Position numbers and translations under genes: made by a program | The notes under the pieces: model-generated | The model's input: the letters and a program-made list of their open reading frames with translations, nothing else | Told to the model about the DNA's origin: nothing | Databases searched by the model: none | From: Fidelibacterota bacterium | GTDB lineage: Bacteria > Fidelibacterota > UBA8477 > JABMPR01 | Assembly (NCBI GenBank): GCA_013203185.1 | Contig: JABMOS010000019.1 | Coordinates: 4,405 to 68,404 of the forward strand | Direction: 5' to 3' | DNA: 64,000 nt | Shown here: piece after piece, positions 1 through 64,000 of the stretch | Layout: every line of letters starts with the position of its first letter | How positions within the stretch are numbered: position 1 is the stretch's first letter

Positions 1-74
1 GGGCTTAGCCCCATAAATTGATTAAAAGTTTGGAGTAGGATTCAAAAGTTTTAATCGTAAAGAAATGGGTTCCC

Positions 75-3000
75 ATGATGAGCAAGCATTTTTTTAGCCA
101 TGTAGCAGTACGTCATATCTGGTTAGTTCCCCTCCTGGTCATTCTGATGGCAGGTAGTCTGTGGAGTGCCGATGGTCTACGAGATATCAGCCACCTGAAG
201 GATCTGGGCGATCTCGATCACGATGGCAACAATGATTTTGGTGCTATTCGAAAGACTGCCAGTAATAGCTCCGAGCTGATCGCATTTGAAATGACACCCG
301 GTGGTAGTTTTGATATTACCTGGCGCTTTGCCCTGCCTGAAAACCTGGTTGGTGAGTGGGCTGATTTCACATTAACAGACTTGAATTTGAATGGCCGCCC
401 TGAATTCGTAGCTATTGCCAAATTAATTTCAGCCTCTGCAGGTAATAGTGCCCCGTGGGTGTACGGTTTTGAATGGTCTGGAAAAGATTTCGACTATGTC
501 CCAACCTTTCAATGGGGCTGGACACCGGATAATGGCCTCTATGCACGACCCACTCAGATTGAAGCAGGTGACGTTGACAATGATGGTCTCACAGAACTCA
601 TATTTTCACTTGGCGCCCCCCAGGCCAACCTTTTAATCGTTGAGTTTAAAGGCGATCTAAGCTCTTCAAATATCCAGATTGAATATGCCGGCTTACCTGA
701 AGAGATGGCACGGGTACCTGCTTCTATTCTTATGGCCATCAATGATATAGATCAGGATAAAAAAGAAGACATCGTCCTCTTTCAAAAACATGGAGACAAG
801 CTGAGTGTATCTGGAATTTTCTCCTCAGGTGAAGACAGCTATGCTACCCGAGATTTGACCGATCTGAAACTTGCAGGAGGAACTGGTGAAAGAGTGTCAG
901 CCACCGGGCTAGCTCTTGGTGACCTGGATGGTTCAGGCTTTGAGAAAATATATCTAGGCAGTTCAAAAGGGAATGTCTATCGATACAGTTCAAGAGATGG
1001 TGGTAAATTGTGGAAATCGTTTTCCAGCCCCATCAACCAACTTTTGTTTTCTGAAATAGATGGCGATGGTTACGCCGAATGCCTGCTTCGAGCTGGCGAT
1101 AGGGTCCACTTTCTAGAGCAGAGCAATCAAGGAGAAGCATTTGAAAACTTTGCACCCCTCTTTGACAAAGAGGTCTATGCTTCAAATGCCCTTCCCTTTC
1201 ATGACGGTCTCCTGCTGGAGAAATCCGGTCCGTATCAATTCATGGCTATTGCCCCCAATGAGGAGTATATCGCCGAAGCAACCATGGAGGCTGAAGAGGT
1301 AATTGAGTCCGCCCCTGTCGTGGAAGCTGAAACAATTGAAATCATGACGACTGAACCTGAACCTGAACCTGAATTTGTTGAGGAAGTTCCAGAAATACGG
1401 AGAAAACCCAAATCACCTGATGTAATTCTTCATGCTAGTGAAAGTTTTGTCCACGGGATTCCGCGCCAGGACGAGATAGATCCGGGCCAGGCATACGTCA
1501 AATTTAAGACCTACCCAGAAGGCATGCGTCTTGGCAAAGATTTTATCCTGAGATGGAGCCCTGGTGAGGACCAACTGGGATATCATCAAATTTCCTATTC
1601 ATTTGGACAGCAATTGGATACAGCCTTTACACTTTACGTAAACCACATCCCTGAAATTTTTTCTACGCCACCTCCACTGGCTCAAACCGGACAACAATAC
1701 CTTTACCAGGTTCAGTTGGAAGATTTAAATGAAGAGCAATATTTTGAATTTGAATTGATCTCTGCCCCTGCAGGTATGCAAGTTGATGAAGAAGGTCTGG
1801 TCCGCTGGCTTCCCAGTGACACTCAACTTGACTCACAGTATGTCACATTGAGTGTAAGTGACGGCTTTGAAAGAGTTCTACAAAAATTTACGCTATATGT
1901 GAATATTCTACCCCTGGTCCTAGAGAAACCTGGTCCTGTAGCTTTCATCAACGAACCCTATATCGGGCAAGTAAATATTCAGGACAAAAACAGTAATAAC
2001 AGTGCCCGACTCATTCCATTGCGGACACCTAAAAGTCTGGTTCTGGAGTCCTCTGGAAGAATCACCTGGACACCGGAATCTCAACAGACTGGCTTCCATG
2101 ATATTCTTTTTGAATTGACTGACGATATGTCCTCAATGCTGGATTCATTCACCATCTTTGTCAATACGCCACCTGTCATTATTTCAAAATATGAAGAGCA
2201 TGTACCAGTGGGTAAACCCTGGAACTACAAGGTCGAGGTTAATGACCCCAACAACAATCAGGATATTAGTTTTCTGTTATCAGAGAGTAGCATACCCAAC
2301 TTGACCATCAGTCGTCGTGGGCAGATTACTTGGACACCCACCGAGGCAGAACTGGGCAAGCAGACATTTACCATATCTGTATCTGATGGTCTGAGAGATG
2401 ATCTTCAAAAGGTGTCAGTCTACGTGAACGGTGCTCCTGTGCTGAGTAGTGTGAGCGACACCCTGGCAACTGTGGCCAGACCCTATACCACCACTCTGCC
2501 CGTTACAGACCTGAATAAGGATCAGCAATTAAATTTTGCATTTTTAACTGCTCCCAAGGGAATGAAAATTTCACCCACAGGTCAGATCACCTGGACCCCA
2601 ACCAAGGCAGAAAAGGGCTGGAATGAAATTTTTGTAAAAGTCTCAGACAAGTACAGTTCAGATACCTATAAATTTGCCGTCTATGCCAATGCACCTCCTG
2701 TGATCGTATCGAAAGCTGATACAATGGCTATCGCCGGCCAGGAGTACGTTTATAATATTAAGGCACTGGATTTAAATACAGACCAGCAACTGGTTTATAA
2801 GGTTTACGATGCACCAAAAGGTGTTCAACTCGTCGATGGTTCAGTCATTAAGTGGACGCCAGGAATTGACCAGATAAACCAGGCTCAATTTAAGGTAAGC
2901 GTTACTGACGGGTACATCACAAATGTGCAGAATGTGCAACTTTTTGTCAATGCATTGCCTGAAGTTACTTCAACGCCCTCACCGGTGGTTCTCATGGATC

Positions 3001-3308
3001 GTGAATATCGCTACCAAATTTCTTCAAGGGACCTCAATGAGGATGGTATTAGCTACACCAAGATCCTTTTGCCGAATGGTGCCGAGATGAATGAGGCAGA
3101 AGGTCTCATTACCTGGGTACCCGATGGTTCCAACGATGGCGCCAATAAGTTTATCATAGAAGTGACTGACTCGCGGGGCTCCTCAAGCTTTCATGAATTT
3201 GAAGTGAATGTTTTTCAGGATCCCAAAGCACCTATTCGACAGATGGGAGCCTTTCTGATTACACTGGCTGGAATCGGAGCTATGTTCATAATGAAATTCC
3301 TGTACTAA
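75..3308 (+). CDS. Large surface protein: N-terminal FG-GAP/VCBS-like repeats, seven He_PIG/cadherin-like Ig repeats, C-terminal membrane anchor
   Basis: Signal peptide (IWLVPLLVILMAGSLWSADG). Five Ca-loop-like DxDxDG motifs (DLDHDGNNDF, GDVDNDGLTELIF, NDIDQDKKEDIVL, GDLDGSGFEKIYL, SEIDGDGYAECLL). Acidic EPEPEPE linker. Seven ~95-aa repeats with (I/V)(T/R/K)W(T/L/V)P...(V)SDG...(Y/F)VN.PP. Extreme C-terminal hydrophobic helix GAFLITLAGIGAMFIMKFLY. Confidence 0.7.
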   Translation: MMSKHFFSHVAVRHIWLVPLLVILMAGSLWSADGLRDISHLKDLGDLDHDGNNDFGAIRKTASNSSELIAFEMTPGGSFDITWRFALPENLVGEWADFTLTDLNLNGRPEFVAIAKLISASAGNSAPWVYGFEWSGKDFDYVPTFQWGWTPDNGLYARPTQIEAGDVDNDGLTELIFSLGAPQANLLIVEFKGDLSSSNIQIEYAGLPEEMARVPASILMAINDIDQDKKEDIVLFQKHGDKLSVSGIFSSGEDSYATRDLTDLKLAGGTGERVSATGLALGDLDGSGFEKIYLGSSKGNVYRYSSRDGGKLWKSFSSPINQLLFSEIDGDGYAECLLRAGDRVHFLEQSNQGEAFENFAPLFDKEVYASNALPFHDGLLLEKSGPYQFMAIAPNEEYIAEATMEAEEVIESAPVVEAETIEIMTTEPEPEPEFVEEVPEIRRKPKSPDVILHASESFVHGIPRQDEIDPGQAYVKFKTYPEGMRLGKDFILRWSPGEDQLGYHQISYSFGQQLDTAFTLYVNHIPEIFSTPPPLAQTGQQYLYQVQLEDLNEEQYFEFELISAPAGMQVDEEGLVRWLPSDTQLDSQYVTLSVSDGFERVLQKFTLYVNILPLVLEKPGPVAFINEPYIGQVNIQDKNSNNSARLIPLRTPKSLVLESSGRITWTPESQQTGFHDILFELTDDMSSMLDSFTIFVNTPPVIISKYEEHVPVGKPWNYKVEVNDPNNNQDISFLLSESSIPNLTISRRGQITWTPTEAELGKQTFTISVSDGLRDDLQKVSVYVNGAPVLSSVSDTLATVARPYTTTLPVTDLNKDQQLNFAFLTAPKGMKISPTGQITWTPTKAEKGWNEIFVKVSDKYSSDTYKFAVYANAPPVIVSKADTMAIAGQEYVYNIKALDLNTDQQLVYKVYDAPKGVQLVDGSVIKWTPGIDQINQAQFKVSVTDGYITNVQNVQLFVNALPEVTSTPSPVVLMDREYRYQISSRDLNEDGISYTKILLPNGAEMNEAEGLITWVPDGSNDGANKFIIEVTDSRGSSSFHEFEVNVFQDPKAPIRQMGAFLITLAGIGAMFIMKFLY

Positions 3309-3327
3309 TCCTACTTCCAAACAGGAT

Positions 3328-3358
3328 AAAAAACCCATCGATCTCCGATGGGTTTTTT
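3328..3358. terminator. Bidirectional rho-independent terminator between convergent genes
   Basis: AAAAACCCATCG-atctc-CGATGGGTTTTTTT: perfect GC-containing stem flanked by an A-run and a T-run. Confidence 0.8.
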
Positions 3359-3386
3359 TATATCTAAAATTGTAAGTTGGTGTTCT

Positions 3387-4979
3387 TTACCGCAGTATTG
3401 AATTTACCATGAGAACCAGATCCTGAACAGTGACATAGGAGTCATAGTTCAAGTCTCCAGAAATGATGAGCTCTGGAGTTGATTCAATATTCCCCAGAAT
3501 CAAATTTACCATGATTACCACATCTTGAACATTGACGCTAAAGTCCTGATTCATATCGCCAGAGCCAGAAGGCCAGATTGAAGCCGCTAATACGGCATGG
3601 TGGAGGTTCAGCCTGCCGCCTGAGACCGTAATGCCCTCTAAGGAGGCTAGGGGATCAACAGAGGATAGTAGCAATGTCTTAAAGACTTCAGATGCAAGCG
3701 CAGGGCTGTCTTCATAATACTGGGCAAGTTCCTGACTGGCAGCAGCGTGCATAAGTGCTACAGCACCTGTCACGTGGGGCGTGGACATGGAGGTTCCATA
3801 TTTCGTAGAGGTGGACCCATTATAATTTGTGGATAAAACGCCGTATCCTGGGGCAGCTAAATCAATGCTAACTGCTCCATATCCAGCACTATTTACTTTT
3901 TCATCATCTTTGTTGGAATTGGTTACAGTAATCAGATAGGGGCTGGAACAGCTTGTTGGCAAGTCACCTAATACATCGACATCAACATTGGTGTTTGCCG
4001 TGGATGCGATGGACAGAATACCTGCTTCTCCCATAGTATTGTACATGTCGTTCCACACTGGGTATTCCAGTGAATCACAAGAAACATAATTGGCACCGAA
4101 GCTTGAATTCGCTGTGACAACAAAAGCGCCCTCTAAGCCGCCGGAATTCAACCAGGCCTGTTTTTGTTCGAGTACGTAGCTATATGCCTCCATGGCTATG
4201 GCAGTGGTGGTACTGGCTCCAGCTACAATCATGAGTTGTATATCCCAATTGATACCAGCTACCTGATTAGCGTTATTAGTCTGAGCACCTACCGTACCGG
4301 AAACATGGCTACCATGGCTTGCATCTAGATTTGTCTGAGGGATAGTTCCATTGTGACCATAGGCATTCCATCCCAGCGAATCGTCAACCCAACCATTTTC
4401 ATCATCATCAATCCCATTGCCTAAAGTATCCAATGGATTTGACCAGAGATTGGCCTGGAGATCAGGATGGTCAAGATCACACCCCCCATCAACAATTGCG
4501 GCAACAATATTTCTGCCCAGAACAGTTTGCCCCCCTGTGGTAATTTCCCAGGCTTCCGGTGCATCAATATCAGCGTCTTCGGTTCCAGAAGGATTACCAT
4601 TGGCATCAAAACCTGTATTATGAAAATTCCATTGAGATGTGTACAAGGGATCGTCTGGTGTGTTGCGTAAACTTAAAAAGTGATTGTTCTGAGCATATTT
4701 GATCTCAGGTACATCCTCAATACGACGCCTGGCCTTACCGAGCTGATTTTTGTTCAAGTCAACTTTCAGCAACCACAGATTCAGGGGCCGACTAACCTGT
4801 CTCACAATCTCAAGATTGCCATCCATGAGAATAATTTCAATATCCGCCTGTGTTAATCCCTCGTCAAAGCGGACCAGAAGTTCATCTTCTACAAATCCAG
4901 CAGGGCCACCATAAACAAGATTTACAATGAGAAGTGAGAATAATATGGTTTTTCGTATATATGTCATAACAAACTTCAT
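3387..4979 (-). CDS. Secreted S8 subtilisin-family serine protease with C-terminal dockerin-like double repeat
   Basis: Catalytic triad motifs AIVDGGCDLDHPDL (Asp), HGSHVSGTVGA (His), GTSMSTPHVTGAVAL (Ser). N-terminal signal and inhibitor-I9-like propeptide. C-terminal DMNQDFSVNVQDVVIMVNLILG and GDLNYDSYVTVQDLVLMVNSIL resemble type I dockerin Ca-binding repeats. Confidence 0.85.
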   Translation of the reverse strand: MKFVMTYIRKTILFSLLIVNLVYGGPAGFVEDELLVRFDEGLTQADIEIILMDGNLEIVRQVSRPLNLWLLKVDLNKNQLGKARRRIEDVPEIKYAQNNHFLSLRNTPDDPLYTSQWNFHNTGFDANGNPSGTEDADIDAPEAWEITTGGQTVLGRNIVAAIVDGGCDLDHPDLQANLWSNPLDTLGNGIDDDENGWVDDSLGWNAYGHNGTIPQTNLDASHGSHVSGTVGAQTNNANQVAGINWDIQLMIVAGASTTTAIAMEAYSYVLEQKQAWLNSGGLEGAFVVTANSSFGANYVSCDSLEYPVWNDMYNTMGEAGILSIASTANTNVDVDVLGDLPTSCSSPYLITVTNSNKDDEKVNSAGYGAVSIDLAAPGYGVLSTNYNGSTSTKYGTSMSTPHVTGAVALMHAAASQELAQYYEDSPALASEVFKTLLLSSVDPLASLEGITVSGGRLNLHHAVLAASIWPSGSGDMNQDFSVNVQDVVIMVNLILGNIESTPELIISGDLNYDSYVTVQDLVLMVNSILR

Positions 4980-5197
4980 TTCACTAAGCTAACCCCCAAA
5001 ATCCTTCCGGCAGGTGACCCACCACACAATCAGATTTTGCTTAGATGAGTAGTATAATCATGATTGTCGGAAAAAAGTGGTCTTTTTTTGATTGCTCTTG
5101 GTAACGGATGGAGCTTAAAAAGCTATCAATTAATTGAGGAGCCTTCCACGATAGAGGGCCAAAATGGCGAGCTATTTTTTAAGGTCTAGAAAATAAA

Positions 5198-6115
5198 TTA
5201 AAGATGATACCCAATGGATATCTGACTGATCCATCCAGCAGCGCCAAAACTCTGTGTCGCAGACTCAATGAGCATTCCCTGCCACTCAATTGCAAAACCG
5301 CCTGATGCCCCAGCGATAAAGTCAGATTCTGTGACACCGGTTTGAAGATCAAATCGATTGGAGTTCATACCTAGCCTTACCCTGAAATTTGGGTGAATCA
5401 ATATCTCAGCTCCCAGGGCGAGACTGATTTGTTCATTGAATCCGTATATCCCCTCCAGGTTGAGTCTCAGAGGTAAATGTGAGAGAATCTTAGACGTGCC
5501 AATATGCAATTGCGTCGGGAAATCCTCTTCGCTCTCACCTAGTGAAACAGAGGCCAGGTGGACGCCTACAGTGAGAGAATCCTCTTGATCATGATAAACC
5601 CCACCAAGATCATAATAAAACTCGCCACCAGTATTGCCATCAGCCAGCCTTGTAAATCGGCCAACGCGGCCGCCCAAGCGGACTCCTTCAGAGAACGTAA
5701 AGGCGTAGCCCAGAGCAGCAGCAAGCTCATGGTATCCAAAGGTGCCCTGATTATTACCCACAACATCAGTTTTGTCAAATATTCCATAATCAAAGTAGAT
5801 CAGTTCCGCGGAGATGCGGTGTCTCTCCATGGGTAGCACGCCACCTGCGGCGAACCCCTGAATCCCGACAAGATGATTCACAAAACCTATTTGACCCTGG
5901 AGTCCTTCAACAAAACTTGCGCTGGCAGGATTCCCCTGGATGTCAATATTTCCTGAGGCATCCACGGCTCGACTCCCACCCATGGCAGCTGAACGATTGC
6001 TGAAGGGGTAGGTCAATAGCTGGTGAGAGGGTGTTTCTCCAAGAGCTACACTGGCAAGCAATAATAAACTCAATGTGGATTTAGTGATAAGTAAGTTCAT
6101 GACCCTGTAATACAT
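5198..6115 (-). CDS. Outer-membrane beta-barrel, PorQ/PorV-like (T9SS-associated)
   Basis: Signal peptide. N-terminal LLTYPFSNRSAAMGGS...GNPAS...YFDYGIF pattern resembles the PorQ family signature (LP.SAR..ALGG ... NPS ... Y.NYG.F). Alternating beta-strand pattern; C-terminal aromatic (GYHL). Alternative start at 6100. Confidence 0.5.
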   Translation of the reverse strand: MYYRVMNLLITKSTLSLLLLASVALGETPSHQLLTYPFSNRSAAMGGSRAVDASGNIDIQGNPASASFVEGLQGQIGFVNHLVGIQGFAAGGVLPMERHRISAELIYFDYGIFDKTDVVGNNQGTFGYHELAAALGYAFTFSEGVRLGGRVGRFTRLADGNTGGEFYYDLGGVYHDQEDSLTVGVHLASVSLGESEEDFPTQLHIGTSKILSHLPLRLNLEGIYGFNEQISLALGAEILIHPNFRVRLGMNSNRFDLQTGVTESDFIAGASGGFAIEWQGMLIESATQSFGAAGWISQISIGYHL

Positions 6116-6257
6116 GCCTTAAAATGAATTTTGTTTCCAGATAAACACGACTTTTTTATTCATTTGTACTGTTTTGAAAAATAGAAATCCTTGTTGGAGA
6201 GTATTGCTGGACTAAAATATACGCTTCAGCCAGGAATATTTTTGTTGAGGGGAATCC

Positions 6258-8201
6258 ATGAATCGTCGCATCTCGCTGTGCCTTATATTGTTTACATCAC
6301 TCATTTACACCATTATATCTTGTGCTCCAGCTTCACTCTTTTCAGATTACTGGGACAAAATTGAACCACCAGAATTTGAACGAACCACATCCCCCGATGA
6401 AGACAGCCCAGATGCTGTGATAGTCTTTGATCTTGAAAGAATGCTTGTTGATCTACACGAGTGGGATATCGTCAGAGAACGCCATGTCCGCATCCAGATA
6501 TTTACTGAGGCAGGGAAAGAATGGGCCGATGTGAGAATTCCATTCTGGCACGACCATATAGTTTCTGAAATTAAAGCCCAAACAATTCTACCTGACGGTC
6601 GTCGAATAAAATTGGAGCAGGATGATATTTTTGAGGAAGGCACAGAAAAGAAATTGAGATATAAGGTCTTTGCACTACCGGGAGTAGAAGACCAATGCAT
6701 TATCGAGTATCAATATAAATATCGTACTACCTCCCTTGGTGTTGTACAACCAAAATACTTTCAAGACTACTTGCGAACAGAATACTCCAAATTCTCCATG
6801 ACCCTCCCTCAGGGATTTGAATACAATGCCACAACCAGAAACCTTCCTCGTGATTATTCTCAACCTGAAGAGATAGAATATGATTCGCCCTATGCAAAAA
6901 ACCTGCGGCGCTTTACCTGGGAATTTTATGATCTTGCCCCCATCAAAGATGAACCCTATATGTATAATAGAGAGGATCACCTCTTCTCCATCAACATGCA
7001 ACTGGTACGTTTTGTAAATCAATACAATGATATCACATTTATTGAGGAGTGGGAGGATCTGAACAAGATTGTTCTTGAAGAATATGACTCCTACTTCAGA
7101 AACTCAGGTCCCCTTGAGAAACTTCTGACAGAAATTAAGCCCCTGGATCCTGCACAAGGTATTCAACCCCGCGATGTTTTTCTGTTTGTTCGAGACGAAT
7201 TGACCAGATCATCATCATACAGTATCTGGCCAGATCCCATGCATGATGTTATCAAGCACCGGCAAGGATCACGCGTGGAAAAGAATTTGCTTCTCACGGC
7301 CCTCCTTCGTCAAGCTGGCTTTCAGGCTGATCCAGTCCTCATTGCACGTCGCAGTTATGGAAAGCTTAGTCTTTCCAGTCCAAACTTAAACAATTTTAAC
7401 CATGTCATCGTACGTCTTACAGAGGGCGAAAAACTTTCTCTTCTGGACGCAGGATTCCCGTATTCTACATATACACTTATGCCTTCTGATAACTACAGTG
7501 GTGTTGGACTTCTTGTGGCTGAGGGCGATGCCATGTTTATTCAATTCCCCACTGCAACCCAACCTAGCAAAAGGGACGTACTCACCAGCTGTAAACTGCA
7601 TGACTCTGGAAGTTTAACAGGAAGTTTTCAAATTAAATCCACTGGATTCTACGCCTCAAGACTTCGGGCTATTTATGCTGAAATAGAGGATGCTGAAAAA
7701 TTTGCCTATGATGAACTTGTAGATCACATTCCTGGTATTATCGTGGACAGTGTACACCTTGAGTTGAATTTGGAAGATATGCAAAAGTCGGTATTATCAA
7801 CCGTCCACTTTCAGATACCGGAATATTTTACCCCTGGTACGGACATGATCTATCTACCCACCACCTTTTTTCAGGGATTTCAGACCAATGAACTGGTGAG
7901 TGAGGATCGAACACATGCAATCGAGTTTAACTTCGCGATGAGGCTTCAAGAAATTGTTAACCTGGAATTGCCTCCTGGGTACGAGGTCATGGAAGCACCC
8001 AAACCTTCCAGCATTTCTGGTCCAGGAATCTTCTTTCAGAAGCAGGTTAAATCAACTGGAAAGATGGTACAATTCATCTGGAAACATCAGCTGGTGGAGA
8101 TTTTACAGCCTGCTGAAAAATACAAACAAATCCGACACTTCTATACTGAAGCTGTGGCAGCTGATCAAGGCGTGCTGGTGATAAAACGTAAGGATTCTTA
8201 G
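6258..8201 (+). CDS. DUF3857/transglutaminase-like lipoprotein, catalytic Cys replaced (pseudo-enzyme paralogue A)
   Basis: Lipoprotein-type signal (LIYTIISC). Domain order is as in DUF3857-transglutaminase core-DUF3858 proteins. The core region reads HRQGSRVEKNLLLTALLRQAGFQADPVLIARR...FNHVIVRL...LLDAG, so His and Asp are retained but Arg sits where the nucleophile Cys should be. Exactly 647 aa, the same length as the gene at 10081. Confidence 0.65.
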   Translation: MNRRISLCLILFTSLIYTIISCAPASLFSDYWDKIEPPEFERTTSPDEDSPDAVIVFDLERMLVDLHEWDIVRERHVRIQIFTEAGKEWADVRIPFWHDHIVSEIKAQTILPDGRRIKLEQDDIFEEGTEKKLRYKVFALPGVEDQCIIEYQYKYRTTSLGVVQPKYFQDYLRTEYSKFSMTLPQGFEYNATTRNLPRDYSQPEEIEYDSPYAKNLRRFTWEFYDLAPIKDEPYMYNREDHLFSINMQLVRFVNQYNDITFIEEWEDLNKIVLEEYDSYFRNSGPLEKLLTEIKPLDPAQGIQPRDVFLFVRDELTRSSSYSIWPDPMHDVIKHRQGSRVEKNLLLTALLRQAGFQADPVLIARRSYGKLSLSSPNLNNFNHVIVRLTEGEKLSLLDAGFPYSTYTLMPSDNYSGVGLLVAEGDAMFIQFPTATQPSKRDVLTSCKLHDSGSLTGSFQIKSTGFYASRLRAIYAEIEDAEKFAYDELVDHIPGIIVDSVHLELNLEDMQKSVLSTVHFQIPEYFTPGTDMIYLPTTFFQGFQTNELVSEDRTHAIEFNFAMRLQEIVNLELPPGYEVMEAPKPSSISGPGIFFQKQVKSTGKMVQFIWKHQLVEILQPAEKYKQIRHFYTEAVAADQGVLVIKRKDS

Positions 8202-8202
8202 C

Positions 8203-10038
8203 ATGACTTTACGCTTCGCCATAACTCTTATACTATTTTCTTCCTTTAGTATGGGAGGTGACCAGAGCATGGTCCTTGAGTCGCGGGAGACCCTGAAAAT
8301 CAAGTCAATTTCTCAAGCAGAGTATACTGTATACAAAAAAATTGTCATTCACGATGAAAAGGGGAAAGGCCTAGCGTCTGTGAGTATCGGGAGCAGCGAC
8401 TATGTTGAACTCAAAGCTGTAAAAGCCACTGTGTTTAATGAAAAGGGGAAACGCCAGGGCCGTTACAAGAAAAAACACTTCACCAAACATAAATCCAGCA
8501 TTTATGGGATTATTGGCAATGATGATGTAACGTATGAGATAAATCTTGCTGCGGTAACCACCCTACCATTTACAGTAGAGCTCGAATACACCCAGATCAT
8601 CAAAAGTCTCTTCTTTTGGCCTACCTGGAGCCCTCAGGATATTATTCCAGTACTCAGTGCCAGCTATACACTTGAAGTCCCACCTGGATATGAATTCAAC
8701 AGCTTCAGCCCCTCAGAGCTCTCCAGTACCAACCCAGCAAAGAACACCTATGTGTGGAGTCAAGTTGCCATCCCAGCCTGGCCAGATGAAATTGCAGTTC
8801 CTCCTGAAGTGTATGATAGGCACCGTGTGTTTTTTGCTCCTGATACCTTCAAATTGGACCAATACTCTGGATCTATGTCGACCTGGCAGGGGGTCGCAGA
8901 TTTCTATGAGTCCCTGGCTCAGACTCAATACGAATTGGATCCTGAATTGGTCAGTGACTTAGATTTAAAAACAGCTACAAGTCTGCAAGATAGTATATCT
9001 CAGATTTATGATTACGTCCAAAACACGACACGCTATGTGGGCATGGAATTAGGGATTCACGGTTGGAAACCACATAGCAGCCAATGGGTTTGTGAGAATA
9101 AATATGGTGACTGTAAAGATCTGGCCACCTTCTTTATTTCTCTTTTGAAGATGCATCAAATAGAGGCATACCCTGTCCTGATTCGTACTAGAAGCCATGG
9201 TGTCATCTATCCTGAGTTTCCCAACAGTCGTTTCAACCATGCTATCGCCTGTGTACCGATGGTAGATGACACCCTGTGGGTTGACTGTACTTCGGATGAA
9301 GCCACAGTGAATATGCTACCACGGAATGACCAGGGCTGTAATGTCGTATTGATTAATTCAAACAAGTCGCAACTGATTCAAACCCCTATACTTTCACCAG
9401 AATCAAATCAAATCAAATTCGAGGGGTTGGTAACATTTGAATCAAATGGATCAGCATCTCTTGAAGGAACCATCGAGTTCAGTGGGGTCAAAGCCAGCGA
9501 GACTCGATCGGGCATGAAACGTAGCACACTGGAAGAACGGCGAGAGTCCGTGATTGCCATGTTCCGTGAATCCGCTCCTGGTTTGGAACTGGGAGATTTT
9601 GAGGTTATCAATCTTGATAATAAGGACTTGCCCCTCATTGTCACATTGGTGGGAAATATCCCTCGCTTTGGCGGAAAAACAGGCAAGCGATACTTCGTGA
9701 ATGCCTCACTTCCTGGGGGAATTGGCTGGAGCGGGGAACACCCCTCACGTCGGACCATGCCCTATAATGCTGGGTTACCCTCGCTATACTCCTCCCATGT
9801 TATCCTCAACTTCAGTGATGAAATGACCATTGAATCACTACCCAGGGATATTCTATTGGAGACTGCTTTCGGTACATACAACCAGGAATATTCAGAAAAC
9901 TCTGGAACACTGGAAATGAACTTCCAGTTTAGAGATGTTCAAGCGGATATTCCATACGAACATTATACCGACTATTACCAATTTCGACAGTCCGTTAAAA
10001 AAGCAGGCTCAGCACAGATTGTTTTCCTCAAGAACTGA
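8203..10038 (+). CDS. DUF3857/transglutaminase-like protein with intact Cys-His-Asp core
   Basis: Signal peptide. Core NKYGDCKDLATFFISLLKMHQIEAYPVLIRTRS...FNHAIACVPM...LWVDCTSDEA matches the transglutaminase-like cysteine protease core (G.C.D, H, D). Starts 1 nt after the stop of the upstream paralogue. Confidence 0.7.
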   Translation: MTLRFAITLILFSSFSMGGDQSMVLESRETLKIKSISQAEYTVYKKIVIHDEKGKGLASVSIGSSDYVELKAVKATVFNEKGKRQGRYKKKHFTKHKSSIYGIIGNDDVTYEINLAAVTTLPFTVELEYTQIIKSLFFWPTWSPQDIIPVLSASYTLEVPPGYEFNSFSPSELSSTNPAKNTYVWSQVAIPAWPDEIAVPPEVYDRHRVFFAPDTFKLDQYSGSMSTWQGVADFYESLAQTQYELDPELVSDLDLKTATSLQDSISQIYDYVQNTTRYVGMELGIHGWKPHSSQWVCENKYGDCKDLATFFISLLKMHQIEAYPVLIRTRSHGVIYPEFPNSRFNHAIACVPMVDDTLWVDCTSDEATVNMLPRNDQGCNVVLINSNKSQLIQTPILSPESNQIKFEGLVTFESNGSASLEGTIEFSGVKASETRSGMKRSTLEERRESVIAMFRESAPGLELGDFEVINLDNKDLPLIVTLVGNIPRFGGKTGKRYFVNASLPGGIGWSGEHPSRRTMPYNAGLPSLYSSHVILNFSDEMTIESLPRDILLETAFGTYNQEYSENSGTLEMNFQFRDVQADIPYEHYTDYYQFRQSVKKAGSAQIVFLKN

Positions 10039-10080
10039 GCCCCTAAATCCATACCCACTTCCCACCCCAATTGAGGTAAT

Positions 10081-12024
10081 ATGAAAACTTTTATTGCACC
10101 ATCGCTTCTTGTCCTTTTCTTCATTGAGTTGCTTATCTCCTGCTCAGGCTCCAGCTTCAATTCTGATATCTGGGATAAGCATCCCTCAGAAAATTTTAAA
10201 CGGACCCAATCACCCTTTCCAGATAGCCCGGATGCCGTCGTCATTTTCGATAGAGAGGAAATCAAAGTTGACCCAGTTTATCATGACTTGCTGCACAAGA
10301 GGTATGTTCGTATACAAATATTCAGTGAAGCTGGGAAGGAGCATGCTAACATTGAAATTCCATATTGGTATTCAGATAAGATCTATGATATAAGGGCTCA
10401 AACAATCCTACCTGACGGCAGAAAGATCCAGCTGGATCCTGCTGATATATTTGACAAGGGGGTTGAAACTGGCTGGAGATATAAAACCTTTGCATTACCT
10501 GGTGTGGCGGCAAACTGTATTATTGATTACCAATATAGGGTACGGGACACCAATGCCAATTTTATCGGCCCAAAGTATTTTCAGAGTCAACTTTTTACTG
10601 AATATTCAAAACTGGTTTTGAGCATTCCTGATGAATACACCTATAACATCGCAGCATTGAATGCGCCTGCAGATTATATAGACCCAGAGGGTAAACTTCA
10701 TGCACTTACCCACAATGAGTATGAAAAGATCTATACATGGGAGTATAACAATCTTCACCCCATCAAAGATGTGGAGCACCTCTATAATTTGCCTGACCAA
10801 CTCTTCTCCCTGCATATGCAGATGGCTGTTTCCAGCCATCTGCCAATAGAAAAATCATTTTCGGAGCAATGGAGCAAACTTATTGAAATTTTGGTTGATC
10901 ATTATGACTCTTATCTTGACCCTGGGAATCGACTAAATGACCTTCTGGCAGAGGTTCCCATCTCGGATTCTGCTTCAGGAGTTTCTCCCAAGGATATCTA
11001 CCAATTCGTAAGGGATAATTTCGACCGGGAGCATTATTCTGGTATTATCACGGAGGAATTATCAGATGTGCTCAAGGAAAGGGCTGGAACAAAAGTTGAG
11101 AAGAATTTTTTAACGATTTCCCTATTACGTGTTGCTGGCTTTGAGGCTGACCCAGTTTTCATCAGCAGGCGCTCAAATGGAATCTTAAACGTTGGGTCGC
11201 CTACCCTGGAGAAAATAGATCATGCCCTGGTAAGGGTTAAGGAAAACGACCAATACACATTAATTGATGCCGGAAATGATTACGCCAGCTTCGATTATAT
11301 GCCAGCTGATAATTACTCTGGTATTGGTTTAATTCTAAGCTCGAATCCAGACTCAATTTTTTACCAATTCCCAGTGCGTCCCAAAGCCAGTCGAGAAGAC
11401 ATACTCACAACTGCGACAATTGATGATGACGGTAATCTTATAGGATCATTTGCTGTTCGGGCTACTGGCTTTTTTGCAGCTGAGATGAGGGAATTTTACT
11501 CGCTAACTGCAGAAGATAGCGCAAAGAGAAGTGCCCACTTTGCCAGGCTGATGCCGGAAATTCTGGTGGATAGTATTTCTCACAACACATCTCTAACGGA
11601 TCATGATAAAGCCATGACAACAACGGTCCACTTCCAAATACCTGGATTCTTAGATCTTTCAGGAGACCTCTGCTATGTCCCCACTACATATTACGGCAGG
11701 TTTGAGGCCAATGACTTAACTGCGGAAAAACGTGAACTTCCAGTTCAATTTGATTTCCCCTTTCATGTAAGAGAGACTGTTACAATTAATCTCCCTGCAA
11801 ACTGGGAAATAATAGAACTACCGAAAAATGTGAGTCTGAAAGGGCCGGGTATTGGATTTCAAAAACTATTTATGTCTCAAACAAATGGGTTCCAATTACT
11901 CTGGAGTTCACAGCTTGTAAAACTTCAACACCCCAATTCTAATTATCCAGTTTTGAAAAATTATTTCACCGAAGCTGTTGCCATAGATCAAAACAAGATC
12001 GTGGTGCGCAGGAAAAATCCATAG
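10081..12024 (+). CDS. DUF3857/transglutaminase-like lipoprotein, catalytic Cys replaced (pseudo-enzyme paralogue A-prime)
   Basis: Lipoprotein-type signal (ELLISC). Colinear with 6258..8201 over the full length, e.g. SPDAVVIFD / RYVRIQIFSEAGKE / AQTILPDGRKIQL / FALPGV. Core ERAGTKVEKNFLTISLLRVAGFEADPVFISRR...IDHALVRV...LIDAG has Lys in place of Cys. Confidence 0.65.
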   Translation: MKTFIAPSLLVLFFIELLISCSGSSFNSDIWDKHPSENFKRTQSPFPDSPDAVVIFDREEIKVDPVYHDLLHKRYVRIQIFSEAGKEHANIEIPYWYSDKIYDIRAQTILPDGRKIQLDPADIFDKGVETGWRYKTFALPGVAANCIIDYQYRVRDTNANFIGPKYFQSQLFTEYSKLVLSIPDEYTYNIAALNAPADYIDPEGKLHALTHNEYEKIYTWEYNNLHPIKDVEHLYNLPDQLFSLHMQMAVSSHLPIEKSFSEQWSKLIEILVDHYDSYLDPGNRLNDLLAEVPISDSASGVSPKDIYQFVRDNFDREHYSGIITEELSDVLKERAGTKVEKNFLTISLLRVAGFEADPVFISRRSNGILNVGSPTLEKIDHALVRVKENDQYTLIDAGNDYASFDYMPADNYSGIGLILSSNPDSIFYQFPVRPKASREDILTTATIDDDGNLIGSFAVRATGFFAAEMREFYSLTAEDSAKRSAHFARLMPEILVDSISHNTSLTDHDKAMTTTVHFQIPGFLDLSGDLCYVPTTYYGRFEANDLTAEKRELPVQFDFPFHVRETVTINLPANWEIIELPKNVSLKGPGIGFQKLFMSQTNGFQLLWSSQLVKLQHPNSNYPVLKNYFTEAVAIDQNKIVVRRKNP

Positions 12025-12039
12025 ATTTAGGTAAATAAA

Positions 12040-12061
12040 AGCCCCAACCGAAGTTGGGGCT
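12040..12061. terminator. Bidirectional terminator hairpin
   Basis: AGCCCCAAC-cgaa-GTTGGGGCT: perfect 9-bp stem with a GNRA-like loop, between convergent genes. A-rich upstream and T-containing downstream. Confidence 0.75.
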
Positions 12062-12086
12062 CATAATTTTGCATGGTTTGATACTC

Positions 12087-13790
12087 TTATTTAAGCAACA
12101 GCATCCTTTTAACTTCCTTAAAGGACCCGGCTTCAAGGCTATAGAAATAGGTGCCACTACTTAGCTCGCTGCCATCAAGATACAAATCATGTCTGCCAGC
12201 AGAAAAGTGTCCTTCAGCCAGCTTTGAGACTTCACGACCACTGATATCATACAGAATTAGACTAACCCTGCTGTCTTCAGGAAGTCCAAATGAAATAGCT
12301 GTCCTGGGGTTGAAGGGATTGGGAAAGTTATCTGCCAGGTAAAGCCTTTCAGGAAGCAGAGGAGCTATTACAGCAGCCTGATTTCGTCGAGCAAGAAATG
12401 TGGGATCCAATATCCCATAATTTTCACCAAAAATATATTCCAAACTTATATAGTTCGAAAAGGTCACCTCACCGCAATCAGGATCAGGTATGGTGAAGGA
12501 AAATGTATCATTAATAACATCAGGGGGTTCCAGGGTCATATTTGCTGTCCCACCCATGAGAGAAAACCCATCATCGAATAGAATTGAGACGTCAATACTG
12601 GTCTCTGCATCCATATGGGGACCAAAATCCTCAATGCCGCTTGAAGTGATGTCGCCGTTAAGACGATTCACATAAATTTCGAGTCCTGAATATTTACTAA
12701 TCTCGAAATAGGCTATATTCCCAGGGTTACGCGAATAAGTGATAAATACACCTGTCGCTTCATCGCTATAATCATAATACTCAAATCCATCTACAGTTTC
12801 ATAGGATGTCAGCCCTTCAATATCCAAAGCATAGGCTGATACGCCATCAGCGTAAAGCCTGAAGGAGATATCAAGACTTCCACCTGGTGTGGCTTCTTCT
12901 GAGGAACCCTCAAGAAAGAACTCATCTCTATTACCACCATTTTGCATTTCCTCAACATTCCCACACATCTCAATGGTTGCAAGACTGAACACATTGTCAA
13001 AATTCTCATAAGACATGCTGTATTCAGTTTCTCCTGGTGTTTGCGGGGGGATTACTTCAACATCAAAGGAGAAGCTATTATTGGTGAGATCAAATTCCCC
13101 GGGCGTGGCATCAGATATATCTACGGTAAAGGAAATGATTCCTGGTTCGCTAAAACTTAACCCGGTAAATATAACAGTTGTTGGCATTTCAGGGGAGATA
13201 TGTACGCCTGGCGTTGTCATGCTCACCCCATCTGCAGAAAGGTTCACATTTGCTATAGCACTGTTATCTCCCAGAACTTCCTGCAGGGTCGCATGAACAT
13301 TGAAAGGCTGGTCAACTTGAACAGTCAGGGGATAACCAACATCCTCTATGATGAGATCTGGGCGTAGGGTTACCTCTACATATTCTTTTAGCTTTACCTT
13401 CGTTTGGCCAACTTGAAATTTTACATCCACCTTGAGGGTGGCATAAAGGGGAGCTTCTGTCAGGGAGAACACAACCTGGTTATCCACTACTTCCAAATCC
13501 CGCTCATTAATGAGGTGACCACTGCCGTGACCTGAGGAGTGTTTCTTTCGGTGAATTTTTACTTTAATTTTTTCCAACTCTTCAGGTAGTGGAAAATTCA
13601 CCGGATCAGTGGTTATGAAATGGACCACCAATTCTGTATTCTCAGGCCCCATGAGGGCGGTCACATCCATACTGTATTCATTATTCCCATGGTCCTTGGC
13701 CGCCATAGCATTGCCTGGTGTCAAAAAGAACACGAGGGCCATGATACATAGGGTGGGCAGAATGAGGGCAGGTTTTCTAATCGCTAACAT
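12087..13790 (-). CDS. Secreted T9SS cargo protein of unknown function (CARDB-like domain, T9SS C-terminal sorting domain)
   Basis: C-terminus NFPNPFNPRTAISFGLPEDSRVSLILYDISGREV...GTYFYSLEAGSFKEVKRMLLLK is a typical T9SS type A CTD. PDLIIEDVGYPLTVQVDQPFNVHATL is CARDB-like. Start chosen at 13790 (AAGGAG 6 nt upstream, then signal peptide MLAIRKPALILPTLCIMALVFFLTPGNAMA); the ORF extends to 13829. Confidence 0.7.
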   Translation of the reverse strand: MLAIRKPALILPTLCIMALVFFLTPGNAMAAKDHGNNEYSMDVTALMGPENTELVVHFITTDPVNFPLPEELEKIKVKIHRKKHSSGHGSGHLINERDLEVVDNQVVFSLTEAPLYATLKVDVKFQVGQTKVKLKEYVEVTLRPDLIIEDVGYPLTVQVDQPFNVHATLQEVLGDNSAIANVNLSADGVSMTTPGVHISPEMPTTVIFTGLSFSEPGIISFTVDISDATPGEFDLTNNSFSFDVEVIPPQTPGETEYSMSYENFDNVFSLATIEMCGNVEEMQNGGNRDEFFLEGSSEEATPGGSLDISFRLYADGVSAYALDIEGLTSYETVDGFEYYDYSDEATGVFITYSRNPGNIAYFEISKYSGLEIYVNRLNGDITSSGIEDFGPHMDAETSIDVSILFDDGFSLMGGTANMTLEPPDVINDTFSFTIPDPDCGEVTFSNYISLEYIFGENYGILDPTFLARRNQAAVIAPLLPERLYLADNFPNPFNPRTAISFGLPEDSRVSLILYDISGREVSKLAEGHFSAGRHDLYLDGSELSSGTYFYSLEAGSFKEVKRMLLLK

Positions 13791-14101
13791 TGCAGTCTCC
13801 TTAAAAAGATATTCCCAGGGTTTTCTCAATAATTCTACAGACTCAGATCATAATTCCCATTGAATTGGGAAGAATTCAGAAGGATTAATCAGAATGGCTC
13901 AACTTAATTCAATTTGAAAGTCAATCAATTAAATTACGTGACTAATATTATCATCTTTAATTCGGATTATTTATACGCTCCCGAAATCAGAAAGAGTCGT
14001 GCACATGCAAATTGACATCTGGGATCAGGCTGTACTTCCTACGCCACTTTGGGAAGGCTAGGCTAGCATTTCCATATGAGATACTTTAGTTTGAGAGCCT
14101 T

Positions 14102-14971
14102 ATGAGCTTTTGGACCAGCATACTCGTCATACTTGTTTTACTCATCTTCATCACCCGCTTTTTTACCCTGAAAATGTATGCTCTCAAACCCAATAAACAT
14201 GATGATACCCCAGAAAAACTTGGCATTGGCTTTGAAGAAGTCCGGGTCCCTACAGAAAACAACAAAACCTTGTATGGGTGGTGGATACCTGCTGCCAAAA
14301 ATTCAAAGCACGCACCAACACTCATCCTGGTACACGGCTGGAGTCGAAACCTGGGACGTATGCTCCGCTATATCCAGCACCTTCATCCGCTAAATTATAA
14401 TCTCCTGGCCTTTGACGCCCGACATCATGGTTCCAGTGACCTGGATGACCACGCCTCCATGTACAAATTTGGAAGAGATGTCAAAGCGGCCGTACAATAC
14501 TCACTTTCACGCGATATTGATACGGACAGCATCGGTGTAATTGGTCTGTCAATTGGTGGCGCAGGCTCAACCTATGCAGCCGCCATAGAGCCTGCCATCA
14601 AAGCTGTGGTAACCGTGGGATCACCTGCACATCCTGTGGATGTCATGCAGCATGAATTTAAAAAGCATCATCTCCCCGCCTTTATCAGATGGCTCATTTT
14701 AAAACAGATCGAAATAAAAATTGGTGTTAAATATGAAGCCTTCGCCCCTGTAAACAATATTGCCCAGGCAGTGGCATCATTCCTGATCATCCATGGTGAG
14801 GATGATAAAGTGGTGCTGCCCTCTCAAGGAGATAAATTGAACAGGGCAGCCCGTCCAGGCCAATGTGATTATTGGCTAATTCCAGGGCGTGGACATTCCA
14901 ACTGTCACCATGAATCAGGGTTTTGGGAGCGTGTAGATACATTTTTTCAGACTAAATTTCAGAAAGGATAG
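14102..14971 (+). CDS. Membrane-anchored alpha/beta-fold hydrolase
   Basis: N-terminal TM helix. Nucleophile elbow GLSIGG, HGW oxyanion-type motif (LILVHGWS), C-terminal GRGHSNCHH supplying the His. Length and motif order are typical of alpha/beta hydrolases. Confidence 0.7.
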   Translation: MSFWTSILVILVLLIFITRFFTLKMYALKPNKHDDTPEKLGIGFEEVRVPTENNKTLYGWWIPAAKNSKHAPTLILVHGWSRNLGRMLRYIQHLHPLNYNLLAFDARHHGSSDLDDHASMYKFGRDVKAAVQYSLSRDIDTDSIGVIGLSIGGAGSTYAAAIEPAIKAVVTVGSPAHPVDVMQHEFKKHHLPAFIRWLILKQIEIKIGVKYEAFAPVNNIAQAVASFLIIHGEDDKVVLPSQGDKLNRAARPGQCDYWLIPGRGHSNCHHESGFWERVDTFFQTKFQKG

Positions 14972-14978
14972 GAAGATC

Positions 14979-15692
14979 ATGAATTTCAAATCTCGACTAC
15001 TAACCATATCAGTTTTAAGCGTTTTGCTTAGTCACTGTATCGCACCACAAAATCCACTGGCTGGGATTGATATTCCTGAGCCTGCCAATGCCGATGAAGG
15101 CTATTATTTTTTTAGGGCTGCCAGGATCGTCCGCTTCAAGCAGACAGATGATTTACTCCAGGCTAAACTTGATCTTGAGCGGGTCATCAAAGGGGATCAA
15201 CATATTCTATATCCAGAGGCATATCCCTTTTTAGTCGAGGTTTACAATCAGCTTGAAATCAGTGATAGTTCATCTTGGATTTATCCAGAAGCCTTTGCAA
15301 AAATGGAAGCAAATCCCAAACTATCGACCAAGTATGCAGATCAGTTTAAGGGCTGGCAAGAAGCCTACCCTGAATTTCCACCAGAATTTTTAGAAAAAGA
15401 CTACAAGCTTATGGATTCAGGGGCTGAGCCTGAGGGTGGTATGCAACGGTTTTATCAAATCCTCGAGTACCCCGAAATGGCTCAGGAAATGAATCGAACT
15501 GGCGTAAGCTGGTTTGCGATCATCATCGAAGCCGACGGCACGCTTTCTGATGTTCAATTATTGAAATCCAGTTATCCTGACCTGGATGAAGCCGCCTTGA
15601 AAGCTATTAATACAAGCAACTGGGTGGCGGCCAAATACCATGAGCGACCTGTCACCTTCCAAATCATATTGCCAGTACATTTTAGACTATAG
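14979..15692 (+). CDS. TonB C-terminal domain-containing periplasmic protein
   Basis: Signal peptide. The last ~85 aa (GGMQRFYQILEYPEMAQEMNRTGVSWFAIIIEADGTLSDVQLLKSSYPDLDEAALKAINTSNWVAAKYHERPVTFQIILPVHF) fit the TonB_C pattern (YP..A...G..G.V...F.I..DG...D..V..S....LD.AA..A......W..A......PV....P..F). Confidence 0.65.
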   Translation: MNFKSRLLTISVLSVLLSHCIAPQNPLAGIDIPEPANADEGYYFFRAARIVRFKQTDDLLQAKLDLERVIKGDQHILYPEAYPFLVEVYNQLEISDSSSWIYPEAFAKMEANPKLSTKYADQFKGWQEAYPEFPPEFLEKDYKLMDSGAEPEGGMQRFYQILEYPEMAQEMNRTGVSWFAIIIEADGTLSDVQLLKSSYPDLDEAALKAINTSNWVAAKYHERPVTFQIILPVHFRL

Positions 15693-15726
15693 ATCTATTG
15701 CGCTCATCAATTTAAGGGAATGAATT

Positions 15727-17109
15727 ATGAAGTATCCACCAGAACCGTTTAGAATTAAAACTGTTGAGGCCATCGCCCGCACCACGGATTGGGAGCGACT
15801 GGCTGTGATACAGGATGCTGGATATAATGTCTTCAATATTCCTGCAGAAAAAATTTATATCGATTTATTGACAGATAGCGGCACCAGTGCCATGAGTGAT
15901 AATCAGTGGGCTGGCATGATGAAGGGTGATGAATCCTACGCTGGCAGTAAAAATTACTTCCATTTTGAGGCGATGATCAACAAGATCTTTGGATTCAAAC
16001 ATGTGATTCCAACCCATCAGGGTCGCGTTGCTGAGAATTTGCTTTTTTCTACAATACTCAAGGATAAGAAGAATCTGGTTATCCCTAATAACAACCATTT
16101 TGATACGACACGCGCCAATGTGGAATACAATGGCGGCAGGGCTGCTGATCTGGTGATTGATATTGCCAAGGACACCCAGATTATTGATGATTTTAAGGGC
16201 AATATTGACCTGGATAAATTAGCCAGGCTTATTGAAGAAGTTGGGGCTGAGCGAATCCCCATTGGCATGCTCACCATTACCAACAATTCTGGCGGTGGTC
16301 AACCCGTTTCCATGGCCAATATCAGAGGAACTTCTGAATTGCTCCACAAACATGGCATTCCTTTTTATATCGATGCCTGTCGTTTTGCCGAAAATGCCTA
16401 TTTCATCAAGACCCGAGAAGCAGGTTATGAGAATAAGAGCATCCTGGAAATCGCCAATGAGATGTTCTCTTATGCTGATGGTTGTACCATGAGCGCCAAG
16501 AAAGATGCGCTGGTAAATATGGGTGGATTTTTCGCAACCAACGATGATGAACTGGCACAACAAATCACCAACCGCCTGATCCTGATTGAGGGGTTCCCCA
16601 CCTATGGTGGTCTGGCTGGTCGCGACCTGGAAGCCATTGCAATTGGTCTGGGAGAAGTTCTCCAGGAGGATTACCTGGCTTATAGAATTTCACAGGTGGA
16701 AGAACTGGGAGATCGACTTATAGACGCAGGTGTCCCAATCTTAAGGCCTACCGGTGGCCATGCAGTCTATCTGGATGCAAAAAACTTTCTACCCCATATC
16801 CCCCAATCTCAATTCCCTGGAATTGCCCTCACAGTTTCACTTTATACCCATGCTGGTATCCGAGCGGTGGAGATTGGCAGTCTCATGTTTGCCCATGAGG
16901 ATCCTGAATCAGGTGAGACCATTTATCCCGATCTAGAATTGGTACGATTGGCTATTCCTCGCAGGGTTTATACCAATAGTCAGATGCAGTATGTGGCAGA
17001 AAATATTATCGAGTTATATGAAGATAGAGAAAACATTAAGGGCTATGAGATCGAATATGAGGCTCAGGTGTTGCGCCACTTTACGGCGCGTTTAAAACCA
17101 CTAGGATAA
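15727..17109 (+). CDS. tnaA: Tryptophanase (beta-eliminating lyase family; tyrosine phenol-lyase not excluded)
   Basis: Near full-length colinearity with TnaA/TPL: YPPEPFRIKTVE, YIDLLTDSGTSAMSD.QWAGMM.GDE.YAGS, PTHQGR.AEN, GGQPVSMAN, PLP-lysine motif SAKKDALVNMGGF, RLAIPRRVYT. The FDTT motif (Asp rather than the Thr of the TPL FTTT motif) favours tryptophanase; this is recalled from memory. Confidence 0.8.
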   Translation: MKYPPEPFRIKTVEAIARTTDWERLAVIQDAGYNVFNIPAEKIYIDLLTDSGTSAMSDNQWAGMMKGDESYAGSKNYFHFEAMINKIFGFKHVIPTHQGRVAENLLFSTILKDKKNLVIPNNNHFDTTRANVEYNGGRAADLVIDIAKDTQIIDDFKGNIDLDKLARLIEEVGAERIPIGMLTITNNSGGGQPVSMANIRGTSELLHKHGIPFYIDACRFAENAYFIKTREAGYENKSILEIANEMFSYADGCTMSAKKDALVNMGGFFATNDDELAQQITNRLILIEGFPTYGGLAGRDLEAIAIGLGEVLQEDYLAYRISQVEELGDRLIDAGVPILRPTGGHAVYLDAKNFLPHIPQSQFPGIALTVSLYTHAGIRAVEIGSLMFAHEDPESGETIYPDLELVRLAIPRRVYTNSQMQYVAENIIELYEDRENIKGYEIEYEAQVLRHFTARLKPLG

Positions 17110-17117
17110 TCACAAAT

Positions 17118-17192
17118 AAAAAGCCCCTCGCGTCTTCCTGAGGTGTCATGCTGAGCTTGTCGAAGTGCTCTCGAAGGACGTGAGGGGTTTTT
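17118..17192. terminator. Long hairpin terminator between convergent genes, containing a REP-like inner motif
   Basis: Outer stem CCCCTCGCGTCTT (17124..17136) pairs with AAGGACGTGAGGGG (17174..17187), followed by TTTTT and preceded by AAAA. The loop carries GTCATGCTGAGCTTGTCGAAG. Confidence 0.7.
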
Positions 17193-17209
17193 CTCATCAA
17201 AAAATTGAA

Positions 17210-20200
17210 CTATTTAAGCAGCAACAACTTCCTGGTCTGGAGGTTATTCCCAGCCTGGACGCTTAAGAGATAGAGTCCAGCACTCACAGGTCTCCCAGAC
17301 TGATTCACACCAGCCCATACCATTTCATGATAGCCTGCTTCCTGACTGTTGTGATCCCATGATTGAACTTCTCGGCCATTCACATCAAAGATCTTAACCT
17401 GAACGTCTGAATCATCAGCCAGCTCGTAGGAGATGGTTGTGGCAGGATTGAATGGATTGGGAAAGTTCTTATGCAGGGCAAACTTTGCTATGCGAAATTC
17501 GATATCTTCCAGAACAATGGAAGTTGGTGTATAAGCGGATGTATAAGGAATATCAGTAAGACGATAGTCATATTTTACACCTGGCTTAGCCGTTTTATCA
17601 TAATAGATATAATCCGTTCTGGAGCTGGTACTTCCTTGTCCCTGAAGACCTTTATCTTTGGTATGATCAGAGATGAACGTCCAGTCATCAGTGCCAGACT
17701 TACGACGCTCAAGCATGAATCCAAGATTCTCAGTTTCAGACTCAGTGGCCCACTTCAGGACCATTTGACCCTTGACTGTGGATGCATTGAAAAAGGAGAG
17801 CTCAACAGGTAACGAATTATCAGCTAATGGAAGTGTTGGACTACTTACTGCCGCTTTGTTTGAGACTACAGCCCGCATACGAAAATCATGTTCTGTTATA
17901 GCCACCCATCCAGGACCCTGATCCTTTGAAGATCTGTTACTGATATTGGTTACTGCTTTAACCAAGGTAAAGTCGCCTCCCGAAGTATTATCCAGAACCA
18001 AGTGGAAATTCGTTGTCGCCGCAACACTCACCCCAGCAGCCGTCAACGAGACATAATTCCAGGTAAACTTGGCAATATCCGCACACGGAAGTTTTACTGT
18101 AGATCCCACTTTTGTACCGGGAATCCCACTGGCATCAGACCAAATTTCAAAAGATATGGAATCACTACTTGGAACTGTTTTGTGGGGATAAAAAAAGGCT
18201 CCCGTCACATCACCAGCCCCAGCCTCCCCAGTGCTAAATTTTACCGCTTCTTTCACAGTGTTACCAAATCCTTGATAAGCCGCAGTATCAACATCCCATA
18301 CATCATATGAGAGGGTCTTATGATTCAATGAGGTGGAACCACCAGCAGCAGCCAGTGCTTCAAAAATATTTAACTTTCCATATCCCCATTCAGTGTTGGG
18401 AACTGTACCTGTATATGTATCAGTATCAGCATTTTCATATAGGAGGGTCTTGACTGATGCAGCAGAAAGTGAAGAAGTGTGCTCTAATAGCAAGGCCACA
18501 GCCCCAGAAACGGATCCTGCAGCTACACTGGTGCCCTGCTCCACATGATATTTATCTGCAACAATTTCGAAGGCAGCAGTTGGTGTATAATCTTTAGAAG
18601 TGGTTGTAATCACCCCTTGGCCATGCGTCATGATGTCTGGTTTTTGAACCCCCAGCGTACGTGTGGGTCCAAAACTACTAAAGTAAGCATGGTCATCTGT
18701 TCCGTCTGGCTCATCTACACCTGCTACGCCGAGTGTTACATAACCCCCTGTAACCTTCCACCGCCACCTGGATGCATATGCGCCAACAGTGATGGCTGAA
18801 CTGGCGCTGCCAGGAGACGCAATCGTATAATTATGATCCCCAGCATCCCCATCTGATATGGTCGCCCCCATATTACTATCGTAGTGCAACCAAGCATGAT
18901 AGATCATATCGGATGTAGAGGCAGGAGTAGTAGTATCATTCGTTAACTGTAAGGTCCAGGTACCAGCATAAATATCTGCATTCCAATCAGCTACCAGCAG
19001 CTCGGTCATCCTATCCCCATTACTGTGATCAGTAGTAATGATGTTATTCATATCAACAAGATTATCCCCAATCGCCTGCCATCCCCCTGCATCTGTGCCA
19101 CTTGTTTTTGTTTTGCTGTAGGTACTGCCTGGAGAGACCAATGTAATAGTAGCATTGTCACCACTATCCCACCACAACTCTAACTTAAATTGATTGCCAC
19201 TAGCTGCTGTATTATCTGGAATCTCTATATAAATATTTTCGGTTGAACCATCAGCCACTACTCCAGTCACATGAATGTTTTCATTCCCAGCGTTCCCAGC
19301 AGCCACCACTGCAACTCTTCCAGCAGCAGTCCCATTAGAGGTAAAAGTGTTAACCGCGGCATCAAGAGTGCTGGTCCCATCATGGGCATTGGTCTGGCTG
19401 CCTAGACTAAGATTGACAACCACAGGTTTCTCAAGATCTGCTGCAATCTCTTTAGCATAAGTCAGTGCGTCTATAACATTGTTATTCTCAAAACTATCCG
19501 CCCCTGCTCTTACCACAATAATGTCAGCCTTGGGAGCAAGCCCTTTGTATTTTCCGTTTAATGCTGAAGCGCCATTCCCCGCAGCTGCGCCAGTGACCTC
19601 AGTTCCATGTCCATTGGTATCCTTGGTCCGAACAAAACCAGGTGAGCTGGCAAATTCATTTTCAATATGTGTCTTGGTATATTCAACCCCATAATGTAGA
19701 CCAGCAAAGTCAGATCCAGCTCTTCCAGCAGGAGTTTGCTCTGCTCCAGTAGAATCTAAGGTTTGATCCCAGATATACAGAATGCGACTCGTGGTGGGTG
19801 TATCTGGATCACGGAAATCTAGGTGTGTCCAATCAATTCCTGTATCGATAACCAATACGATGACACCGGTACCCTCATAAGCCGTACCCCCTAGATAACC
19901 ATCCTGAACCAAATCAGCTCCAGATAAGCCTACCGCCAGGTCATTGAGAGGATAAAGTATGTCTCCCTGAAAAACACTGGTGACTGCGTCAATTTCGGAG
20001 AGTTGAAGCAATTGTTCCCGAGTGAGTCTGGCCGTAGAAAAACCGGGGTAGTCAGAATTGGTTTGAATCCCGGCGGCTTTCACCGCTTCAATATCTGTAC
20101 TCCTAATTGTTACCGGATACAAGACTTCCTCTGAAGGACCTTTTACTGTCCGGGCTCTTGAAAGCGGAGTATCAACTAACTGTATATCTTTTGAGCTTCT

Positions 20201-20323
20201 CTTTCCAATTACGTTCTGAAGTTCGGGAGAAAGTTTCGCCATGGAGGTTCCTTCGATACTTTTTGAAAAAAGAATTCCTGGAATCAACAGAACCAATAAT
20301 GACTTGTAAATGGGATTATTCAT
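17210..20323 (-). CDS. Large secreted S8 subtilase with T9SS C-terminal sorting domain
   Basis: Triad motifs VLVIDTGIDWTHLDF (Asp), GHGTEVTGAAAG (His), GTSVAAGSVSGAVALL (Ser). C-terminal NFPNPFNPATTISYEL...VKIFDVNGREV...GLYLLSVQAGNNLQTRKLLLLK. Signal peptide. Confidence 0.85.
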   Translation of the reverse strand: MNNPIYKSLLVLLIPGILFSKSIEGTSMAKLSPELQNVIGKRSSKDIQLVDTPLSRARTVKGPSEEVLYPVTIRSTDIEAVKAAGIQTNSDYPGFSTARLTREQLLQLSEIDAVTSVFQGDILYPLNDLAVGLSGADLVQDGYLGGTAYEGTGVIVLVIDTGIDWTHLDFRDPDTPTTSRILYIWDQTLDSTGAEQTPAGRAGSDFAGLHYGVEYTKTHIENEFASSPGFVRTKDTNGHGTEVTGAAAGNGASALNGKYKGLAPKADIIVVRAGADSFENNNVIDALTYAKEIAADLEKPVVVNLSLGSQTNAHDGTSTLDAAVNTFTSNGTAAGRVAVVAAGNAGNENIHVTGVVADGSTENIYIEIPDNTAASGNQFKLELWWDSGDNATITLVSPGSTYSKTKTSGTDAGGWQAIGDNLVDMNNIITTDHSNGDRMTELLVADWNADIYAGTWTLQLTNDTTTPASTSDMIYHAWLHYDSNMGATISDGDAGDHNYTIASPGSASSAITVGAYASRWRWKVTGGYVTLGVAGVDEPDGTDDHAYFSSFGPTRTLGVQKPDIMTHGQGVITTTSKDYTPTAAFEIVADKYHVEQGTSVAAGSVSGAVALLLEHTSSLSAASVKTLLYENADTDTYTGTVPNTEWGYGKLNIFEALAAAGGSTSLNHKTLSYDVWDVDTAAYQGFGNTVKEAVKFSTGEAGAGDVTGAFFYPHKTVPSSDSISFEIWSDASGIPGTKVGSTVKLPCADIAKFTWNYVSLTAAGVSVAATTNFHLVLDNTSGGDFTLVKAVTNISNRSSKDQGPGWVAITEHDFRMRAVVSNKAAVSSPTLPLADNSLPVELSFFNASTVKGQMVLKWATESETENLGFMLERRKSGTDDWTFISDHTKDKGLQGQGSTSSRTDYIYYDKTAKPGVKYDYRLTDIPYTSAYTPTSIVLEDIEFRIAKFALHKNFPNPFNPATTISYELADDSDVQVKIFDVNGREVQSWDHNSQEAGYHEMVWAGVNQSGRPVSAGLYLLSVQAGNNLQTRKLLLLK

Positions 20324-20663
20324 AACCTATCTCCGTCCCTGAGGGATTTGCTTTTTGTGAAATTGATCAGTACATCTTTTCATTAATTTATGTCAAAGGT
20401 CGTGCCAGCAAAAAATATCACCTATAAATGCCTATTTCTACTGCTTCTATAGAATCTGGTAATTTAGGCTGAGCAGTCACATTTGTTAAGTAAATATTGC
20501 TTATTTCGGAGTTTTGTCGGATTATGGCGACAATAAATTGCTTTTCCAGATCAACTTTGAATACAGGAAAGTAGGCCAGAGCCAAAATTTCAGAATATTT
20601 CAAACGTCCACAGAAATAAAAAAGTGTTGTTCATAACCCCCTATCCGCTTCTAGTTTTAGGGC

Positions 20664-22250
20664 ATGTTTGTGAAACGCCTCATCTGCCTTCTTTTTCTTG
20701 TATCTGCACTCTTCGCTACTGAAAAGCCCTACTGGATATTTCTTGAATCAGAACCAGGTTCTCAAGAGGTAAGACTAACACCTCGGGCAGAACAACGACT
20801 TCAATTACGTGGATCAAAAAACCCCTTCGGCAAATATGCTGTCTCTGAATCTTACCTGGATCAACTTCGGACTGCAGGGTATCAAATCAGGCACACTTCC
20901 AGGTTTCTCAATGCAGTTAGTATCATCATTCACAACCCGGAGCAGTTATCTGCACTGCAAACTTTGCCTTTTGTCCTCTCCATAAAGCCTGTGGCTAGAC
21001 AGCCGCGTGACCGCAACGAGTCTTTCTCGGATGCAAGCCGTCTTGGCAGGCCCTCAACCCTTTCCTATGGTGCATCTGCTACCCAAAACGAGATGTTAAA
21101 TATCCCCGAGATCCACAACATGGGTTATGATGGGTCAGGCATAATTGTCGGCGTGTTTGATACTGGATTTCTCACGGAGCACCCTGCTTTTGACAACCTC
21201 GACGTTCTAGCCCAATATGATTTTATCGATCACGAGGTGGATGCTTCAGGTCCAGGACATGGGCATGGCATCAACGTCCTCAGTGCGCTTGGTGGCTATT
21301 TTCCTGGCGAACTCATCGGCCCGGCCTATAAAGCAACATATCTCCTCGCTCGCACGGAAGATTCTTTCAGTGAATCCCGGGCAGAAGAGGACAATTGGGT
21401 TGCGGCTCTTGAATGGGCTGACTCCCTGGGGGTTGACATCATCTCTACCTCTCTGAACTATTTTCAAGATTTTGATGACCCCAGTGAGGATTACCCTTTT
21501 TCCGCTCTGGATGGACAAACCACCATCAGCGCCATGGCAGCCAATATTGCTGCATCTCGAGGCATTCTGGTTGTAAACTCCGCAGGAAATGAAGGCTCCT
21601 CAGCCAGCAGCATCTGGCCACCTTCTGACAGCCCCCATGTGTTGTCTGTTGGATCAGTTAACACCCAACAAGACATCTCCTACTTTTCTGGACGCGGTCC
21701 CACCTATGATGGACGCATCAAACCTGATGTGGTTGCTCAGGGAAGCCTGGTCTACTTGGCTTCAGGAACCAATGGATATATCCGAGGTAACGGGACATCC
21801 TTTTCAGCGCCCCAAATCGCAGGTCTGGCAACCCTGCTGCTTCAGGCACACCCACAGCTTTCCCCTGATTCAGTGATTTCTATTTTTAAGAATCATGGGG
21901 ACAATGCCGCTGCCCCCAATAATTCATATGGCTGGGGCATTCCTGATCTATCAAGTCTTTTTCCTGAGTTGGAAGGGAGTAGCCCAAAGAATTGCGTGAT
22001 CTACCCCAATCCCAGTGGATTTGGGGAGCTTCGAATGGTACTGTCCAATCCCATATCAACCGCTCCAGAAATGGCCACGCTTTATGACATTCAGGGAAGA
22101 GAAATTGCCGCTCTTAGCATTATCCAGGAATCGGGAAGCGTTGTAAAAACAAACATCCCTTCCAGCTTGAATCTGGCGAGTCAGTTATTAATACTCTCAG
22201 TAAAAACAAACACCGCAGTTTACTCAGGTAAATTTATTCATTTGCGGTAG
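20664..22250 (+). CDS. Secreted S8 subtilase with T9SS-type C-terminal domain
   Basis: GVFDTGF (Asp), GHGHGINVLS (His), GNGTSFSAPQIAGLATLL (Ser). C-terminal VIYPNPSG...ATLYDIQGREIA...AVYSGKFIHLR. Signal peptide. Confidence 0.8.
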   Translation: MFVKRLICLLFLVSALFATEKPYWIFLESEPGSQEVRLTPRAEQRLQLRGSKNPFGKYAVSESYLDQLRTAGYQIRHTSRFLNAVSIIIHNPEQLSALQTLPFVLSIKPVARQPRDRNESFSDASRLGRPSTLSYGASATQNEMLNIPEIHNMGYDGSGIIVGVFDTGFLTEHPAFDNLDVLAQYDFIDHEVDASGPGHGHGINVLSALGGYFPGELIGPAYKATYLLARTEDSFSESRAEEDNWVAALEWADSLGVDIISTSLNYFQDFDDPSEDYPFSALDGQTTISAMAANIAASRGILVVNSAGNEGSSASSIWPPSDSPHVLSVGSVNTQQDISYFSGRGPTYDGRIKPDVVAQGSLVYLASGTNGYIRGNGTSFSAPQIAGLATLLLQAHPQLSPDSVISIFKNHGDNAAAPNNSYGWGIPDLSSLFPELEGSSPKNCVIYPNPSGFGELRMVLSNPISTAPEMATLYDIQGREIAALSIIQESGSVVKTNIPSSLNLASQLLILSVKTNTAVYSGKFIHLR

Positions 22251-22271
22251 TTTTTCTGCAATAAAACAAAA

Positions 22272-22294
22272 AGCCCCCGGTAAAACCGAGGGCT
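22272..22294. terminator. Terminator hairpin (T-run present for the minus-strand gene)
   Basis: AGCCCCCGGT-aaa-ACCGAGGGCT (one mismatch). On the minus strand it is followed by TTTTTGTTTTAT. Confidence 0.65.
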
Positions 22295-22319
22295 CTGTAT
22301 GTTCAATTGTGTTAATGGC

Positions 22320-23312
22320 TTATTTGAGATAAGCCATCCGTTTTACTTCTCTCAGGCCATTTGATTCAATAACATAGAGATAGACACCAGCGCTTAAAGT
22401 CTGAGGATTAAACTCTACATTGTGCGTACCAGCCTCAAGATATGCGTGGGCCAGATCAGCCACCTCAACGCCTCTCATATTGTAAACTTTCAACGTAGTG
22501 AGTCCTGCTTTGTCTAATGCAAACTCAATGGTAGTGCTGGGGTTAAAGGGATTTGGATAACTTTGAGTCGCAATTGAATGATGTTTGCTTAAAAGCGTCC
22601 CATCCAGCGCTAAGACATCGGCATCTGGAATTGCACCCTCTAGAATTTCCATATCAAAAACAAAAAGAAAATCAAGAATATCATTCTCAAATACTGCTCC
22701 AGAAATTTCCACAAGATCACCATTTTCGGGAAGCGTAAGCAAGGTGTCAGAATCCAAATGGAATTGCAGATGCATGAGGCGAAATTCTGCTAATCCATCA
22801 GCATCTATATCCAATAAATATGACGTCCGGAACGAATGAGAGCTGTCATTATCGCACCATTCTCCATCGTGATCATTATCACCATTATCGTCATCCTCAT
22901 TATCTTCATCGTCACCCTGATGGCCAAAACCACCACAACCCATAGAATCAATAACTGTCATTATGGTGCCTGATACGAATACACTGTCAAAACCTGTACT
23001 GTCATTATTCCACCAGCCATGATCATCATCACCATCGTAGTGGCCTCCAAATCCTGTGGAGTCATCACCACAACCCGGGCCATCGTGATCACCGCCATAG
23101 CCGGTTGAATCACATCCCGTACTATCACCAGGCCCCCAGCCATCGCCAGGTCCTCCGTGACCACCACCGTGATGACCGCCTCCACCCATTCCCTGGGCAG
23201 AAAGTATACTTGAGCTCATGATCATGATTGCGAAAGTCAACAGGATTGTGCCTAAATTTTTCTGATGCATTCTGATTCCCACTATTGTCTTTATTTTTTG
23301 TGACCTGTCCAA
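22320..23312 (-). CDS. T9SS cargo protein with Gly/His/Asp-rich low-complexity N-terminal half
   Basis: Signal peptide. GMGGGGHHGGGHGGPGDGWGPGDSTGCDSTGYGGDHDGPGCGDDSTGFGGHYDGDDDHGWWNNDSTGFD plus GDDEDNEDDDNGDNDHDGEW. C-terminal YPNPFNPSTTIEFAL...LKVYNMRGVEV...GVYLYVIESNGLREVKRMAYLK. Alternative start at 23270. Confidence 0.7.
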   Translation of the reverse strand: MDRSQKIKTIVGIRMHQKNLGTILLTFAIMIMSSSILSAQGMGGGGHHGGGHGGPGDGWGPGDSTGCDSTGYGGDHDGPGCGDDSTGFGGHYDGDDDHGWWNNDSTGFDSVFVSGTIMTVIDSMGCGGFGHQGDDEDNEDDDNGDNDHDGEWCDNDSSHSFRTSYLLDIDADGLAEFRLMHLQFHLDSDTLLTLPENGDLVEISGAVFENDILDFLFVFDMEILEGAIPDADVLALDGTLLSKHHSIATQSYPNPFNPSTTIEFALDKAGLTTLKVYNMRGVEVADLAHAYLEAGTHNVEFNPQTLSAGVYLYVIESNGLREVKRMAYLK

Positions 23313-23398
23313 TTTTTTAGAATATTTGAAATTCTACTATTACTCAAGTTAGACAATTTTAAACCCAATAGGATAAGATTTTTCACAAAAGCTTTTAC

Positions 23399-23433
23399 AT
23401 GACTGATCAGTCATTATATTGCTGACCGGTCAG
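23399..23433. promoter_or_regulatory. Two adjacent palindromic operator candidates upstream of tetR-efflux operon
   Basis: Perfect 16-bp palindrome ATGACTGATCAGTCAT (23399..23414) and perfect 12-bp palindrome CTGACCGGTCAG (23422..23433). They lie 22-56 bp upstream of the TetR start; AGGAG RBS at 23440. Confidence 0.6.
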
Positions 23434-23454
23434 TATATAGGAGATTAACTTTAG

Positions 23455-24069
23455 ATGACTTTGGACAAAAAGGAATTACGTAAAGAACAACACCGGCTGG
23501 AAATACTACAGACAGCTGAACGGATCTTTGCCCGTCAGGGATATCATACCACCACCATGGAAGCGGTGGCTGAGGAGTGCGGCTGGAGTAAGGGCACACT
23601 CTATCTCTACTTTAAAAGCAAGGAAGACTTATTTTTCTCAGTCTTATTTGAAAAGCTGGATCGATTCTCGGCTGCGCTACTGGCTGACTTAAAAGCCTCA
23701 GAAGGTGTAGAGGGAAAAATTAGAGGCCTCATTGATGCCCAATTCAGTTTTTTTACAGAAAATAAACACTTTTTTCAACTGGTCATCACCGAACAGGCGA
23801 AAGTCATGCACTCCTCAAATTCAGGTCTCAGGGAAGAGCTCATCCAGAAGCAACACTCCCATATCAATGAGATTTCCCAGGCATTGAGCGAGGGAATGAG
23901 AGATGACACATCTGTTCACGCATCAATACTCGCTGGAAGCATTGTCGGCGCAGTTAATCTTCACCTGGTATCCTGGCTCATGGCGCCCGAATCCATGGAT
24001 GTAGATTATTTAAAATCTCAAATCACCACACTATTCGTAAATGGAATATCTGCACATGAAAATATTTAG
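23455..24069 (+). CDS. TetR/AcrR family transcriptional regulator
   Basis: N-terminal HTH ILQTAERIFARQGYHTTTMEAVAEECGWSKGTLYLYFKSKEDLF; ~200 aa. First gene of the efflux operon. Confidence 0.9.
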   Translation: MTLDKKELRKEQHRLEILQTAERIFARQGYHTTTMEAVAEECGWSKGTLYLYFKSKEDLFFSVLFEKLDRFSAALLADLKASEGVEGKIRGLIDAQFSFFTENKHFFQLVITEQAKVMHSSNSGLREELIQKQHSHINEISQALSEGMRDDTSVHASILAGSIVGAVNLHLVSWLMAPESMDVDYLKSQITTLFVNGISAHENI

Positions 24070-25414
24070 ATTAATCCTGTTTCTCCCGCTCCTCCTGGGA
24101 GCACAAAACCAGAAAGCCCTCTCCATAGAAGAAAGCATTCACATGGCCCTGGAAAGAAACCCCAATATAAAAATGGCTCAGGAGAGGATAAATGATGCAA
24201 AGCAAAATGTTTATCAAGCACTTGGAACTGCCCTCCCGTCGGCAAGTTTCCAGGGTAGCCAGATCCTCGATGAAACCGTAAGACCCATTGATAACTTCTT
24301 CTATGTGCCTGGAGTGGTCCCTGACCCTGCCAACCCCATCACATTTCTCATGACAAATCCAACCTTGGATTTTGATATGACCAATGAATACCAGGTCGAC
24401 TTGCGAGTTACCCAGCCTCTCTTTACTGGTGGAAAAATTGCCCTGGGAACCCTAATGGCTCGAAACGGGTTAAACCTGATTCAATCACAATATGAAGACG
24501 AGAAAAACAATCTATCCTTTAATGTCATTCAAGCTTATTTGGGGATGTTGGTGACCCAGCAATTCCTGGATGTTGCCAATGAGGGCTATGAAACAGCAGT
24601 GGAATTTTTTGATATTTCTACCCTCTTATACGAACAAGGGATGATTTCCAAACTGGATTTGCTCCAGGCAGAAGTGCAAGCCGCTAATCTACTTCCCCAA
24701 AAAACCCAGGCCGAAAATGGGATCACCATGGCAGCTGCAGGCTTAAGAATGCTTCTTGGCCTGGAGCCTGAAACCAAAATTACGCTTACAGATTCCATGT
24801 CCTACAAGCCGGGAACCTATAGTCTGGATGATTTAAGACAGCAGGCTCTCATGAATCGTTCTGAACTCCAACAGCTGGATATCAGCAAATCGTTGAGTTC
24901 ATTGGGGGTTAAAATGGCCATGTCAGACTATTTGCCCACCGTGGCTCTGTCCTGGTCTTACTCCAAGTTTGGAGATGAGCTTGGTACCATGTCTGATTGG
25001 AATACAAGCAATATGCTGGCGGTTGGGGTGAGTTATAATCTCTTCAATGGCGGGATTCGTTTTTCCAAACTGCGTCAAGCCCGGATAGCAGAGCGACAGG
25101 TCAATTATGGCTACGATGCTCTGAAAGATGCCATTCTCCTTGAAGTGGAGCAGGTCTATTTGCGACTCATGGAAGCGGAAAAAAATATCCTGTCCCAGGA
25201 AAAGACAGTGGGGCAGGCTGTGGAAGCTGCTCGTCTGGCTAAAATTCAGTTTCGTGAAGGAACCATCACCAATCTTCAGGCAAATCAGATTCAGATCAAT
25301 CTGACGGTTGCCAAGGCAAACTACTTACAAGCATTATTCAATTACACGCTCGCCGAAGCCAGTATAAAAAAAGTTGTCGGCAAGTCTCTCCAAAATGAAG
25401 GAGCTACAAACTAA
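24056..25414 (+). CDS. TolC-family outer membrane efflux protein
   Basis: Signal peptide MKIFRLILFLPLLLGAQ. Two-repeat OEP architecture (LSIEESIHMALERNPNIKMAQERI..., second repeat LDDLRQQALMNRSELQQLD...). The ORF opens at 24041; 24056 gives a clean signal peptide. Overlaps the tetR stop. Confidence 0.85.
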   Translation: MKIFRLILFLPLLLGAQNQKALSIEESIHMALERNPNIKMAQERINDAKQNVYQALGTALPSASFQGSQILDETVRPIDNFFYVPGVVPDPANPITFLMTNPTLDFDMTNEYQVDLRVTQPLFTGGKIALGTLMARNGLNLIQSQYEDEKNNLSFNVIQAYLGMLVTQQFLDVANEGYETAVEFFDISTLLYEQGMISKLDLLQAEVQAANLLPQKTQAENGITMAAAGLRMLLGLEPETKITLTDSMSYKPGTYSLDDLRQQALMNRSELQQLDISKSLSSLGVKMAMSDYLPTVALSWSYSKFGDELGTMSDWNTSNMLAVGVSYNLFNGGIRFSKLRQARIAERQVNYGYDALKDAILLEVEQVYLRLMEAEKNILSQEKTVGQAVEAARLAKIQFREGTITNLQANQIQINLTVAKANYLQALFNYTLAEASIKKVVGKSLQNEGATN

Positions 25415-26490
25415 TGAAAACACTAAAACTGACCCTCATCCTGAGTCTCGCCTTGTCTCTAATTATTGGTTGCAGCAAAGATGAAGACGCAGATACCGCA
25501 GATGACTGGATCCGCAAGGCAGTTCCTGTTAAGGTAGCCACAGCCCAGGCACAAAACTTTGTCAGCTCTTTGTCTTATAATGGCTCTTTGCTTGCCATTC
25601 AAACCTCTCGGATCATACCAGAGATTCCTGGGAAAATTGAAGCGCTCTATGTCCAGATTGGTGATTATGTCCAGACGGGACAAACTCTGGTTCAAATGGA
25701 TATCAGTACCATGACCCTGCAGCACAAACAAGCGAAGGCTGGTCTTTCTGTAGCTCGGGCCAACCTGGCCGATGCCCAAAAAAACTGGGAGCGGGTTCAG
25801 ACCCTGCGCAGTGAAAATGCAGTTTCCCAACAACAGTTTGAAAAAATGAAACTGGGACTGGATGCTGCTCAGGCACAGATGAGCCAGGCACAAGCAGGCC
25901 TTGATCTTCTCAAAATGCAATTGGATAAAGCCACACTTACCGCCCCCTTTGCTGGCGTCATCACCCAAAGGGGTTTCAATAAAGGAGATTTGTTTAGTCC
26001 GGCCATCATGATGCCTGTTTTTACACTACAAGATGTCTCCTCCATAAAGGTCGAACTTCAGATTACTTCTCAGGAAATCATGAGCATCAAAAAAGGTCAA
26101 AATGCCACATTGAAAGTAGACTATTTGGATGAAGCTGTTCCTGGCAAAGTAACCCTGGTGGGTGTCGCCGCAGACCCCCTTTCAAAAACATTTTTTGTGG
26201 AGTGTCAATTCGACAATCGAACTGGGAATCTACGTGCTGGAACTTTTGGACAAGTGGATATATCCATTGAGGAAATAGAAAATGTCATGGTGGTTCCCCG
26301 GAACTCCGTCATTGATAAATCCCATATGTTTGTTGTTAAGGACAACATGGCCTATCAACGCGACGTTGAAGTACTGCAAACAAGTCTGGAGGAGTTGATT
26401 ATAGGAGCCGGTCTCTCTGAGGGTGAGCAATATGTTACCAGTGGAGCTTTTATTCTCACCGACAGCAGTCTTGTCCAGATTGAGGACTAA
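25414..26490 (+). CDS. RND efflux periplasmic adaptor (MFP/HlyD family)
   Basis: Lipoprotein signal (LIIGC), barrel-sandwich and coiled-coil pattern (GDYVQTGQTLVQMD ... LDKATLTAPFAGVIT). The start overlaps the TolC stop. Confidence 0.9.
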   Translation: MKTLKLTLILSLALSLIIGCSKDEDADTADDWIRKAVPVKVATAQAQNFVSSLSYNGSLLAIQTSRIIPEIPGKIEALYVQIGDYVQTGQTLVQMDISTMTLQHKQAKAGLSVARANLADAQKNWERVQTLRSENAVSQQQFEKMKLGLDAAQAQMSQAQAGLDLLKMQLDKATLTAPFAGVITQRGFNKGDLFSPAIMMPVFTLQDVSSIKVELQITSQEIMSIKKGQNATLKVDYLDEAVPGKVTLVGVAADPLSKTFFVECQFDNRTGNLRAGTFGQVDISIEEIENVMVVPRNSVIDKSHMFVVKDNMAYQRDVEVLQTSLEELIIGAGLSEGEQYVTSGAFILTDSSLVQIED

Positions 26491-26500
26491 GGAGTCTGCC

Positions 26501-29500
26501 ATGAAAATTGTTGATCTATCCGTCGATCGTAAGATCACCGTTACCATGATCACCTTGATTGTGATCCTGGGTGGCATCATTTCATTCACCAAATTGGGTC
26601 TGGATATGCTACCCGATGTTGAATTCCCCATGGTATCTGTGGTCACCGTTTACAGTGGCGCCAGCCCTGAAGATATTGAATCAATTGTTACAAAACCCAT
26701 TGAGCAGGCAATAGCTTCAGTTTCTGGAGTGAAAGGCGTCGTCTCCACCACGGTGGAAGGTATGTCCATGATTGCTGTGGAATTTGAGAGTGGGTCAAAT
26801 CTCGATTTTGCAGCCCAGGATCTCAGAGATCAGCTCGCCATGTTTGCTGACTTCCTACCTGATGACATTCAGACACCCCTAGTCATGAAATTTGATATGT
26901 CTGCCCTGCCCCTGCTGTTTTATGGTGTCACCAGTGAAGAGCGGCCCCTAAACGAGTTGGCCGAGTATATGGACGAAACTGCAGGTTATCGACTGGAACG
27001 CATTGAAGGTGTGGCCTCAGTCATCGTTCAATCACCTGAGGTAAGGGAAATTCAGGTTGAAATCGATCAGCATGCACTGGAAACCTCAGGAATAACCTTG
27101 AATCAGATCATCCAGATGATAGGGTTTGAAAATTTAAACATGCCTGCTGGTCGAATCGTTGAAGATCATAAAGATTTCCTGGTTCGAACCCGGGCTGAAT
27201 TTGCATCCCTGGCTGAAATAGAGGACCTGATTGTAGGGATCTCTCCCACAGGCAATCCTATAAAACTAAGACAAGTGGCAAAGGTTAAGGATACTGTTTC
27301 AGATTTACGCACAGAGATGCGGGTTCAGTCTAAACCAGGTGTCATGATGATTGTCACCAAACAATCTGGGGCAAACACTGTTAAAGTTGCCGATGCAGTT
27401 AAGGCTGAGCTGGCTGAACTGCAGGAAGTTTTACCCAGCGATATTGAGATGCATATCGGGATGGATATGTCCTCCAGTGTGAAGCTCACCGTAAACAGTA
27501 CTGGTCGGACCGCACTATTAGGTGGCGTTCTTGCCATGCTCATGATTTATTTTTTCCTGAGAAATATTCGACCCACACTGGCAGTTGGAATTGCCATTCC
27601 TGTTTCCATCGTCGTTACCTTTATACCGCTTAACGCCGTAGGTTATACCCTTAATCTCCTCACGCTGGGAGGGCTAGCTCTGGGTATAGGTATGCTGGTT
27701 GACAACGCAATTGTAGTTATCGAGAATGTCTTTCGACATCTGGAAGAGGGAAAAAGTCGCAAGGAGGCTGCTCGACTCGGTGCTTCAGAAGTTGGCATGG
27801 CCATCACCGCATCCACACTGACCACTCTGGCCGTATTTCTGCCCATGGCCATGGGCTCAGGTACTGCTGGTCAATTGGTTCGAGGGCTTGCGCTTTCCAT
27901 TTCCTTCTCCTTGTTGGCCTCACTCTTCGTCTCACTCACAATGGTGCCCATGATTGCTTCTGTCTTTTTTAAACCCCGTAGCAAAGTGGATTATACACTC
28001 AAGGCAGATGATTCCTGGATCGTCCGATTAAGAGCAATTTATACTGCAGCACTTACTGTGGTGCTTCAACATCGCTGGAAGACCCTGGGAGCTGCAACTC
28101 TGGCATTCATTATTTCCATGGCACTTATCCCAGTCGTCGGAACTGAATTCATGCCTGAGATGGATCAAGCCATGTTAATGATGAAGATCAAGCTGCCTGT
28201 AGGCTCAGCCCTGGAAGAAACAGACCAGGCAGTGAAGCAAGTGGAAAAAATTGCACTTTCAGAAGATGCCATACAGACCGTGATTGTATCAAATGGTGTC
28301 AATGAAGAAGATCGCGGCCAGAGTGGTGATATGGCCAATGCTGGTTCCCATGAAGGGATGATTATGATGGCTATGAAGCCAAAATCTCAGCGATCTCTTT
28401 CTACTACCATGATTGGTGAAAAAATTCGTGGTGAAATTCCAGCCATGCGTGATGTTACTATTCAGAGCATTGACTTTGGAGCAGCCATGGGTGGTGGTGG
28501 AGCTGATGTGGAAATCCAGGTTTTCGGAAAAGATTTTAAAGTCCTGGAAGAAATCAGCAAGAAGGTCGCCTCCATCATCGCCGAGGTAGAAGGTGTCACC
28601 GACATCAAATCCTCCATGGAAGAAGCAAAGCCTGAATACCATATTGCTTTAAATCGTGAAGAAATTAATCGCATGGGATTGGTCTCAGGACAAGTGGCCA
28701 ACACCATTAAAGCCTCCACCCTGGGTCAAGTAGCCACCCGCTACCGTTTTGCTGGTGACGAAACCAATGTGCGCATCAAATTCCGCGAAGATCAGCGAAA
28801 TTCCATACGCGATATTGGGCAAATCAAACTGACAACTCCCATGAAAACTCAAATCCCACTGGCCCAAGTTGCCTCAATTACCAGGGAAGAGGGACCAGTG
28901 AAGATCATTAGAGATAACCAGAGTCGCATGGTGCTGGTTACCGCCAGCATCCTGGATCGTGATCTGGGATCAGTTATGGAGGAGATCATCGAAATCCTTA
29001 AGCCCATTCAGGCAACTTTACCTGACGGGTATTTTGTGGAGTATGGTGGTCAATATGAGCAAATGATTGACACCTTCATTACTTTAGGTCAGGCTCTGGC
29101 ACTTGCCATCCTCCTCGTATTCATGGTTATGGCATCACAGTTTGAGTCATTGATTCACCCCCTGGTCATCATGGTTACCATTCCTCTGGCGTTGATAGGT
29201 GTGGTTATTGGATTTCTTATATCCGGTGTCACCATCAGTCTTACCAGTTTCATTGGATTCATTCTGCTTACAGGAATTGTGGTGAATAATGGCATTGTGT
29301 TGGTGGATTACATTAATCAATTGCGACGAAAAGGCATCGAGGCGACTGCTGCAATCATAGAAGGGGGATCCACAAGACTTCGCCCTGTCCTCATTACAGC
29401 CCTGACCACTATTTTTGGTATGCTTCCCATGGTTTTAGATTCCAGTGAAGGTGCCAAGATGCGCGCCCCCATGGCCATCACTGTAATTGGTGGATTGACG

Positions 29501-29602
29501 GCAGCAACTTTCCTCACACTGTTTGTAGTTCCTTCGCTCTACAGTCTGCTTGCAGACGCAGGGATTCGAAGAGCTGAAAGGAAGCAGTTGAAAAATGCCT
29601 AG
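26501..29602 (+). CDS. RND (AcrB/HAE1-type) efflux permease
   Basis: Start at 26501 preceded by AAGGAG (26489..26494). MKIVDLSVDRKITVTMITLIV, 12-TM/two-loop architecture, conserved GLALGIGMLVDNAIVVIEN and VVNNGIVLVDYINQLR motifs. The ORF-track start at 26423 is an upstream extension overlapping the MFP gene. Confidence 0.9.
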   Translation: MKIVDLSVDRKITVTMITLIVILGGIISFTKLGLDMLPDVEFPMVSVVTVYSGASPEDIESIVTKPIEQAIASVSGVKGVVSTTVEGMSMIAVEFESGSNLDFAAQDLRDQLAMFADFLPDDIQTPLVMKFDMSALPLLFYGVTSEERPLNELAEYMDETAGYRLERIEGVASVIVQSPEVREIQVEIDQHALETSGITLNQIIQMIGFENLNMPAGRIVEDHKDFLVRTRAEFASLAEIEDLIVGISPTGNPIKLRQVAKVKDTVSDLRTEMRVQSKPGVMMIVTKQSGANTVKVADAVKAELAELQEVLPSDIEMHIGMDMSSSVKLTVNSTGRTALLGGVLAMLMIYFFLRNIRPTLAVGIAIPVSIVVTFIPLNAVGYTLNLLTLGGLALGIGMLVDNAIVVIENVFRHLEEGKSRKEAARLGASEVGMAITASTLTTLAVFLPMAMGSGTAGQLVRGLALSISFSLLASLFVSLTMVPMIASVFFKPRSKVDYTLKADDSWIVRLRAIYTAALTVVLQHRWKTLGAATLAFIISMALIPVVGTEFMPEMDQAMLMMKIKLPVGSALEETDQAVKQVEKIALSEDAIQTVIVSNGVNEEDRGQSGDMANAGSHEGMIMMAMKPKSQRSLSTTMIGEKIRGEIPAMRDVTIQSIDFGAAMGGGGADVEIQVFGKDFKVLEEISKKVASIIAEVEGVTDIKSSMEEAKPEYHIALNREEINRMGLVSGQVANTIKASTLGQVATRYRFAGDETNVRIKFREDQRNSIRDIGQIKLTTPMKTQIPLAQVASITREEGPVKIIRDNQSRMVLVTASILDRDLGSVMEEIIEILKPIQATLPDGYFVEYGGQYEQMIDTFITLGQALALAILLVFMVMASQFESLIHPLVIMVTIPLALIGVVIGFLISGVTISLTSFIGFILLTGIVVNNGIVLVDYINQLRRKGIEATAAIIEGGSTRLRPVLITALTTIFGMLPMVLDSSEGAKMRAPMAITVIGGLTAATFLTLFVVPSLYSLLADAGIRRAERKQLKNA

Positions 29603-29630
29603 CTAGACAGATTTTTTTAACCTTAAATCA

Positions 29631-29659
29631 AAGGGGGTTGATAGTATCAGCCCCTTTTT
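29631..29659 (+). terminator. Rho-independent terminator of the efflux operon
   Basis: AAGGGGGTTGA-tagta-TCAGCCCCTTTTT. Confidence 0.75.
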
Positions 29660-29740
29660 CTTATCAGAAATGTCGTGGAGAATACATTTTCAATCAGGGG
29701 ATAACCTATTTTGTAGCAGAGAATAATTAATGGAGACCCC

Positions 29741-30370
29741 ATGTTCAAACTTTCAAGATCCTACTTCCTCTCAATTCTGTTAACAGCATTTATGGCGACC
29801 TGTGTCTGTGCTCAAGATCAGGTATCAGAAATAAAGGAAACACCTGGTATCGGTGATACCTTCCCCCACTTCCAGCTAACTGACACGGAATACCAATCCG
29901 TCGATTTATACGACTATTTCCAAAGCCAACCGGTTCTGTTGATATATTATCGCGGGGGCTGGTGACCATACTGCAATTTACAGTTGGGTCAACTGTTAGA
30001 AATAGAGGCTGAATTGATTGAATTAGGATATCGTATAGTCGCCGTAAGCCCTGATCGTCCTGCAGAGCTTACAAAGACCATCGACAAAAATGAATTAACC
30101 TATACACTGCTATCTGACAGCACCATGGGAGGTGCCAAATCCCTGGGGATTGCAGAACGATTTGGTAGTGTAAAGGTAGCAGCCTATAAATTAAACAATC
30201 AGAATATTGAGACGGCATCAGGCCAGGATCATCATCTTATACCAGTTCCCAGTGTCTACATCATCGGAAAGGATGGCATTATCCGTTTTGCACATACAGA
30301 TGAAAATCATCGCAGACGAATCGACACGTTTGAAATTTTGTCCAGAGCCCAAAGTCTTATCAAGGATTGA
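29741..30370 (+). CDS. Probable selenoprotein: periplasmic peroxiredoxin-like (AhpC/TSA, PRX_like2-type) redoxin with UGA-encoded Sec in a UxxC motif
   Basis: The ORFs 29741..29965 and 29984..30370 are in the same frame, separated by a single TGA (29963..29965). Read-through gives LLIYYRGGW-U-PYCNLQLGQLLEIEAELIELGYRIVAVSPD, i.e. the RG.WCP.C...L...(I/V)S.D redoxin signature with TGA at the catalytic Cys position. A SECIS-like hairpin follows. Signal peptide at the N-terminus. Confidence 0.6.
29980..29996 (+). promoter_or_regulatory. Candidate bacterial SECIS element
   Basis: ACAGTT-GGGTC-AACTGT: perfect 6-bp stem starting 14 nt after the TGA. The 5-nt apical loop contains GGUC, as in the E. 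coli fdhF SECIS loop. The stem can extend via ATTT/AAAT with a 3-nt bulge. Confidence 0.5.
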
Positions 30371-30566
30371 GGGGAACATAAGATTGTTGGCAAGTCTTTG
30401 CGAGGTCTGAACGACCGTGGCAATTTCAGGGTCGTGGATATAGCCCGAGCTATAAGGATATATCTTTTATTTTACAACGAATCTGACGAAGGTCACGCAG
30501 CTTGTTATGGTTATTCGTTCTTTTCGTTTATTTCGTTGTGAAAAAGACAAATGTAATGTCCCCGAT

Positions 30567-33500
30567 CTATCGATATTGTGCCAATTCATCTAAAAAGGCC
30601 TGTTGAACCTTAAAGCCTAGAGCTTTAGCCTTATCAGCATGGACAACGGCCAGCTTATTCTTTTTCACTGTGTAATAAAGGATGGCCAAGTTGTTGTGTG
30701 TCCCACTATGTTCTGGATCAATGGTCAACGCTTTTTTGTATTCCTCAATGGCTTGTTCATATTCACCCAGGTTCTGATACATGGCACCCAATCCAATAAT
30801 TGCATTGACGTAGTCAGGTTTCAATTTGATTGCCCTCTGGAAATCAACAATCGCCTCTTTATATTTCTGTTTCTGGATCAACATGACTGCCTGATTATAG
30901 AAATATCTGGGATCCGTACTTTTGTCTGATTTTTCTGTGCGAGGTGGCATCTGCACAGACACCTTGGGTTGATCCATGGCCATGGTAAGATTTTTTATTT
31001 CAACCTGAGCTTCTTTTAAACCAGGACGAATTTTGAGCACTTCCTCCAGGACAGCAATAGCTTCTTCATAATCGCCACCCATTGAATAAATCTGGCTTAT
31101 CCGGTAATAAGCCGGATAATACCCTGGATCCAGCGCTATGGTTTTTCCATAGGAAATCAAAGCCGAATCCATGATTCCTGCACCCATTTGAAGACGAGCA
31201 ATATTGAAATGTGCCATGGCCAGATTGGGATCAATCTTAACAGCAGCCTCATAGGCAGCTCGTGCATGGGTTTTTTCACCCGTTTGCTCAAAAACTGTCC
31301 CCAGGTTATTGAGGGCCTGGCTGTGTTCTGGATCTAACTCCAAGACGGTTTGATACGCAACAATGGCTTCTTCATTTCGTCCAGCATTCATACAGAATAA
31401 TCCCAAATTGAGATTTGCCTCTATGGGGTCGCTGCCCATTTCAATGATTTGCCGACAATATTTGATAGACTCATCAAACTCACCTAACTCGGCGTGAGCA
31501 TTGGCCAGAATGAAAAAGGATGCAAGTCGATTGGGGAGACTGGGTAATATTTCTGTGAGTTGATCTATTTGCATTTGGACAACCGTATCTCTCAATCCAA
31601 TGCTTTCAAACATGTTGTAATCATGGACAGTATTGTTCTTGCCGTACTCCACCAACATCTCGGCATACTCAGTCTTTTGTTCTGCTGTGGCTTCAGATAA
31701 ATCGACCATATCTTCGAAAGGGGAGTATACGGAGAGCATAAACCTGGCAAATTTGAGCTGGCCGTCTACATCAAGGACTTCCCGCATAACATTGGTTATC
31801 TCATCACTGAGGGTGCGTCTAGCAGCCAGGGTTCTCTCAACCGTTTTATCCACAAGATGCATCCGCTGTGGCGCCATAAATTCCAGAACAGGATGATCAT
31901 CGGTGTGACCAGGTCCTGAGCCAAAAAGAGCAGGCAGATTATCGCTCACAATAAGTCGGTATAATATCCTGGGATCTTCAATAATCAAATTGGGAGATTT
32001 TTGAAGCAGTGGTAAGTTTTTGAACGCATTTTCCAGGGAAAGCTGCTTCAGTCCCTTGAAGCCAACCAATAAATAATCATTCCCGCCAAGAAAAGATTTC
32101 ATTAATAAACTATTGGGGTAGACCTTTGTAAAAGTCCTTCCGATCATGGAGAAGGTGGTCCAGTCCATCTGATAAGAAGGTAACCATTGAATGAATACAC
32201 CATCCCAGTTCAGTCTGTTTTTTGTTAATCTAAAGAACTCTTCAGTAAATAAGTTTGCCAGCCCGGCCATCCATGGATTGGAGGGTTCTGAAGTAATGAC
32301 ATCATATATTTGATCCGTCAATTCCAGGTGAGCCCGGCCATCCTGAATAATCAGATTTGTAGCCGGATGCGAAAGGACATCATTATTTGTTTCACTAAAA
32401 AAATGGCTGGCTTCTACTACCTGTTCACTAATTTCAAGAATATCCAATCGGTCGAGATCATAGTACAGCGCTTCCCCAGCCGTCACCCCGCTAGCCAGAC
32501 CTAAAATCATCACATTCTTGGGTTGGGGGTGGAAGAGTAGGGGCAAATGTGCCAGCATGGTTTGAGTAGCCATGTCCGATTCAGATGAAGCATCTGCCTT
32601 GCCGCTATTGTATAGGACATATTGGGGCTTTCCAAATGGATCGATATCCTGCTCCACTGTGGTAAAACCACCGATACCATCCCCATAAAAAACCACCTCT
32701 GTTCCACTGATATTTGGCATGAAATCACGGGGGAGCTTTACCAGGGCATCCCACCAGCTGGTGGATTTCAGCATGTCTGCGTAGCCACTAAATCTATAAT
32801 ATTTGCCTGTAGCCAATTGCTCCCTGTCCCAGTGTGGGAATGCAAATGTGAGCAGCAGTCCAAAGATGCCGGCGCCAAGGAGTATGACCCTGGTTCTGGA
32901 CTTTTCGCCCTTGGGATAGAGAAGACCAGTAATAACCAAAACAGTAACTAGTTGGATACCAATAACCAGGCTCAGGCTATTTTCCTTGCCCAGCAGGGGA
33001 ATCAGAATGAATCCCGCAGAGAAGGATCCCAACAATGCACCGATGGTATTGATGGCGTATGCAAACCCAATTGATTTGCCGAGTTTTTGGATAGAACTGG
33101 TGTAAATCTTACCCACCAGTGGAAAGGTGGCTCCCAATACGATGGTCGGTCCCAGGAGCAGGACAAACAAGAGTATGCCTTTGGCAACGGAGAGTATGAT
33201 AAAATTATCCCTAAAACTGAATATCAATTTGGCGAAGAAAAACTGACTGTTTCCCAAAAACTGACTTACAAAAAGGGCCAGAATGGCTGCGCTCACCTGG
33301 GTAATAAGGAGCAGCCGGAAAGGATGTTTACTCCTGTCCGCCAGCCAACCAAAGAGAATGGCTCCCAGGGCCAGGCCAACAATGAAAGTGGTGAGAACTA
33401 TGGTGAAAGAATAGGTCGTGGGTCCTATAATCAGACCCAAGAGTCTGGTCCAAATAACCTCGTAAGCCATGGCAGCAAAACCTGAAACTGCAAAAAGAGC

Positions 33501-34277
33501 CAGGGCTGCTATTTGGTGGGAATGTGTATACTGGAAATCATCTTTGCTCTGAGAATGGATAGCGCCTTGGGCATCAGAAACAATTTCAGTTAATGCGGTT
33601 CGTTTGGCTACCCAACTAGCCAGAACAAAGGCAACGCCACCAATTATAAAATTTACTACCACCGCAAAACGCAGGGTGCCATCCACTCCCCATAACTTAA
33701 TGAGAAAAAATCCACTAAGAATTGAACCCACTGCTGCACCAATTGTATTGATAGCATACAAGCGACCAACCCGGGCACCGAGGTGACCCAAATTGGCTAC
33801 ATAAAAACGAATCAGAATGGGCAAGGTGGCACCCATAAGTGTTACGGGGATAATGAATAGAACAAATGCTCCAATGAGGATGACCGCATTGAATATGAGT
33901 AAATGTTCTGAGGATTGATTATAGATGGCGCTAAATATTGACTGGCTAGCCGCTATGAACCCGCCTAAAAGCAGAGCATAGACGCCGATACCAATCTCCA
34001 TGAGACCATAAAGTTGGATCAATTGCGAGGATTTTTGGATCTTATCAATGTATTTTCCTGCGAGGTAACTCCCTAACCCAAGCCCCCCCATGAAAACGGT
34101 AAGCACGATACTGATGGCGAAAGGTGCTGCCCCAATCACCTTGACAATCATCCTGGACCAGATAACCTGATAGAAAAGGCCGGTCATTCCAGAGCACAAA
34201 AATAGCACCAGGATAATGAGACCAATAAATCTGGGGTTATACGTTGGTGTCGATTCTGTTCGCTCTGGGTCAGTCAT
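30567..34277 (-). CDS. Fused polytopic membrane (MFS-like) / spermidine synthase-like / TPR-repeat protein
   Basis: N-terminal ~480 aa with ~12-14 hydrophobic helices. Central aminopropyltransferase-like methyltransferase fold (VMILGLASGVTAGEAL, LDILEISEQVVEAS, IIQDGRAHLE, YDVITSEPSNPWMAGLANLFTEEFF). C-terminal ~400 aa of TPR repeats (A..Y...L..DP......NLG...). Confidence 0.75.
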   Translation of the reverse strand: MTDPERTESTPTYNPRFIGLIILVLFLCSGMTGLFYQVIWSRMIVKVIGAAPFAISIVLTVFMGGLGLGSYLAGKYIDKIQKSSQLIQLYGLMEIGIGVYALLLGGFIAASQSIFSAIYNQSSEHLLIFNAVILIGAFVLFIIPVTLMGATLPILIRFYVANLGHLGARVGRLYAINTIGAAVGSILSGFFLIKLWGVDGTLRFAVVVNFIIGGVAFVLASWVAKRTALTEIVSDAQGAIHSQSKDDFQYTHSHQIAALALFAVSGFAAMAYEVIWTRLLGLIIGPTTYSFTIVLTTFIVGLALGAILFGWLADRSKHPFRLLLITQVSAAILALFVSQFLGNSQFFFAKLIFSFRDNFIILSVAKGILLFVLLLGPTIVLGATFPLVGKIYTSSIQKLGKSIGFAYAINTIGALLGSFSAGFILIPLLGKENSLSLVIGIQLVTVLVITGLLYPKGEKSRTRVILLGAGIFGLLLTFAFPHWDREQLATGKYYRFSGYADMLKSTSWWDALVKLPRDFMPNISGTEVVFYGDGIGGFTTVEQDIDPFGKPQYVLYNSGKADASSESDMATQTMLAHLPLLFHPQPKNVMILGLASGVTAGEALYYDLDRLDILEISEQVVEASHFFSETNNDVLSHPATNLIIQDGRAHLELTDQIYDVITSEPSNPWMAGLANLFTEEFFRLTKNRLNWDGVFIQWLPSYQMDWTTFSMIGRTFTKVYPNSLLMKSFLGGNDYLLVGFKGLKQLSLENAFKNLPLLQKSPNLIIEDPRILYRLIVSDNLPALFGSGPGHTDDHPVLEFMAPQRMHLVDKTVERTLAARRTLSDEITNVMREVLDVDGQLKFARFMLSVYSPFEDMVDLSEATAEQKTEYAEMLVEYGKNNTVHDYNMFESIGLRDTVVQMQIDQLTEILPSLPNRLASFFILANAHAELGEFDESIKYCRQIIEMGSDPIEANLNLGLFCMNAGRNEEAIVAYQTVLELDPEHSQALNNLGTVFEQTGEKTHARAAYEAAVKIDPNLAMAHFNIARLQMGAGIMDSALISYGKTIALDPGYYPAYYRISQIYSMGGDYEEAIAVLEEVLKIRPGLKEAQVEIKNLTMAMDQPKVSVQMPPRTEKSDKSTDPRYFYNQAVMLIQKQKYKEAIVDFQRAIKLKPDYVNAIIGLGAMYQNLGEYEQAIEEYKKALTIDPEHSGTHNNLAILYYTVKKNKLAVVHADKAKALGFKVQQAFLDELAQYR

Positions 34278-34370
34278 TGGATGGTCTCATCTTTTGATTA
34301 ATTATTAAACATATCTTTTCCGAAAGAGGTGATGCGCGCGAGATGCAGATGCCTAGCCAATCACATCACT

Positions 34371-35189
34371 CTATTTTAAATAGACCATTTTGATTGTCTG
34401 GAACTCTCCCCCTGAAGTCAATCGACACAAATACACTCCGGATTGAATTGATTCTCCCCTGCTATTTCTGCCATCCCAACTGATTTGATGCTGACCTGCT
34501 TGCAATGTATGTTTCACCAGTGTCTGGATATGGCGACCCGTCAAATCGTATATGGTCACCTCGGCCAGTGCGGAATTTGGGAGTGTGAATTCTATTGAAG
34601 TAGATGGATTGAAAGGGTTGGGGAAATTTTGCTCCAGCGAAATTTGATTTGGAACCAGTATTGGTTCTCCATCGATACCAACAATGATGGTCAAGTCATA
34701 GCTAAGCTGCATACTGTGAAAATTAGCATGCTCTGGTGGTGAAATAGTTTCTGTGGATCCCATAAAAGGAAATACAAAGGAATATAGCGGACCCTGAGAG
34801 TGTTGATCCGTCAACTCCAGGGTCAGGGAGTAATCTCCAACAGCCACTGTATCACCGTTAACATCTGTAAAATCCCATTGAGCTGTCCTTGTACCATGGC
34901 TGGAGGATGTTGCTCCTGTTACTCCATCAACTGTATTGCCACCAGAGATAAGGTTCCATGTGTATAAATACTGACGCCGGTTATTTCCCCATACCCTCAG
35001 CGTCTTGACAAAACTGCCCGAGCTTGACTCAATCCAGATTGCACCGACGTTGCGTGGTGAAAAGTTGCCCCCAGGAGAGGATGTGGTGACTTGAAAAGCA
35101 ATGGTCATAGTAGTATCAGAGGTTTGTGCGTTCAAGGTAGCTAAGAAACACAGAGCTCCCAGAAGTAGGTGTGAAAATTTGAATGTCAT
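34371..35189 (-). CDS. DUF2271-like secreted protein with T9SS C-terminal sorting domain
   Basis: SPRNVGAIWIESSSGSFVKTLRVWG..RRQYLYTW...VDGVTGATSSSHGTRTAQWDFTDVNGDTVAVGDYSLTLELTDQH resembles DUF2271. C-terminal NFPNPFNPSTSIEFTL...VTIYDLTGRHI...GVYLCRLTSGGEFQTIKMVYLK. Start at 35189 (GGAG upstream, signal peptide MTFKFSHLLLGALCFLATLNAQ); the ORF opens at 35234. Confidence 0.65.
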   Translation of the reverse strand: MTFKFSHLLLGALCFLATLNAQTSDTTMTIAFQVTTSSPGGNFSPRNVGAIWIESSSGSFVKTLRVWGNNRRQYLYTWNLISGGNTVDGVTGATSSSHGTRTAQWDFTDVNGDTVAVGDYSLTLELTDQHSQGPLYSFVFPFMGSTETISPPEHANFHSMQLSYDLTIIVGIDGEPILVPNQISLEQNFPNPFNPSTSIEFTLPNSALAEVTIYDLTGRHIQTLVKHTLQAGQHQISWDGRNSRGESIQSGVYLCRLTSGGEFQTIKMVYLK

Positions 35190-35421
35190 GCGGATGAATC
35201 TCCAGTTTGTTTTGCCTGCAATTAAATAAATCATGCAATATGGGAGATCAACCTAAAGCTATTGACTGAATTTCTCAATTATTAAATTTCAAAAACAGGG
35301 GATAACATCTTATTGAATCAATCACCTCCTCCTTTATCTTCTTTCACTTCATGAATCTATGAAAATGGCACTATCCATGCTTTGATTGAGACCGCTGAGT
35401 AGCAGTCCAGTAAAAAGATAA

Positions 35422-37404
35422 ATGGTGAAAATGAAACAAGCTGAAGCATTAAAAAATTACGCAGCCACCCGCAAAGCCATTGGCTATGTGGAGCGGCAAA
35501 AAGCCAAACCAAAAGATTATAAACGTATCGGTTTTAAGTCAGGCTTGGAAGTTCATCAGCAACTCAAGACCAAGAGCAAACTTTTCTGTCGCTGTCCCGC
35601 TGGCATCTACCATTCAGATGATGATTTTGATGCTGAGGTTATCCGTCATATGCGCCCCACCCTGAGTGAATTGGGTGAATATGATGGCACGGCCCTCATG
35701 GAATTCAAGACCCGCAAGAATATTACCTATCGTCTCAACAACAGGAGTGCTTGCACCTATGAAGTAGATGATACTCCCCCTTTCCACATCGATCCGGAAG
35801 CTTTGGAAATTGCCATAGAAATATCACTCCTCTCCAAACTGAATATTGTTGGTGAAGTTCACATCACCCGAAAACAATATCTGGATGGCAGTATCCCAAC
35901 CGGTTTCCAGAGGACAGCAATTCTTGGTGTGGAGGGAGAGATTCAACTTAAAAATAAAAAAGTGGGCCTCATCCAGCTCAGCATAGAAGAAGATTCATGC
36001 CGGGAAATTTCTGATATTGGTCATGAAAGGATTTACAAAACTGATCGTCTCGGTATGCCTCTCATCGAAACTGTCACCCAGCCAGAGCTGGAAACACCAG
36101 ATGAGCTGGCTGAAGCAGCGGAATACATCCGCTTTTTAAACCGCAGTACCGATAAAGTTCGTACGGGTATGGGGGCAGGTCGGGAAGATGTCAATGTGAG
36201 TTGTGCCGGTGGCAGCAGGGTCGAAATAAAGGGAGTCGCCCACAACAAATGGATCCCTGAACTTTCCCATAATGAAGCATTCCGTCAATGGGCACTCCTG
36301 AACATAAAGAGGCTCATCCATGATCGGGGTATCCAACAAAATAAATGGGTAATGAGCCACAAAGAGATCGATTATTCAATGCCAGAACTTTTGGCATCTC
36401 CTCTGAGAGAGAAACTGAATCGGAGAATGAAAGTCATCGCCATTAATCTTCCGAAACTTAAAGGAATTCTCTCTCACTTTATGCAACCTGGCCACAGTTT
36501 TGCTCATGAGATTAGTCATCGCTTGAAGGTAATCGCCTGTATCGAGCGTCCCAATATGACCCATTCTGAAAGCTTTAATCCACTTCTTAGTGATGAGGAG
36601 CTGGGCAAAATTTCAAAATGGCTGGGAGCTAAGAAAGACGATGCTCAGATTGTGCTCTGGGGACCCGCTGAGGACATTCCCACTGCCCTGGAAACCGTGG
36701 AAGAACGAATCCGTATGGCCTTTGAGGGCGTTCCTGAGGAAACCCGGAAATCCCTGCCTGATGGTACAACCATCTTTGAAAGAGTTCTCCCTGGAAGTGA
36801 TCGCATGTATCCCGACACAGATTCTGCACCCATTCCTCTCACTGTAGAATTCATTGATAAGCTGGGTAAAAATTTACCCCCAGATATTGCTGATCGTTAT
36901 GCGCAGATGAAGGCGTGGGGCATTCCATCGGATACCTGGAAATATCTCCTGAGTAAAAATATGGTCCCCCTCATCGAGAAAATTTGTGAGGGGCATGGCT
37001 ATACCCACAAATTCATTGGATCCTTCCTGGGACATACTTTCAAAAACATTGAGGGAAAACGCGAATTGCACAAAAACTTCTTCTATGAAAAAACCTATGA
37101 GCTGTTTCGCTATATCAAGGAGAAGAAGCTGGAGCCAGGTATTGCTAAGTATATGATGCCAGTGATATATGAATTTCCTGACATGCAGTTTAGCTCAGTA
37201 CTTACCTCTATCCAATTCAGACAGCGCAGTATGACAGACATTATAACTCCGATAAAATTTTTGCATGAAAAGTATCTAGAGAATACACCAGAAGTGAAGC
37301 CAGGAGATGATATAAACTGGCTTATGGGTCAGGTGCATCATCAAGCTATCGGAAATGTGGAAATGGCTGATCTGAGACAAAAGATCGGGACAATAATTAA
37401 ATGA
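35422..37404 (+). CDS. gatE: Glutamyl-tRNA(Gln) amidotransferase subunit E (archaeal-type GatE)
   Basis: Blocks colinear with archaeal GatE as I recall it: GFKSGLEVHQQLKTKSKLFCRCP, RHMRPTLSELGEYD, EVDDTPPFHIDPEALEIAIEISLL, TRKQYLDGSIPTGFQRT, LSIEEDSCRE, YKTDRLGMPLIETVT, GREDVNVS..GGSRVEIKGV, GVPEETRKSLPDGTTIFERVLPGSDRMYPDTD. At 660 aa it is longer than GatB. Confidence 0.8.
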   Translation: MVKMKQAEALKNYAATRKAIGYVERQKAKPKDYKRIGFKSGLEVHQQLKTKSKLFCRCPAGIYHSDDDFDAEVIRHMRPTLSELGEYDGTALMEFKTRKNITYRLNNRSACTYEVDDTPPFHIDPEALEIAIEISLLSKLNIVGEVHITRKQYLDGSIPTGFQRTAILGVEGEIQLKNKKVGLIQLSIEEDSCREISDIGHERIYKTDRLGMPLIETVTQPELETPDELAEAAEYIRFLNRSTDKVRTGMGAGREDVNVSCAGGSRVEIKGVAHNKWIPELSHNEAFRQWALLNIKRLIHDRGIQQNKWVMSHKEIDYSMPELLASPLREKLNRRMKVIAINLPKLKGILSHFMQPGHSFAHEISHRLKVIACIERPNMTHSESFNPLLSDEELGKISKWLGAKKDDAQIVLWGPAEDIPTALETVEERIRMAFEGVPEETRKSLPDGTTIFERVLPGSDRMYPDTDSAPIPLTVEFIDKLGKNLPPDIADRYAQMKAWGIPSDTWKYLLSKNMVPLIEKICEGHGYTHKFIGSFLGHTFKNIEGKRELHKNFFYEKTYELFRYIKEKKLEPGIAKYMMPVIYEFPDMQFSSVLTSIQFRQRSMTDIITPIKFLHEKYLENTPEVKPGDDINWLMGQVHHQAIGNVEMADLRQKIGTIIK

Positions 37405-37527
37405 TATCCAGATCAACTGCAAAGGGCGCGGAGCACGCCAAGAAAGTTGTGTATAAAACCTTTGCGCTCTTCGCGAACGCTGCGGTAAAAGAGTTTTTAA
37501 TATCGAATTTGAGAGAGAAATGATTCT

Positions 37528-38913
37528 ATGAGTGATGATATTTTTCAGGGGTATAAAGGGGATGCTCTGGCGACTCTGCAGAAATTCAGTGTTCGTGTCT
37601 GGGGTCTGGTTGAAATCCATACCACCCGAGGCACTTTTGATGGAACCGTGCTCCCCCGCTCTGAAAATGATGATGATCAGCATATCGTATTGAAAATCCA
37701 AACGGGCTACAACATTGGTATCGATATTGTGACCATTGAGAAAATGGTTGAAACAGGCTACCAGAAAGCCAATTATAAAATTCCCGAAAAAGCCTTCCCC
37801 TACTCAGATGATAAACCCAATGTGAAACTTTTTGGCACAGGCGGGACCATAGCCTCACGTCTGGACTATCGAACCGGTGCTGTTATCCCAGCCTTTTCTC
37901 CAGGTGAATTATATGGTGCTGTTCCCGAGTTGGCGGATATCTGTAATATCGACACAGAAAAACTATTTGCTGTTTTCAGTGAAAATATGGGTCCTGATCA
38001 GTATATGATTCTGGCAGAAAGCATTGGCAAGGAAATCGCCAACGGCACAGATGGTATTGTCATCGGTCACGGAACCGATACCCTCCACCACACAGCAGCT
38101 GCACTTTCCTTTATGGTCCAGGATTCACCCATCCCAATTATTCTTGTAGGATCGCAACGCTCATCGGATCGACCTTCCTCAGATGCAGCTCTCAATTTGA
38201 TACACGCATCCTATGCAGCCGGGCATGGCGATATTGCAGAAACCCTGGTGTGTATGTTCGGTCCTACTTCAGATGAATATGGCTTCCTCCATCGCGGAAC
38301 CCGAGTCAGAAAAATGCATAGTTCTTATCGCTCGACCTTTCGCACCATTGGCGATACACCGGCTGCCACCGTCACCCGCCAGGGTATCAAGATGATTAAA
38401 ACGGAATACAATCACCGCCGCAAAGACAAGACAGTAAAAATTATTCCCACCTTCAATGAGAAGGTTACCATGCTCTACTATTATCCACACATGAAAGGTG
38501 ATATTGTCGATGCATTGGTAGACGCTGGGTATAAGGGAATTGTGATTGTGGGAACAGGTCTAGGCCATGTTAACCGGGAGCTTTATCCTGCTCTGGAGAG
38601 AGCCAGAGACAAGGGCGTCTCAGTCTTTATGACCCTTCAGACTATCTGGGGTTATGCTCACATGTTCGTCTATGATACGGGTCGGGACATGATGGCCCTT
38701 GGTGTGACACCCCTGGGGAACATGTTGCCTGAGGTCGCCTGGGTCAAACTGGGGTGGGCATTGGGCCAAACAGAGGATCCCATCAAAATCAAAGAAATCA
38801 TGCTCACACCTATCAATGATGATATTACTGAAAGAGAGCCCTATAATGGCTATCTTGTTTATCAGGGTGGTGTGCCTGAGGTTGAAAATTTTGTCCGTAA
38901 ATTCAGGAAATAG
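37528..38913 (+). CDS. gatD: Glutamyl-tRNA(Gln) amidotransferase subunit D (archaeal-type GatD; asparaginase-like)
   Basis: GatD-specific N-terminal domain (GTFDGTVLPRSENDDDQHIVLKIQTGYNIGIDI). Asparaginase motifs FGTGGTIASRLDYRTGAV and GHGTDTLHHTAAALSF, GSQRSSDRPSSDA. 461 aa; adjacent to gatE. Confidence 0.8.
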   Translation: MSDDIFQGYKGDALATLQKFSVRVWGLVEIHTTRGTFDGTVLPRSENDDDQHIVLKIQTGYNIGIDIVTIEKMVETGYQKANYKIPEKAFPYSDDKPNVKLFGTGGTIASRLDYRTGAVIPAFSPGELYGAVPELADICNIDTEKLFAVFSENMGPDQYMILAESIGKEIANGTDGIVIGHGTDTLHHTAAALSFMVQDSPIPIILVGSQRSSDRPSSDAALNLIHASYAAGHGDIAETLVCMFGPTSDEYGFLHRGTRVRKMHSSYRSTFRTIGDTPAATVTRQGIKMIKTEYNHRRKDKTVKIIPTFNEKVTMLYYYPHMKGDIVDALVDAGYKGIVIVGTGLGHVNRELYPALERARDKGVSVFMTLQTIWGYAHMFVYDTGRDMMALGVTPLGNMLPEVAWVKLGWALGQTEDPIKIKEIMLTPINDDITEREPYNGYLVYQGGVPEVENFVRKFRK

Positions 38914-39061
38914 CCAGTGCATATTTGTCTATTAACCCTTCGAGGGCCTCCAGTCTACGCTTTTCAGCTTCGACTTGGCTGGCAGGGAGACAAACTTTTT
39001 ACCCTGCGTCATGCTGAGGTTCTCGAAGCATGAGATTACCATTAATGAAATTATCAAGAAT

Positions 39062-40162
39062 ATGAACATACCAGACCGATCAGAATATCTCAAGGGACTT
39101 GCCCAAACAGGCCAGAAAATCATGGGTGTGTTACCTGCCCTCTATCCCAGAGAGCTACTCTGGGCTTTCGATATTCATGCAGCTGAAATTTGGGATCCAC
39201 CAGGAGAAATACTCCACGCCAATGCCCATTTGCAGACGACTATCTGCCCCGTCGTAAAAAAAAGTCTAGAATTTATCCTCAAGGAACCGCAGACCATTAA
39301 TGCAGGGTACCTCTTCCCCCATACTTGTGACTCCCTTCAAAACCTGGGCACTCAGGTCAAAGACCTTATCGGCGTTTCCCTCCCTATCTACACATTTTAC
39401 AATCCCAAAGGCCGCTTTAACAACACGACGATAAAATATTACCAGGATATCCTCATAAATTTCCAATCTATACTGGAAGCAAGCCATGGACCCCTAGAAC
39501 CAGAGAAACTGAAGGCTGCATGTGTTCTGAGTCATAAAATCGATACCTACCTCATGGTAATCCAACAGGCCCGTATGACAGATCACCTCTCTTTGAGTAA
39601 CCATGAGTATTTCACTCTCATGCGAGCTCAGGAGTACCTGCTCCCTCAAGACTATTTGAGTTTACTTGAACAGGTGAATATTCTCGAGAAACCTGCTGAA
39701 TTTTCAAGAGCAAGACTGATGGTATCGGGAATCTTACCACCACTGCCAGAAATTTTGGTGTTTCTTGATGAATTAGGCGTGAGTATCGTAGCAGATGATT
39801 TACTGGCTGTTAGTCGACGCATTCCAAAATTTGCCATGGATCCCCCTGGTTCACCTCTGGACTATTTGACAGATCGCTTCTTTGTTTTGCCACCCTGCTC
39901 TACCCGTGGGGGAGATCTTGATGAGAGAGTACATTACCTGAGTAATCGTTTGAAAGAGAGTAAAGCTCATGGTCTGCTATTCGACATGGTAAAATTCTGC
40001 GAACCTGAATTGTTTGATCATCGTCTCCTGGTGAAAACCTTTCGAGAACGAAAAACCCCTGTCTTAACCCTGGAAACTGAGCTGGAGGACCACATCTCTG
40101 GTCAGGATAAAACGCGAATAGAAGCATTTACTGAGCGTCTCTTTGAGATAGTTTCAACATGA
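39062..40162 (+). CDS. 2-hydroxyacyl-CoA dehydratase / benzoyl-CoA reductase family subunit (BcrC/BadD/HgdB family)
   Basis: Family-typical pattern (GVLPALYPRELLWAFDIH, HTCDSLQNL, PPCSTRGG, DMVKFCEPELFD). Start moved to 39062 because the 38975 extension runs through an intergenic hairpin/REP-like motif. The stop overlaps the next gene (ATGA). Confidence 0.7.
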   Translation: MNIPDRSEYLKGLAQTGQKIMGVLPALYPRELLWAFDIHAAEIWDPPGEILHANAHLQTTICPVVKKSLEFILKEPQTINAGYLFPHTCDSLQNLGTQVKDLIGVSLPIYTFYNPKGRFNNTTIKYYQDILINFQSILEASHGPLEPEKLKAACVLSHKIDTYLMVIQQARMTDHLSLSNHEYFTLMRAQEYLLPQDYLSLLEQVNILEKPAEFSRARLMVSGILPPLPEILVFLDELGVSIVADDLLAVSRRIPKFAMDPPGSPLDYLTDRFFVLPPCSTRGGDLDERVHYLSNRLKESKAHGLLFDMVKFCEPELFDHRLLVKTFRERKTPVLTLETELEDHISGQDKTRIEAFTERLFEIVST

Positions 40163-41481
40163 GTATCAGAGCAGAATTAAAATATAAAATCATGAAAGAT
40201 TATGGTGCTCCGGTCCTCATGGCATTTCAGAATGTCAGGAGGCGGAAACCCCGTCCCACCCCAGCGGCATTTGGATCACCTTTGGATTCAAATCAACGTT
40301 TAAAAGAAATTCTCAGTCGTCATTACTTTCTCTCCAGGTATGCACCTGGTGTCAAAAAAGTAGCCTGGGTAACCAGTGGCGCTCCAGTGGAACTCCTGCG
40401 AGCCTTTGATTTCTATACCATATATCCTGAAAACCATTCGGCTCTGGTGGGAGCCAAAAAACAGGGTGCTGACTACTGTGGAATTGCCGAAGGAGATGGT
40501 TTTAGCCAGGATTTATGTTCCTATGCCCGTATCGATCTGGGACATATGCTGTCCGGGAAAACGCCGGCTGGAAAGCTTCCCAAACCAGACCTGCTGTTTT
40601 GCTCAAACAACATCTGTCAAACCGTCCTGTATTGGTACAAAGCCATTGCTCATGAACTTGATATTCCTCTGATCCATTTTGATGCTCCCTTTGTTACCAC
40701 GGAGCAGACTGAAGCTGATATTAATTATATGGCTCAGCAACTACAGGATATGATCCCTATCCTTGAGCGGGTATCAGGACGGGTATTTTATCTGAATATT
40801 TTTGAAGAAATCCTAGAGCGCTCCATGGAGACTTCAAAGACCTGGGGTGCCATCCTAGATGCCATGAAGGCTCAACCTGCGCCCATGACTATCTTTGATG
40901 CCTTTGGTCATCTTGCGCCCATCGTTTCCCTCCGTGGACTGCCCGTTGCCCAGGATTACTATCATATATTGATGGATGAGATCAATACGCGAGTCACTCA
41001 GGGAATTGGGGCCATCAGTGATGAGCGCTACCGCTTGATCTGGGACAATATTGCCATCTGGTACAAGGTTCGATTTTTGGCTACCTTTTTTGCTGAGAGA
41101 AAAATGAATTTTGTCACCGCCACCTATACCAATGCCTGGGCTGAGACAACAGGATATCTTGATGTAAAAGATCCCTGGAGGTCAATGGCTAAAACCTATG
41201 GACAAATCATTCTGAATAACAATTTAAAGCATCGTTTGGATTTGATGAAAGGAATGATCAAAACCTATGCAGTAGATGGAATGGTCATGCATTCAACCCG
41301 AAGCTGTAAACCCTATTCTGTGGGTCAATTTGATTTACGCAAAGCCATCACGGCTGACCTCGATCTGCCTGCAGTTATTCTGGATGCTGACATCGCTGAC
41401 GAAAGGGTCTGGTCAGAGCAGCAGATTCAAACTCGCCTGGAAGCCTTTTGTGAAACCCTGGAAGGATCAAAATATGGCTGA
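40159..41481 (+). CDS. 2-hydroxyacyl-CoA dehydratase family subunit (HgdA-like partner subunit)
   Basis: VAWVTSGAPVELLRAFDFYTIYPENH, DLCSYARIDLG, SNNICQTV, VMHSTRSCKPYSVGQ are conserved Cys-containing blocks of the HgdA/HgdB family. Translationally coupled on both sides. Confidence 0.7.
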   Translation: MSIRAELKYKIMKDYGAPVLMAFQNVRRRKPRPTPAAFGSPLDSNQRLKEILSRHYFLSRYAPGVKKVAWVTSGAPVELLRAFDFYTIYPENHSALVGAKKQGADYCGIAEGDGFSQDLCSYARIDLGHMLSGKTPAGKLPKPDLLFCSNNICQTVLYWYKAIAHELDIPLIHFDAPFVTTEQTEADINYMAQQLQDMIPILERVSGRVFYLNIFEEILERSMETSKTWGAILDAMKAQPAPMTIFDAFGHLAPIVSLRGLPVAQDYYHILMDEINTRVTQGIGAISDERYRLIWDNIAIWYKVRFLATFFAERKMNFVTATYTNAWAETTGYLDVKDPWRSMAKTYGQIILNNNLKHRLDLMKGMIKTYAVDGMVMHSTRSCKPYSVGQFDLRKAITADLDLPAVILDADIADERVWSEQQIQTRLEAFCETLEGSKYG

Positions 41482-42283
41482 TCTGTATTTCTCTGGCGTG
41501 GATGTAGGTTCACTCAGTACTGATGTTTCCATCATTGATCATGGAGGGAAGGTGCTTTCTGAAATTGTCATCCCCACAGGTGTCAACGGTTCTGAAGCAG
41601 CTGAACAAGCATTTAACGCTGCCCTGAAACTAGCCGATCTCACCCGGGATAGCATCACAGGCATCACCGCCACGGGCTATGGACGCGCTTCTGTGGCTTT
41701 TGCCACTGGGAAAACGACTGAAATCAGTTGCCATGGTGTTGGTGCCCATCACCTGTTCCCAAAGACAGGCACCGTAATCGATATTGGCGGGCAGGACAGT
41801 AAGGTGATTCAAATTGACAGGCAGGGTCGCATGCTTGATTTTACCATGAACGATAAGTGTGCCGCTGGAACAGGTCGTTTTCTCGAGGTCATGGCCAACC
41901 GCCTGGATCTTAATCTGGATGAATTGAGTAGTCCTCTAAATATTGAAGGAGATTCCGCCCCTATCAGTAGCACTTGTACTGTTTTTGCTGAGAGTGAGGT
42001 CATCTCCTTGCTGGCCAAAAACACCCCGCGCAAAGAAATTGTACATGGTCTGCAACGTTCAATCGTAAACCGGATCTGGAGTATGGTCACCTCAATTGGT
42101 ATTGAAGGCGAAGTGACCTTGACTGGAGGGGTTGCCCATAATAAGGGTCTGGTAGCACTGTTGGAGGAGAAACTGGGCCTTACTTTAAATATTCCAGAAA
42201 ACCCACAGACTGTGGGTGCCCTGGGCGGTGCTCATATAGCCCGTAGAACTTATCAAAACAGTCTGGAAGCAGATTCAATTTAA
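41474..42283 (+). CDS. ATP-dependent [4Fe-4S] activase of the BcrAD/BadFG/HgdC family
   Basis: Start MADLYFSGVDVGSLSTD (ASKHA phosphate-1 motif) at 41474, overlapping the upstream stop (ATGGCTGA). DIGGQDSKVI, cluster-ligand blocks DKCAAGTGRFLE and STCTVFAESEVISL, GGVAHNKGLV. The 41276 ORF start is an out-of-context upstream extension. Confidence 0.85.
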   Translation: MADLYFSGVDVGSLSTDVSIIDHGGKVLSEIVIPTGVNGSEAAEQAFNAALKLADLTRDSITGITATGYGRASVAFATGKTTEISCHGVGAHHLFPKTGTVIDIGGQDSKVIQIDRQGRMLDFTMNDKCAAGTGRFLEVMANRLDLNLDELSSPLNIEGDSAPISSTCTVFAESEVISLLAKNTPRKEIVHGLQRSIVNRIWSMVTSIGIEGEVTLTGGVAHNKGLVALLEEKLGLTLNIPENPQTVGALGGAHIARRTYQNSLEADSI

Positions 42284-42333
42284 CCATTCAGGAACTTCTG
42301 GGGTCAAAGAGGTTAAATACAAAGAGGTGCGAT

Positions 42334-42822
42334 ATGAAATTTAGCAAACTTATTATACTGGTACTTATCCTTACAATAACTGTACAGGCCAGCCCCCGCT
42401 CAAGAAGAAATCACCATCACCCTGTGAGAAATTATCATCACTCCTATTACCCCCATCGTTACAACAACTACTATTCAGCATATGGATACTATGGCTATTA
42501 TTCTAGACCCGTTGTGGTCACCACCCAATCCACTACCACATATCCAACTAATCTGGTGGCAATTACTGCCGAAAGTGTGGCCGAAGATATTGGCGCATTA
42601 AATGGTATGGTGACCCGTGGTGTGATTAGTGAAAAGGATTTTGAACGAGCCAAGAAGACACTTCTCAACCGCATCGGTATGTCTATGAATCCAGATGCTC
42701 AAGTAGCAACTACTGAAGAATTGATTGGACAAATCGAAACATTGCACCAGATGCACTCACGACAACTCATCACTGAAAAAGAGTACAAGAAACAAAAAAA
42801 TAAACTGTTGGCAATGATTTAG
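42334..42822 (+). CDS. Secreted protein with His/Tyr/Arg-rich region and two SHOCT-like C-terminal repeats
   Basis: Signal peptide. RSRRNHHHPVRNYHHSYYPHRYNNYYSAYGYYGYYSRP. Two repeats of the SHOCT-type pattern (GVISEKDFERAKKTLLNRI; QLITEKEYKKQKNKLLAMI). Confidence 0.55.
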   Translation: MKFSKLIILVLILTITVQASPRSRRNHHHPVRNYHHSYYPHRYNNYYSAYGYYGYYSRPVVVTTQSTTTYPTNLVAITAESVAEDIGALNGMVTRGVISEKDFERAKKTLLNRIGMSMNPDAQVATTEELIGQIETLHQMHSRQLITEKEYKKQKNKLLAMI

Positions 42823-42826
42823 TCGA

Positions 42827-43609
42827 TTACTCATAAACAACATCAGTTATCTCTACATCCACATAGGTAAAGTCATTTTTGGGAAATTTCCAGATTGCCC
42901 GTCCCCTGACTCCCAGGCGTAGCCCTCCCATCTCCTCATATTTATCAACAGGTGTCACCCAGGGTCTCAGAACCATGTCTTTACCTTCAGTAGCATAGCG
43001 ATCACATTCAAAACGGGTGATTTGACCAATCTCATTGAAGTAAAAGACTCCTTCAACAGATTTTTTATCTATGGTAAAAGTTGCCTTTGCTGAAAGGGAG
43101 TCCCCTGCTTCCCAGGAAATGTGATCATCCAGTAATGCCTGGGGGAACCAGATTATCTCAGAAAGGTAGCGTGTCATGGCACCCTGGTCCATTTCAGGTC
43201 CTTTGGCATTTACCAGTGGAATAAGTCCAAAAAGTTTAATCTTCATACTACCGCACCCATCTCTAAGAGCGTCTGTGCCTTTAACGATTACAAGAGGGGC
43301 CATTTTCATTCGAACTTTCCACTCAAATGATGCCTCAGCTATATTGTAAATCTGGGTTGCTTTAAAGGGAGTCCAGGATTTGTCTGGAGCCATTTTAAAC
43401 AATCCGGTCTGCTTGATTGTGGCCTTTTTGATGTAGGGTGTTCCCACGACCTGGCTATACTCCATAAAGCGTTTTACCGGCTCAGGCAGTTTTTCCAGAT
43501 CTGATACTTGAATAATTCCTCGATTGTCTTCCATATGACTTCCCCTTCCCCAGATCGTTAGACTGATCATGAGGGTTAAAATGACAATTTTTAAACCTTT
43601 AGTTTTCAT
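42827..43609 (-). CDS. Secreted hypothetical protein (DUF6544-like, unverified)
   Basis: Signal peptide. LPEPVKRFMEYSQVVG ... FEWKVRMKMAPL..VKGTDAL.DG.GSMKIKLFGLIPLVNAKGPEMDQGAMTRYLSEIIWFPQALL resembles my recollection of DUF6544. Co-oriented with MarR and 2 nt downstream of it. Confidence 0.4.
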   Translation of the reverse strand: MKTKGLKIVILTLMISLTIWGRGSHMEDNRGIIQVSDLEKLPEPVKRFMEYSQVVGTPYIKKATIKQTGLFKMAPDKSWTPFKATQIYNIAEASFEWKVRMKMAPLVIVKGTDALRDGCGSMKIKLFGLIPLVNAKGPEMDQGAMTRYLSEIIWFPQALLDDHISWEAGDSLSAKATFTIDKKSVEGVFYFNEIGQITRFECDRYATEGKDMVLRPWVTPVDKYEEMGGLRLGVRGRAIWKFPKNDFTYVDVEITDVVYE

Positions 43610-43611
43610 GA

Positions 43612-44070
43612 TTATACACCCAATTTTTCAGCGCTGATGCTGATGAGTTTTGCAATAGTGTCTCGGGTGGTTATGATATCCTCAAGACGTACATCCCCAA
43701 AAAGAGAGCTGATATAACCTTCATCTTGTTCTACTCTGGACTCCCAGACATCGGCATTCTTTTGAGTCAGACGGAAACGGAGAATGCGCTTATCTGAAGC
43801 GTCCTGGAAAATCTCGAGAAAGCCTGATTTTTCCAGACTGGAAGCCAGTTGTTTCACATTCTGCCGCGAAGACCCCATGACCTGAGTCAATTGATTCAGG
43901 GTTGGCGGTACTTTAAAAAAAACGTGGAGGGTCACGAGGAGTAGCCACTGCTTGGTGGTAACCCCTATGCTGGCCAATTCCTGATCCCCCAAATTTTGCC
44001 ACCGCTGTGCCAGCAAAAATATCATTCCAAAAATCTCTTTTTTATGTTCTAAACTCTGATCTGCGATCAT
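43612..44070 (-). CDS. MarR family transcriptional regulator
   Basis: Winged-HTH block TTKQWLLLVTLHV...PTLNQLTQVMGSSRQNVKQLASSLEKSGFLEIFQDASDKRILRFRLTQKN; 152 aa. Confidence 0.85.
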   Translation of the reverse strand: MIADQSLEHKKEIFGMIFLLAQRWQNLGDQELASIGVTTKQWLLLVTLHVFFKVPPTLNQLTQVMGSSRQNVKQLASSLEKSGFLEIFQDASDKRILRFRLTQKNADVWESRVEQDEGYISSLFGDVRLEDIITTRDTIAKLISISAEKLGV

Positions 44071-44084
44071 ACCACCTCCATTTT

Positions 44085-44100
44085 ATGCAATATATTGCAT
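44085..44100. promoter_or_regulatory. Candidate MarR operator in divergent promoter region
   Basis: Perfect 16-bp AT-rich palindrome ATGCAATATATTGCAT, 15 bp upstream of the marR start. It is followed by a degenerate copy, TATGTAATATGTTAC. Confidence 0.55.
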
Positions 44101-44206
44101 ATTTATGTAATATGTTACCTTTTTCTTTTATTTTATAGATATTTCTTGAGTTCTGGTGCATGGTGGTTAGCATGCGTGGGTCAGAAATGTCTTAAAGGAA
44201 ACGACC

Positions 44207-44746
44207 ATGTACCCCTATCTCAGAACTGTAAAAACCATAATCGCAGCCAAATATCGTAACTCACTGAATTTTGGTGACACCGGTATTTTACATCTCCGAG
44301 CGCGCTTAACTGACATTGACCACTATGGCGAAATCAATAACGGAAGGCAATTGACTCTCATGGATCTGGGACGTTATGATCTTGGGGTTCGGGGTGGTTT
44401 AATGGAACTCATCTCAGAAAAGAAATGGGGGTTTGCAGTTGGCGGGTCAAGCATTCGCTATCGCCGCAGAATAACCCTGTGGAAAAAGTTCCAATTGCAT
44501 AGTGAAGTCATCGGTCACGATGGACGATGGTTCTACTTTCTCCAAAAATTGTGTCAGGGAAAAACTATCTGCTCCTCCGCGCTGATCAAGGCTGGGGTCG
44601 TTTCAAAAAATGGATTGGTTCCTGCTGCGAAGGTCATGGAAGAATTTCCAGGTAATACCTGGACGGGTGAATTACCTGACTGGGTTAAAGCCTGGATTGA
44701 TGCGGAAAGCCAGCGACCCTGGCCTGCAAATCCCCCCAAATATTAG
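44207..44746 (+). CDS. Hotdog-fold acyl-CoA thioesterase-like protein
   Basis: LTDIDHYGEINNGRQLTLMDLGRYDL..R.G...........AVGGSSIRYRRRITLWKKFQL...VIG.DGRWFYF pattern is typical of 4HBT-type thioesterases. Confidence 0.55.
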   Translation: MYPYLRTVKTIIAAKYRNSLNFGDTGILHLRARLTDIDHYGEINNGRQLTLMDLGRYDLGVRGGLMELISEKKWGFAVGGSSIRYRRRITLWKKFQLHSEVIGHDGRWFYFLQKLCQGKTICSSALIKAGVVSKNGLVPAAKVMEEFPGNTWTGELPDWVKAWIDAESQRPWPANPPKY

Positions 44747-44786
44747 AGATATATTAATAGCGTATTTACGATGAGGAATTCAACCC

Positions 44787-45542
44787 TCAGGAAATTAATC
44801 CACCATCCACAGAGAGCGTGGTTCCATGAATAAAAGAAGCTTCGTCTGAAGCCAAAAATGCGTAGGCTGCAGCCACTTCTGAGGGCTCACCTATGCGCTG
44901 CATGGGAATTTTTTTCACCATCATTTGTATGACTTTTTCAGGAACATTTTTAATCATTTCTGTAGCAATAAACCCAGGAGCTACAGCATTAACTCGGACG
45001 CCTTTAGACCCCAACTCCCTGGCCCAAACTTGAGTCATTCCTATGACGCCTGCTTTAGAAGCCACATAATTAGTCTGGCCGAAATTCCCATAGAGCCCCA
45101 CGACTGAACTGGCATTCAGGATGACACCTGAGCCCTGGGTAACCATTTGTTTGGCAGCTGCCTGACCACAGATAAATACCGCCTTTAAATTCACATCAAT
45201 AACCTCATCAAATGCAGCTCCTTCCATTTTAAGGAGTGTTGCATCTCTGGTGATACCGGCATTGTTGATCAGGATATCCAGTTGACCATGTTTTTTAACA
45301 ATATCTGCTATAGCTGCATTAACAGAATCTTCATCAGTTACATCCACTGCTCGAAATTCAAGTCGATTATCCGGAGTCTGAAGTGCAGTTATGAGAGCAC
45401 CACCCATTTCCTGGTTAATATCCCATGCGGATACGATGGCGCCTTCTGCCAGGAATTTTTCCACAGTCGCCCTGCCAATTCCGGCTGCACCACCAGTAAT
45501 AACCGCAACTTTTGACTCTAATTTACGCATTCGCTCCTCCAT
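44787..45542 (-). CDS. Short-chain dehydrogenase/reductase (FabG-like 3-oxoacyl reductase)
   Basis: TGGAAGIG cofactor motif, NNAG, catalytic Y..SK (YVASKAGVIGMT); 251 aa. Confidence 0.85.
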   Translation of the reverse strand: MEERMRKLESKVAVITGGAAGIGRATVEKFLAEGAIVSAWDINQEMGGALITALQTPDNRLEFRAVDVTDEDSVNAAIADIVKKHGQLDILINNAGITRDATLLKMEGAAFDEVIDVNLKAVFICGQAAAKQMVTQGSGVILNASSVVGLYGNFGQTNYVASKAGVIGMTQVWARELGSKGVRVNAVAPGFIATEMIKNVPEKVIQMMVKKIPMQRIGEPSEVAAAYAFLASDEASFIHGTTLSVDGGLIS

Positions 45543-45553
45543 GAAACCCCAGA

Positions 45554-48500
45554 TCAGCTTGTTCCCTGCGCCTTTAATTCCTGCATGGCAGGTTCAATAT
45601 CCTCTGGAGTAACACTTACCCCGTGATAAAGCTTCATCCACAGCACTCTAACCTTATTGGTCACAAGGTAACCGGCGGGTAAAACCACCAAGATAAGGAA
45701 GGTTCCAAAAAGTAGGCCGTAGGCCAGGGAAATCGCCATGGGAATCAGAAACTGGGCCTGGCGACTGGTTTCAAAAATTAATGGGGCTAATCCAAATGCA
45801 GTGGTGAAAGTGGTTAGTAGAATAGGTCGCAAACGGCTCACACCGGCATCAAATACAGCATCATACAACAGCATCCCCTCTCGCAGATTTCGATTGATCT
45901 TATCAACTAGAACAATGCTATCATTTACAATTATACCCGTGAGTGCAAGAATACCATATATGGAAAGCGTATTCACCTGAATGCCATGCAATCCGTGGCC
46001 CCAGAAGGCACCAATAACCCCAAAGGGAATTAAGCCAAAGATGAGTAGGGCCTGGATATAGGATCGGAAGACCAGGATCAAGAGAATGAACATCCCTGCA
46101 AACGCCAGAGGGAAAGTTCGCTGAAAACTGGCACCTGTCTTTGCCTGATCCCGGGATTGACCTTCATATGAGACCGTTACACCCTGAACCTGCCCCAGAA
46201 CCCTTGGTATCACCTGTTCACGAATCTCTGCCAAAATGGGAGGAAGATCCAGACTGGCGTCTGAGAGGTCAGCCTCAACGGTGAGCTCTCGTTTTTTATC
46301 CAGGTGGCTGATCGAGGTAATACCCCGCTTTAAAGTATACTCGGCCAGCTCGCCAAAGGGATATTCAGACCCATCTTGAGTCCTAATTTGCATGCGGTCA
46401 AGAAAACCGAGAGAGGAGCGATCCTCAGGTGAATATCTAACCCAGACACGCACCTCATCCTGACCACGCTGAATACGCTGAACTTCCTGGCCAAAGAAAC
46501 CCTGACGGACCTGCCCGGCCACATCTCTTAAAGTAAGGCCCAGTGAATATGCACGGGGTTTCAAGGAAATATCGATCTCCCGCCTGCCTTCTTTGCTACC
46601 CAGGGAGACATCTTGCAGAGTAGAGAATTGTTCAAGCTCCTCAGTAAGAAGAACACTGGCTTTTCTAAGTTCATCAATATTGCTACCCAGCAGACTTACC
46701 TGGACTGGCTTACCAAAGAAACTGGCCCGGCCAAATGATATCTTTTGCGCCTCTGGAACAGATCCGATGGCCTCTCGAAGCCTGTTGCCTATGATATAAC
46801 TATCCATACCTCTTTTCTCGCCATCCAGCAACTGCAAAGTCAATTTTCCAGCATGGCTCCCATTATCCCCAAAATCATTGGCGCCTATATCACGCTTGAT
46901 GCCCAGAATGAGTTGCTCCCCATCCTCGCGCTCAGCGCTCATCTCCGTATTGACCTCCCAAACCACGGTCTCAATCTTCCTTAATATCCGATCCACATCT
47001 GCCTCTTGTCGGCCAGCCACAAGGCTGACATTCACAGGCAGGGTATCTCCATCAATAAAAGGGAAAAATGTAAAACCGATGAAACCGCCGCTGAAAAGCC
47101 CCATAGTAACCAGTACTGTAGCAATCGGTGCACTAACAGTGATCCATTTGTGATCAAGGGCGAATTTTAAGGAGGGTGCATACATCCCATGGGTCATAAA
47201 ATGAATGATTTTTTCGATCCGTTTTCTCACCGCCGAATCTTTTGCGTGATCATGTAACCCTTTGGAGTGTGCCAGGTGGGCCGGAAGAATGAGAAATGAC
47301 TCTATGAGTGAAAAAATGAGAGCTGCAACAACTACTGCAGCCAGATTCCAGATAAAGCGACCTAAAAAACCATCCAGATAAAAGAAGGGAAGAAAGACCA
47401 GAATGGTTGTCATTACAGAAGTTGTGACTGGACCCACCATGATAATAGTTCCGTCAATGGCAGCCCGTATACCCTTTTTACCCTGCTCAAATTGAGAGAA
47501 GATTGATTCAGAGACAACGATTGCATCATCTACTAAAATTCCGATGACAATGATCATCCCAAAAAGGGAGATAACATTTAGAGTAATCCCGGCAAAACTT
47601 AAGACCAGGAACATACCTGCAAATGAGAAAGGAATACCTATGGCGACCCAGAAAGATATCCGTAGATTGAGGAAAAAGCTCAAACTCAGAACCACCAGAA
47701 TTAATCCGATAAACCCATTATTAATCAAGAGATCAATACGTTGCCGCAAGCTGATAGTATTGTCATTCAGCACCATGGCTTCTATGACCGTATTCTCCTC
47801 GTTAAATTCTATGACCATCTGCTTGGCCAGGGCAGCCACTTCAAGCACATTTTCTTCTTTGGTCTTGTCAATGTTCAAAACAACAGCTGTTTGATTGTTA
47901 TAATAGGTCTTATCAGGTGTGTCTGCCCAGCGCTCGCGAACAGTGGCTACATCTTTGAGATAGATCAGATTGCCATCACTATCCCCCCTAAGAACTAACT
48001 TTTCAAGATTTGCAGCTGTGTATTCCCTTCCATAGGCTCGAATGAGAATTTCTTCATCCAGGGTTTCAAATTTACCTCCGGATAGATTGACATTTTCAGC
48101 TTGTACTCTACGAGATATCTCATCAAAGGAGAGTTTATACCGCCTCAGATCCGCTTCAGAAACTTCAATTGAAATCTCAACACCTGGATATCCTTGAATA
48201 GCTACCTGGGAAATCGTAGGTGTTGCAATGAGACGGTCCCGTAAATCCTCGGCATAGATCTTCATTGTTCGAAGGTCTGTTTCTCCGAAGAGGACGATTG
48301 ATAGCGCTCGACTCCGAAATTTTCGCTGAAATACAACAGGTTTCTCTGCGCCAAGAGGGAAGGAACTGATACGATCCACTGCATTTTTAACTTCAGTTAG
48401 GACCTTGTCCATATCAGCACCACTGATGGTTTCCACACTTACAAGTCCAACATTTTCACTTGAGGTGGAAGTGACTCTGTCAATCCCATCCAGTCCATCC

Positions 48501-48715
48501 AGGTTTTCTTCTATTTTGAGGATCACACCTTCTTCAACTTCCTCAGGTGAAGCCCCAGGATAAAGAACTTGAATGGAAATCTGACTTGGTTCTATCTCCG
48601 GAAATGTTGAATATCGGAGATTACTGAGAGCGATCCCTCCAAACAACAATACCGAAAATAGCAAAACATTGGTCCAGATGGGGTACCGAGCAAAAAATTC
48701 AATGACACGTCTCAT
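45554..48715 (-). CDS. RND efflux permease (AcrB family), second copy
   Basis: 1053 aa. MRRVIEFFARYPIWTNVLLFSVLLFG. 12-TM/two-periplasmic-loop layout. Conserved GILVDDAIVVSESI and IIVNDSIVLVDKINR motifs. Confidence 0.9.
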   Translation of the reverse strand: MRRVIEFFARYPIWTNVLLFSVLLFGGIALSNLRYSTFPEIEPSQISIQVLYPGASPEEVEEGVILKIEENLDGLDGIDRVTSTSSENVGLVSVETISGADMDKVLTEVKNAVDRISSFPLGAEKPVVFQRKFRSRALSIVLFGETDLRTMKIYAEDLRDRLIATPTISQVAIQGYPGVEISIEVSEADLRRYKLSFDEISRRVQAENVNLSGGKFETLDEEILIRAYGREYTAANLEKLVLRGDSDGNLIYLKDVATVRERWADTPDKTYYNNQTAVVLNIDKTKEENVLEVAALAKQMVIEFNEENTVIEAMVLNDNTISLRQRIDLLINNGFIGLILVVLSLSFFLNLRISFWVAIGIPFSFAGMFLVLSFAGITLNVISLFGMIIVIGILVDDAIVVSESIFSQFEQGKKGIRAAIDGTIIMVGPVTTSVMTTILVFLPFFYLDGFLGRFIWNLAAVVVAALIFSLIESFLILPAHLAHSKGLHDHAKDSAVRKRIEKIIHFMTHGMYAPSLKFALDHKWITVSAPIATVLVTMGLFSGGFIGFTFFPFIDGDTLPVNVSLVAGRQEADVDRILRKIETVVWEVNTEMSAEREDGEQLILGIKRDIGANDFGDNGSHAGKLTLQLLDGEKRGMDSYIIGNRLREAIGSVPEAQKISFGRASFFGKPVQVSLLGSNIDELRKASVLLTEELEQFSTLQDVSLGSKEGRREIDISLKPRAYSLGLTLRDVAGQVRQGFFGQEVQRIQRGQDEVRVWVRYSPEDRSSLGFLDRMQIRTQDGSEYPFGELAEYTLKRGITSISHLDKKRELTVEADLSDASLDLPPILAEIREQVIPRVLGQVQGVTVSYEGQSRDQAKTGASFQRTFPLAFAGMFILLILVFRSYIQALLIFGLIPFGVIGAFWGHGLHGIQVNTLSIYGILALTGIIVNDSIVLVDKINRNLREGMLLYDAVFDAGVSRLRPILLTTFTTAFGLAPLIFETSRQAQFLIPMAISLAYGLLFGTFLILVVLPAGYLVTNKVRVLWMKLYHGVSVTPEDIEPAMQELKAQGTS

Positions 48716-48723
48716 GTTCGATC

Positions 48724-49887
48724 CTAGATCTCTACATCAAGACTTGGTATAGGTTTGGCCGGCATACCAGCTGAGACACCCTGGAGGAGCTCTGAAACCA
48801 ACGTGTCGCCAGGTGCCAATCCGTCATTGAGGATATAGAAGTCCCCTTCTTCAAAGGCTATTCCAATCTCCTGATAGACGAACTTTGAATCTTTCACCAA
48901 GAAAACATAGGACTCTTCATAAACCGCTTTTCGAGAAACTTTCATCGCATTAGGAATGTTTTTGGCCACGATATCAGCTCTTAGAAATATGCCGGCGGTA
49001 GGTGTCACATTTGCAGTGTCATCCAATTTTATGTAGGCAAATATTGACTGGGATCTTGTATCGATAACATTGCCAATCCGGTCGATATGACCCAGCCACT
49101 TGATGGAGCCATCTGGTGTGGTCAGATTCACTTTTGAATTGGCTTTGATCCAGGCGATATCAGCTGCAGGGACCTGTATTTCTACTTCCAGTTCATCCAG
49201 GTTGATGATTTCAGCCAGGCGAGTTCCAGGGGCAGCAGTGCTTCCTACTCTGAGCTGGGCACTGACGATGGAGCCGTTGAATGGAGCATAGAAATAGTGC
49301 TTGGCCGCACGAATCTCAAGATCTTGAACAGCAAAATATAATTTATAGATGTTATAGCGAGCCAGGAGGGCTTTTAATCTCTGGTCATCCGCGCCTGGGA
49401 GAGGTCCGATAGAATTGTCAAAATTGATGGAATCAAAATAGGTTTGCCACGTTTGAAAGATCTCAGGGGTACTGACCTTAATCTCTGGCATGAGGGTCGC
49501 GAGAGCAGTGAGTAGATCACTTTTTGTACTATTCAGCTGCAACTTGATCTGGCGGTCATCAACCTTGAGCAGGAGGTCTCCTTTTCTAAAGGATTGAGCC
49601 GGCTGGAATTTGATAGTACCAGGCTTGAGTGTCCCAGATACCTCGCTTATCAAACTCACTGGTTGACTCGAAGCAAGGGTTCCAAAGGTTGTTAGCCTGG
49701 CTTGAACATCCCCTAACTCTACGATCCGTGTTTCCACAAGACGCGGTTTAACCATGGCTGTACGTTTGGGCTGATCATCCTTAAAAGACGCAAGTACCTT
49801 CATGATCAGAAATGCGAGGATCAAGACAATCACAGGTGATACTACTATTAATTTGCGTTTCATTTTTTTCCTTTTTCCATCATCCAC
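48724..49887 (-). CDS. RND efflux periplasmic adaptor (MFP/HlyD family), second copy
   Basis: N-terminal TM anchor, lipoyl-like hairpin (FRKGDLLLKVDD ... YFYAPFNGSIV), beta-barrel C-terminus. 8 nt upstream of the RND gene. Confidence 0.8.
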   Translation of the reverse strand: MDDGKRKKMKRKLIVVSPVIVLILAFLIMKVLASFKDDQPKRTAMVKPRLVETRIVELGDVQARLTTFGTLASSQPVSLISEVSGTLKPGTIKFQPAQSFRKGDLLLKVDDRQIKLQLNSTKSDLLTALATLMPEIKVSTPEIFQTWQTYFDSINFDNSIGPLPGADDQRLKALLARYNIYKLYFAVQDLEIRAAKHYFYAPFNGSIVSAQLRVGSTAAPGTRLAEIINLDELEVEIQVPAADIAWIKANSKVNLTTPDGSIKWLGHIDRIGNVIDTRSQSIFAYIKLDDTANVTPTAGIFLRADIVAKNIPNAMKVSRKAVYEESYVFLVKDSKFVYQEIGIAFEEGDFYILNDGLAPGDTLVSELLQGVSAGMPAKPIPSLDVEI

Positions 49888-50086
49888 TGGGGATAAAGTT
49901 TATTCGTCAATCATAAAATGTGCGATATGCGCGTTTTATCTTAATACTATTTCACTCTAAGTCAAGGAAACCCTTTTACTTAATAAACTCAATTAATCCA
50001 ATGCAAAATTCGCAAAATACCTACCTCGAAAGTTCCAGAACTTTGATTTTCGTAGACACTCTTATTTTGATGAAATAGCGGTGAGT

Positions 50087-51049
50087 TTAGTCTAGAAACC
50101 TGGGACGTTGGTAAGTCGCTTGAACAGGTCTAAGACGTTTCATAGTATTAGTTCGTGGTGCCGTAAGCAATGCTTTTGTCACATCAACTCTTATGGTGTA
50201 GGCACCCTTCTCATCATCTTCAGAATTACCTGGATCCAGGTAGTCCCAGTATTTTTTTACAATAAAATAATAATTACCTGAAACCCCACAGGTCCATTCC
50301 AGTCTGGGGTCTACGTTTGACGAGGTTTGGTCGTCATTGTAGCTAATGCTATCACCACTTTCAGAATAAAGTGATATGGTCAAATCAATATCCGTACTTG
50401 GACCTGCCTCAGCTTCAATGATATAACTGGTTCCCCCAAGCGCTTCAAAAATGTAATAGTCCTCATCATCACAGAAGGCCGAGTAGTGATTTTGTATGGT
50501 CCCAGCAGCAGAAATAGAGGTCGCCTGACTTAAAGTTCCATCTGGCTCATACGTGTCATTTGTGAGCTGTGAAAGATCCGACCATGAGGGAGGGGGAATA
50601 TCGGATCCATATTCAATAAGGGTGAGCACATCATTGTCACTATTTAGGGTGAGCAGCACATCACTTATACTATAGTAAAGGTCCGTACCATCTTCAAAAA
50701 CAATTGATGTATCTGTTACTGAATCAATTAGTCTTATATCCAGATTAAAGGTTGAGTCACATTGATTTATTTCGTTTTCATAGGATAAATAATTGTCTTC
50801 AGAGATGTCAATTATCCAGGCCTCTTCAAGGGGTTTTGCACTATAGTCAGTGGTTGTCCCCTCAATGGTTGCAGTTTGAACAATATAATCTCCAACAATA
50901 TCTGAGGTGTAGTCAATGACAGCATCCTCACATGCCACCATAACTAGTCCCAAATAAAACAAGCTACCTATCTTTAGCCATCGATTCAAATCTGATCCTT
51001 TAAAGTTATACGCGCTTGCAAAAACTATCTCTCCAGAGAAGACATGCAA
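50087..51049 (-). CDS. Hypothetical lipoprotein with C-terminal pre-peptidase (PPC)-like domain
   Basis: Lipobox-like LGLVMVAC. C-terminal YEPDGTLSQATSI...DEDYYIFEALGGTSYIIEA......DLTISLY...G......DD......DPRLEW....SGNYYFIV........GAYTIRV matches the PPC/bacterial pre-peptidase C-terminal pattern. The true start is uncertain. Confidence 0.55.
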   Translation of the reverse strand: MHVFSGEIVFASAYNFKGSDLNRWLKIGSLFYLGLVMVACEDAVIDYTSDIVGDYIVQTATIEGTTTDYSAKPLEEAWIIDISEDNYLSYENEINQCDSTFNLDIRLIDSVTDTSIVFEDGTDLYYSISDVLLTLNSDNDVLTLIEYGSDIPPPSWSDLSQLTNDTYEPDGTLSQATSISAAGTIQNHYSAFCDDEDYYIFEALGGTSYIIEAEAGPSTDIDLTISLYSESGDSISYNDDQTSSNVDPRLEWTCGVSGNYYFIVKKYWDYLDPGNSEDDEKGAYTIRVDVTKALLTAPRTNTMKRLRPVQATYQRPRFLD

Positions 51050-51193
51050 TAACTATTGTGAGCCGAATAGGAATTTGCTCCGCTTACAATTGTGGATTTC
51101 CAGATGTACGCTTTGTCATTTAGATGACAGTAAGTATTTCAGGTGCTGAGTATTCTCATGGCAGAAGTTAAAACTCGTTGAAAGGAGTTAATT

Positions 51194-51730
51194 TTGAAAC
51201 TGAAATATTTGAGTACCCTGATTGTCACCCTTCTCCCACTACTAAGCTGGGCAAATATCACCATTACTGAGGCCAATGGGACCTTTGAGGGTCTGGGCCA
51301 CGCCAGAACGCACGACTTCCCTGTGGTAGCCCGAATTTTCACAGTTGCTGTGAGTGATGCTGATACCAGCGGAAACCGATCCGTCAGTGTTGAGGTATCG
51401 GTGAATGACCTTCATACAGGGAATGGCATGCGTGATTCCCATATGCGTATGTCGGTTTTAGACCGAAAAAAGCATCCTCTCATAACCTTTAAATCTGAAG
51501 TGAACTTACCTGAATTTAAGCCTGGCGAGGTTCCCCTGGCTGGTAATCTTCAAGTCAATGGGATAACAAAGCCCTATACGTTGATGCTGAATCTGAACCA
51601 GGTAGCAGGAAAATGGAATGCCACTGGCAGTTTTCTCATCATACCGACTGATTTTGATTTACCCCTGGTTGGAATGGGCCCCATGAAAGTGCTTGATAAA
51701 GTAAATTTGGACCTGGATATTACTTTTTAG
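51194..51730 (+). CDS. YceI-like periplasmic protein
   Basis: Signal peptide. VSVNDLHTGNGMRDSHMR..VLD..KHPLITFKS ... NLQVNGITKP resembles the YceI family pattern. Confidence 0.6.
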   Translation: MKLKYLSTLIVTLLPLLSWANITITEANGTFEGLGHARTHDFPVVARIFTVAVSDADTSGNRSVSVEVSVNDLHTGNGMRDSHMRMSVLDRKKHPLITFKSEVNLPEFKPGEVPLAGNLQVNGITKPYTLMLNLNQVAGKWNATGSFLIIPTDFDLPLVGMGPMKVLDKVNLDLDITF

Positions 51731-51768
51731 CAGGCTATTAGCTGCATTTTTCAATTGTAAGTTCAAGG

Positions 51769-51803
51769 GCACCCTGTTTTTAATACTAATTCAGGGTGCT
51801 TTT
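51769..51803 (+). terminator. Terminator hairpin after the yceI-like gene
   Basis: GCACCCTG (51769..51776) pairs with CAGGGTGC (51792..51799), followed by TTTTG. Confidence 0.55.
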
Positions 51804-51863
51804 GTTAAGTTGAACCACCTTACAATCACAAAGAAAATAGAATACTAAGGCTTTGAATCAGTT

Positions 51864-53138
51864 ATGACAATTTCAGGGGAAAATCAGGATTTAAGAGGGC
51901 TGTTTATTGACAGGTACAATAGGGTTCGAGGATTTACCGAGCAACTATGTGAGCCCCTGGAGAAGGAAGATTATGTCATCCAATCCATGCCTGATGTAAG
52001 CCCAACACGCTGGCACCTGGCCCATACCAGCTGGTTTTTTGAAACCTTTATACTCAAACCAGAACTCAAGAATTATAAGACCCCGAACGAGCTCTACAAT
52101 TATCTCTTCAACTCCTACTATAATGCAGTTGGTCAACAGTTCCCACGGCCTCAAAGAGGACTCCTGAGCCGTCCAACCGTTAAGGAAGTTTTTGCCTATC
52201 GTCATCATGTCGATGAGGAAATGCTTCGCCTTTTTGAGACGCTAGATGAACACAAAATATCGGCGCTTGAATCAATTCTTATTTTAGGTTTAAACCATGA
52301 GCAGCAGCACCAGGAACTCATGCTCACTGATATCAAGCATGTCTTTTTTAAAAATCCGCTTTACCCGTCCTACTCTCAAATTGTTCAGGTAAATGGGTCA
52401 CACAGCTCCGAAGAATTACAGTGGTCATCTTTCCCAGGCGCGCGGGTTCAACATGGATTCTCAGGAGGCAGCTTCAGTTTTGACAATGAAACACCCCGAC
52501 ATGATGTTCTCATTCAACCTTTTGAATTAGGCAATCGGCTTGTGACCAACCGCGAGTATCTGTCGTTCATGGGAGATGGCGGATATAGTCAGGCAGCTCT
52601 CTGGCTTTCTGATGGGTGGGCATTGATCAATAAAGACAACTGGAAAGCCCCCTTATATTGGGTTAAAAATGATGAAAATTGGTTTGAGTTTACCCTTGGC
52701 GGTCTCTCTCCGCTTCATCTTGACAACCCCGTCGCTCATATCAGTTATTATGAAGCTGATGCTTTTGCAAACTGGAGTGGGGCGCGACTACCCAGCGAAC
52801 ATGAGTGGGAATGCGCTGCACAAAATATCCAAATCCAGGGCAACTTTGTTCAGAGCCAATTATTTCAGCCTGCGCCATCAGATTCACCCACCAAATTAAG
52901 TCAAATGTTTGGGGATGTCTGGGAATGGACCCGCAGTCCCTACTCTCCCTATCCTGGATTTAAATCTGCCAGTGGTGCTGTCGGTGAATACAATGGGAAA
53001 TTCATGTCCAACCAAATGGTATTGCGGGGTGGCTCCTGCGTTAGCAGCTGTGACCATTTGCGACACACGTACCGTAACTTCTTTTATCCCCACTCACGCT
53101 GGCAGTTTATGGGCATTCGCCTAGCCAGGGATGTATAG
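51864..53138 (+). CDS. egtB: Ergothioneine biosynthesis sulfoxide synthase EgtB (DinB-like plus FGE-sulfatase-like domains)
   Basis: DinB-type metal site blocks SPTRWHLAHTSWFFETF and LNHEQQHQELMLTDIKH. FGE-like C-terminal domain (VTNREYLSFM, YYEADAFANWSGARLPSEHEWE, GDVWEWTRSPYSPYPGF, VLRGGSCVS). At 424 aa it lacks the extra methyltransferase domain of OvoA. Confidence 0.85.
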   Translation: MTISGENQDLRGLFIDRYNRVRGFTEQLCEPLEKEDYVIQSMPDVSPTRWHLAHTSWFFETFILKPELKNYKTPNELYNYLFNSYYNAVGQQFPRPQRGLLSRPTVKEVFAYRHHVDEEMLRLFETLDEHKISALESILILGLNHEQQHQELMLTDIKHVFFKNPLYPSYSQIVQVNGSHSSEELQWSSFPGARVQHGFSGGSFSFDNETPRHDVLIQPFELGNRLVTNREYLSFMGDGGYSQAALWLSDGWALINKDNWKAPLYWVKNDENWFEFTLGGLSPLHLDNPVAHISYYEADAFANWSGARLPSEHEWECAAQNIQIQGNFVQSQLFQPAPSDSPTKLSQMFGDVWEWTRSPYSPYPGFKSASGAVGEYNGKFMSNQMVLRGGSCVSSCDHLRHTYRNFFYPHSRWQFMGIRLARDV

Positions 53139-53147
53139 GACCTCCTT

Positions 53148-53993
53148 ATGACTTCACCGAAAACGCCCTGGAAGCAACTGCTACCCCTCAATGACAATCG
53201 ACTATTAGAGGCCCGAGGACAACTCCACCAGGCTGTTCAACTCCTGACTGCTGTGAATATTTCTTTTGTTGAGCACAAGGCTGATGATAGCCATACAGCA
53301 CTTCTGTGGGATTCTGACTCCCTGACTTTTTTGAGTCAACCCTTTGGACCTGGAAATAATTTTCAGATCGGCTTACGTCCGGAGGATTTAGCGTGCCTTG
53401 TCTTTCAAAATAATGAGATGTTATTAAATCTGAGATTGAATGGAACAACGCTGGAACAGGTTGCTTCAGATTTACAGTTCTTTCTGGAAGACCACGGCCT
53501 CACCAGGAATGTCTTTACCATGGAGAGACATTTTGAATTGCCAGCCTATCCAGATCGCTGGGCCAGTCCCTTCGATACATCGGATCAGGCTGCATTTGAT
53601 GTGCTTTCTAATGCCTATGCCAACGCATATCCAATGATCAATGAAATTGCCCACAAAGATAGCAGGGCTAGCACTCTGTTAACATGGCCCCATCATTTTG
53701 ACATGGCTGTTTTAATGACTCCCAGCGAGGGGAAATCCATCGGTGTGGGTATGTCACCTGGAGATGCCAGCTATACGAAACCCTACTACTATGTAAATAC
53801 TTGGCCTTACCCATCTGATGATCAAGTGAATGATAGACCTCTCACCTTTGGTAAGTGGCACACCGAAGACTGGAAGGGCATGGTCTTAACTCTGGATCAA
53901 ATCGATAATGCGAAAAAACCCGAAGCGCAAAAATCAATAGTGGAAACATTTCTAAAGGACTCCCTACACCACGCAACAGAGATTACTGAGTAA
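53148..53993 (+). CDS. Hypothetical protein inside the egt operon (possibly DUF5996-like, unverified)
   Basis: No signal peptide and no motif I can assign with confidence. Weak resemblance to my recollection of DUF5996 (WPHHFDMAVL, KPYYYVNTWPYP). 9 nt after egtB and 13 nt before the ABC ATPase. Confidence 0.5.
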   Translation: MTSPKTPWKQLLPLNDNRLLEARGQLHQAVQLLTAVNISFVEHKADDSHTALLWDSDSLTFLSQPFGPGNNFQIGLRPEDLACLVFQNNEMLLNLRLNGTTLEQVASDLQFFLEDHGLTRNVFTMERHFELPAYPDRWASPFDTSDQAAFDVLSNAYANAYPMINEIAHKDSRASTLLTWPHHFDMAVLMTPSEGKSIGVGMSPGDASYTKPYYYVNTWPYPSDDQVNDRPLTFGKWHTEDWKGMVLTLDQIDNAKKPEAQKSIVETFLKDSLHHATEITE

Positions 53994-54006
53994 GCCGCCA
54001 TATCGT

Positions 54007-54759
54007 ATGATACAACTTCGGGACATTAGCAAAAGTTTTAACGGGCATGAGGTCATTCATGACCTCTCTCTTGAGATACCTCAAGGCCAGACGGTGGTTC
54101 TCATTGGTCCCAGTGGATGTGGAAAATCTACACTCCTGAGACTCATGATCGGATTGTTATGGCCTGACAAGGGCAATATCTCTCTTTTTCAACAGGACTT
54201 ATCCAAAACCAATGTTGAAAAACTGCGCCAACAAGTAGGTTTTGTACTCCAGGATGGTGGATTGTTCCCCCATTTGACTGCAGTCCAGAACATGCGCCTT
54301 ATGGCAGACTATTTACATCATGATCCAAAGAAAATTGAACATCGTATTGCTGAATTATGTGAATTGACCCATATCTCTTCAGACCTGCTAAAACACTATC
54401 CCACTGAGTTATCAGGAGGTCAGGTTCAACGGATCGCCCTCATGCGTGCTCTCATGCTGGATCCCCAGATATTGTTTTTAGATGAACCATTGGGAGCGCT
54501 GGACCCCCTGAATAGGGTCAGTTTGCAGGAAGAGATGAAGAGTATCTTTAGTCAACTGGGGAAAACTGTGGTCCTGGTGACCCATGATATGGGGGAAGCT
54601 GCCTCGCTTGCTGACTTGATTGTGATAATGAAAGATGGTTATCTGCTTCAATATGATACCCTCTCCAATCTTTCAGCCCAGCCTGCAGATCCCTTTGTTA
54701 CCGAATTTATAAATGCCCAGAGAAAACCCTGGCAGCTCCTTGAGGATCAGATAAAATGA
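54007..54759 (+). CDS. ABC transporter ATP-binding protein, OpuBA/OpuCA (quaternary amine) type without CBS domains
   Basis: Walker A GPSGCGKST, Q-loop, signature LSGGQ, Walker B ILFLDEP, H-loop VTHD. The C-terminal PADPFVTEFI is typical of the betaine/choline family. ATGA overlap with the next gene. Confidence 0.85.
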   Translation: MIQLRDISKSFNGHEVIHDLSLEIPQGQTVVLIGPSGCGKSTLLRLMIGLLWPDKGNISLFQQDLSKTNVEKLRQQVGFVLQDGGLFPHLTAVQNMRLMADYLHHDPKKIEHRIAELCELTHISSDLLKHYPTELSGGQVQRIALMRALMLDPQILFLDEPLGALDPLNRVSLQEEMKSIFSQLGKTVVLVTHDMGEAASLADLIVIMKDGYLLQYDTLSNLSAQPADPFVTEFINAQRKPWQLLEDQIK

Positions 54760-56267
54760 AGCGTCTGGTCACTTTCACTTATCTGCTCTTGAGTATGCTT
54801 TTCGCAGATATTGCACAGGCAGAATCTGCTTCAGAGATTCGAATAGGGTCAAAGAAGTTCACTGAATCAGTGATTTTGAGTGAACTTATCACCCAACACC
54901 TCCAAAACAACAATGTTTCAGCATCACACAAAGATCAACTTGGTGGAACCCGATTGCTCTGGAATGCTCTGGTCCAGGGGGAACTGGATATCTATCCCGA
55001 CTATACAGGCACGATTATATACGAAATACTGCAAGGTAATGAGATTTCATCAGATGCAGATATCAAGGCTGCTCTTGCTCAGTATGGCGTGAGTATGACA
55101 GATCCTTTGGGTTTCAATAATACTTATGCCCTGGGGGTTACACCGCCGACTGCTAGAAAGTTCTCACTCGAAAAGATTAGCGATTTAGAACAACATCCCA
55201 AACTCAAGTTTGGTTTTACCAATGAGTTTATGGATCGTGAGGATGGGTGGCCCGGCCTAAGAAATCATTACCAACTACCCCAAACCGAAGTCCGCGGTTT
55301 AGATCATGACCTGGCATATAAGGGGCTGGAGGCAGGCTCCATTGACCTCATTGATCTCTATTCAACGGATGCTGAAATCGCCTATTATCAATTAAGTGTT
55401 TTGGAAGATGACAAGAGCTACTTCCCTGATTACCGAGCAGTAATACTCTATAGAACTGATCTGCTAGATCGCTCCCCAGGGGTTCAAAACTATTTAGCTC
55501 AGCTAAGTGGAAGTATTTCAGAGACTGAGATGATCCAGATGAATTCTGCCGTCAAATTGGATGGTCACAGTGAGGCTGAAGTAGCACAGAGTTTCTTGAA
55601 TATTAAGTTTAATACGCTCTCCAAAATCAAAGTCTCTACAAGACTTGACCGATTAATCGCAACCACATCAGAGCATTTATTCCTGGTCTGTATTTCTCTG
55701 GGCGCGGCCATTCTGGTAGCCATTCCCCTGGGGATCTGGGGCGCCAGGAATGAAACCCTAGGTCAGATTATTCTTAGTATAGTGGGTATTATACAGACCA
55801 TACCTTCACTGGCATTGCTGGTTTTCATGATCCCTCTCCTGGGAATTGGTGGACCACCTGCACTGGTAGCCTTATTCCTCTATAGCCTGCTTCCTATCGT
55901 ACGAAATACTTTAAGTGGTTTAACGGGACTTCCCCTTGCGGTACAGGAATCAGCTCGAGCCCTTGGTCTACCCCCAGCAGCTCAACTAAGACTAATCGAA
56001 CTCCCCCTGGCTGCTCGTTCGATTCTGGCAGGCATAAAAATATCAGCAGTTATTAATGTCGGTACGGCAACGCTGGGCGCTTTGATTGGCGCAGGTGGAT
56101 ATGGCCAACCTATACTCACCGGAATTAGACTGGACGATACCAGCCTCATTCTCGAAGGTGCAATTCCGGCTGCGGTTCTTGCGCTGCTTGTTCAATGGAG
56201 TTTTGATTTTGCTGAACGCACTTTACTCTCACCTGGATTACAAAGGAAACAGGATTCTGTATCATGA
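54756..56267 (+). CDS. Fused substrate-binding domain (N-terminal) and permease (C-terminal) of an OpuB/OpuC-type quaternary-amine ABC transporter
   Basis: Signal peptide. SBP block IRIGSKKFTESVILSELI...LGGTRLLWNALVQGELDIYPDYTGTI. Then a 5-6 TM permease with IPSLALLVFMIPLLGIGGPPALVALFLYSLLPIVRNT and the EAA-like ESARALG. ATGA overlap with egtD. Confidence 0.8.
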   Translation: MKRLVTFTYLLLSMLFADIAQAESASEIRIGSKKFTESVILSELITQHLQNNNVSASHKDQLGGTRLLWNALVQGELDIYPDYTGTIIYEILQGNEISSDADIKAALAQYGVSMTDPLGFNNTYALGVTPPTARKFSLEKISDLEQHPKLKFGFTNEFMDREDGWPGLRNHYQLPQTEVRGLDHDLAYKGLEAGSIDLIDLYSTDAEIAYYQLSVLEDDKSYFPDYRAVILYRTDLLDRSPGVQNYLAQLSGSISETEMIQMNSAVKLDGHSEAEVAQSFLNIKFNTLSKIKVSTRLDRLIATTSEHLFLVCISLGAAILVAIPLGIWGARNETLGQIILSIVGIIQTIPSLALLVFMIPLLGIGGPPALVALFLYSLLPIVRNTLSGLTGLPLAVQESARALGLPPAAQLRLIELPLAARSILAGIKISAVINVGTATLGALIGAGGYGQPILTGIRLDDTSLILEGAIPAAVLALLVQWSFDFAERTLLSPGLQRKQDSVS

Positions 56268-57286
56268 CTGAAACACTTAGTTCACCCCAGATTATCAAGG
56301 CTCAAGATCATATTGAAAACCCGACTATGGCTTTTGCCAAGGACGTACTTACAGGGCTAAACAAATCACCCAAGCGGCTGTCTTCTGTCTATTTCTATGA
56401 TGAACGCGGCTCCCAAATATTTGAAGAAATTTGCGATCTCGAGGAATATTATCTCACACGAAAGGAAACTGAAATTCTTCAGCGTTCTGCAGCAGAAATC
56501 ATTTCAAAACTGCCTCCCAACACCCATCTCGTGGAATTGGGAAGTGGTAGCTCAACAAAAACCAGGATATTGTTGGAAGCAGCCCTGGCAAGCTTTGGCA
56601 CTACTCAATATTCACCCATCGATGTTTCAGCTGAAATCCTGACAGATACCGTGAAAGATCTCAACCAGCGCTATCCAGATCTCCAGTTGGAAGCCATCGC
56701 AGGCCGCTATGAGTTTGGTATGGATTATATCCTTAAAAACAGCACCTCATCCAAATGTATTATGTGGCTAGGTTCCAGTATTGGAAATTTAACCCGAATT
56801 GAAGCAGCACAATTTTTGCGTGAAGTCCGCAAAACCATGGGTGATCAGGACAGCTTGCTCCTGGGAATTGATCTCCGTAAAGGACCTGAAATTCTGGAAC
56901 CAGCATATGATGATGCCCAAGGTGTCACCGCTGACTTCAACCTGAATTTACTTGATCGTATCAACTCTGAGTTGGGTGGTACTTTTAAGCGTAACAACTT
57001 CCACCATCAGGCTGTTTATAATGTCGATGAAGGTCGTATAGAAATGTATCTGGTCAGCGACATCGACCAGGAAACAGAAATCAAAAATATTGGAGCCAAA
57101 ATCTCATTCCATAAGGATGAGAAAATCTTGACTGAATATTCATATAAGTATTCACACTCTGAAATTACGGCTCTCGCAGAAGCCTCAGGCTTTTTTCTGG
57201 AGCAACAATGGTTGGATGATTCCGGCTGGTTTAGTCTGAATTGTTTTAAACCCCAAACTAACGCGGCTGAATTGCGCGCCCTATAA
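56264..57286 (+). CDS. egtD: L-histidine N-alpha-methyltransferase EgtD (hercynine synthase)
   Basis: YFYDERGSQIFEEICDLEEYYLTRKETEIL, LVELGSGSSTKTRILLEA, YSPIDVS, WLGSSIGN, ..TEYSYKY: the canonical EgtD/dimethylhistidine methyltransferase blocks. Confidence 0.85.
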   Translation: MTETLSSPQIIKAQDHIENPTMAFAKDVLTGLNKSPKRLSSVYFYDERGSQIFEEICDLEEYYLTRKETEILQRSAAEIISKLPPNTHLVELGSGSSTKTRILLEAALASFGTTQYSPIDVSAEILTDTVKDLNQRYPDLQLEAIAGRYEFGMDYILKNSTSSKCIMWLGSSIGNLTRIEAAQFLREVRKTMGDQDSLLLGIDLRKGPEILEPAYDDAQGVTADFNLNLLDRINSELGGTFKRNNFHHQAVYNVDEGRIEMYLVSDIDQETEIKNIGAKISFHKDEKILTEYSYKYSHSEITALAEASGFFLEQQWLDDSGWFSLNCFKPQTNAAELRAL

Positions 57287-57297
57287 AGGAGTATCAA

Positions 57298-57579
57298 ATG
57301 AAAGCCATTTGGAACGACAAAATTATTGCTGAAAGTGACAAAACCATCATCATCGAAGGGAATCATTATTTCCCTGTTGAATCAGTGAATCCCACATATC
57401 TCAAAGACAGTGAAACCCATACTATCTGCCACTGGAAAGGAACTGCTAGCTATCACCACATTGAAGTAGATGGCCAGGATAACCCAGATGCCGCATGGTA
57501 CTACCCGGACCCCTTAGATGCTGCTCAACCTATCAAAGACCATATTGCCTTTTGGAAGGGTGTCGAAGTTATCCAGTAG
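57298..57579 (+). CDS. DUF427 domain protein
   Basis: IAESDKTIIIEGNHYFP...V.......S.THT.C.WKG.ASYH.I.V.G..N.DAAWYYPDP...A..IK..IAFW.GV matches the DUF427 pattern; 93 aa. Confidence 0.7.
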   Translation: MKAIWNDKIIAESDKTIIIEGNHYFPVESVNPTYLKDSETHTICHWKGTASYHHIEVDGQDNPDAAWYYPDPLDAAQPIKDHIAFWKGVEVIQ

Positions 57580-57779
57580 TCCTCAATAGACTGGATAGTA
57601 CTTGCACAGCTTTCAATCATCCCTAAAATATGAGCACGCTTTAATAATCGTATCTTGGTCCTGCTGATTTACTCCATCAATATTTTTCTATTGGTGAATT
57701 AAAGTGCAGGACAGTTCTCTAAAAGCAGGTATTTGAGAGTAACAATTCTCAGATCAATCATAATGAAAAGGAAAACAGC

Positions 57780-58394
57780 ATGAAAAAAGTATCATTTAGT
57801 ATTTTGTTTGTTTTGTTAAGTGTTGGCCTCTTTGCAGGTCTTCCTGTTGGTGAGAATGCACCTCTCCTGGAGCTCTCCGGTGACGCTGGAGGTAGAGTGG
57901 ATGATACTGCATGGAGCAGCAGTGAACTAGTTGGAAAAGTTTGGGTGGTTGTCCATGCCGATCCAGATGAGAGTGAAATGAACAATGCAGCCACAGAAGC
58001 TTTAAAGGCTAAAGATTATGATTTAGACTATTACGGTTCTGTTGCCCTGATAAACATGGCCGCAACCTGGAAACCAAATTTTGCCATCAACCTGATTCTT
58101 ACAGGAAAACAGAAGGACTATCCCAGTACCGTCTATGTACGCGACAATGACAACCTGGTGGGCGAAAAATGGGGTCTGGCAAATGACTCAAACAACATGG
58201 TCGTTTTTGATCCCACAGGGAGAGTGATTTTTAGTGTGGATGGTCAGGTTTCCGACAATGATATCAAAAAGATGATCGCTATGATCAATGTTGAAATTGA
58301 ATTATTGAGAAACCCCCCCCCTCCACCAGAAGAAGAAGTTGATGAGACCATGGAAATGGAAGAAGCTGCAGAAGATACCGAGGCCACTGAATAG
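57780..58394 (+). CDS. YtfJ-family periplasmic (thioredoxin-fold-like) protein with Pro/Glu-rich tail
   Basis: Signal peptide. Colinear with my recollection of E. coli YtfJ (W.S..LVGKV.V..H.A.......N......A.KA........Y......IN...A........ ... VV.D..GRV.....G). C-terminal NPPPPPEEEVDETMEMEEAAEDTEATE. Confidence 0.55.
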   Translation: MKKVSFSILFVLLSVGLFAGLPVGENAPLLELSGDAGGRVDDTAWSSSELVGKVWVVVHADPDESEMNNAATEALKAKDYDLDYYGSVALINMAATWKPNFAINLILTGKQKDYPSTVYVRDNDNLVGEKWGLANDSNNMVVFDPTGRVIFSVDGQVSDNDIKKMIAMINVEIELLRNPPPPPEEEVDETMEMEEAAEDTEATE

Positions 58395-58420
58395 TTAAAA
58401 AATAAGCCCTAATCGTTATA

Positions 58421-58454
58421 AAAAGACCATCTGTCACCAGGTGGTCTTTTTTTT
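58421..58454. terminator. Bidirectional rho-independent terminator
   Basis: AAAA-GACCATCTG-tcac-CAGGTGGTC-TTTTTTTT (9-bp stem with one G-U), between convergent genes. Confidence 0.8.
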
Positions 58455-58459
58455 AATCT

Positions 58460-59248
58460 TTACCAGTCAATTCCTCCTGGACAGGTAATCCAGATGCACA
58501 ATTTGGGCGGGAGTTTTTGCTGCTTTTTCAAGTAACTGAATAAGGTACCCATAAAAATTGGATCCCAAGTTTGACCAGTCACTTTGCGCACATCCCTCAT
58601 CACCTTTATGCGCTCCTTTAGGCCTGGTTTCCAGAGACCGGCTGATTTCCTTAGACTCATATATTTAAGAATTCGTATCCCCAAGGGTTGCGTTAATACA
58701 CCGGTTACACCATCAGTTTGCCGGGCAATACTTGTGAGGAGATCACCAGAAGCTACTGCCACCACATGGTGAAAATCTTCGCCAGTTGTCTTGATCGTTT
58801 CTTTCACGGCATTTTGAGTGGGAAGATCAGATCCAAGGCTCCCGCCAATGCTCATAAAATGATGTCCAGATCTAGCTTTTCTTTTTTGCCTGTTAAACGC
58901 CAAACTCATAGACCATGAAGAATCCACCTTTTGGATGATGTTCTCTCGAGAATCTAGTAATGTGGTCATGGCTTTTTCGTAAGGTCCTCCTCCATAGTGG
59001 GTACCATAAAGATGGATCATCACCTCAGGCAAGAGGCTGGATAGCGTATAGGCAGTATGGGAACCTGCATAAGAAAGCAAGTGGATGTGTTTTACATCTT
59101 CAAGTTCTTGTACAAATTGCTCAAGAGCGCGTCTTTTTTTACCGCCACCATCTGGGAGTAAATCCTCACGAACAAGGGCTACTTGCTCAACGTTCAACCA
59201 TCGTGCTAACTTCTGGTCAAACTCGATCTGAGTCGATAGCGTGGTCAT
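58460..59248 (-). CDS. Short DcyD/ACC-deaminase-like (fold-type II PLP) protein
   Basis: Blocks parallel to D-cysteine desulfhydrase as recalled: VREDLLPDGGGKKRRALEQF (cf. KRDD..P...GGNKLRKLEF, PLP lysine), SIGGSLGS (cf. PVGGSNALG), VVAVASGD, DPIFMGTLF (cf. DPVYTGKA), WITCPGG (cf. FIHTGG). Only 262 aa. Confidence 0.45.
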   Translation of the reverse strand: MTTLSTQIEFDQKLARWLNVEQVALVREDLLPDGGGKKRRALEQFVQELEDVKHIHLLSYAGSHTAYTLSSLLPEVMIHLYGTHYGGGPYEKAMTTLLDSRENIIQKVDSSWSMSLAFNRQKRKARSGHHFMSIGGSLGSDLPTQNAVKETIKTTGEDFHHVVAVASGDLLTSIARQTDGVTGVLTQPLGIRILKYMSLRKSAGLWKPGLKERIKVMRDVRKVTGQTWDPIFMGTLFSYLKKQQKLPPKLCIWITCPGGIDW

Positions 59249-60300
59249 CTTGCTAATAGTTTTGACAGCCTTGGCGCTACATATTGAGAACCAATCATAA
59301 ACTTCATTGGGGGCCCAAAGAACATTTCTGTTGAGGGTCCGATAAAGTATAAGTCCCGCATGGAACTCATAAAATTTTTGTCAATACGGGGCATGGCAGC
59401 TCTCATTTCAAGGCTATTTCGCAAATCTTCAGCCAAAAAACTCATATGATTTAGCGTGTAATTGTAGCCTGTAGCAGAAATGACATGATCATAGTTATTT
59501 AAATCCGGTAAGCTTGAAAACCTGTCAACATCAGCCAGCTTAATTTTGTGATCCGGCGTCATGGTGGTTGCAGAAAATATCGAGAACAAATATTGAACGA
59601 GACGATGAGGTAAGCGTCGGAAGAGACCTGCACTTTTTACAACCAGGTTGAATATCCATTTAGGCAGATCCAATGGTTCAGAGTAGAACCGGGGTTCTTT
59701 TCGGGCATACCAATGAACCTGGTTATCATTTTTCCTGCAAACTTCCATGGCTTCTGCTGCGGATTGCCCCGCACCAACAACCAATACCCTTTTTCCCTGT
59801 AAGGCTTCGATTTCCTGGGTGTAATAGCTGTGAATGACATCACTGGCCTCAGAGAATTCTGTTGGAACATTAAGATGGTGTGCCACACCAGTGGCAATCA
59901 CCACTTGTTTGGCTTCCAAGACTGCTCCAGATTCCAGTTCTGCCTGGAAATAGCTCTTTTTCTTTGACAGATTCGCCAAATATTCTGGTTGAATATCATA
60001 GGGTACTTGAGCCAACACCCACTCAACGTATTGACGGTATTCCTTTACACCTATGCGTTCACTTGATATACCTATGGGGAGGCCATTTTTTGCGCGAAAG
60101 TTTTGTATGGAATAGGTGCGATGTGGATGAGCAATTTCTGAAGTTGCCATTTCTGATCGTAATGAGGCATCTGTGAAAGTATGATTTCTCCAGAGCTCCA
60201 TGGGCTTGCCAATTATCTTAAAATCCAACCCTAATTCTGACATGTAGTTCGCCAGGGATAGGCCATATGGTCCTGCTCCCACGATTAATACTGGAATCAT
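59245..60300 (-). CDS. FAD/NAD(P)-binding oxidoreductase, flavin monooxygenase-like
   Basis: Two Rossmann dinucleotide motifs: N-terminal MIPVLIVGAGPYGLSLA and central KRVLVVGAGQSAAE, plus an ATG motif (VISATGY). Start placed at 60300 (GGGAG upstream, 4 nt after the Lgt-like stop); the ORF opens at 60339. 4-nt overlap with the downstream gene. Confidence 0.7.
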   Translation of the reverse strand: MIPVLIVGAGPYGLSLANYMSELGLDFKIIGKPMELWRNHTFTDASLRSEMATSEIAHPHRTYSIQNFRAKNGLPIGISSERIGVKEYRQYVEWVLAQVPYDIQPEYLANLSKKKSYFQAELESGAVLEAKQVVIATGVAHHLNVPTEFSEASDVIHSYYTQEIEALQGKRVLVVGAGQSAAEAMEVCRKNDNQVHWYARKEPRFYSEPLDLPKWIFNLVVKSAGLFRRLPHRLVQYLFSIFSATTMTPDHKIKLADVDRFSSLPDLNNYDHVISATGYNYTLNHMSFLAEDLRNSLEMRAAMPRIDKNFMSSMRDLYFIGPSTEMFFGPPMKFMIGSQYVAPRLSKLLAR

Positions 60301-60304
60301 ATTG

Positions 60305-61315
60305 TCACCAACTCCCAATTTTTCTGCCATGGGTTCCATAGGCCAACCCCATTATCACTGGAGCCAGGATGAGCACACCAAGGCTAGCCCGCAGACTCTG
60401 GAAACCGCTGCTAAGACTAACTTCTGCTACTGAAAACCCGCCCATAAATACATAGACCATGATCCCGAAACTCAGAACCATAAATGATACGCTAAACCAT
60501 TGCCAGATAGTCAACCCGAAAAAATAAACTCTGGGAAATTCACCCCGTAAAAACTCAATAGTAAAGCGTTTTATTCCATATAGTCCCATATAGATAGCAG
60601 CCAACATACCAATTGGCCGGCCATCCCAGAATAGGCTTAGCGATAGTATCGATAAGTAAATAGCTGTATTGACCAGCACTGAATACAGTTGGGTCGGATG
60701 CAATCGCTTGCCTCTAAGTTCTGGATTAAAGCGCAACACCTTTGTCCTGGAATCGAAGTAGCGAATTCCTGGCTGATGATCAGTAGTACATTCTCTTCCA
60801 TGGCAGCATCCATAGTTCAGACATCCTAATCGTCCAAATGCTTGAGCTAATGGGACACCCAGTGCGAAGGCATCCAGAAGTGCCAACATGGGGATATTGT
60901 TAAAAGAGGCGAAAGCTGTTATCATTAGCAATCCTCCCGTAAGACTACCCCACAATCCAAAACTTACAGTACGGATATACTCAATAAATGTTTTTTCACC
61001 TGAGAGCCAAGTTTTTATATCTAAAAATCTTGTCATTATATATCCAGATACGGGTGCCACCAGTGCGATGAATAAGGCGAGTTGACTAATCTGGAAATTT
61101 TGAGGTACAATCTGGTAGGCCCCCAGGTAAAAGATGACATGGAGAGCGGCCAATAAGGTTCCCACACCTACAAATAGACCAAAACCCACTAGAGTGAAGG
61201 ATTGCCCCTGATATAGTACAACAGGACCAAAATCACCACCCCCGGTGAGCGACTTTGCTCTCGCCCCTCCGGTATCCGTTAAACCGTCTATCGTTTCTAC
61301 TCGTTCATTCATCAT
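60305..61315 (-). CDS. Divergent prolipoprotein diacylglyceryl transferase (Lgt) family membrane protein
   Basis: Polytopic. Lgt-like blocks AFGRLGCLNYGCCHGR (cf. E. coli GAGRLGNFINGELWGR), LHPTQLYSVL (cf. RHPSQLYEL), GLYGIKRFTIEFLR (cf. GYGAFRIIVEFFR). The Asn and Glu of the signature motif are replaced by Cys. Confidence 0.6.
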   Translation of the reverse strand: MMNERVETIDGLTDTGGARAKSLTGGGDFGPVVLYQGQSFTLVGFGLFVGVGTLLAALHVIFYLGAYQIVPQNFQISQLALFIALVAPVSGYIMTRFLDIKTWLSGEKTFIEYIRTVSFGLWGSLTGGLLMITAFASFNNIPMLALLDAFALGVPLAQAFGRLGCLNYGCCHGRECTTDHQPGIRYFDSRTKVLRFNPELRGKRLHPTQLYSVLVNTAIYLSILSLSLFWDGRPIGMLAAIYMGLYGIKRFTIEFLRGEFPRVYFFGLTIWQWFSVSFMVLSFGIMVYVFMGGFSVAEVSLSSGFQSLRASLGVLILAPVIMGLAYGTHGRKIGSW

Positions 61316-61338
61316 TTCAGCCCTTGAATTCAGTTATA

Positions 61339-61361
61339 ATTGTGACTTATTCGATCACAAT
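61339..61361. promoter_or_regulatory. Inverted repeat, candidate TetR operator in divergent promoter region
   Basis: ATTGTGA-N9-TCACAAT lies between the Lgt-like operon (minus) and the tetR gene (plus). Confidence 0.4.
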
Positions 61362-61451
61362 ATAGGCTTCACAAAGATTTTACGTGTCAGCATGATTACA
61401 TTTTAAGAAAAGAATGATTTGGAATAAATGAATGATCGTTTATTATAGAGA

Positions 61452-62024
61452 GTGAGAGTTAAAGACGAACATAAGCAACAGGCCATAATCAGTGCAACTA
61501 TTGCCCTGGTAAATGAGATAGGTTTTGCCTCCAGCTCCGTATCCAAGATCGCCAAACGGGCTGAAGTTTCACCAGCAACTATTTACATCTATTACAAAAA
61601 TAAAGATGATTTGCTGGTTTCCACTTATGTAACCATTAAGACCTGTCTCGGCGATGCTTTGATGGCAGATTTTGATGCCTCGCTCCCGGTGGAGGATGCC
61701 TTGATGAACACAGGTGTCAACCTCTTCAATTATATCTCTGCTAATTCTGAGTTATTCTATTTTACAGAGCAATTTGCTAATTCACCCTATAACGATCTGG
61801 TGGATAAGGAAAAAATTGAAGCCGCTTTCCTACCTTTATTGGATGTCCTGAAGCAGGGTATTAAAGATAAAATCATCAAGGACGTGCCATTTGAGCTCAT
61901 CTTCTCCCACCTGTACTACCCCATCTTTGGTTTAGCAAATCCACGTTTAAATCCGGATTTTAAAGCTACACCAGACAATGTTAGAGCAGTCATGTCCATG
62001 GCCTGGGATGCTATAAAAGTATGA
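61452..62024 (+). CDS. TetR/AcrR family transcriptional regulator
   Basis: HTH IISATIALVNEIGFASSSVSKIAKRAEVSPATIYIYYKNKDDLL. GTG start per the ORF track. Confidence 0.85.
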   Translation: MRVKDEHKQQAIISATIALVNEIGFASSSVSKIAKRAEVSPATIYIYYKNKDDLLVSTYVTIKTCLGDALMADFDASLPVEDALMNTGVNLFNYISANSELFYFTEQFANSPYNDLVDKEKIEAAFLPLLDVLKQGIKDKIIKDVPFELIFSHLYYPIFGLANPRLNPDFKATPDNVRAVMSMAWDAIKV

Positions 62025-62044
62025 TTCGGGGTACACTAACATCT

Positions 62045-62102
62045 ATAACCAGGCTTCGCTTCACCCGCCGCTGTTGGCGGGGTTTTAGCTACGCCGTGGT
62101 TA
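62045..62102 (+). terminator. Nested hairpin element / probable terminator downstream of tetR
   Basis: Inner hairpin CCCGCC-gctgtt-GGCGGG followed by GTTTT (62064..62086). It is enclosed by the outer pairing ATAACCAGG (62045..62053) / CCGTGGTTAT (62093..62102). Confidence 0.5.
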
Positions 62103-62178
62103 TCCGCCTCAACGATTCAACCATATCCCGCCCAGATCGTGAATTAGTCGGATAAAAAAAATTTACAAGGATAACTGA

Positions 62179-63357
62179 ATGAATATTCGTTTAAATAAAT
62201 CACTAAAAAGAACAGGAAAGATCATCATCAGCTTATTGTTGATCCTTACTGGTTCCGTTTTTACCATCAATACCGTCTTCTCGGCGGCCAAATATGATCA
62301 AGGAGACAATCCTTTGAAAAAAATCCAAGCTTCCCCTCAATACAAGGACGGGAAATTCACAAATCCCAAAGTGTTGGAAATGAATCCTGGCTTTGGCATG
62401 ATAAAAAAGTACCTATTTGGTAAGGAACAGCGCTCCCCTGAAGAAATCCTTCCTCAAAATAAAATTGACCTCACTCTCCTCGAATCTGCTGACAGCTCTT
62501 ATCTAAAAGTCACCAATGCAGGACACTCCTCCCTTCTCATCCACATGGATGGATATCGCATCCTTACAGACCCGGTTTATGAGGCTAAACTCACGCCTGT
62601 AGGCCCCACTCGTTTTAACAAGGATATCCCAATTGATCCCACCGAGTTAAAGAATATTGATGTGGTGGTTATTTCCCATAATCATTATGATCACCTCAAC
62701 AAATACTCCATCAAGACCATTCACCCTGAAGTTGCTCGCTTTATCGTCCCGCTAGGCGTTGGAGCACAACTAGAAAAATGGGGCGTTCCCCGTGAGAAGA
62801 TTACCGAACTGGATTGGTGGGATTCCTTTGATTACGATGAAAAGCTAACCATCACCTCTACCCCCAGCCAACACTTTTCCGGTCGAGGACTTGCTGATCG
62901 TAATGAAACCTTATGGACCTCGTATGTCATTGCCAGCCTGGACCACAATATCTACTTCAGTGGAGATTCTGGCTATTTCGATGGCTTCAAAACCATCGGT
63001 GAGAAATACGGACCCTTTGATATCGCATTTATGGAGTGTGGAGCCTATAACAAGGAGTGGGCAGATGTCCATATGTTTCCAGAGCAGACCGTTCAAGCCT
63101 CTCTGGATCTAAAGGCCCATTATGTCTGGCCCATTCACTGGGGCACCTTCAACCTGGCTCTCCATGATTGGTTCGATCCCATGAAGCGAGTTACCATTGC
63201 TGCTGAAGCAAACGGTGTACGCTTGCTGACCCCCATATTTGGCCAAGTTGTCGAGTATCCTGGTAGAATGCAGACCAAAAAATGGTGGGCGCCCTACTTA
63301 CCTGAGAGGCCAACTGTGATGGATGTTGAACCCAATGCACAAATTGATACACCTTAA
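62179..63357 (+). CDS. MBL-fold metallo-hydrolase (NAPE-PLD-like) with N-terminal membrane anchor
   Basis: HxHxDH motif in VVISHNHYDHLN, downstream FSGDSGY and His-containing blocks. TM/signal helix at the N-terminus. Confidence 0.8.
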   Translation: MNIRLNKSLKRTGKIIISLLLILTGSVFTINTVFSAAKYDQGDNPLKKIQASPQYKDGKFTNPKVLEMNPGFGMIKKYLFGKEQRSPEEILPQNKIDLTLLESADSSYLKVTNAGHSSLLIHMDGYRILTDPVYEAKLTPVGPTRFNKDIPIDPTELKNIDVVVISHNHYDHLNKYSIKTIHPEVARFIVPLGVGAQLEKWGVPREKITELDWWDSFDYDEKLTITSTPSQHFSGRGLADRNETLWTSYVIASLDHNIYFSGDSGYFDGFKTIGEKYGPFDIAFMECGAYNKEWADVHMFPEQTVQASLDLKAHYVWPIHWGTFNLALHDWFDPMKRVTIAAEANGVRLLTPIFGQVVEYPGRMQTKKWWAPYLPERPTVMDVEPNAQIDTP

Positions 63358-63375
63358 GGAGATGAGGGGTCTAGA

Positions 63376-64000
63376 ATGATGCCTGTTAAAGCAATTATTA
63401 CAGGATCAACTGGAATGATTGGTGAAGGTGTAATTCATGAATGTTTAAATCATCCAAAGGTGGAATCCATATTGGTGATCAACCGTAAAAGTTGTGGTGT
63501 TGAGCATCCAAAAGTGAAAGAGATCATCCACAATGATTTTTCGGATTTCTCCTCAATTGAAGATGAACTCAAAGGTTACAACACCGGCTATCTCATCATG
63601 GGTGTATCTGCAGCAGGGATGAGCGAAGACCGGTACACACACCTTACCTATGATTTAACCATGGCTTTGGCGAGACCCTTAAAAAAACTGAATCCCGAAA
63701 TGACAATATGTTATGTATCTGGAGCAGGCACAGACTCTTCTGAGAAAGGACGAATGATGTGGGCTCGCGTCAAAGGGAAAACGGAAAACAATTTGTTAAA
63801 CATGGGCTTCAAGCAGGCATATATGTTTCGTCCAGGGTTTCTCGAGCCCACGCCGGGGTTGAAAAACAGTGCCAAATTCTACAAATACCTCAAACCCGTG
63901 ACACCTATCCTCCGTAGACTATTTCCAAAATATGTGTCATCCCTCAAGGAGATTGGATTAGCGATGATTCATGTAGCAATTGAGGGCTCTCATAGGCAAA
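63376..64000 (+). CDS. NAD(P)H-binding atypical SDR/epimerase-like protein (3-prime partial, runs off the window)
   Basis: My own translation gives MMPVKAIITGSTGMIGEGVIHECL... with a Rossmann TGxxGxxG motif. The frame is open to the window end. Confidence 0.65.
   Translation, partial: MMPVKAIITGSTGMIGEGVIHECLNHPKVESILVINRKSCGVEHPKVKEIIHNDFSDFSSIEDELKGYNTGYLIMGVSAAGMSEDRYTHLTYDLTMALARPLKKLNPEMTICYVSGAGTDSSEKGRMMWARVKGKTENNLLNMGFKQAYMFRPGFLEPTPGLKNSAKFYKYLKPVTPILRRLFPKYVSSLKEIGLAMIHVAIEGSHRQ

Follow-up and report, generated by a model that had tools for sequence, protein, structure and literature searches.

Bacterial ergothioneine biology has so far been divided between producers of the compound and non-producing importers that use EgtU. 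The EgtU/EgtUV systems (S. pneumoniae SPD_1642-1643, L. monocytogenes BilEB and H. pylori EgtU), described in non-producers (PMC9732360), belong to subcluster F-III of PF04069 and combine a small separate ATPase with a fusion protein, EgtUBC, in which the permease is N-terminal and the substrate-binding domain (SBD) C-terminal. OpuF of Bacillus is also an SBD fused to a permease of the same Pfam families, again with the permease first, and Zhang et al. count B. infantis OpuF as EgtU (PMC9732360). The glycine/proline-betaine binder AfProX from Archaeoglobus fulgidus, in contrast, is a separate binding protein and not a fusion. We are aware of no connection of ProX to egt genes. In other systems it is established that biosynthetic operons encode salvage transporters and that cells recapture compatible solutes of their own making, for example ectoine or proline.

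Here we describe an SBD-permease transporter that, unlike EgtU, lies inside a producer's biosynthetic operon, within a 64,000-nucleotide stretch of DNA that we call the window. The arrangement would resemble known biosynthetic-operon salvage systems, in which the genes for making a compound are expressed together with a high-affinity importer for it or for an intermediate of its pathway. A first-pass annotation of this DNA had suggested that such an arrangement was undescribed, and we found no description of this logic for ergothioneine, hercynine or selenoneine in the literature searched.

Operon layout and ergothioneine enzymes

The window derives from a Candidatus Marinimicrobia MAG, a marine bacterium. 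Its + strand carries six genes in the order egtB (type II), a DUF5996 gene, a gene for a 250-aa ATPase, a gene for a 503-aa SBD-permease fusion, egtD and a DUF427 gene. Open reading frames, family searches and direct reading of the junctions bore out what the first-pass annotation had proposed for gene identities, tight coupling and SBD-then-permease order, and all six reading frames were found where that annotation had placed them. The intergenic gaps are 9, 13 and 11 nt, and two ATGA overlaps join the ATPase stop to the fusion start (54756-54759) and the fusion stop to the egtD start (56264-56267). The features of the locus are:

51769..51806, + strand, terminator-like hairpin: GCACCCTG pairs with CAGGGTGC in an 8-bp G+C-rich stem with a 15-nt loop, then TTTTGTT (read directly)
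51864..53138, + strand, egtB: TIGR03440 at 578 bits against a cutoff of 360; Pfam DinB_2 and FGE-sulfatase
53148..53993, + strand, DUF5996-family protein, 281 aa: Pfam DUF5996 at 24 bits, just below the cutoff of 25
54007..54759, + strand, ABC transporter ATPase, 250 aa: ABC_tran (PF00005), 128 bits
54756..56267, + strand, SBD-permease fusion, 503 aa: OpuAC over residues 27-281 (195 bits) and BPD_transp_1 over 322-487 (74 bits)
54834..55598, + strand, binding domain proper, from a HMMER alignment to SpEgtUC
56264..57286, + strand, egtD: TIGR03438 at 363 bits against a cutoff of 291
57298..57579, + strand, DUF427 protein, 93 aa: PF04248, 112 bits
57780..58394, + strand, ytfJ-family secreted protein: PF09695, 64 bits
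58420..58451, + strand, strong terminator-like hairpin 3' of ytfJ: 14-bp stem, then a T-run

The hairpin at 51769-51806, which the hairpin scan missed because its loop exceeds 8 nt and which was found by direct reading, likely closes the upstream yceI gene and separates it from egtB, which would make it the 5' boundary of the egt unit. The scan found no terminator-like site between the end of the DUF427 gene at 57579 and the start of ytfJ at 57780, and the strong hairpin at 58420-58451 is likely the 3' end of the unit, so the transcription unit may hold seven genes, with ytfJ possibly the seventh. In three relatives, ytfJ also stays downstream.

EgtB and EgtD both exceed the curated equivalog cutoffs and together represent the two-gene aerobic pathway of a type II EgtB and EgtD. 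The best solved relatives of EgtB are structures of the C. thermophilum enzyme (6o6l, 6qki and 8qf6, E ~1e-150), compared to only 5e-39 for mycobacterial EgtB (4x8b), and by sequence we assign it as a type II, Chloracidobacterium-like sulfoxide synthase. EgtD matches mycobacterial EgtD structures (E ~1e-57) and is assigned as the hercynine-making histidine N-alpha-trimethyltransferase. The operon thus serves ergothioneine synthesis, in which EgtD turns histidine into hercynine and type II EgtB then adds sulfur. A NifS-domain query for the C-S lyase of the last step (an EgtE-like PLP enzyme) found no class-V aminotransferase within the 64-kb window; this enzyme may be encoded in another part of the genome or belong to another type.

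Transporter architecture and binding pocket

The locus encodes together an ABC_tran ATPase, a BPD_transp_1 permease and an extracytoplasmic binding domain, the components of a type I binding-protein-dependent ABC importer. The fusion has a predicted signal peptide (residues 1-22, with putative cleavage after AQA), followed by the SBD and then a membrane domain of five long helices at ~296-490 in an AF2 model that is moderate at full length (pLDDT 77.5). Type I binding-protein-dependent ABC systems import, and by analogy this pump would do the same. The first-pass annotation had listed export among the possible functions, and secretion of ergothioneine by producing cells has been reported with no exporter known (PMC12689799). 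However, an extracytoplasmic SBD with a signal peptide, a MetI-like BPD_transp_1 permease and a small ATPase form an importer, and we rejected export of ergothioneine on this architecture as very unlikely.

The ATPase is a nucleotide-binding domain alone: its match to the ProV model (363 positions) runs over 7-233 and leaves out the C-terminal region, which holds the CBS module. Osmoregulated ProV/OpuA-type ATPases usually carry this module. Since the 250-aa protein has no C-terminal tandem CBS module, the mark of osmoregulated ProU/OpuA/OpuC-type ATPases, osmotic gating of the pump is unlikely. This argues against the pump being an ordinary glycine/proline-betaine osmoprotectant importer of the AfProX/OpuC kind, which would lie beside egtD through a shared betaine or stress theme and not through a shared substrate.

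The first-pass annotation had also placed the transporter in the family of EgtU, and the binding domain does fall in the same subcluster, with EgtU domains as its best PDB matches by sequence and by fold (~38% identity). The fusion matched Lmo1422/BilEB at 2.9e-48 and SpEgtU at ~1e-44, with lower overall similarity to AfProX (7e-33); H. pylori EgtU (8dp6) was not among the best five PDB alignments. A fold search with the full-length model was dropped as a discriminator, as target-normalised TM-scores were 0.80-0.87 for EgtU, OpuBC, OpuCC and AfProX alike. Mapping via SpEgtUC gave the pocket residues K33, K34, F35, G64, T65, Y83, T86, F120, N122, Y124, E157, R161, H184, Y202 and Y226, which are near-invariant among 80 homologues. 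Nine ligand contacts of EgtU, taken from PMC9732360, are kept (K242, T275, T296, N339, Y341, E375, R379, Y419 and Y443), with K33, T86, R161, Y124, Y202, Y226 and N122 aligning to SpEgtU K242, T296, R379, Y341, Y419, Y443 and N339. The window protein retains the aromatic cage and K/T/R carboxylate clamp of PF04069 subcluster F-III as well as the Glu/Arg pair, of which E157 is not diagnostic because the same Glu is present in AfProX.

The first-pass annotation had named a pocket identical to that of glycine-betaine/choline binders, with no affinity for ergothioneine or hercynine, as refuting its reading, and the sequence goes part of the way there: the positions of SpEgtU G244, F293 and Y337 carry F35, Y83 and F120, the AfProX state. 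In SpEgtU, G244 and the F293/Y337 "Y-to-F switch" determine ergothioneine specificity, and G244F lowers affinity ~100-fold (PMC9732360). Among the 80 homologues, Y83 is found in all, F35 in nearly all and F120 in all but one. The EgtU I243 side chain, a conserved CH-S donor to the thione sulfur (PMC12922746), corresponds to K34 here and to K, L, S, N, Q, G, T, A or D across the family, and an invariant His takes the place of P401. With AfProX residues at the EgtU-distinguishing positions and a variable I243 position, dedicated ergothioneine specificity of the EgtU kind cannot be claimed from the sequence.

Direct alignment of the N-lobe motif (GSKKFTE...YPDYTGT) with that of AfProX (GSKPFNE...YVEYTGT), together with C-lobe residues matched by transitivity via SpEgtU (equivalences from PMC9732360), gave the four-Tyr cage and equivalents of AfProX Lys13, Phe15, Thr66 and Arg149, including the K-x-F motif, the carboxylate Thr and Arg, and a Phe at the 107-equivalent. 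The N-lobe also scores higher against OsmF and AfProX than against EgtU. Both this score and the AfProX state of the pocket favor an osmoprotectant importer.

Linkage of the transporter to egtD across bacteria

The first-pass annotation had tied its reading to conserved synteny, which was present in close relatives (transporter 69-86% identical) and, as transporter-egtD linkage, far beyond them. When 80 transporter homologues from GTDB species-representative genomes were surveyed, egtD was within ~4 kb of 21 (26%), in at least 10 phyla; of the 53 loci whose flanks reached 4 kb or more each way, 14 had it. Among the hosts are Dadabacteria, Planctomycetota, Thermodesulfobacteriota, Binatia, Acidobacteriota, Myxococcota, Bacteroidota, Latescibacterota and Gammaproteobacteria, and gene orders vary. 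This linkage is far above chance, as chance placement in a few-Mb genome would yield well below 1%. Besides the ATPase, whose gene directly precedes that of the fusion at almost every one of the 80 loci, the only neighbor families in at least five loci were egtD, egtB and DUF427. The DUF427 gene adjoins egtD and/or the transporter at five other loci examined and is a recurrent egtD neighbor; its sole solved relative, 3djm, is uncharacterised.

Three sulfur- or selenium-inserting enzymes accompany the linked transporters: EgtB at many egtD-linked loci, SenA/SenB (selenoneine) at five, and a Mo-pterin and NifS fusion (anaerobic MES synthase) at another five. The common denominator of the linked loci is EgtD and hercynine. 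Surveyed from the other side, 80 metagenomic egtD loci included 26 with an OpuAC-type ABC importer, which belonged either to the SBD-permease family of the window or to a second, independent family with the EgtU-like permease-then-SBD order that sits in three-gene operons of egtD, ATPase and transporter. Counts came from tblastn and HMM searches, as a greedy ORF caller gave antisense shadow ORFs on high-GC loci (in two clusters) that were discarded.

No egt gene was found within 8 kb at 74% of the homologous transporter loci, and the pocket at these loci is the same, which again favors an osmoprotectant importer. We found no alignment column separating egt-linked from unlinked homologues, indicating that a histidine-betaine role belongs to the whole family or to none; linked members partly cluster by similarity (linked nearest neighbor in 15/22 versus 5.9 expected). 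Nevertheless, osmoprotectant import would leave unexplained why egtD dominates the neighborhood across at least 10 phyla, whose loci differ in gene order and in which of three partner enzymes they carry, and why a second transporter family was independently joined to egtD. In addition, the minor recurrent neighbor families annotated at the 80 loci included none identified with betaine catabolism or osmoregulation. Weighing these points together, we consider an osmoprotectant importer unlikely.

The linkage is most consistently to EgtD, the S-adenosylmethionine-consuming step, and includes minimal operons of egtD and transporter, which could also mean that the imported substrate is a different quaternary amine, for example choline or glycine betaine, serving as a methyl source and helping to regenerate the three S-adenosylmethionine that EgtD spends per hercynine. 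This idea is indirect, we know of no precedent for it, and no genes for betaine-homocysteine methyltransferase, choline oxidation or demethylation recur beside the transporter, which together make it improbable.

A proposed salvage route for histidine betaines

The pocket and the genomic context suggest that the pump is probably a salvage importer of histidine betaines (hercynine, ergothioneine, selenoneine). By homology, the signal peptide would be removed, leaving a periplasmic binding domain tethered to its own five-helix permease. The trimethylammonium group would be held by the four-tyrosine cage of Y83, Y124, Y202 and Y226 with N122, and the carboxylate clamped by K33, T86 and R161. The pump would be assembled from two copies each of the fusion protein and the 250-aa ATPase, with import driven by ATP.

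Such a salvage importer would allow the cell to "make or take", either recapturing leaked product or taking up hercynine, from which ergothioneine is made and to which it is oxidised. Imported hercynine could be re-sulfurised by EgtB, sparing three S-adenosylmethionine per molecule. Given this context, we lean towards hercynine or broad histidine-betaine specificity over strict ergothioneine specificity, and the transporter is a candidate for the first hercynine transporter.

A more specific proposal, which we offer tentatively and regard as doubtful in its entirety, is that the SBD-permease family and the second permease-SBD family are both hercynine-preferring importers that form with EgtD a "make-or-take hercynine" module feeding EgtB, SenA or MES. 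In this way, hercynine formed by extracellular oxidation of spent ergothioneine could be brought back in and re-sulfurised, with the DUF5996 protein as a new enzyme or partner for the imported compound. The DUF5996 protein has an invariant His/Asp cluster and no solved fold relative, and it recurs beside the transporter also at loci that lack egt genes.

Should a quarter to a third of egtD loci in the environment encode a betaine-type importer of their own, then producers also take up product or precursor. The recurrence of such an importer with ergothioneine synthesis across many phyla, of which we found no description in the literature searched, suggests that producers also scavenge ergothioneine or hercynine. 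In that case, hercynine, ergothioneine and also selenoneine would be goods exchanged in the soil and the ocean, where oxidised ergothioneine would pass through a recycling loop. There is a possible bearing on fermentative production, where re-uptake would reduce the secreted amount, and the two transporter families provide new binding-domain scaffolds for study of sulfur-recognition determinants.

The locus also places two families of unknown function, DUF5996 and DUF427, in the neighborhood of the ergothioneine pathway. For the DUF5996 protein, searches gave nothing above curated Pfam/NCBIfam cutoffs and the sub-threshold DUF5996 match alone from Pfam, and its 580 homologues are each unnamed or annotated as "hypothetical protein". 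A PDB profile search gave no match, and Foldseek with the AF2 model (pLDDT 94.6) gave no significant PDB match (best E 7e-3). The protein is a candidate accessory or processing enzyme: H27, D47, H49, W180-P-H-H-F-D185 and G205-D206 are invariant among its homologues, and three of five distant homologues adjoin the same transporter family.

Operon layout and flanking genes

The six ORFs that the first-pass annotation had called as one unit (egtB, an unknown gene here assigned to DUF5996, an ABC ATPase, a fusion of substrate-binding domain (SBD) and permease, egtD and a DUF427 gene) are closely packed on the plus strand at exactly the coordinates it gave, and direct reading of the junctions returned the ATGA overlaps at 54756-54759 and 56264-56267, together with gaps of 9, 13 and 11 nt. 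Two hairpins lie near the ends of this region:

51769-51806, hairpin with 8 bp of GC and a T-tract, between yceI and egtB
58420-58451, strong hairpin, 3' of ytfJ

Nothing terminator-like was found between DUF427 and ytfJ and a strong hairpin follows ytfJ, so the transcription unit may include ytfJ as a further member. The YtfJ-family protein (57780-58394) is secreted and has a Pro-rich, strongly acidic C-terminal tail, PPPPPEEEVDETMEMEEAAEDTEATE. In relatives ytfJ also lies downstream of DUF427. The operon was also found on a JGI metagenome contig, and the NCBI annotation of an identical copy of the transporter protein assigns it to a Candidatus Marinimicrobia MAG.

Convergent to the operon on the minus strand (58460-60339) are a 262-aa unannotatable ORF and a 364-aa flavoprotein with weak matches to YpdA-type putative bacillithiol disulfide reductase, ArsO and thioredoxin reductase (at most 47 bits, far under the cutoffs). 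Both genes keep this place in the relatives L083 and L085 (L-numbers denote homologous loci or contigs from our genome and metagenome scans), and a thiol-disulfide role is only a guess. The minus strand also encodes an RND efflux pump of 1053 aa with its 387-aa partner (45554-49887), immediately upstream of the yceI-egt region; L083 and L084 have the same arrangement.

Profile searches identified both biosynthetic enzymes well above cutoff (EgtB, TIGR03440, 578 bits against 360; EgtD, TIGR03438, 363 bits against 291). EgtD aligns over its full length with the mycobacterial EgtD structures (E ~1e-57), and the nearest solved enzyme to EgtB is that of Chloracidobacterium thermophilum (E ~1e-150; the mycobacterial type gives 5e-39), whose form is the type II class. 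Type II EgtB uses cysteine directly as substrate. No class-V aminotransferase, the candidate for an EgtE-like lyase, was found within the 64-kb window with a NifS-domain query, so the final step would be encoded elsewhere or carried out by something unrecognised.

Architecture and binding pocket of the transporter

In profile searches, the 503-aa fusion protein shows an OpuAC binding domain at residues 27-281 and, C-terminal to it, a BPD_transp_1 permease at 322-487. Sequence and AF2 model agree on an N-terminal hydrophobic helix ending in AQA, then the binding domain, then five long helices, and the predicted topology places the binding domain in the periplasm, behind a cleaved signal peptide, with an N-out permease of five helices after it. 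Export, a function that the first-pass annotation had allowed for, is very unlikely given this architecture, which corresponds to a type I, binding-protein-dependent importer. The 250-aa ATPase is a bare nucleotide-binding domain whose match to the ProV model spans only positions 7-233 out of 363, and it is thus without the C-terminal region. In osmoregulated relatives, the CBS module sits in that region.

The best PDB sequence match of the binding domain is Listeria monocytogenes Lmo1422 (BilEB; 2.9e-48), for which ergothioneine binding has been shown (PMC9732360), followed by Streptococcus pneumoniae EgtUC (~1e-44) and then by OpuBC-derived sensors, Helicobacter pylori EgtU, Archaeoglobus fulgidus ProX (AfProX, a glycine/proline-betaine binder) and OpuCC/OpuBC. 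Identity to EgtU domains is ~38%. A fold search with the AF2 model (pLDDT 77.5) returned the same relatives, the ranking among which is not meaningful. The SBD-permease family numbers more than 8000 database proteins at E <= 1e-20, with ~60% identical members in Scalindua, KSB1, Calditrichota, Poribacteria and Thermodesulfobacteriota, and much of the binding domain is invariant. Cultivable hosts of the family include Archangium, Myxococcus qinghaiensis, Rhodanobacter and Dyella.

Ligand contacts of SpEgtUC, the binding domain of the S. pneumoniae ergothioneine importer SpEgtU (PMC9732360), were transferred to the window protein via a HMMER alignment. The carboxylate clamp K242/T296/R379 is kept as K33, T86 and R161, the cage N339/Y341/Y419/Y443 as N122, Y124, Y202 and Y226, and T275 and E375 as T65 and E157, the last of which is not diagnostic because AfProX carries an analogous Glu (PMC9732360). 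G244 and the F293/Y337 switch were singled out as ergothioneine-specific in SpEgtU, where G244F lowers affinity ~100-fold (PMC9732360). Their equivalents in the window protein are F35, Y83 and F120, the AfProX state, and direct alignment of the N-lobe (GSKKFTE...LGGT...YPDYTGT against GSKPFNE...LGGT...YVEYTGT in AfProX) confirms this. The side chain of I243 is important in sulfur recognition by SpEgtU (PMC12922746); the equivalent position is K in the window protein and varies freely across the SBD-permease family. P401 is replaced by an invariant His (H184). The comparison with EgtU that the first-pass annotation had proposed as a check came out divided: clamp and cage are shared, but the three diagnostic positions are in the AfProX state.

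Fifteen pocket positions are near-invariant in 80 homologues, whether linked (with egt genes at the transporter locus) or unlinked, and no alignment column among these homologues divides the two groups, so the SBD-permease family probably has a single specificity. The nearest relative is also linked for 15 of the 22 linked members (5.9 expected). Judged from sequence alone, the ligand could be a small betaine, as for AfProX, or a histidine betaine, as the gene context would have it.

Linkage to ergothioneine and selenoneine genes

The synteny in relatives raised by the first-pass annotation was borne out. The order egtB-(DUF5996)-ATPase-fusion-egtD-DUF427 is kept on three contigs with transporters 86%, 74% and 71% identical, one of which has no DUF5996 gene, and on metagenome contigs L086 and L087 (83% and 69%). 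A wider forward survey, which covered one genome per GTDB species and used an alignment of 20 family members as query, yielded 80 loci spread over many phyla, with identities of 53-63% and the ATPase directly upstream of the fusion gene in nearly all. EgtD profile matches occurred at 21 of these loci (14 of the 53 flanked by 4 kb or more on each side), always within ~4 kb of the transporter and usually within 2.3 kb, with egtBD upstream, downstream or convergent. Besides the ATPase, only EgtD, EgtB and DUF427 recur at five or more loci when neighbouring ORFs are clustered, and those of the minor recurrent families that were annotated are unrelated.

Judged by the genes at the locus, 74% of the 80 loci are unlinked. 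The transporter might be an ordinary osmoprotectant importer merely travelling with egtD, a reading that we consider unlikely while granting it real weight. The strongest point for a real link to ergothioneine synthesis is the variety of partner enzymes. EgtB is the partner at most of the linked loci that have neither SenA/SenB nor MES. Loci with only a distant EgtB-like gene by tblastn score above the NCBIfam cutoff for the selenoneine enzyme SenA (NF041186), SenB is also recognised in L006, and SenA/SenB adjoin the transporter in L006, L009, L073, L079 and L102/L103. At a Scalindua locus, the gene directly after the EgtD homologue encodes a fusion of molybdopterin oxidoreductase and NifS-type desulfurase, built like the anaerobic ergothioneine synthase MES (PMC9516567), and a systematic search found MES-type fusions adjoining the transporter in L007, L050, L088, L099 and L100. 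Common to the EgtB, SenA/SenB and MES clusters are EgtD and its product hercynine. Examples of the latter two types are:

L006:8013-11288, selenoneine cluster with egtD and transporter
L073:2565-5383, selenoneine cluster with egtD and transporter
L007:9601-14517, EgtD homologue, MES-type fusion and transporter
L050:2366-9434, EgtD homologue, MES-type fusion and transporter

L006 comes from an oxygen-deficient-zone MAG and one MES-type example from a Candidatus Scalindua MAG. A single operon in L167 (1-5781) holds egtB, egtD, a GCS2-family gene (EgtA-like glutamate-cysteine ligase), the ATPase and the SBD-permease fusion, so the transporter also occurs with a gamma-glutamylcysteine-type pathway.

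In the reverse direction, metagenomes were scanned with an EgtD alignment as query. Of the 80 loci obtained (40-84% identity), 26 have an OpuAC-type binding domain or permease; several further contigs have an ATPase after egtD and end directly behind it. Eleven of the 26 belong to the SBD-permease family of the window and about fifteen to a second family, which occurs in compact operons of egtD, ATPase and transporter whose flanking regions are unrelated:

L107, L112, L116, L119, L122, L130, L134, L155, L164 (e.g. L112:7561-10917), egtD-ATPase-permease/SBD operons from soil metagenomes

No EgtB was in view on these soil contigs. The second-family fusion has the permease first, as in EgtU (Pfam on L112:9352-10914), agrees with the window protein at the three diagnostic positions (K-x-F, Y and F) and has the pocket signature K D F G N Y T F N F D R L N Y. 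Since this distinct family is also joined to egtD, two transporter lineages have become attached to egtD independently. A related variant adjoins SenA in L162 and L165.

Candidate substrate and accessory genes

The best explanation, in which we place moderate confidence, is that the transporter would act as a salvage importer for histidine betaines. Within this reading, we lean towards hercynine or a broad specificity, because the features by which SpEgtU recognises sulfur are missing or free to vary, some minimal modules consist of egtD and the transporter, all three linked pathways share hercynine as an intermediate, hercynine is described in the literature as an oxidation product or marker of ergothioneine, and its import would spare three SAM per molecule. 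That the transporter instead serves to supply methyl donors is improbable.

The transporter is related to EgtU, but its domains run in the opposite order, its pocket differs and it is placed in producers. Consistent with the first-pass annotation, which had thought the arrangement undescribed, the full-text literature searched (the 2022 Cell EgtUV paper lay outside its scope) gave no description of egt or sen clusters that contain an importer of the betaine type. EgtU papers (PMC9732360 among them) treat uptake by non-producers, a preprint on selenoneine goes no further than a putative selenate transporter and egtD that is co-localised now and then, and the MES paper is silent on a transporter of this kind (PMC9516567).

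The two remaining genes are candidates for accessory steps:

53148-53993, + strand, DUF5996 gene
57298-57579, + strand, DUF427 gene

DUF427 adjoins egtD or the transporter at several unrelated loci (L012, L013, L035, L050, L133, L152), including after the transporter in L035 with no egtD in view, and its sole solved relative, 3djm, is uncharacterised. The 281-aa DUF5996 protein matches that family below threshold only, and each of its 580 homologues is unnamed or a 'hypothetical protein'. No sequence-profile match was found in the PDB, nor a significant fold match for the AF2 model (pLDDT 94.6; best E 7e-3, TM 0.10). An invariant cluster comprises H27, D47, H49, WPHHFD (180-185) and GD (205-206). 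Three of five distant homologues examined lie beside the same ATPase and SBD-permease pair, directly upstream and with no egt genes nearby in L166 and L169, and divergent from the egtB-egtD-GCS2-ATPase-fusion operon in L167; the remaining two lie elsewhere. Profile search also found DUF5996 in L038, L040 and L048. A short-chain dehydrogenase gene lies immediately upstream of egtB in a Marinimicrobia relative (L085:2435-3112), and another immediately upstream of the DUF5996 gene on an unrelated contig (L168:4269-4991).

Follow-up and report, generated by a model that had tools for sequence, protein, structure and literature searches.

The three-gene operon described here lies in a window of 64,000 nt (the whole stretch of DNA analysed) and encodes a long-form membrane protein of the LGT family, a flavin monooxygenase, and a small PLP protein, X3. 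It appears to be repressed by TetR and to specify a specialised membrane-lipid head-group pathway, as distinct from the housekeeping lipoprotein Lgt; this reading is held with about as much confidence as doubt. The original prediction had likewise pointed to a membrane-associated module for lipid modification (possibly of a sulfur or amino-lipid), and this is still the best reading. The operon and the protein families that it described have stood up, and the three genes are syntenic in relatives, as it required, but not its argument from cysteine substitutions in the Lgt signature, which occur in all 120 of the best family matches. A literature search found no description of such a module, as had been supposed.

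The close packing of the genes is borne out by their coordinates and start and stop sequences (Table 1): 4 nt (CAAT) separate the TGA of the Lgt-like gene from the flavoenzyme ATG, and the flavoenzyme stop and X3 start overlap by 4 nt in a shared ATGA. There is a GGGAG 12 nt 5′ of the flavoenzyme ATG. An independent gene call on an identical contig uses the same starts for all three genes; an alternative flavoenzyme ATG at 60339 makes a longer form possible, although not required. A terminator-like hairpin between X3 and a convergent ytfJ-like gene ends the operon.

The regulatory gene, identified by its TetR_N helix-turn-helix (PF00440), is divergent from the operon, an arrangement found likewise in L001, L002, L003, and L095. 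The inverted repeat ATTGTGA-N9-TCACAAT in the shared region, also reported in the original prediction, has a single occurrence within the window. It is placed downstream of the promoter-like site and ahead of the Lgt-like start, is kept at about −45 from that start in four relatives (L001, L010, L013, and L015), and is probably the TetR operator of the three-gene operon. Sigma-70-like matches are no more numerous in the region than shuffling would lead one to expect.

Table 1. Features of the operon and its surroundings, in window coordinates.
Feature	Position	Strand	Description
Terminator-like hairpin, bidirectional	58420-58451		14-bp stem, A-run and T-run at flanks
X3 gene	58460-59248	minus	mini fold-type-II PLP protein, 262 aa
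Flavoenzyme gene	59245-60300	minus	class-B flavin monooxygenase, N-hydroxylase/FMO type, 351 aa
Lgt-like gene	60305-61315	minus	long-form membrane protein, 336 aa, 8 predicted TM helices
C-terminal motif coding region, YGTHGRKIGSW	60308-60340	minus	after extra eighth helix of Lgt-like protein
Signature-motif coding region, GRLGCLNYGCCHGR	60794-60835	minus	Lgt-like residues 161-174
Inverted repeat ATTGTGA-N9-TCACAAT	61339-61361		probable TetR operator
Sigma-70-like promoter match TTAAAA-18-TAAAAT, three-gene operon	61377-61406	minus	consensus match only
Divergent TetR-family regulator gene	61452-62024	plus	PF00440 and TetR_C_10 matches
NAPE-PLD-like metallo-beta-lactamase-fold phospholipase gene	62179-63357	plus	PF12706 match; downstream of TetR

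The membrane protein belongs to the LGT family, as predicted, by its PF01790 match (104 bits, cut-off 24.9) and by its AF2 model (pLDDT 89, 8 helices), for which E. coli Lgt (5azb, E 3e-8) is the sole significant Foldseek match in the PDB. It falls below the cut-off of the housekeeping equivalog TIGR00544 (60.7 vs. 118.9), and its best subfamily model, NF000778, gives 94.9 against a cut-off of 334. It falls on a long, rarely encountered branch of the LGT family, seen in at least about 10 species-representative genomes among the matches listed. Compared with the E. coli structures (5azb/5azc), it shares the overall fold and the position of the signature, but has a shorter head domain (39 residues), a hydrophilic N-terminal extension, an eighth helix, and a C-terminal HG(R/K)xxG motif. 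Long-form loci have this motif without exception, whether or not they also carry the partner genes, and its H329, G330, and G334 are conserved in an alignment of 30 long-form members; in the model, the eighth helix is predicted to return it to the catalytic-cavity side.

In alignment with E. coli Lgt, equivalents of D129, R143, G154, Y235, R239, and E243 are retained; in the E. coli enzyme the core residues R143, R239, E243, D129, and G154 serve in phosphatidylglycerol binding and alkyl transfer. The substitutions are Y26F, H103W, N146C, and E151C, the latter two falling in the signature (E. coli G142–R155), so that of the six residues essential in E. coli (Y26, H103, R143, N146, G154, and R239) three are kept (R143, G154, and R239) and three changed. 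The two signature cysteines are thus as originally described, but their use as evidence against a housekeeping role fails. GRLGC(F/L)xxGCCxG is found in 120 of the 120 best LGT-family matches, including ordinary short Lgts (250–280 aa) of Elusimicrobia, Acidobacteria, and Aquificota, and a 2026 survey had already recorded N146C and E151C/D from distant Lgts, as well as natural Lgts with H103W/Y/F and N146C and a Leptospira interrogans Lgt (N146C) that in part substitutes for that of E. coli. The C-x4-CC cluster is therefore no mark of a non-housekeeping function.

Such a function is better marked by the charge reversal (below), by Y26F, by the additional eighth helix and the C-terminal motif after it, and by the two cytoplasmic partners to which the gene is fixed. 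Y26F inactivates E. coli Lgt, and to go by this residue the protein might be no diacylglycerol transferase at all. The 2026 survey finds two Lgt copies in about 10% of genomes; one such second copy, Mycobacterium smegmatis MSMEG_5408 (Y26H, N146C; presumed to have low activity), resembles the present protein as a paralogous family member changed at both Y26 and N146. By the survey's description, however, second copies have no reported conserved enzyme partners, extra helix, or charge reversal.

This reversal is seen in every long-form locus. The E. coli Lgt structure has a positively charged cytoplasmic face and a periplasmic head domain, whereas in the Lgt-like protein, with helices defined from the AF2 model, 18 Lys and Arg residues lie on the head and signature side and 1 on the other. 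Across long-form proteins (53 of clade A and 9 of clade B), there are 1.3–2.4 Lys + Arg in the loops that E. coli Lgt has on its cytoplasmic side, and in the N-terminus and “periplasmic” loops about 16–18; the corresponding values for 55 short Lgts are 9.0 and 7.4. The eight predicted helices (not seven) and the charge on the head and signature side depart from the housekeeping topology as modeled. Short Lgts of the Cys type and that of L. interrogans share the GRLGC...GCC or GC...C signature, but are 250–320 aa long with seven helices, show the charge bias in its canonical direction, retain Y26 in most cases, and are encoded apart from any flavoenzyme or X3. By the positive-inside rule, the reversed distribution would place the catalytic face of the Lgt-like protein in the cytoplasm; its cavity is thus predicted to open to the compartment where both cofactor enzymes reside, since neither the flavoenzyme nor X3 has a predicted signal peptide and their sequences call for FAD/NADPH and PLP, respectively.

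The assignment of the second gene product as a two-Rossmann flavoenzyme was also sound. It matches PF13738 (Pyr_redox_3) over its full length (83 bits vs. 30, E 3e-23) and PF13434 (Lys_Orn_oxgnase; 63.7 bits vs. 21.3, E 2e-17), contains the motifs VGAGPYG, HSYY, VVGAGQSAAE, and DHVISATGY, and by both models together with its FAD, NADPH, and ATGY motifs is a class-B monooxygenase. In the PDB it comes closest to the putrescine N-hydroxylase FbsI (6xbb), with which, as with SidA/PvdA/IucD, it has in common both Pfam domains, two dinucleotide motifs, and a D-x3-(L/F)ATGY-type motif; unlike these enzymes it is short, forms a cassette-tied clade of its own, and has no siderophore genes nearby. One close homologue (37% identity) from outside the cassette comes third in an operon encoding a PlsC acyltransferase and a FeeM-type N-acyl-amino-acid synthase, as in OlsB/OlsA-type aminolipid operons, and by analogy points to amino-lipid head groups as the clade's substrates. 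In the present operon, lipid attachment would be by an Lgt-type alkyl transferase and not an acyltransferase.

X3 alone has no match in Pfam or NCBIfam at E 0.01, PALP (PF00291) included. With a family profile, however, its top matches are exclusively ACC deaminase and D-cysteine desulfhydrase chains (9jqf, 4d8t, and 1j0a), and a Foldseek search with its AF2 model (pLDDT 91.5) finds D-cysteine desulfhydrase 7ysk as best match (E 4e-11, TM 0.73), with 1j0a and 4d8u also at the top, all indicating a fold-type II protein. On this profile and model evidence X3 is a mini D-cysteine-desulfhydrase/ACC-deaminase-type PLP protein, in agreement with the original description of it as truncated. Aligned with these enzymes are a REDLLxxGG(N/K)K motif, (S)H, ASG, and DP(V/I)xxG; K38 is invariant in GG(G/N)K (literally GGNK in L008 and L093), and the profile aligns this GGNK to the Schiff-base lysine motif of 4d8t and 9jqf. 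In other respects X3 differs from them. It is about 65 residues shorter, its phosphate-binding loop (VASGDLL) is reduced compared with their full glycine-rich loop, and an invariant Phe (F232, in DPIFMG) stands where they have the catalytic Tyr (DPVYTGK); X3 may therefore be inactive, or have a different chemistry. The family numbers 66 representatives among 1.84 billion proteins, and a search of a representative library with its profile brings up no canonical 330-aa enzyme at E 1e-3 or better. Near the C-terminus is an almost invariant cysteine, C251.

Synteny of the three genes in relatives is strict: in every X3-bearing locus they lie side by side, with order and orientation unchanged, over a range that takes in Marinimicrobia (40–81% identity), Chitinivibrionales (28%), Spirochaetales, the cultured Cohnella zeiphila, and L093. 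Some long-form genes lack both partners (L004, L017, L019–21, and L025–26), and neither a flavoenzyme nor an X3 partner was found at any of about 60 short-Lgt loci checked.

The flanking genes differ among lineages, but several have to do with lipids, and this context is counted here in favor of the head-group pathway. YceI is directly upstream in L004, L005, L014, and L017. The product of the NAPE-PLD-like gene matches human NAPE-PLD (4qn9) at E 3e-50; the gene is part of the TetR divergon, a synteny kept in closer Marinimicrobia relatives. In L093 the cassette runs on into an overlapping MMPL transporter gene and PntAB, and Bacteroidales have PEMT-PAP2_3-LGT fusion proteins; the PlsC/FeeM operon of the flavoenzyme homologue belongs to the same list. 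The MMPL association is known from one locus, L093. SDRs and a hydrolase are also among the cassette's neighbors.

The topology, donor, acceptor, and product of such a pathway might be as follows. The Lgt-like enzyme would move a diacylglyceryl group from an inner-leaflet phospholipid to a small-molecule thiol or amine, probably derived from an amino acid, with cysteine as the most economical guess. The translationally coupled flavoenzyme and X3 would make or process the head group in the cytoplasm, X3 by C–S or beta-elimination/replacement chemistry and the monooxygenase by oxygenating an N or S atom, and the product could then be passed to lipid carriers or exporters, a place that YceI and MMPL genes might fill in relatives. 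In ergothioneine synthesis (EgtB/EgtE) and in Allium (S-alk(en)ylcysteine, flavin S-oxygenase, alliinase), cysteine serves as a sulfur donor. The proposed sequence of thioether formation, heteroatom oxygenation, and PLP-dependent C–S lysis would follow a similar logic, but by analogy only: the proteins are unrelated, and cysteine as the cassette's substrate is a guess.

Other readings of the operon have to be weighed against this one. The Lgt-like protein might face inward and act as an S-diacylglyceryl transferase on a protein, tethering to the membrane a target in the cytoplasm or at the inner leaflet, perhaps the flavoenzyme or X3 itself. Diacylglycerol transfer to protein cysteine is the sole known chemistry of the LGT family, the catalytic core residues are retained, the predicted cytoplasmic orientation would permit such targets, and X3 has the nearly invariant C251 close to its end. 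Neither partner has a conserved lipobox-like motif, however; the MMPL exporter, YceI, and NAPE-PLD contexts suit a free lipid better, and a monooxygenase and a PLP fold are left without an obvious role, all of which makes protein lipidation unlikely.

The cassette might instead serve the metabolism of ergothioneine or another low-molecular-weight thiol, with X3 as a missing C–S lyase (C–S elimination being the chemistry of the DcyD lineage) and the other two proteins conjugating or recycling the thiol. Genes for genuine EgtB (578 bits) and EgtD (363 bits) are found 1–6 kb away with no egtE in sight near them; this egt cluster also encodes an unknown 281-aa protein, of which a homologue directly follows the cassette in L007. 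An FGE-sulfatase-domain protein is upstream in L008, and L024 has CcdA together with a TlpA-like thiol-redox gene, fused to the start of the operon. This connection is nevertheless quite improbable: the egt genes are on the opposite strand, past the bidirectional terminator, no egt genes neighbor the cassettes of Cohnella, Spirochaetales, L005, and L093, and the EgtE enzymes known so far are of another PLP fold.

A stress-induced detoxification module, modifying a xenobiotic or damaged lipid sensed by TetR, would account for the TetR regulators here and in Cohnella and L004/L017, for the ECF sigma factor in L024, and for the neighboring SDRs and hydrolase, and flavin monooxygenases and C–S lyases are classic xenobiotic-processing enzymes; with no efflux pump conserved alongside the trio, and with tight coupling and a narrow, coherent family distribution that resemble biosynthesis, it is very unlikely. 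Least credible is a Cys-type housekeeping Lgt with two unrelated genes downstream, which draws on its being the only PF01790 gene seen within about 73 kb, on a Cys motif that is normal in many functional-looking Lgts (that of L. interrogans partly working in E. coli), and on database entries naming some clade members Lgt, but is opposed by a partnership fixed across phyla and missing from all short-Lgt loci examined, by the TIGR00544 score, Y26F, the reversed charge and the rarity of the clade, by TetR repression, odd for an essential gene, and by the cassette's presence in a Bacillales isolate, when Bacillales members carry a canonical lgt. Also encoded in the window are lipobox proteins of the classical kind, and these depend on an Lgt that faces the periplasm.

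A specialised membrane-lipid head-group pathway is thus preferred. The conserved operon in this marine Marinimicrobia genome would then point away from ordinary lipoprotein maturation and to a membrane-lipid pathway as yet undescribed.

The three minus-strand genes studied here encode an Lgt-like membrane protein, a flavoenzyme, and X3, a miniature PLP-fold protein. The original prediction described them as a tightly packed operon, divergent from a TetR gene and with a palindrome in the shared region; their coordinates, the ATGA common to the flavoenzyme stop and X3 start, and the repeat were all re-found, and a separate gene call on an identical contig places the trio at the same coordinates. 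Between the Lgt-like TGA and the flavoenzyme ATG is a CAAT, and 12 nt 5′ of that ATG there is a GGGAG. The ATTGTGA-N9-TCACAAT sequence occurs just once in the 64-kb window, lies downstream of a promoter-like match, and is kept in four relatives, about 45 nt 5′ of the Lgt-like start. TetR regulators are found again beside the corresponding loci of Cohnella and of L004, one of the homologous loci fetched for comparison. A second conserved block, TCTATAATAAACGATCATTCATTTAT (window 61415-61445), is common to the window and to loci L001, L013, and L015; it is just 5′ of the TetR start, includes an imperfect palindrome, and could serve as the tetR promoter or as another operator.

Features of the cassette and its surroundings (positions in the window)
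Feature	Position	Strand	Remarks
Lgt-like gene	60305-61315	-	336 aa
Flavoenzyme gene	59245-60300	-	351 aa
X3 gene	58460-59248	-	262 aa
TetR gene	61452-62024		divergent from the trio
Palindrome ATTGTGA-N9-TCACAAT	61339-61361		TetR/Lgt-like intergenic region
Bidirectional hairpin	58420-58451		closing end of the operon
NAPE-PLD homologue	62179-63357		match to human NAPE-PLD (4qn9), E 3e-50
Ergothioneine cluster	51864-57579		convergent with the cassette

The closest relatives of all three proteins are in Candidatus (Neo)marinimicrobiota/Fidelibacterota MAGs, with up to 81-89% identity and identical synteny. The trio is conserved as a unit, as the original prediction required: the Lgt-like gene, flavoenzyme, and X3 follow one another in this order in Marinimicrobia relatives with identities as low as 40%, in a Chitinivibrionales genome at 28%, in Cohnella zeiphila (a cultured Firmicute), in a genome of Spirochaetales, and in an AT-rich metagenomic contig (L093). 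Assemblies with the cassette include C. zeiphila CBP-2801 (NZ_JACJVO01), Cohnella sp. REN36, and the Marinimicrobia MAGs SI036_bin79 (JABHBL01) and BH26 (JAERTG01). Every X3-bearing locus has the other two genes. Neither a flavoenzyme nor an X3 partner was found at any of about 60 loci of short Lgts (those of ordinary length). The Lgt-like protein belongs to a rare long branch of the LGT family (the long form), and long-form genes are also found without partners, at L004/L017, at deltaproteobacterial and myxococcal loci, and at a Leptospiraceae locus.

The flavoenzyme is a class-B monooxygenase, matching Pyr_redox_3 over its full length and also Lys_Orn_oxgnase; among solved structures, the putrescine N-hydroxylase FbsI is closest to it, and FAD, NADPH, and ATGY-type motifs are present in its sequence. 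Relatives of about 405 aa are found in unrelated sugar and peptide-ligase contexts, and another (P0233) stands alone; neither gave a clue to function.

Single-sequence searches with X3 (Pfam, NCBIfam, PDB) gave no match, and its assignment rests on a family profile together with structure prediction. The top profile matches are exclusively ACC deaminase and D-cysteine desulfhydrase chains, in alignments spanning the lysine motif GG(N/K)K as well as DP(V/I)xxG; for the AF2 model (pLDDT 91.5), D-cysteine desulfhydrase is the best match, ahead of other fold-type II PLP enzymes. Because of these matches, the earlier description of X3 as a mini DcyD-like protein is right at the level of fold. Compared to D-cysteine desulfhydrase and ACC deaminase, however, it is about 65 residues shorter, with a cut-down phosphate loop and a Phe at the family's catalytic Tyr, and may be catalytically impaired. 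The X3 family is tiny, with 66 representatives among 1.84 billion proteins.

The Lgt-like protein matches PF01790 with 104 bits, but falls below the NCBI Lgt equivalog cut-off (60.7 vs 118.9). A single-sequence PDB search gave no match; E. coli Lgt is the sole significant PDB structural match to its AF2 model (pLDDT 89). In alignment with E. coli Lgt (a reference sequence identical to 5azb), the long branch retains D129, R143, G154, Y235, R239, and E243, and carries Y26F and H103W; Y26F is reported to inactivate the E. coli enzyme. Further traits of the branch are a hydrophilic extension at the N-terminus, an eighth helix, and, at the C-terminus, the conserved motif YGxHG(R/K)xxG.

The original argument for a non-housekeeping protein, from Cys substitutions in the signature motif, does not survive, because the motif is universal among the best hits and variants of it have been published. 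GRLGC(F/L)xxGCCxG is found in all of the 120 best LGT hits, whose carriers include ordinary Lgts of 250-280 aa from Elusimicrobia (one genome complete), Acidobacteria, Aquificota, and others. A 2026 survey reports that distant Lgts have C in place of N146 and C or D in place of E151, and that E. coli is partly rescued by the N146C Lgt of Leptospira interrogans; it counts two lgt copies in about 1,300 of 12,956 genomes. The motif was accordingly rejected as the marker of a special paralogue. One Elusimicrobia locus (L069, 9986-11558) has two short Cys-type lgt genes in tandem.

Charge distribution is a different matter. The crystal-structure paper on E. coli Lgt describes a strongly positive cytoplasmic face and places the signature motif and head domain on the periplasmic side. 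Among 53 clade-A sequences, the loops corresponding to the three cytoplasmic loops of the E. coli protein have a mean of 1.3 Lys plus Arg, and the N-terminus plus "periplasmic" loops about 16; short Cys-type Lgts (55 sequences) have 9.0 and 7.4 in these two regions, and E. coli Lgt itself has 11 and 6. In the window protein, with helices defined from the AF2 model, the signature/head side has 18 and the other side, where loops are just 4-8 residues long, has 1. By the positive-inside rule, this reversed distribution predicts that the long form is probably N-in and C-in, with its catalytic cavity facing the cytoplasm; we infer that the eighth helix brings the C-terminal motif back to this same, predicted cytoplasmic, side. 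The L. interrogans Lgt, functional in E. coli, would contradict such a topology if it were a long-form member. This was ruled out: its sequence (from the supplement of the paper) has the canonical charge bias, and comparison with the Leptospiraceae long form detected no similarity.

The Lgt-like protein is, we think, very likely not the housekeeping Lgt. Two ORFs of the window begin with classical lipoboxes, one at 25414 (LIIGC) and one at 6258 (IISC; region 6258-8201), and indicate that the organism makes ordinary lipoproteins. If the inverted topology is right, a periplasm-facing Lgt must then exist somewhere. The 25414 ORF is the middle one of a stretch (24041-29602) with the layout of an RND efflux operon, judging by ORF sizes only. 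No second Lgt was found in the Marinimicrobia loci, using an E. coli Lgt-containing profile and E. coli Lgt alone against the ORFs of the window and 88 loci, or on the remaining contig outside the window, which has only ZIP, HtpG, and shikimate genes. Word-based searches from the window query are blind to an N146-retaining Lgt such as that of B. thetaiotaomicron, which, like Marinimicrobia, is a member of the FCB group.

If not lipoproteins, what might the trio act on? Several neighbourhoods bear on this question. In L093, genes for an MMPL-family transporter (258 bits) and PntAB transhydrogenase come immediately after the trio, and YceI, of a lipid-binding family, is directly 5′ of the long-form gene in four lineages, two of them without partners. 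In the window, the TetR gene is co-transcribed with a NAPE-PLD homologue that has an N-terminal hydrophobic segment, followed by NAD-binding genes, the first for a 230-aa NAD-binding-like protein. Outside the cassette, one of the closest flavoenzyme relatives, a flavin N-hydroxylase-like enzyme with 37% identity, is encoded by the third gene of an operon on a TARA Oceans scaffold (L089, 5567-8113, and L090). The other genes of this operon encode a FeeM/GNAT N-acyl amino acid synthase and an acyltransferase of PlsC type, a set that resembles an aminolipid pathway to which an oxygenation has been added. In the Spirochaetales locus (L024, 8555-9911), genes for CcdA-type DsbD_TM and TlpA/AhpC-TSA thioredoxin-like proteins are directly 5′ of the Lgt-like gene, the latter overlapping it, with an ECF sigma factor nearby. 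Finally, a Bacteroidales locus (L075, 8663-10600) encodes a 645-aa fusion of PEMT (phospholipid methyltransferase), PAP2_3, and a Cys-type LGT domain. Such a domain also ends ORFs of about 650-720 aa in other Bacteroidales, Gemmatimonadota, and Myxococcaceae (L053, L059, L080, L041, L056, L040, L028), the three-domain make-up being seen in L075; in these long ORFs, as in the long form, the LGT domain has no Lys or Arg in loops 3 and 5. Taken together, these contexts lead us to favour a free-lipid product over lipoprotein maturation. A link to isoprenoids (GGR, Caroten_synth, LytB-UbiA, and heptaprenyl synthase are near some cassettes) was dropped, since beyond YceI these neighbours do not recur.

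The ergothioneine cluster on the other side of the cassette includes EgtB (TIGR03440, 578 bits), EgtD (TIGR03438, 363 bits), DUF427, an ABC ATPase, a fused OpuAC-permease (an EgtUV-like layout), and a 281-aa protein that matches DUF5996 weakly; an egtE-type C-S lyase was not seen in the cluster. This arrangement of cluster and cassette is kept in close relatives. In L007, from a 45%-identity relative, a homologue of the 281-aa protein (window 53148-53993) is directly 3′ of X3 (10981-11784); the next gene encodes a rhodanese-domain protein, and SufE is close by.

What is established is a conserved operon, an Lgt fold with its phospholipid-binding arginines intact, a reversed charge bias, and two cytoplasmic cofactor enzymes as partners, from heteroatom-oxygenase and C-S/beta-elimination lineages. 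A specialised membrane-lipid head-group pathway is a general model to which we give roughly even weight. The Lgt-like enzyme would transfer diacylglyceryl from an inner-leaflet phospholipid to the thiol or amine of an amino-acid-derived molecule, X3 and the monooxygenase would build or trim the head group, and the product would then be exported. In a cysteine version, thioether formation would be followed by S-oxygenation and then by a C-S lyase, an attractive scheme that would mirror the logic of EgtB/EgtE and of alliin/alliinase. The most specific reading is speculative and, in our estimation, rather unlikely: that the long forms are the first cytoplasmic-face Lgt-family enzymes, converting, with the mini PLP C-S enzyme and the flavin heteroatom oxygenase, phosphatidylglycerol and an amino acid resembling cysteine into a new class of phosphorus-free glycerolipid with a thioether or amino linkage, exported by MMPL/YceI-type carriers. 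An S-diacylglyceryl-cysteine-derived or thiol/sulfonate lipid would be an example.

Extra lgt copies and Cys variants are already known from the 2026 survey. A literature search returned no description of a long-form branch that combines reversed charge bias with the eighth helix and the C-terminal motif, or of its constant association with a mini DcyD-like protein and an NMO-like enzyme; nothing relevant was found on an inverted Lgt, on an Lgt-like protein with a monooxygenase, or on PF01790 in gene clusters.

Lgt is seen as an antibiotic target and as a single-purpose enzyme, which faces the periplasm and carries out the first step in maturing bacterial lipoproteins. A conserved branch with inverted topology, coupled to cofactor enzymes of the cytoplasm, would, if true, alter this picture and mean that the Lgt fold has been recruited elsewhere, most plausibly for making an unknown membrane lipid in Marinimicrobia, abundant in the deep ocean, and sporadically in other phyla. 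Automated annotation and surveys of lgt copies would then probably be lumping two functionally different families, which the reversed charge bias and C-terminal motif separate simply. With Cohnella zeiphila as a cultured carrier, the hypothesis is testable.
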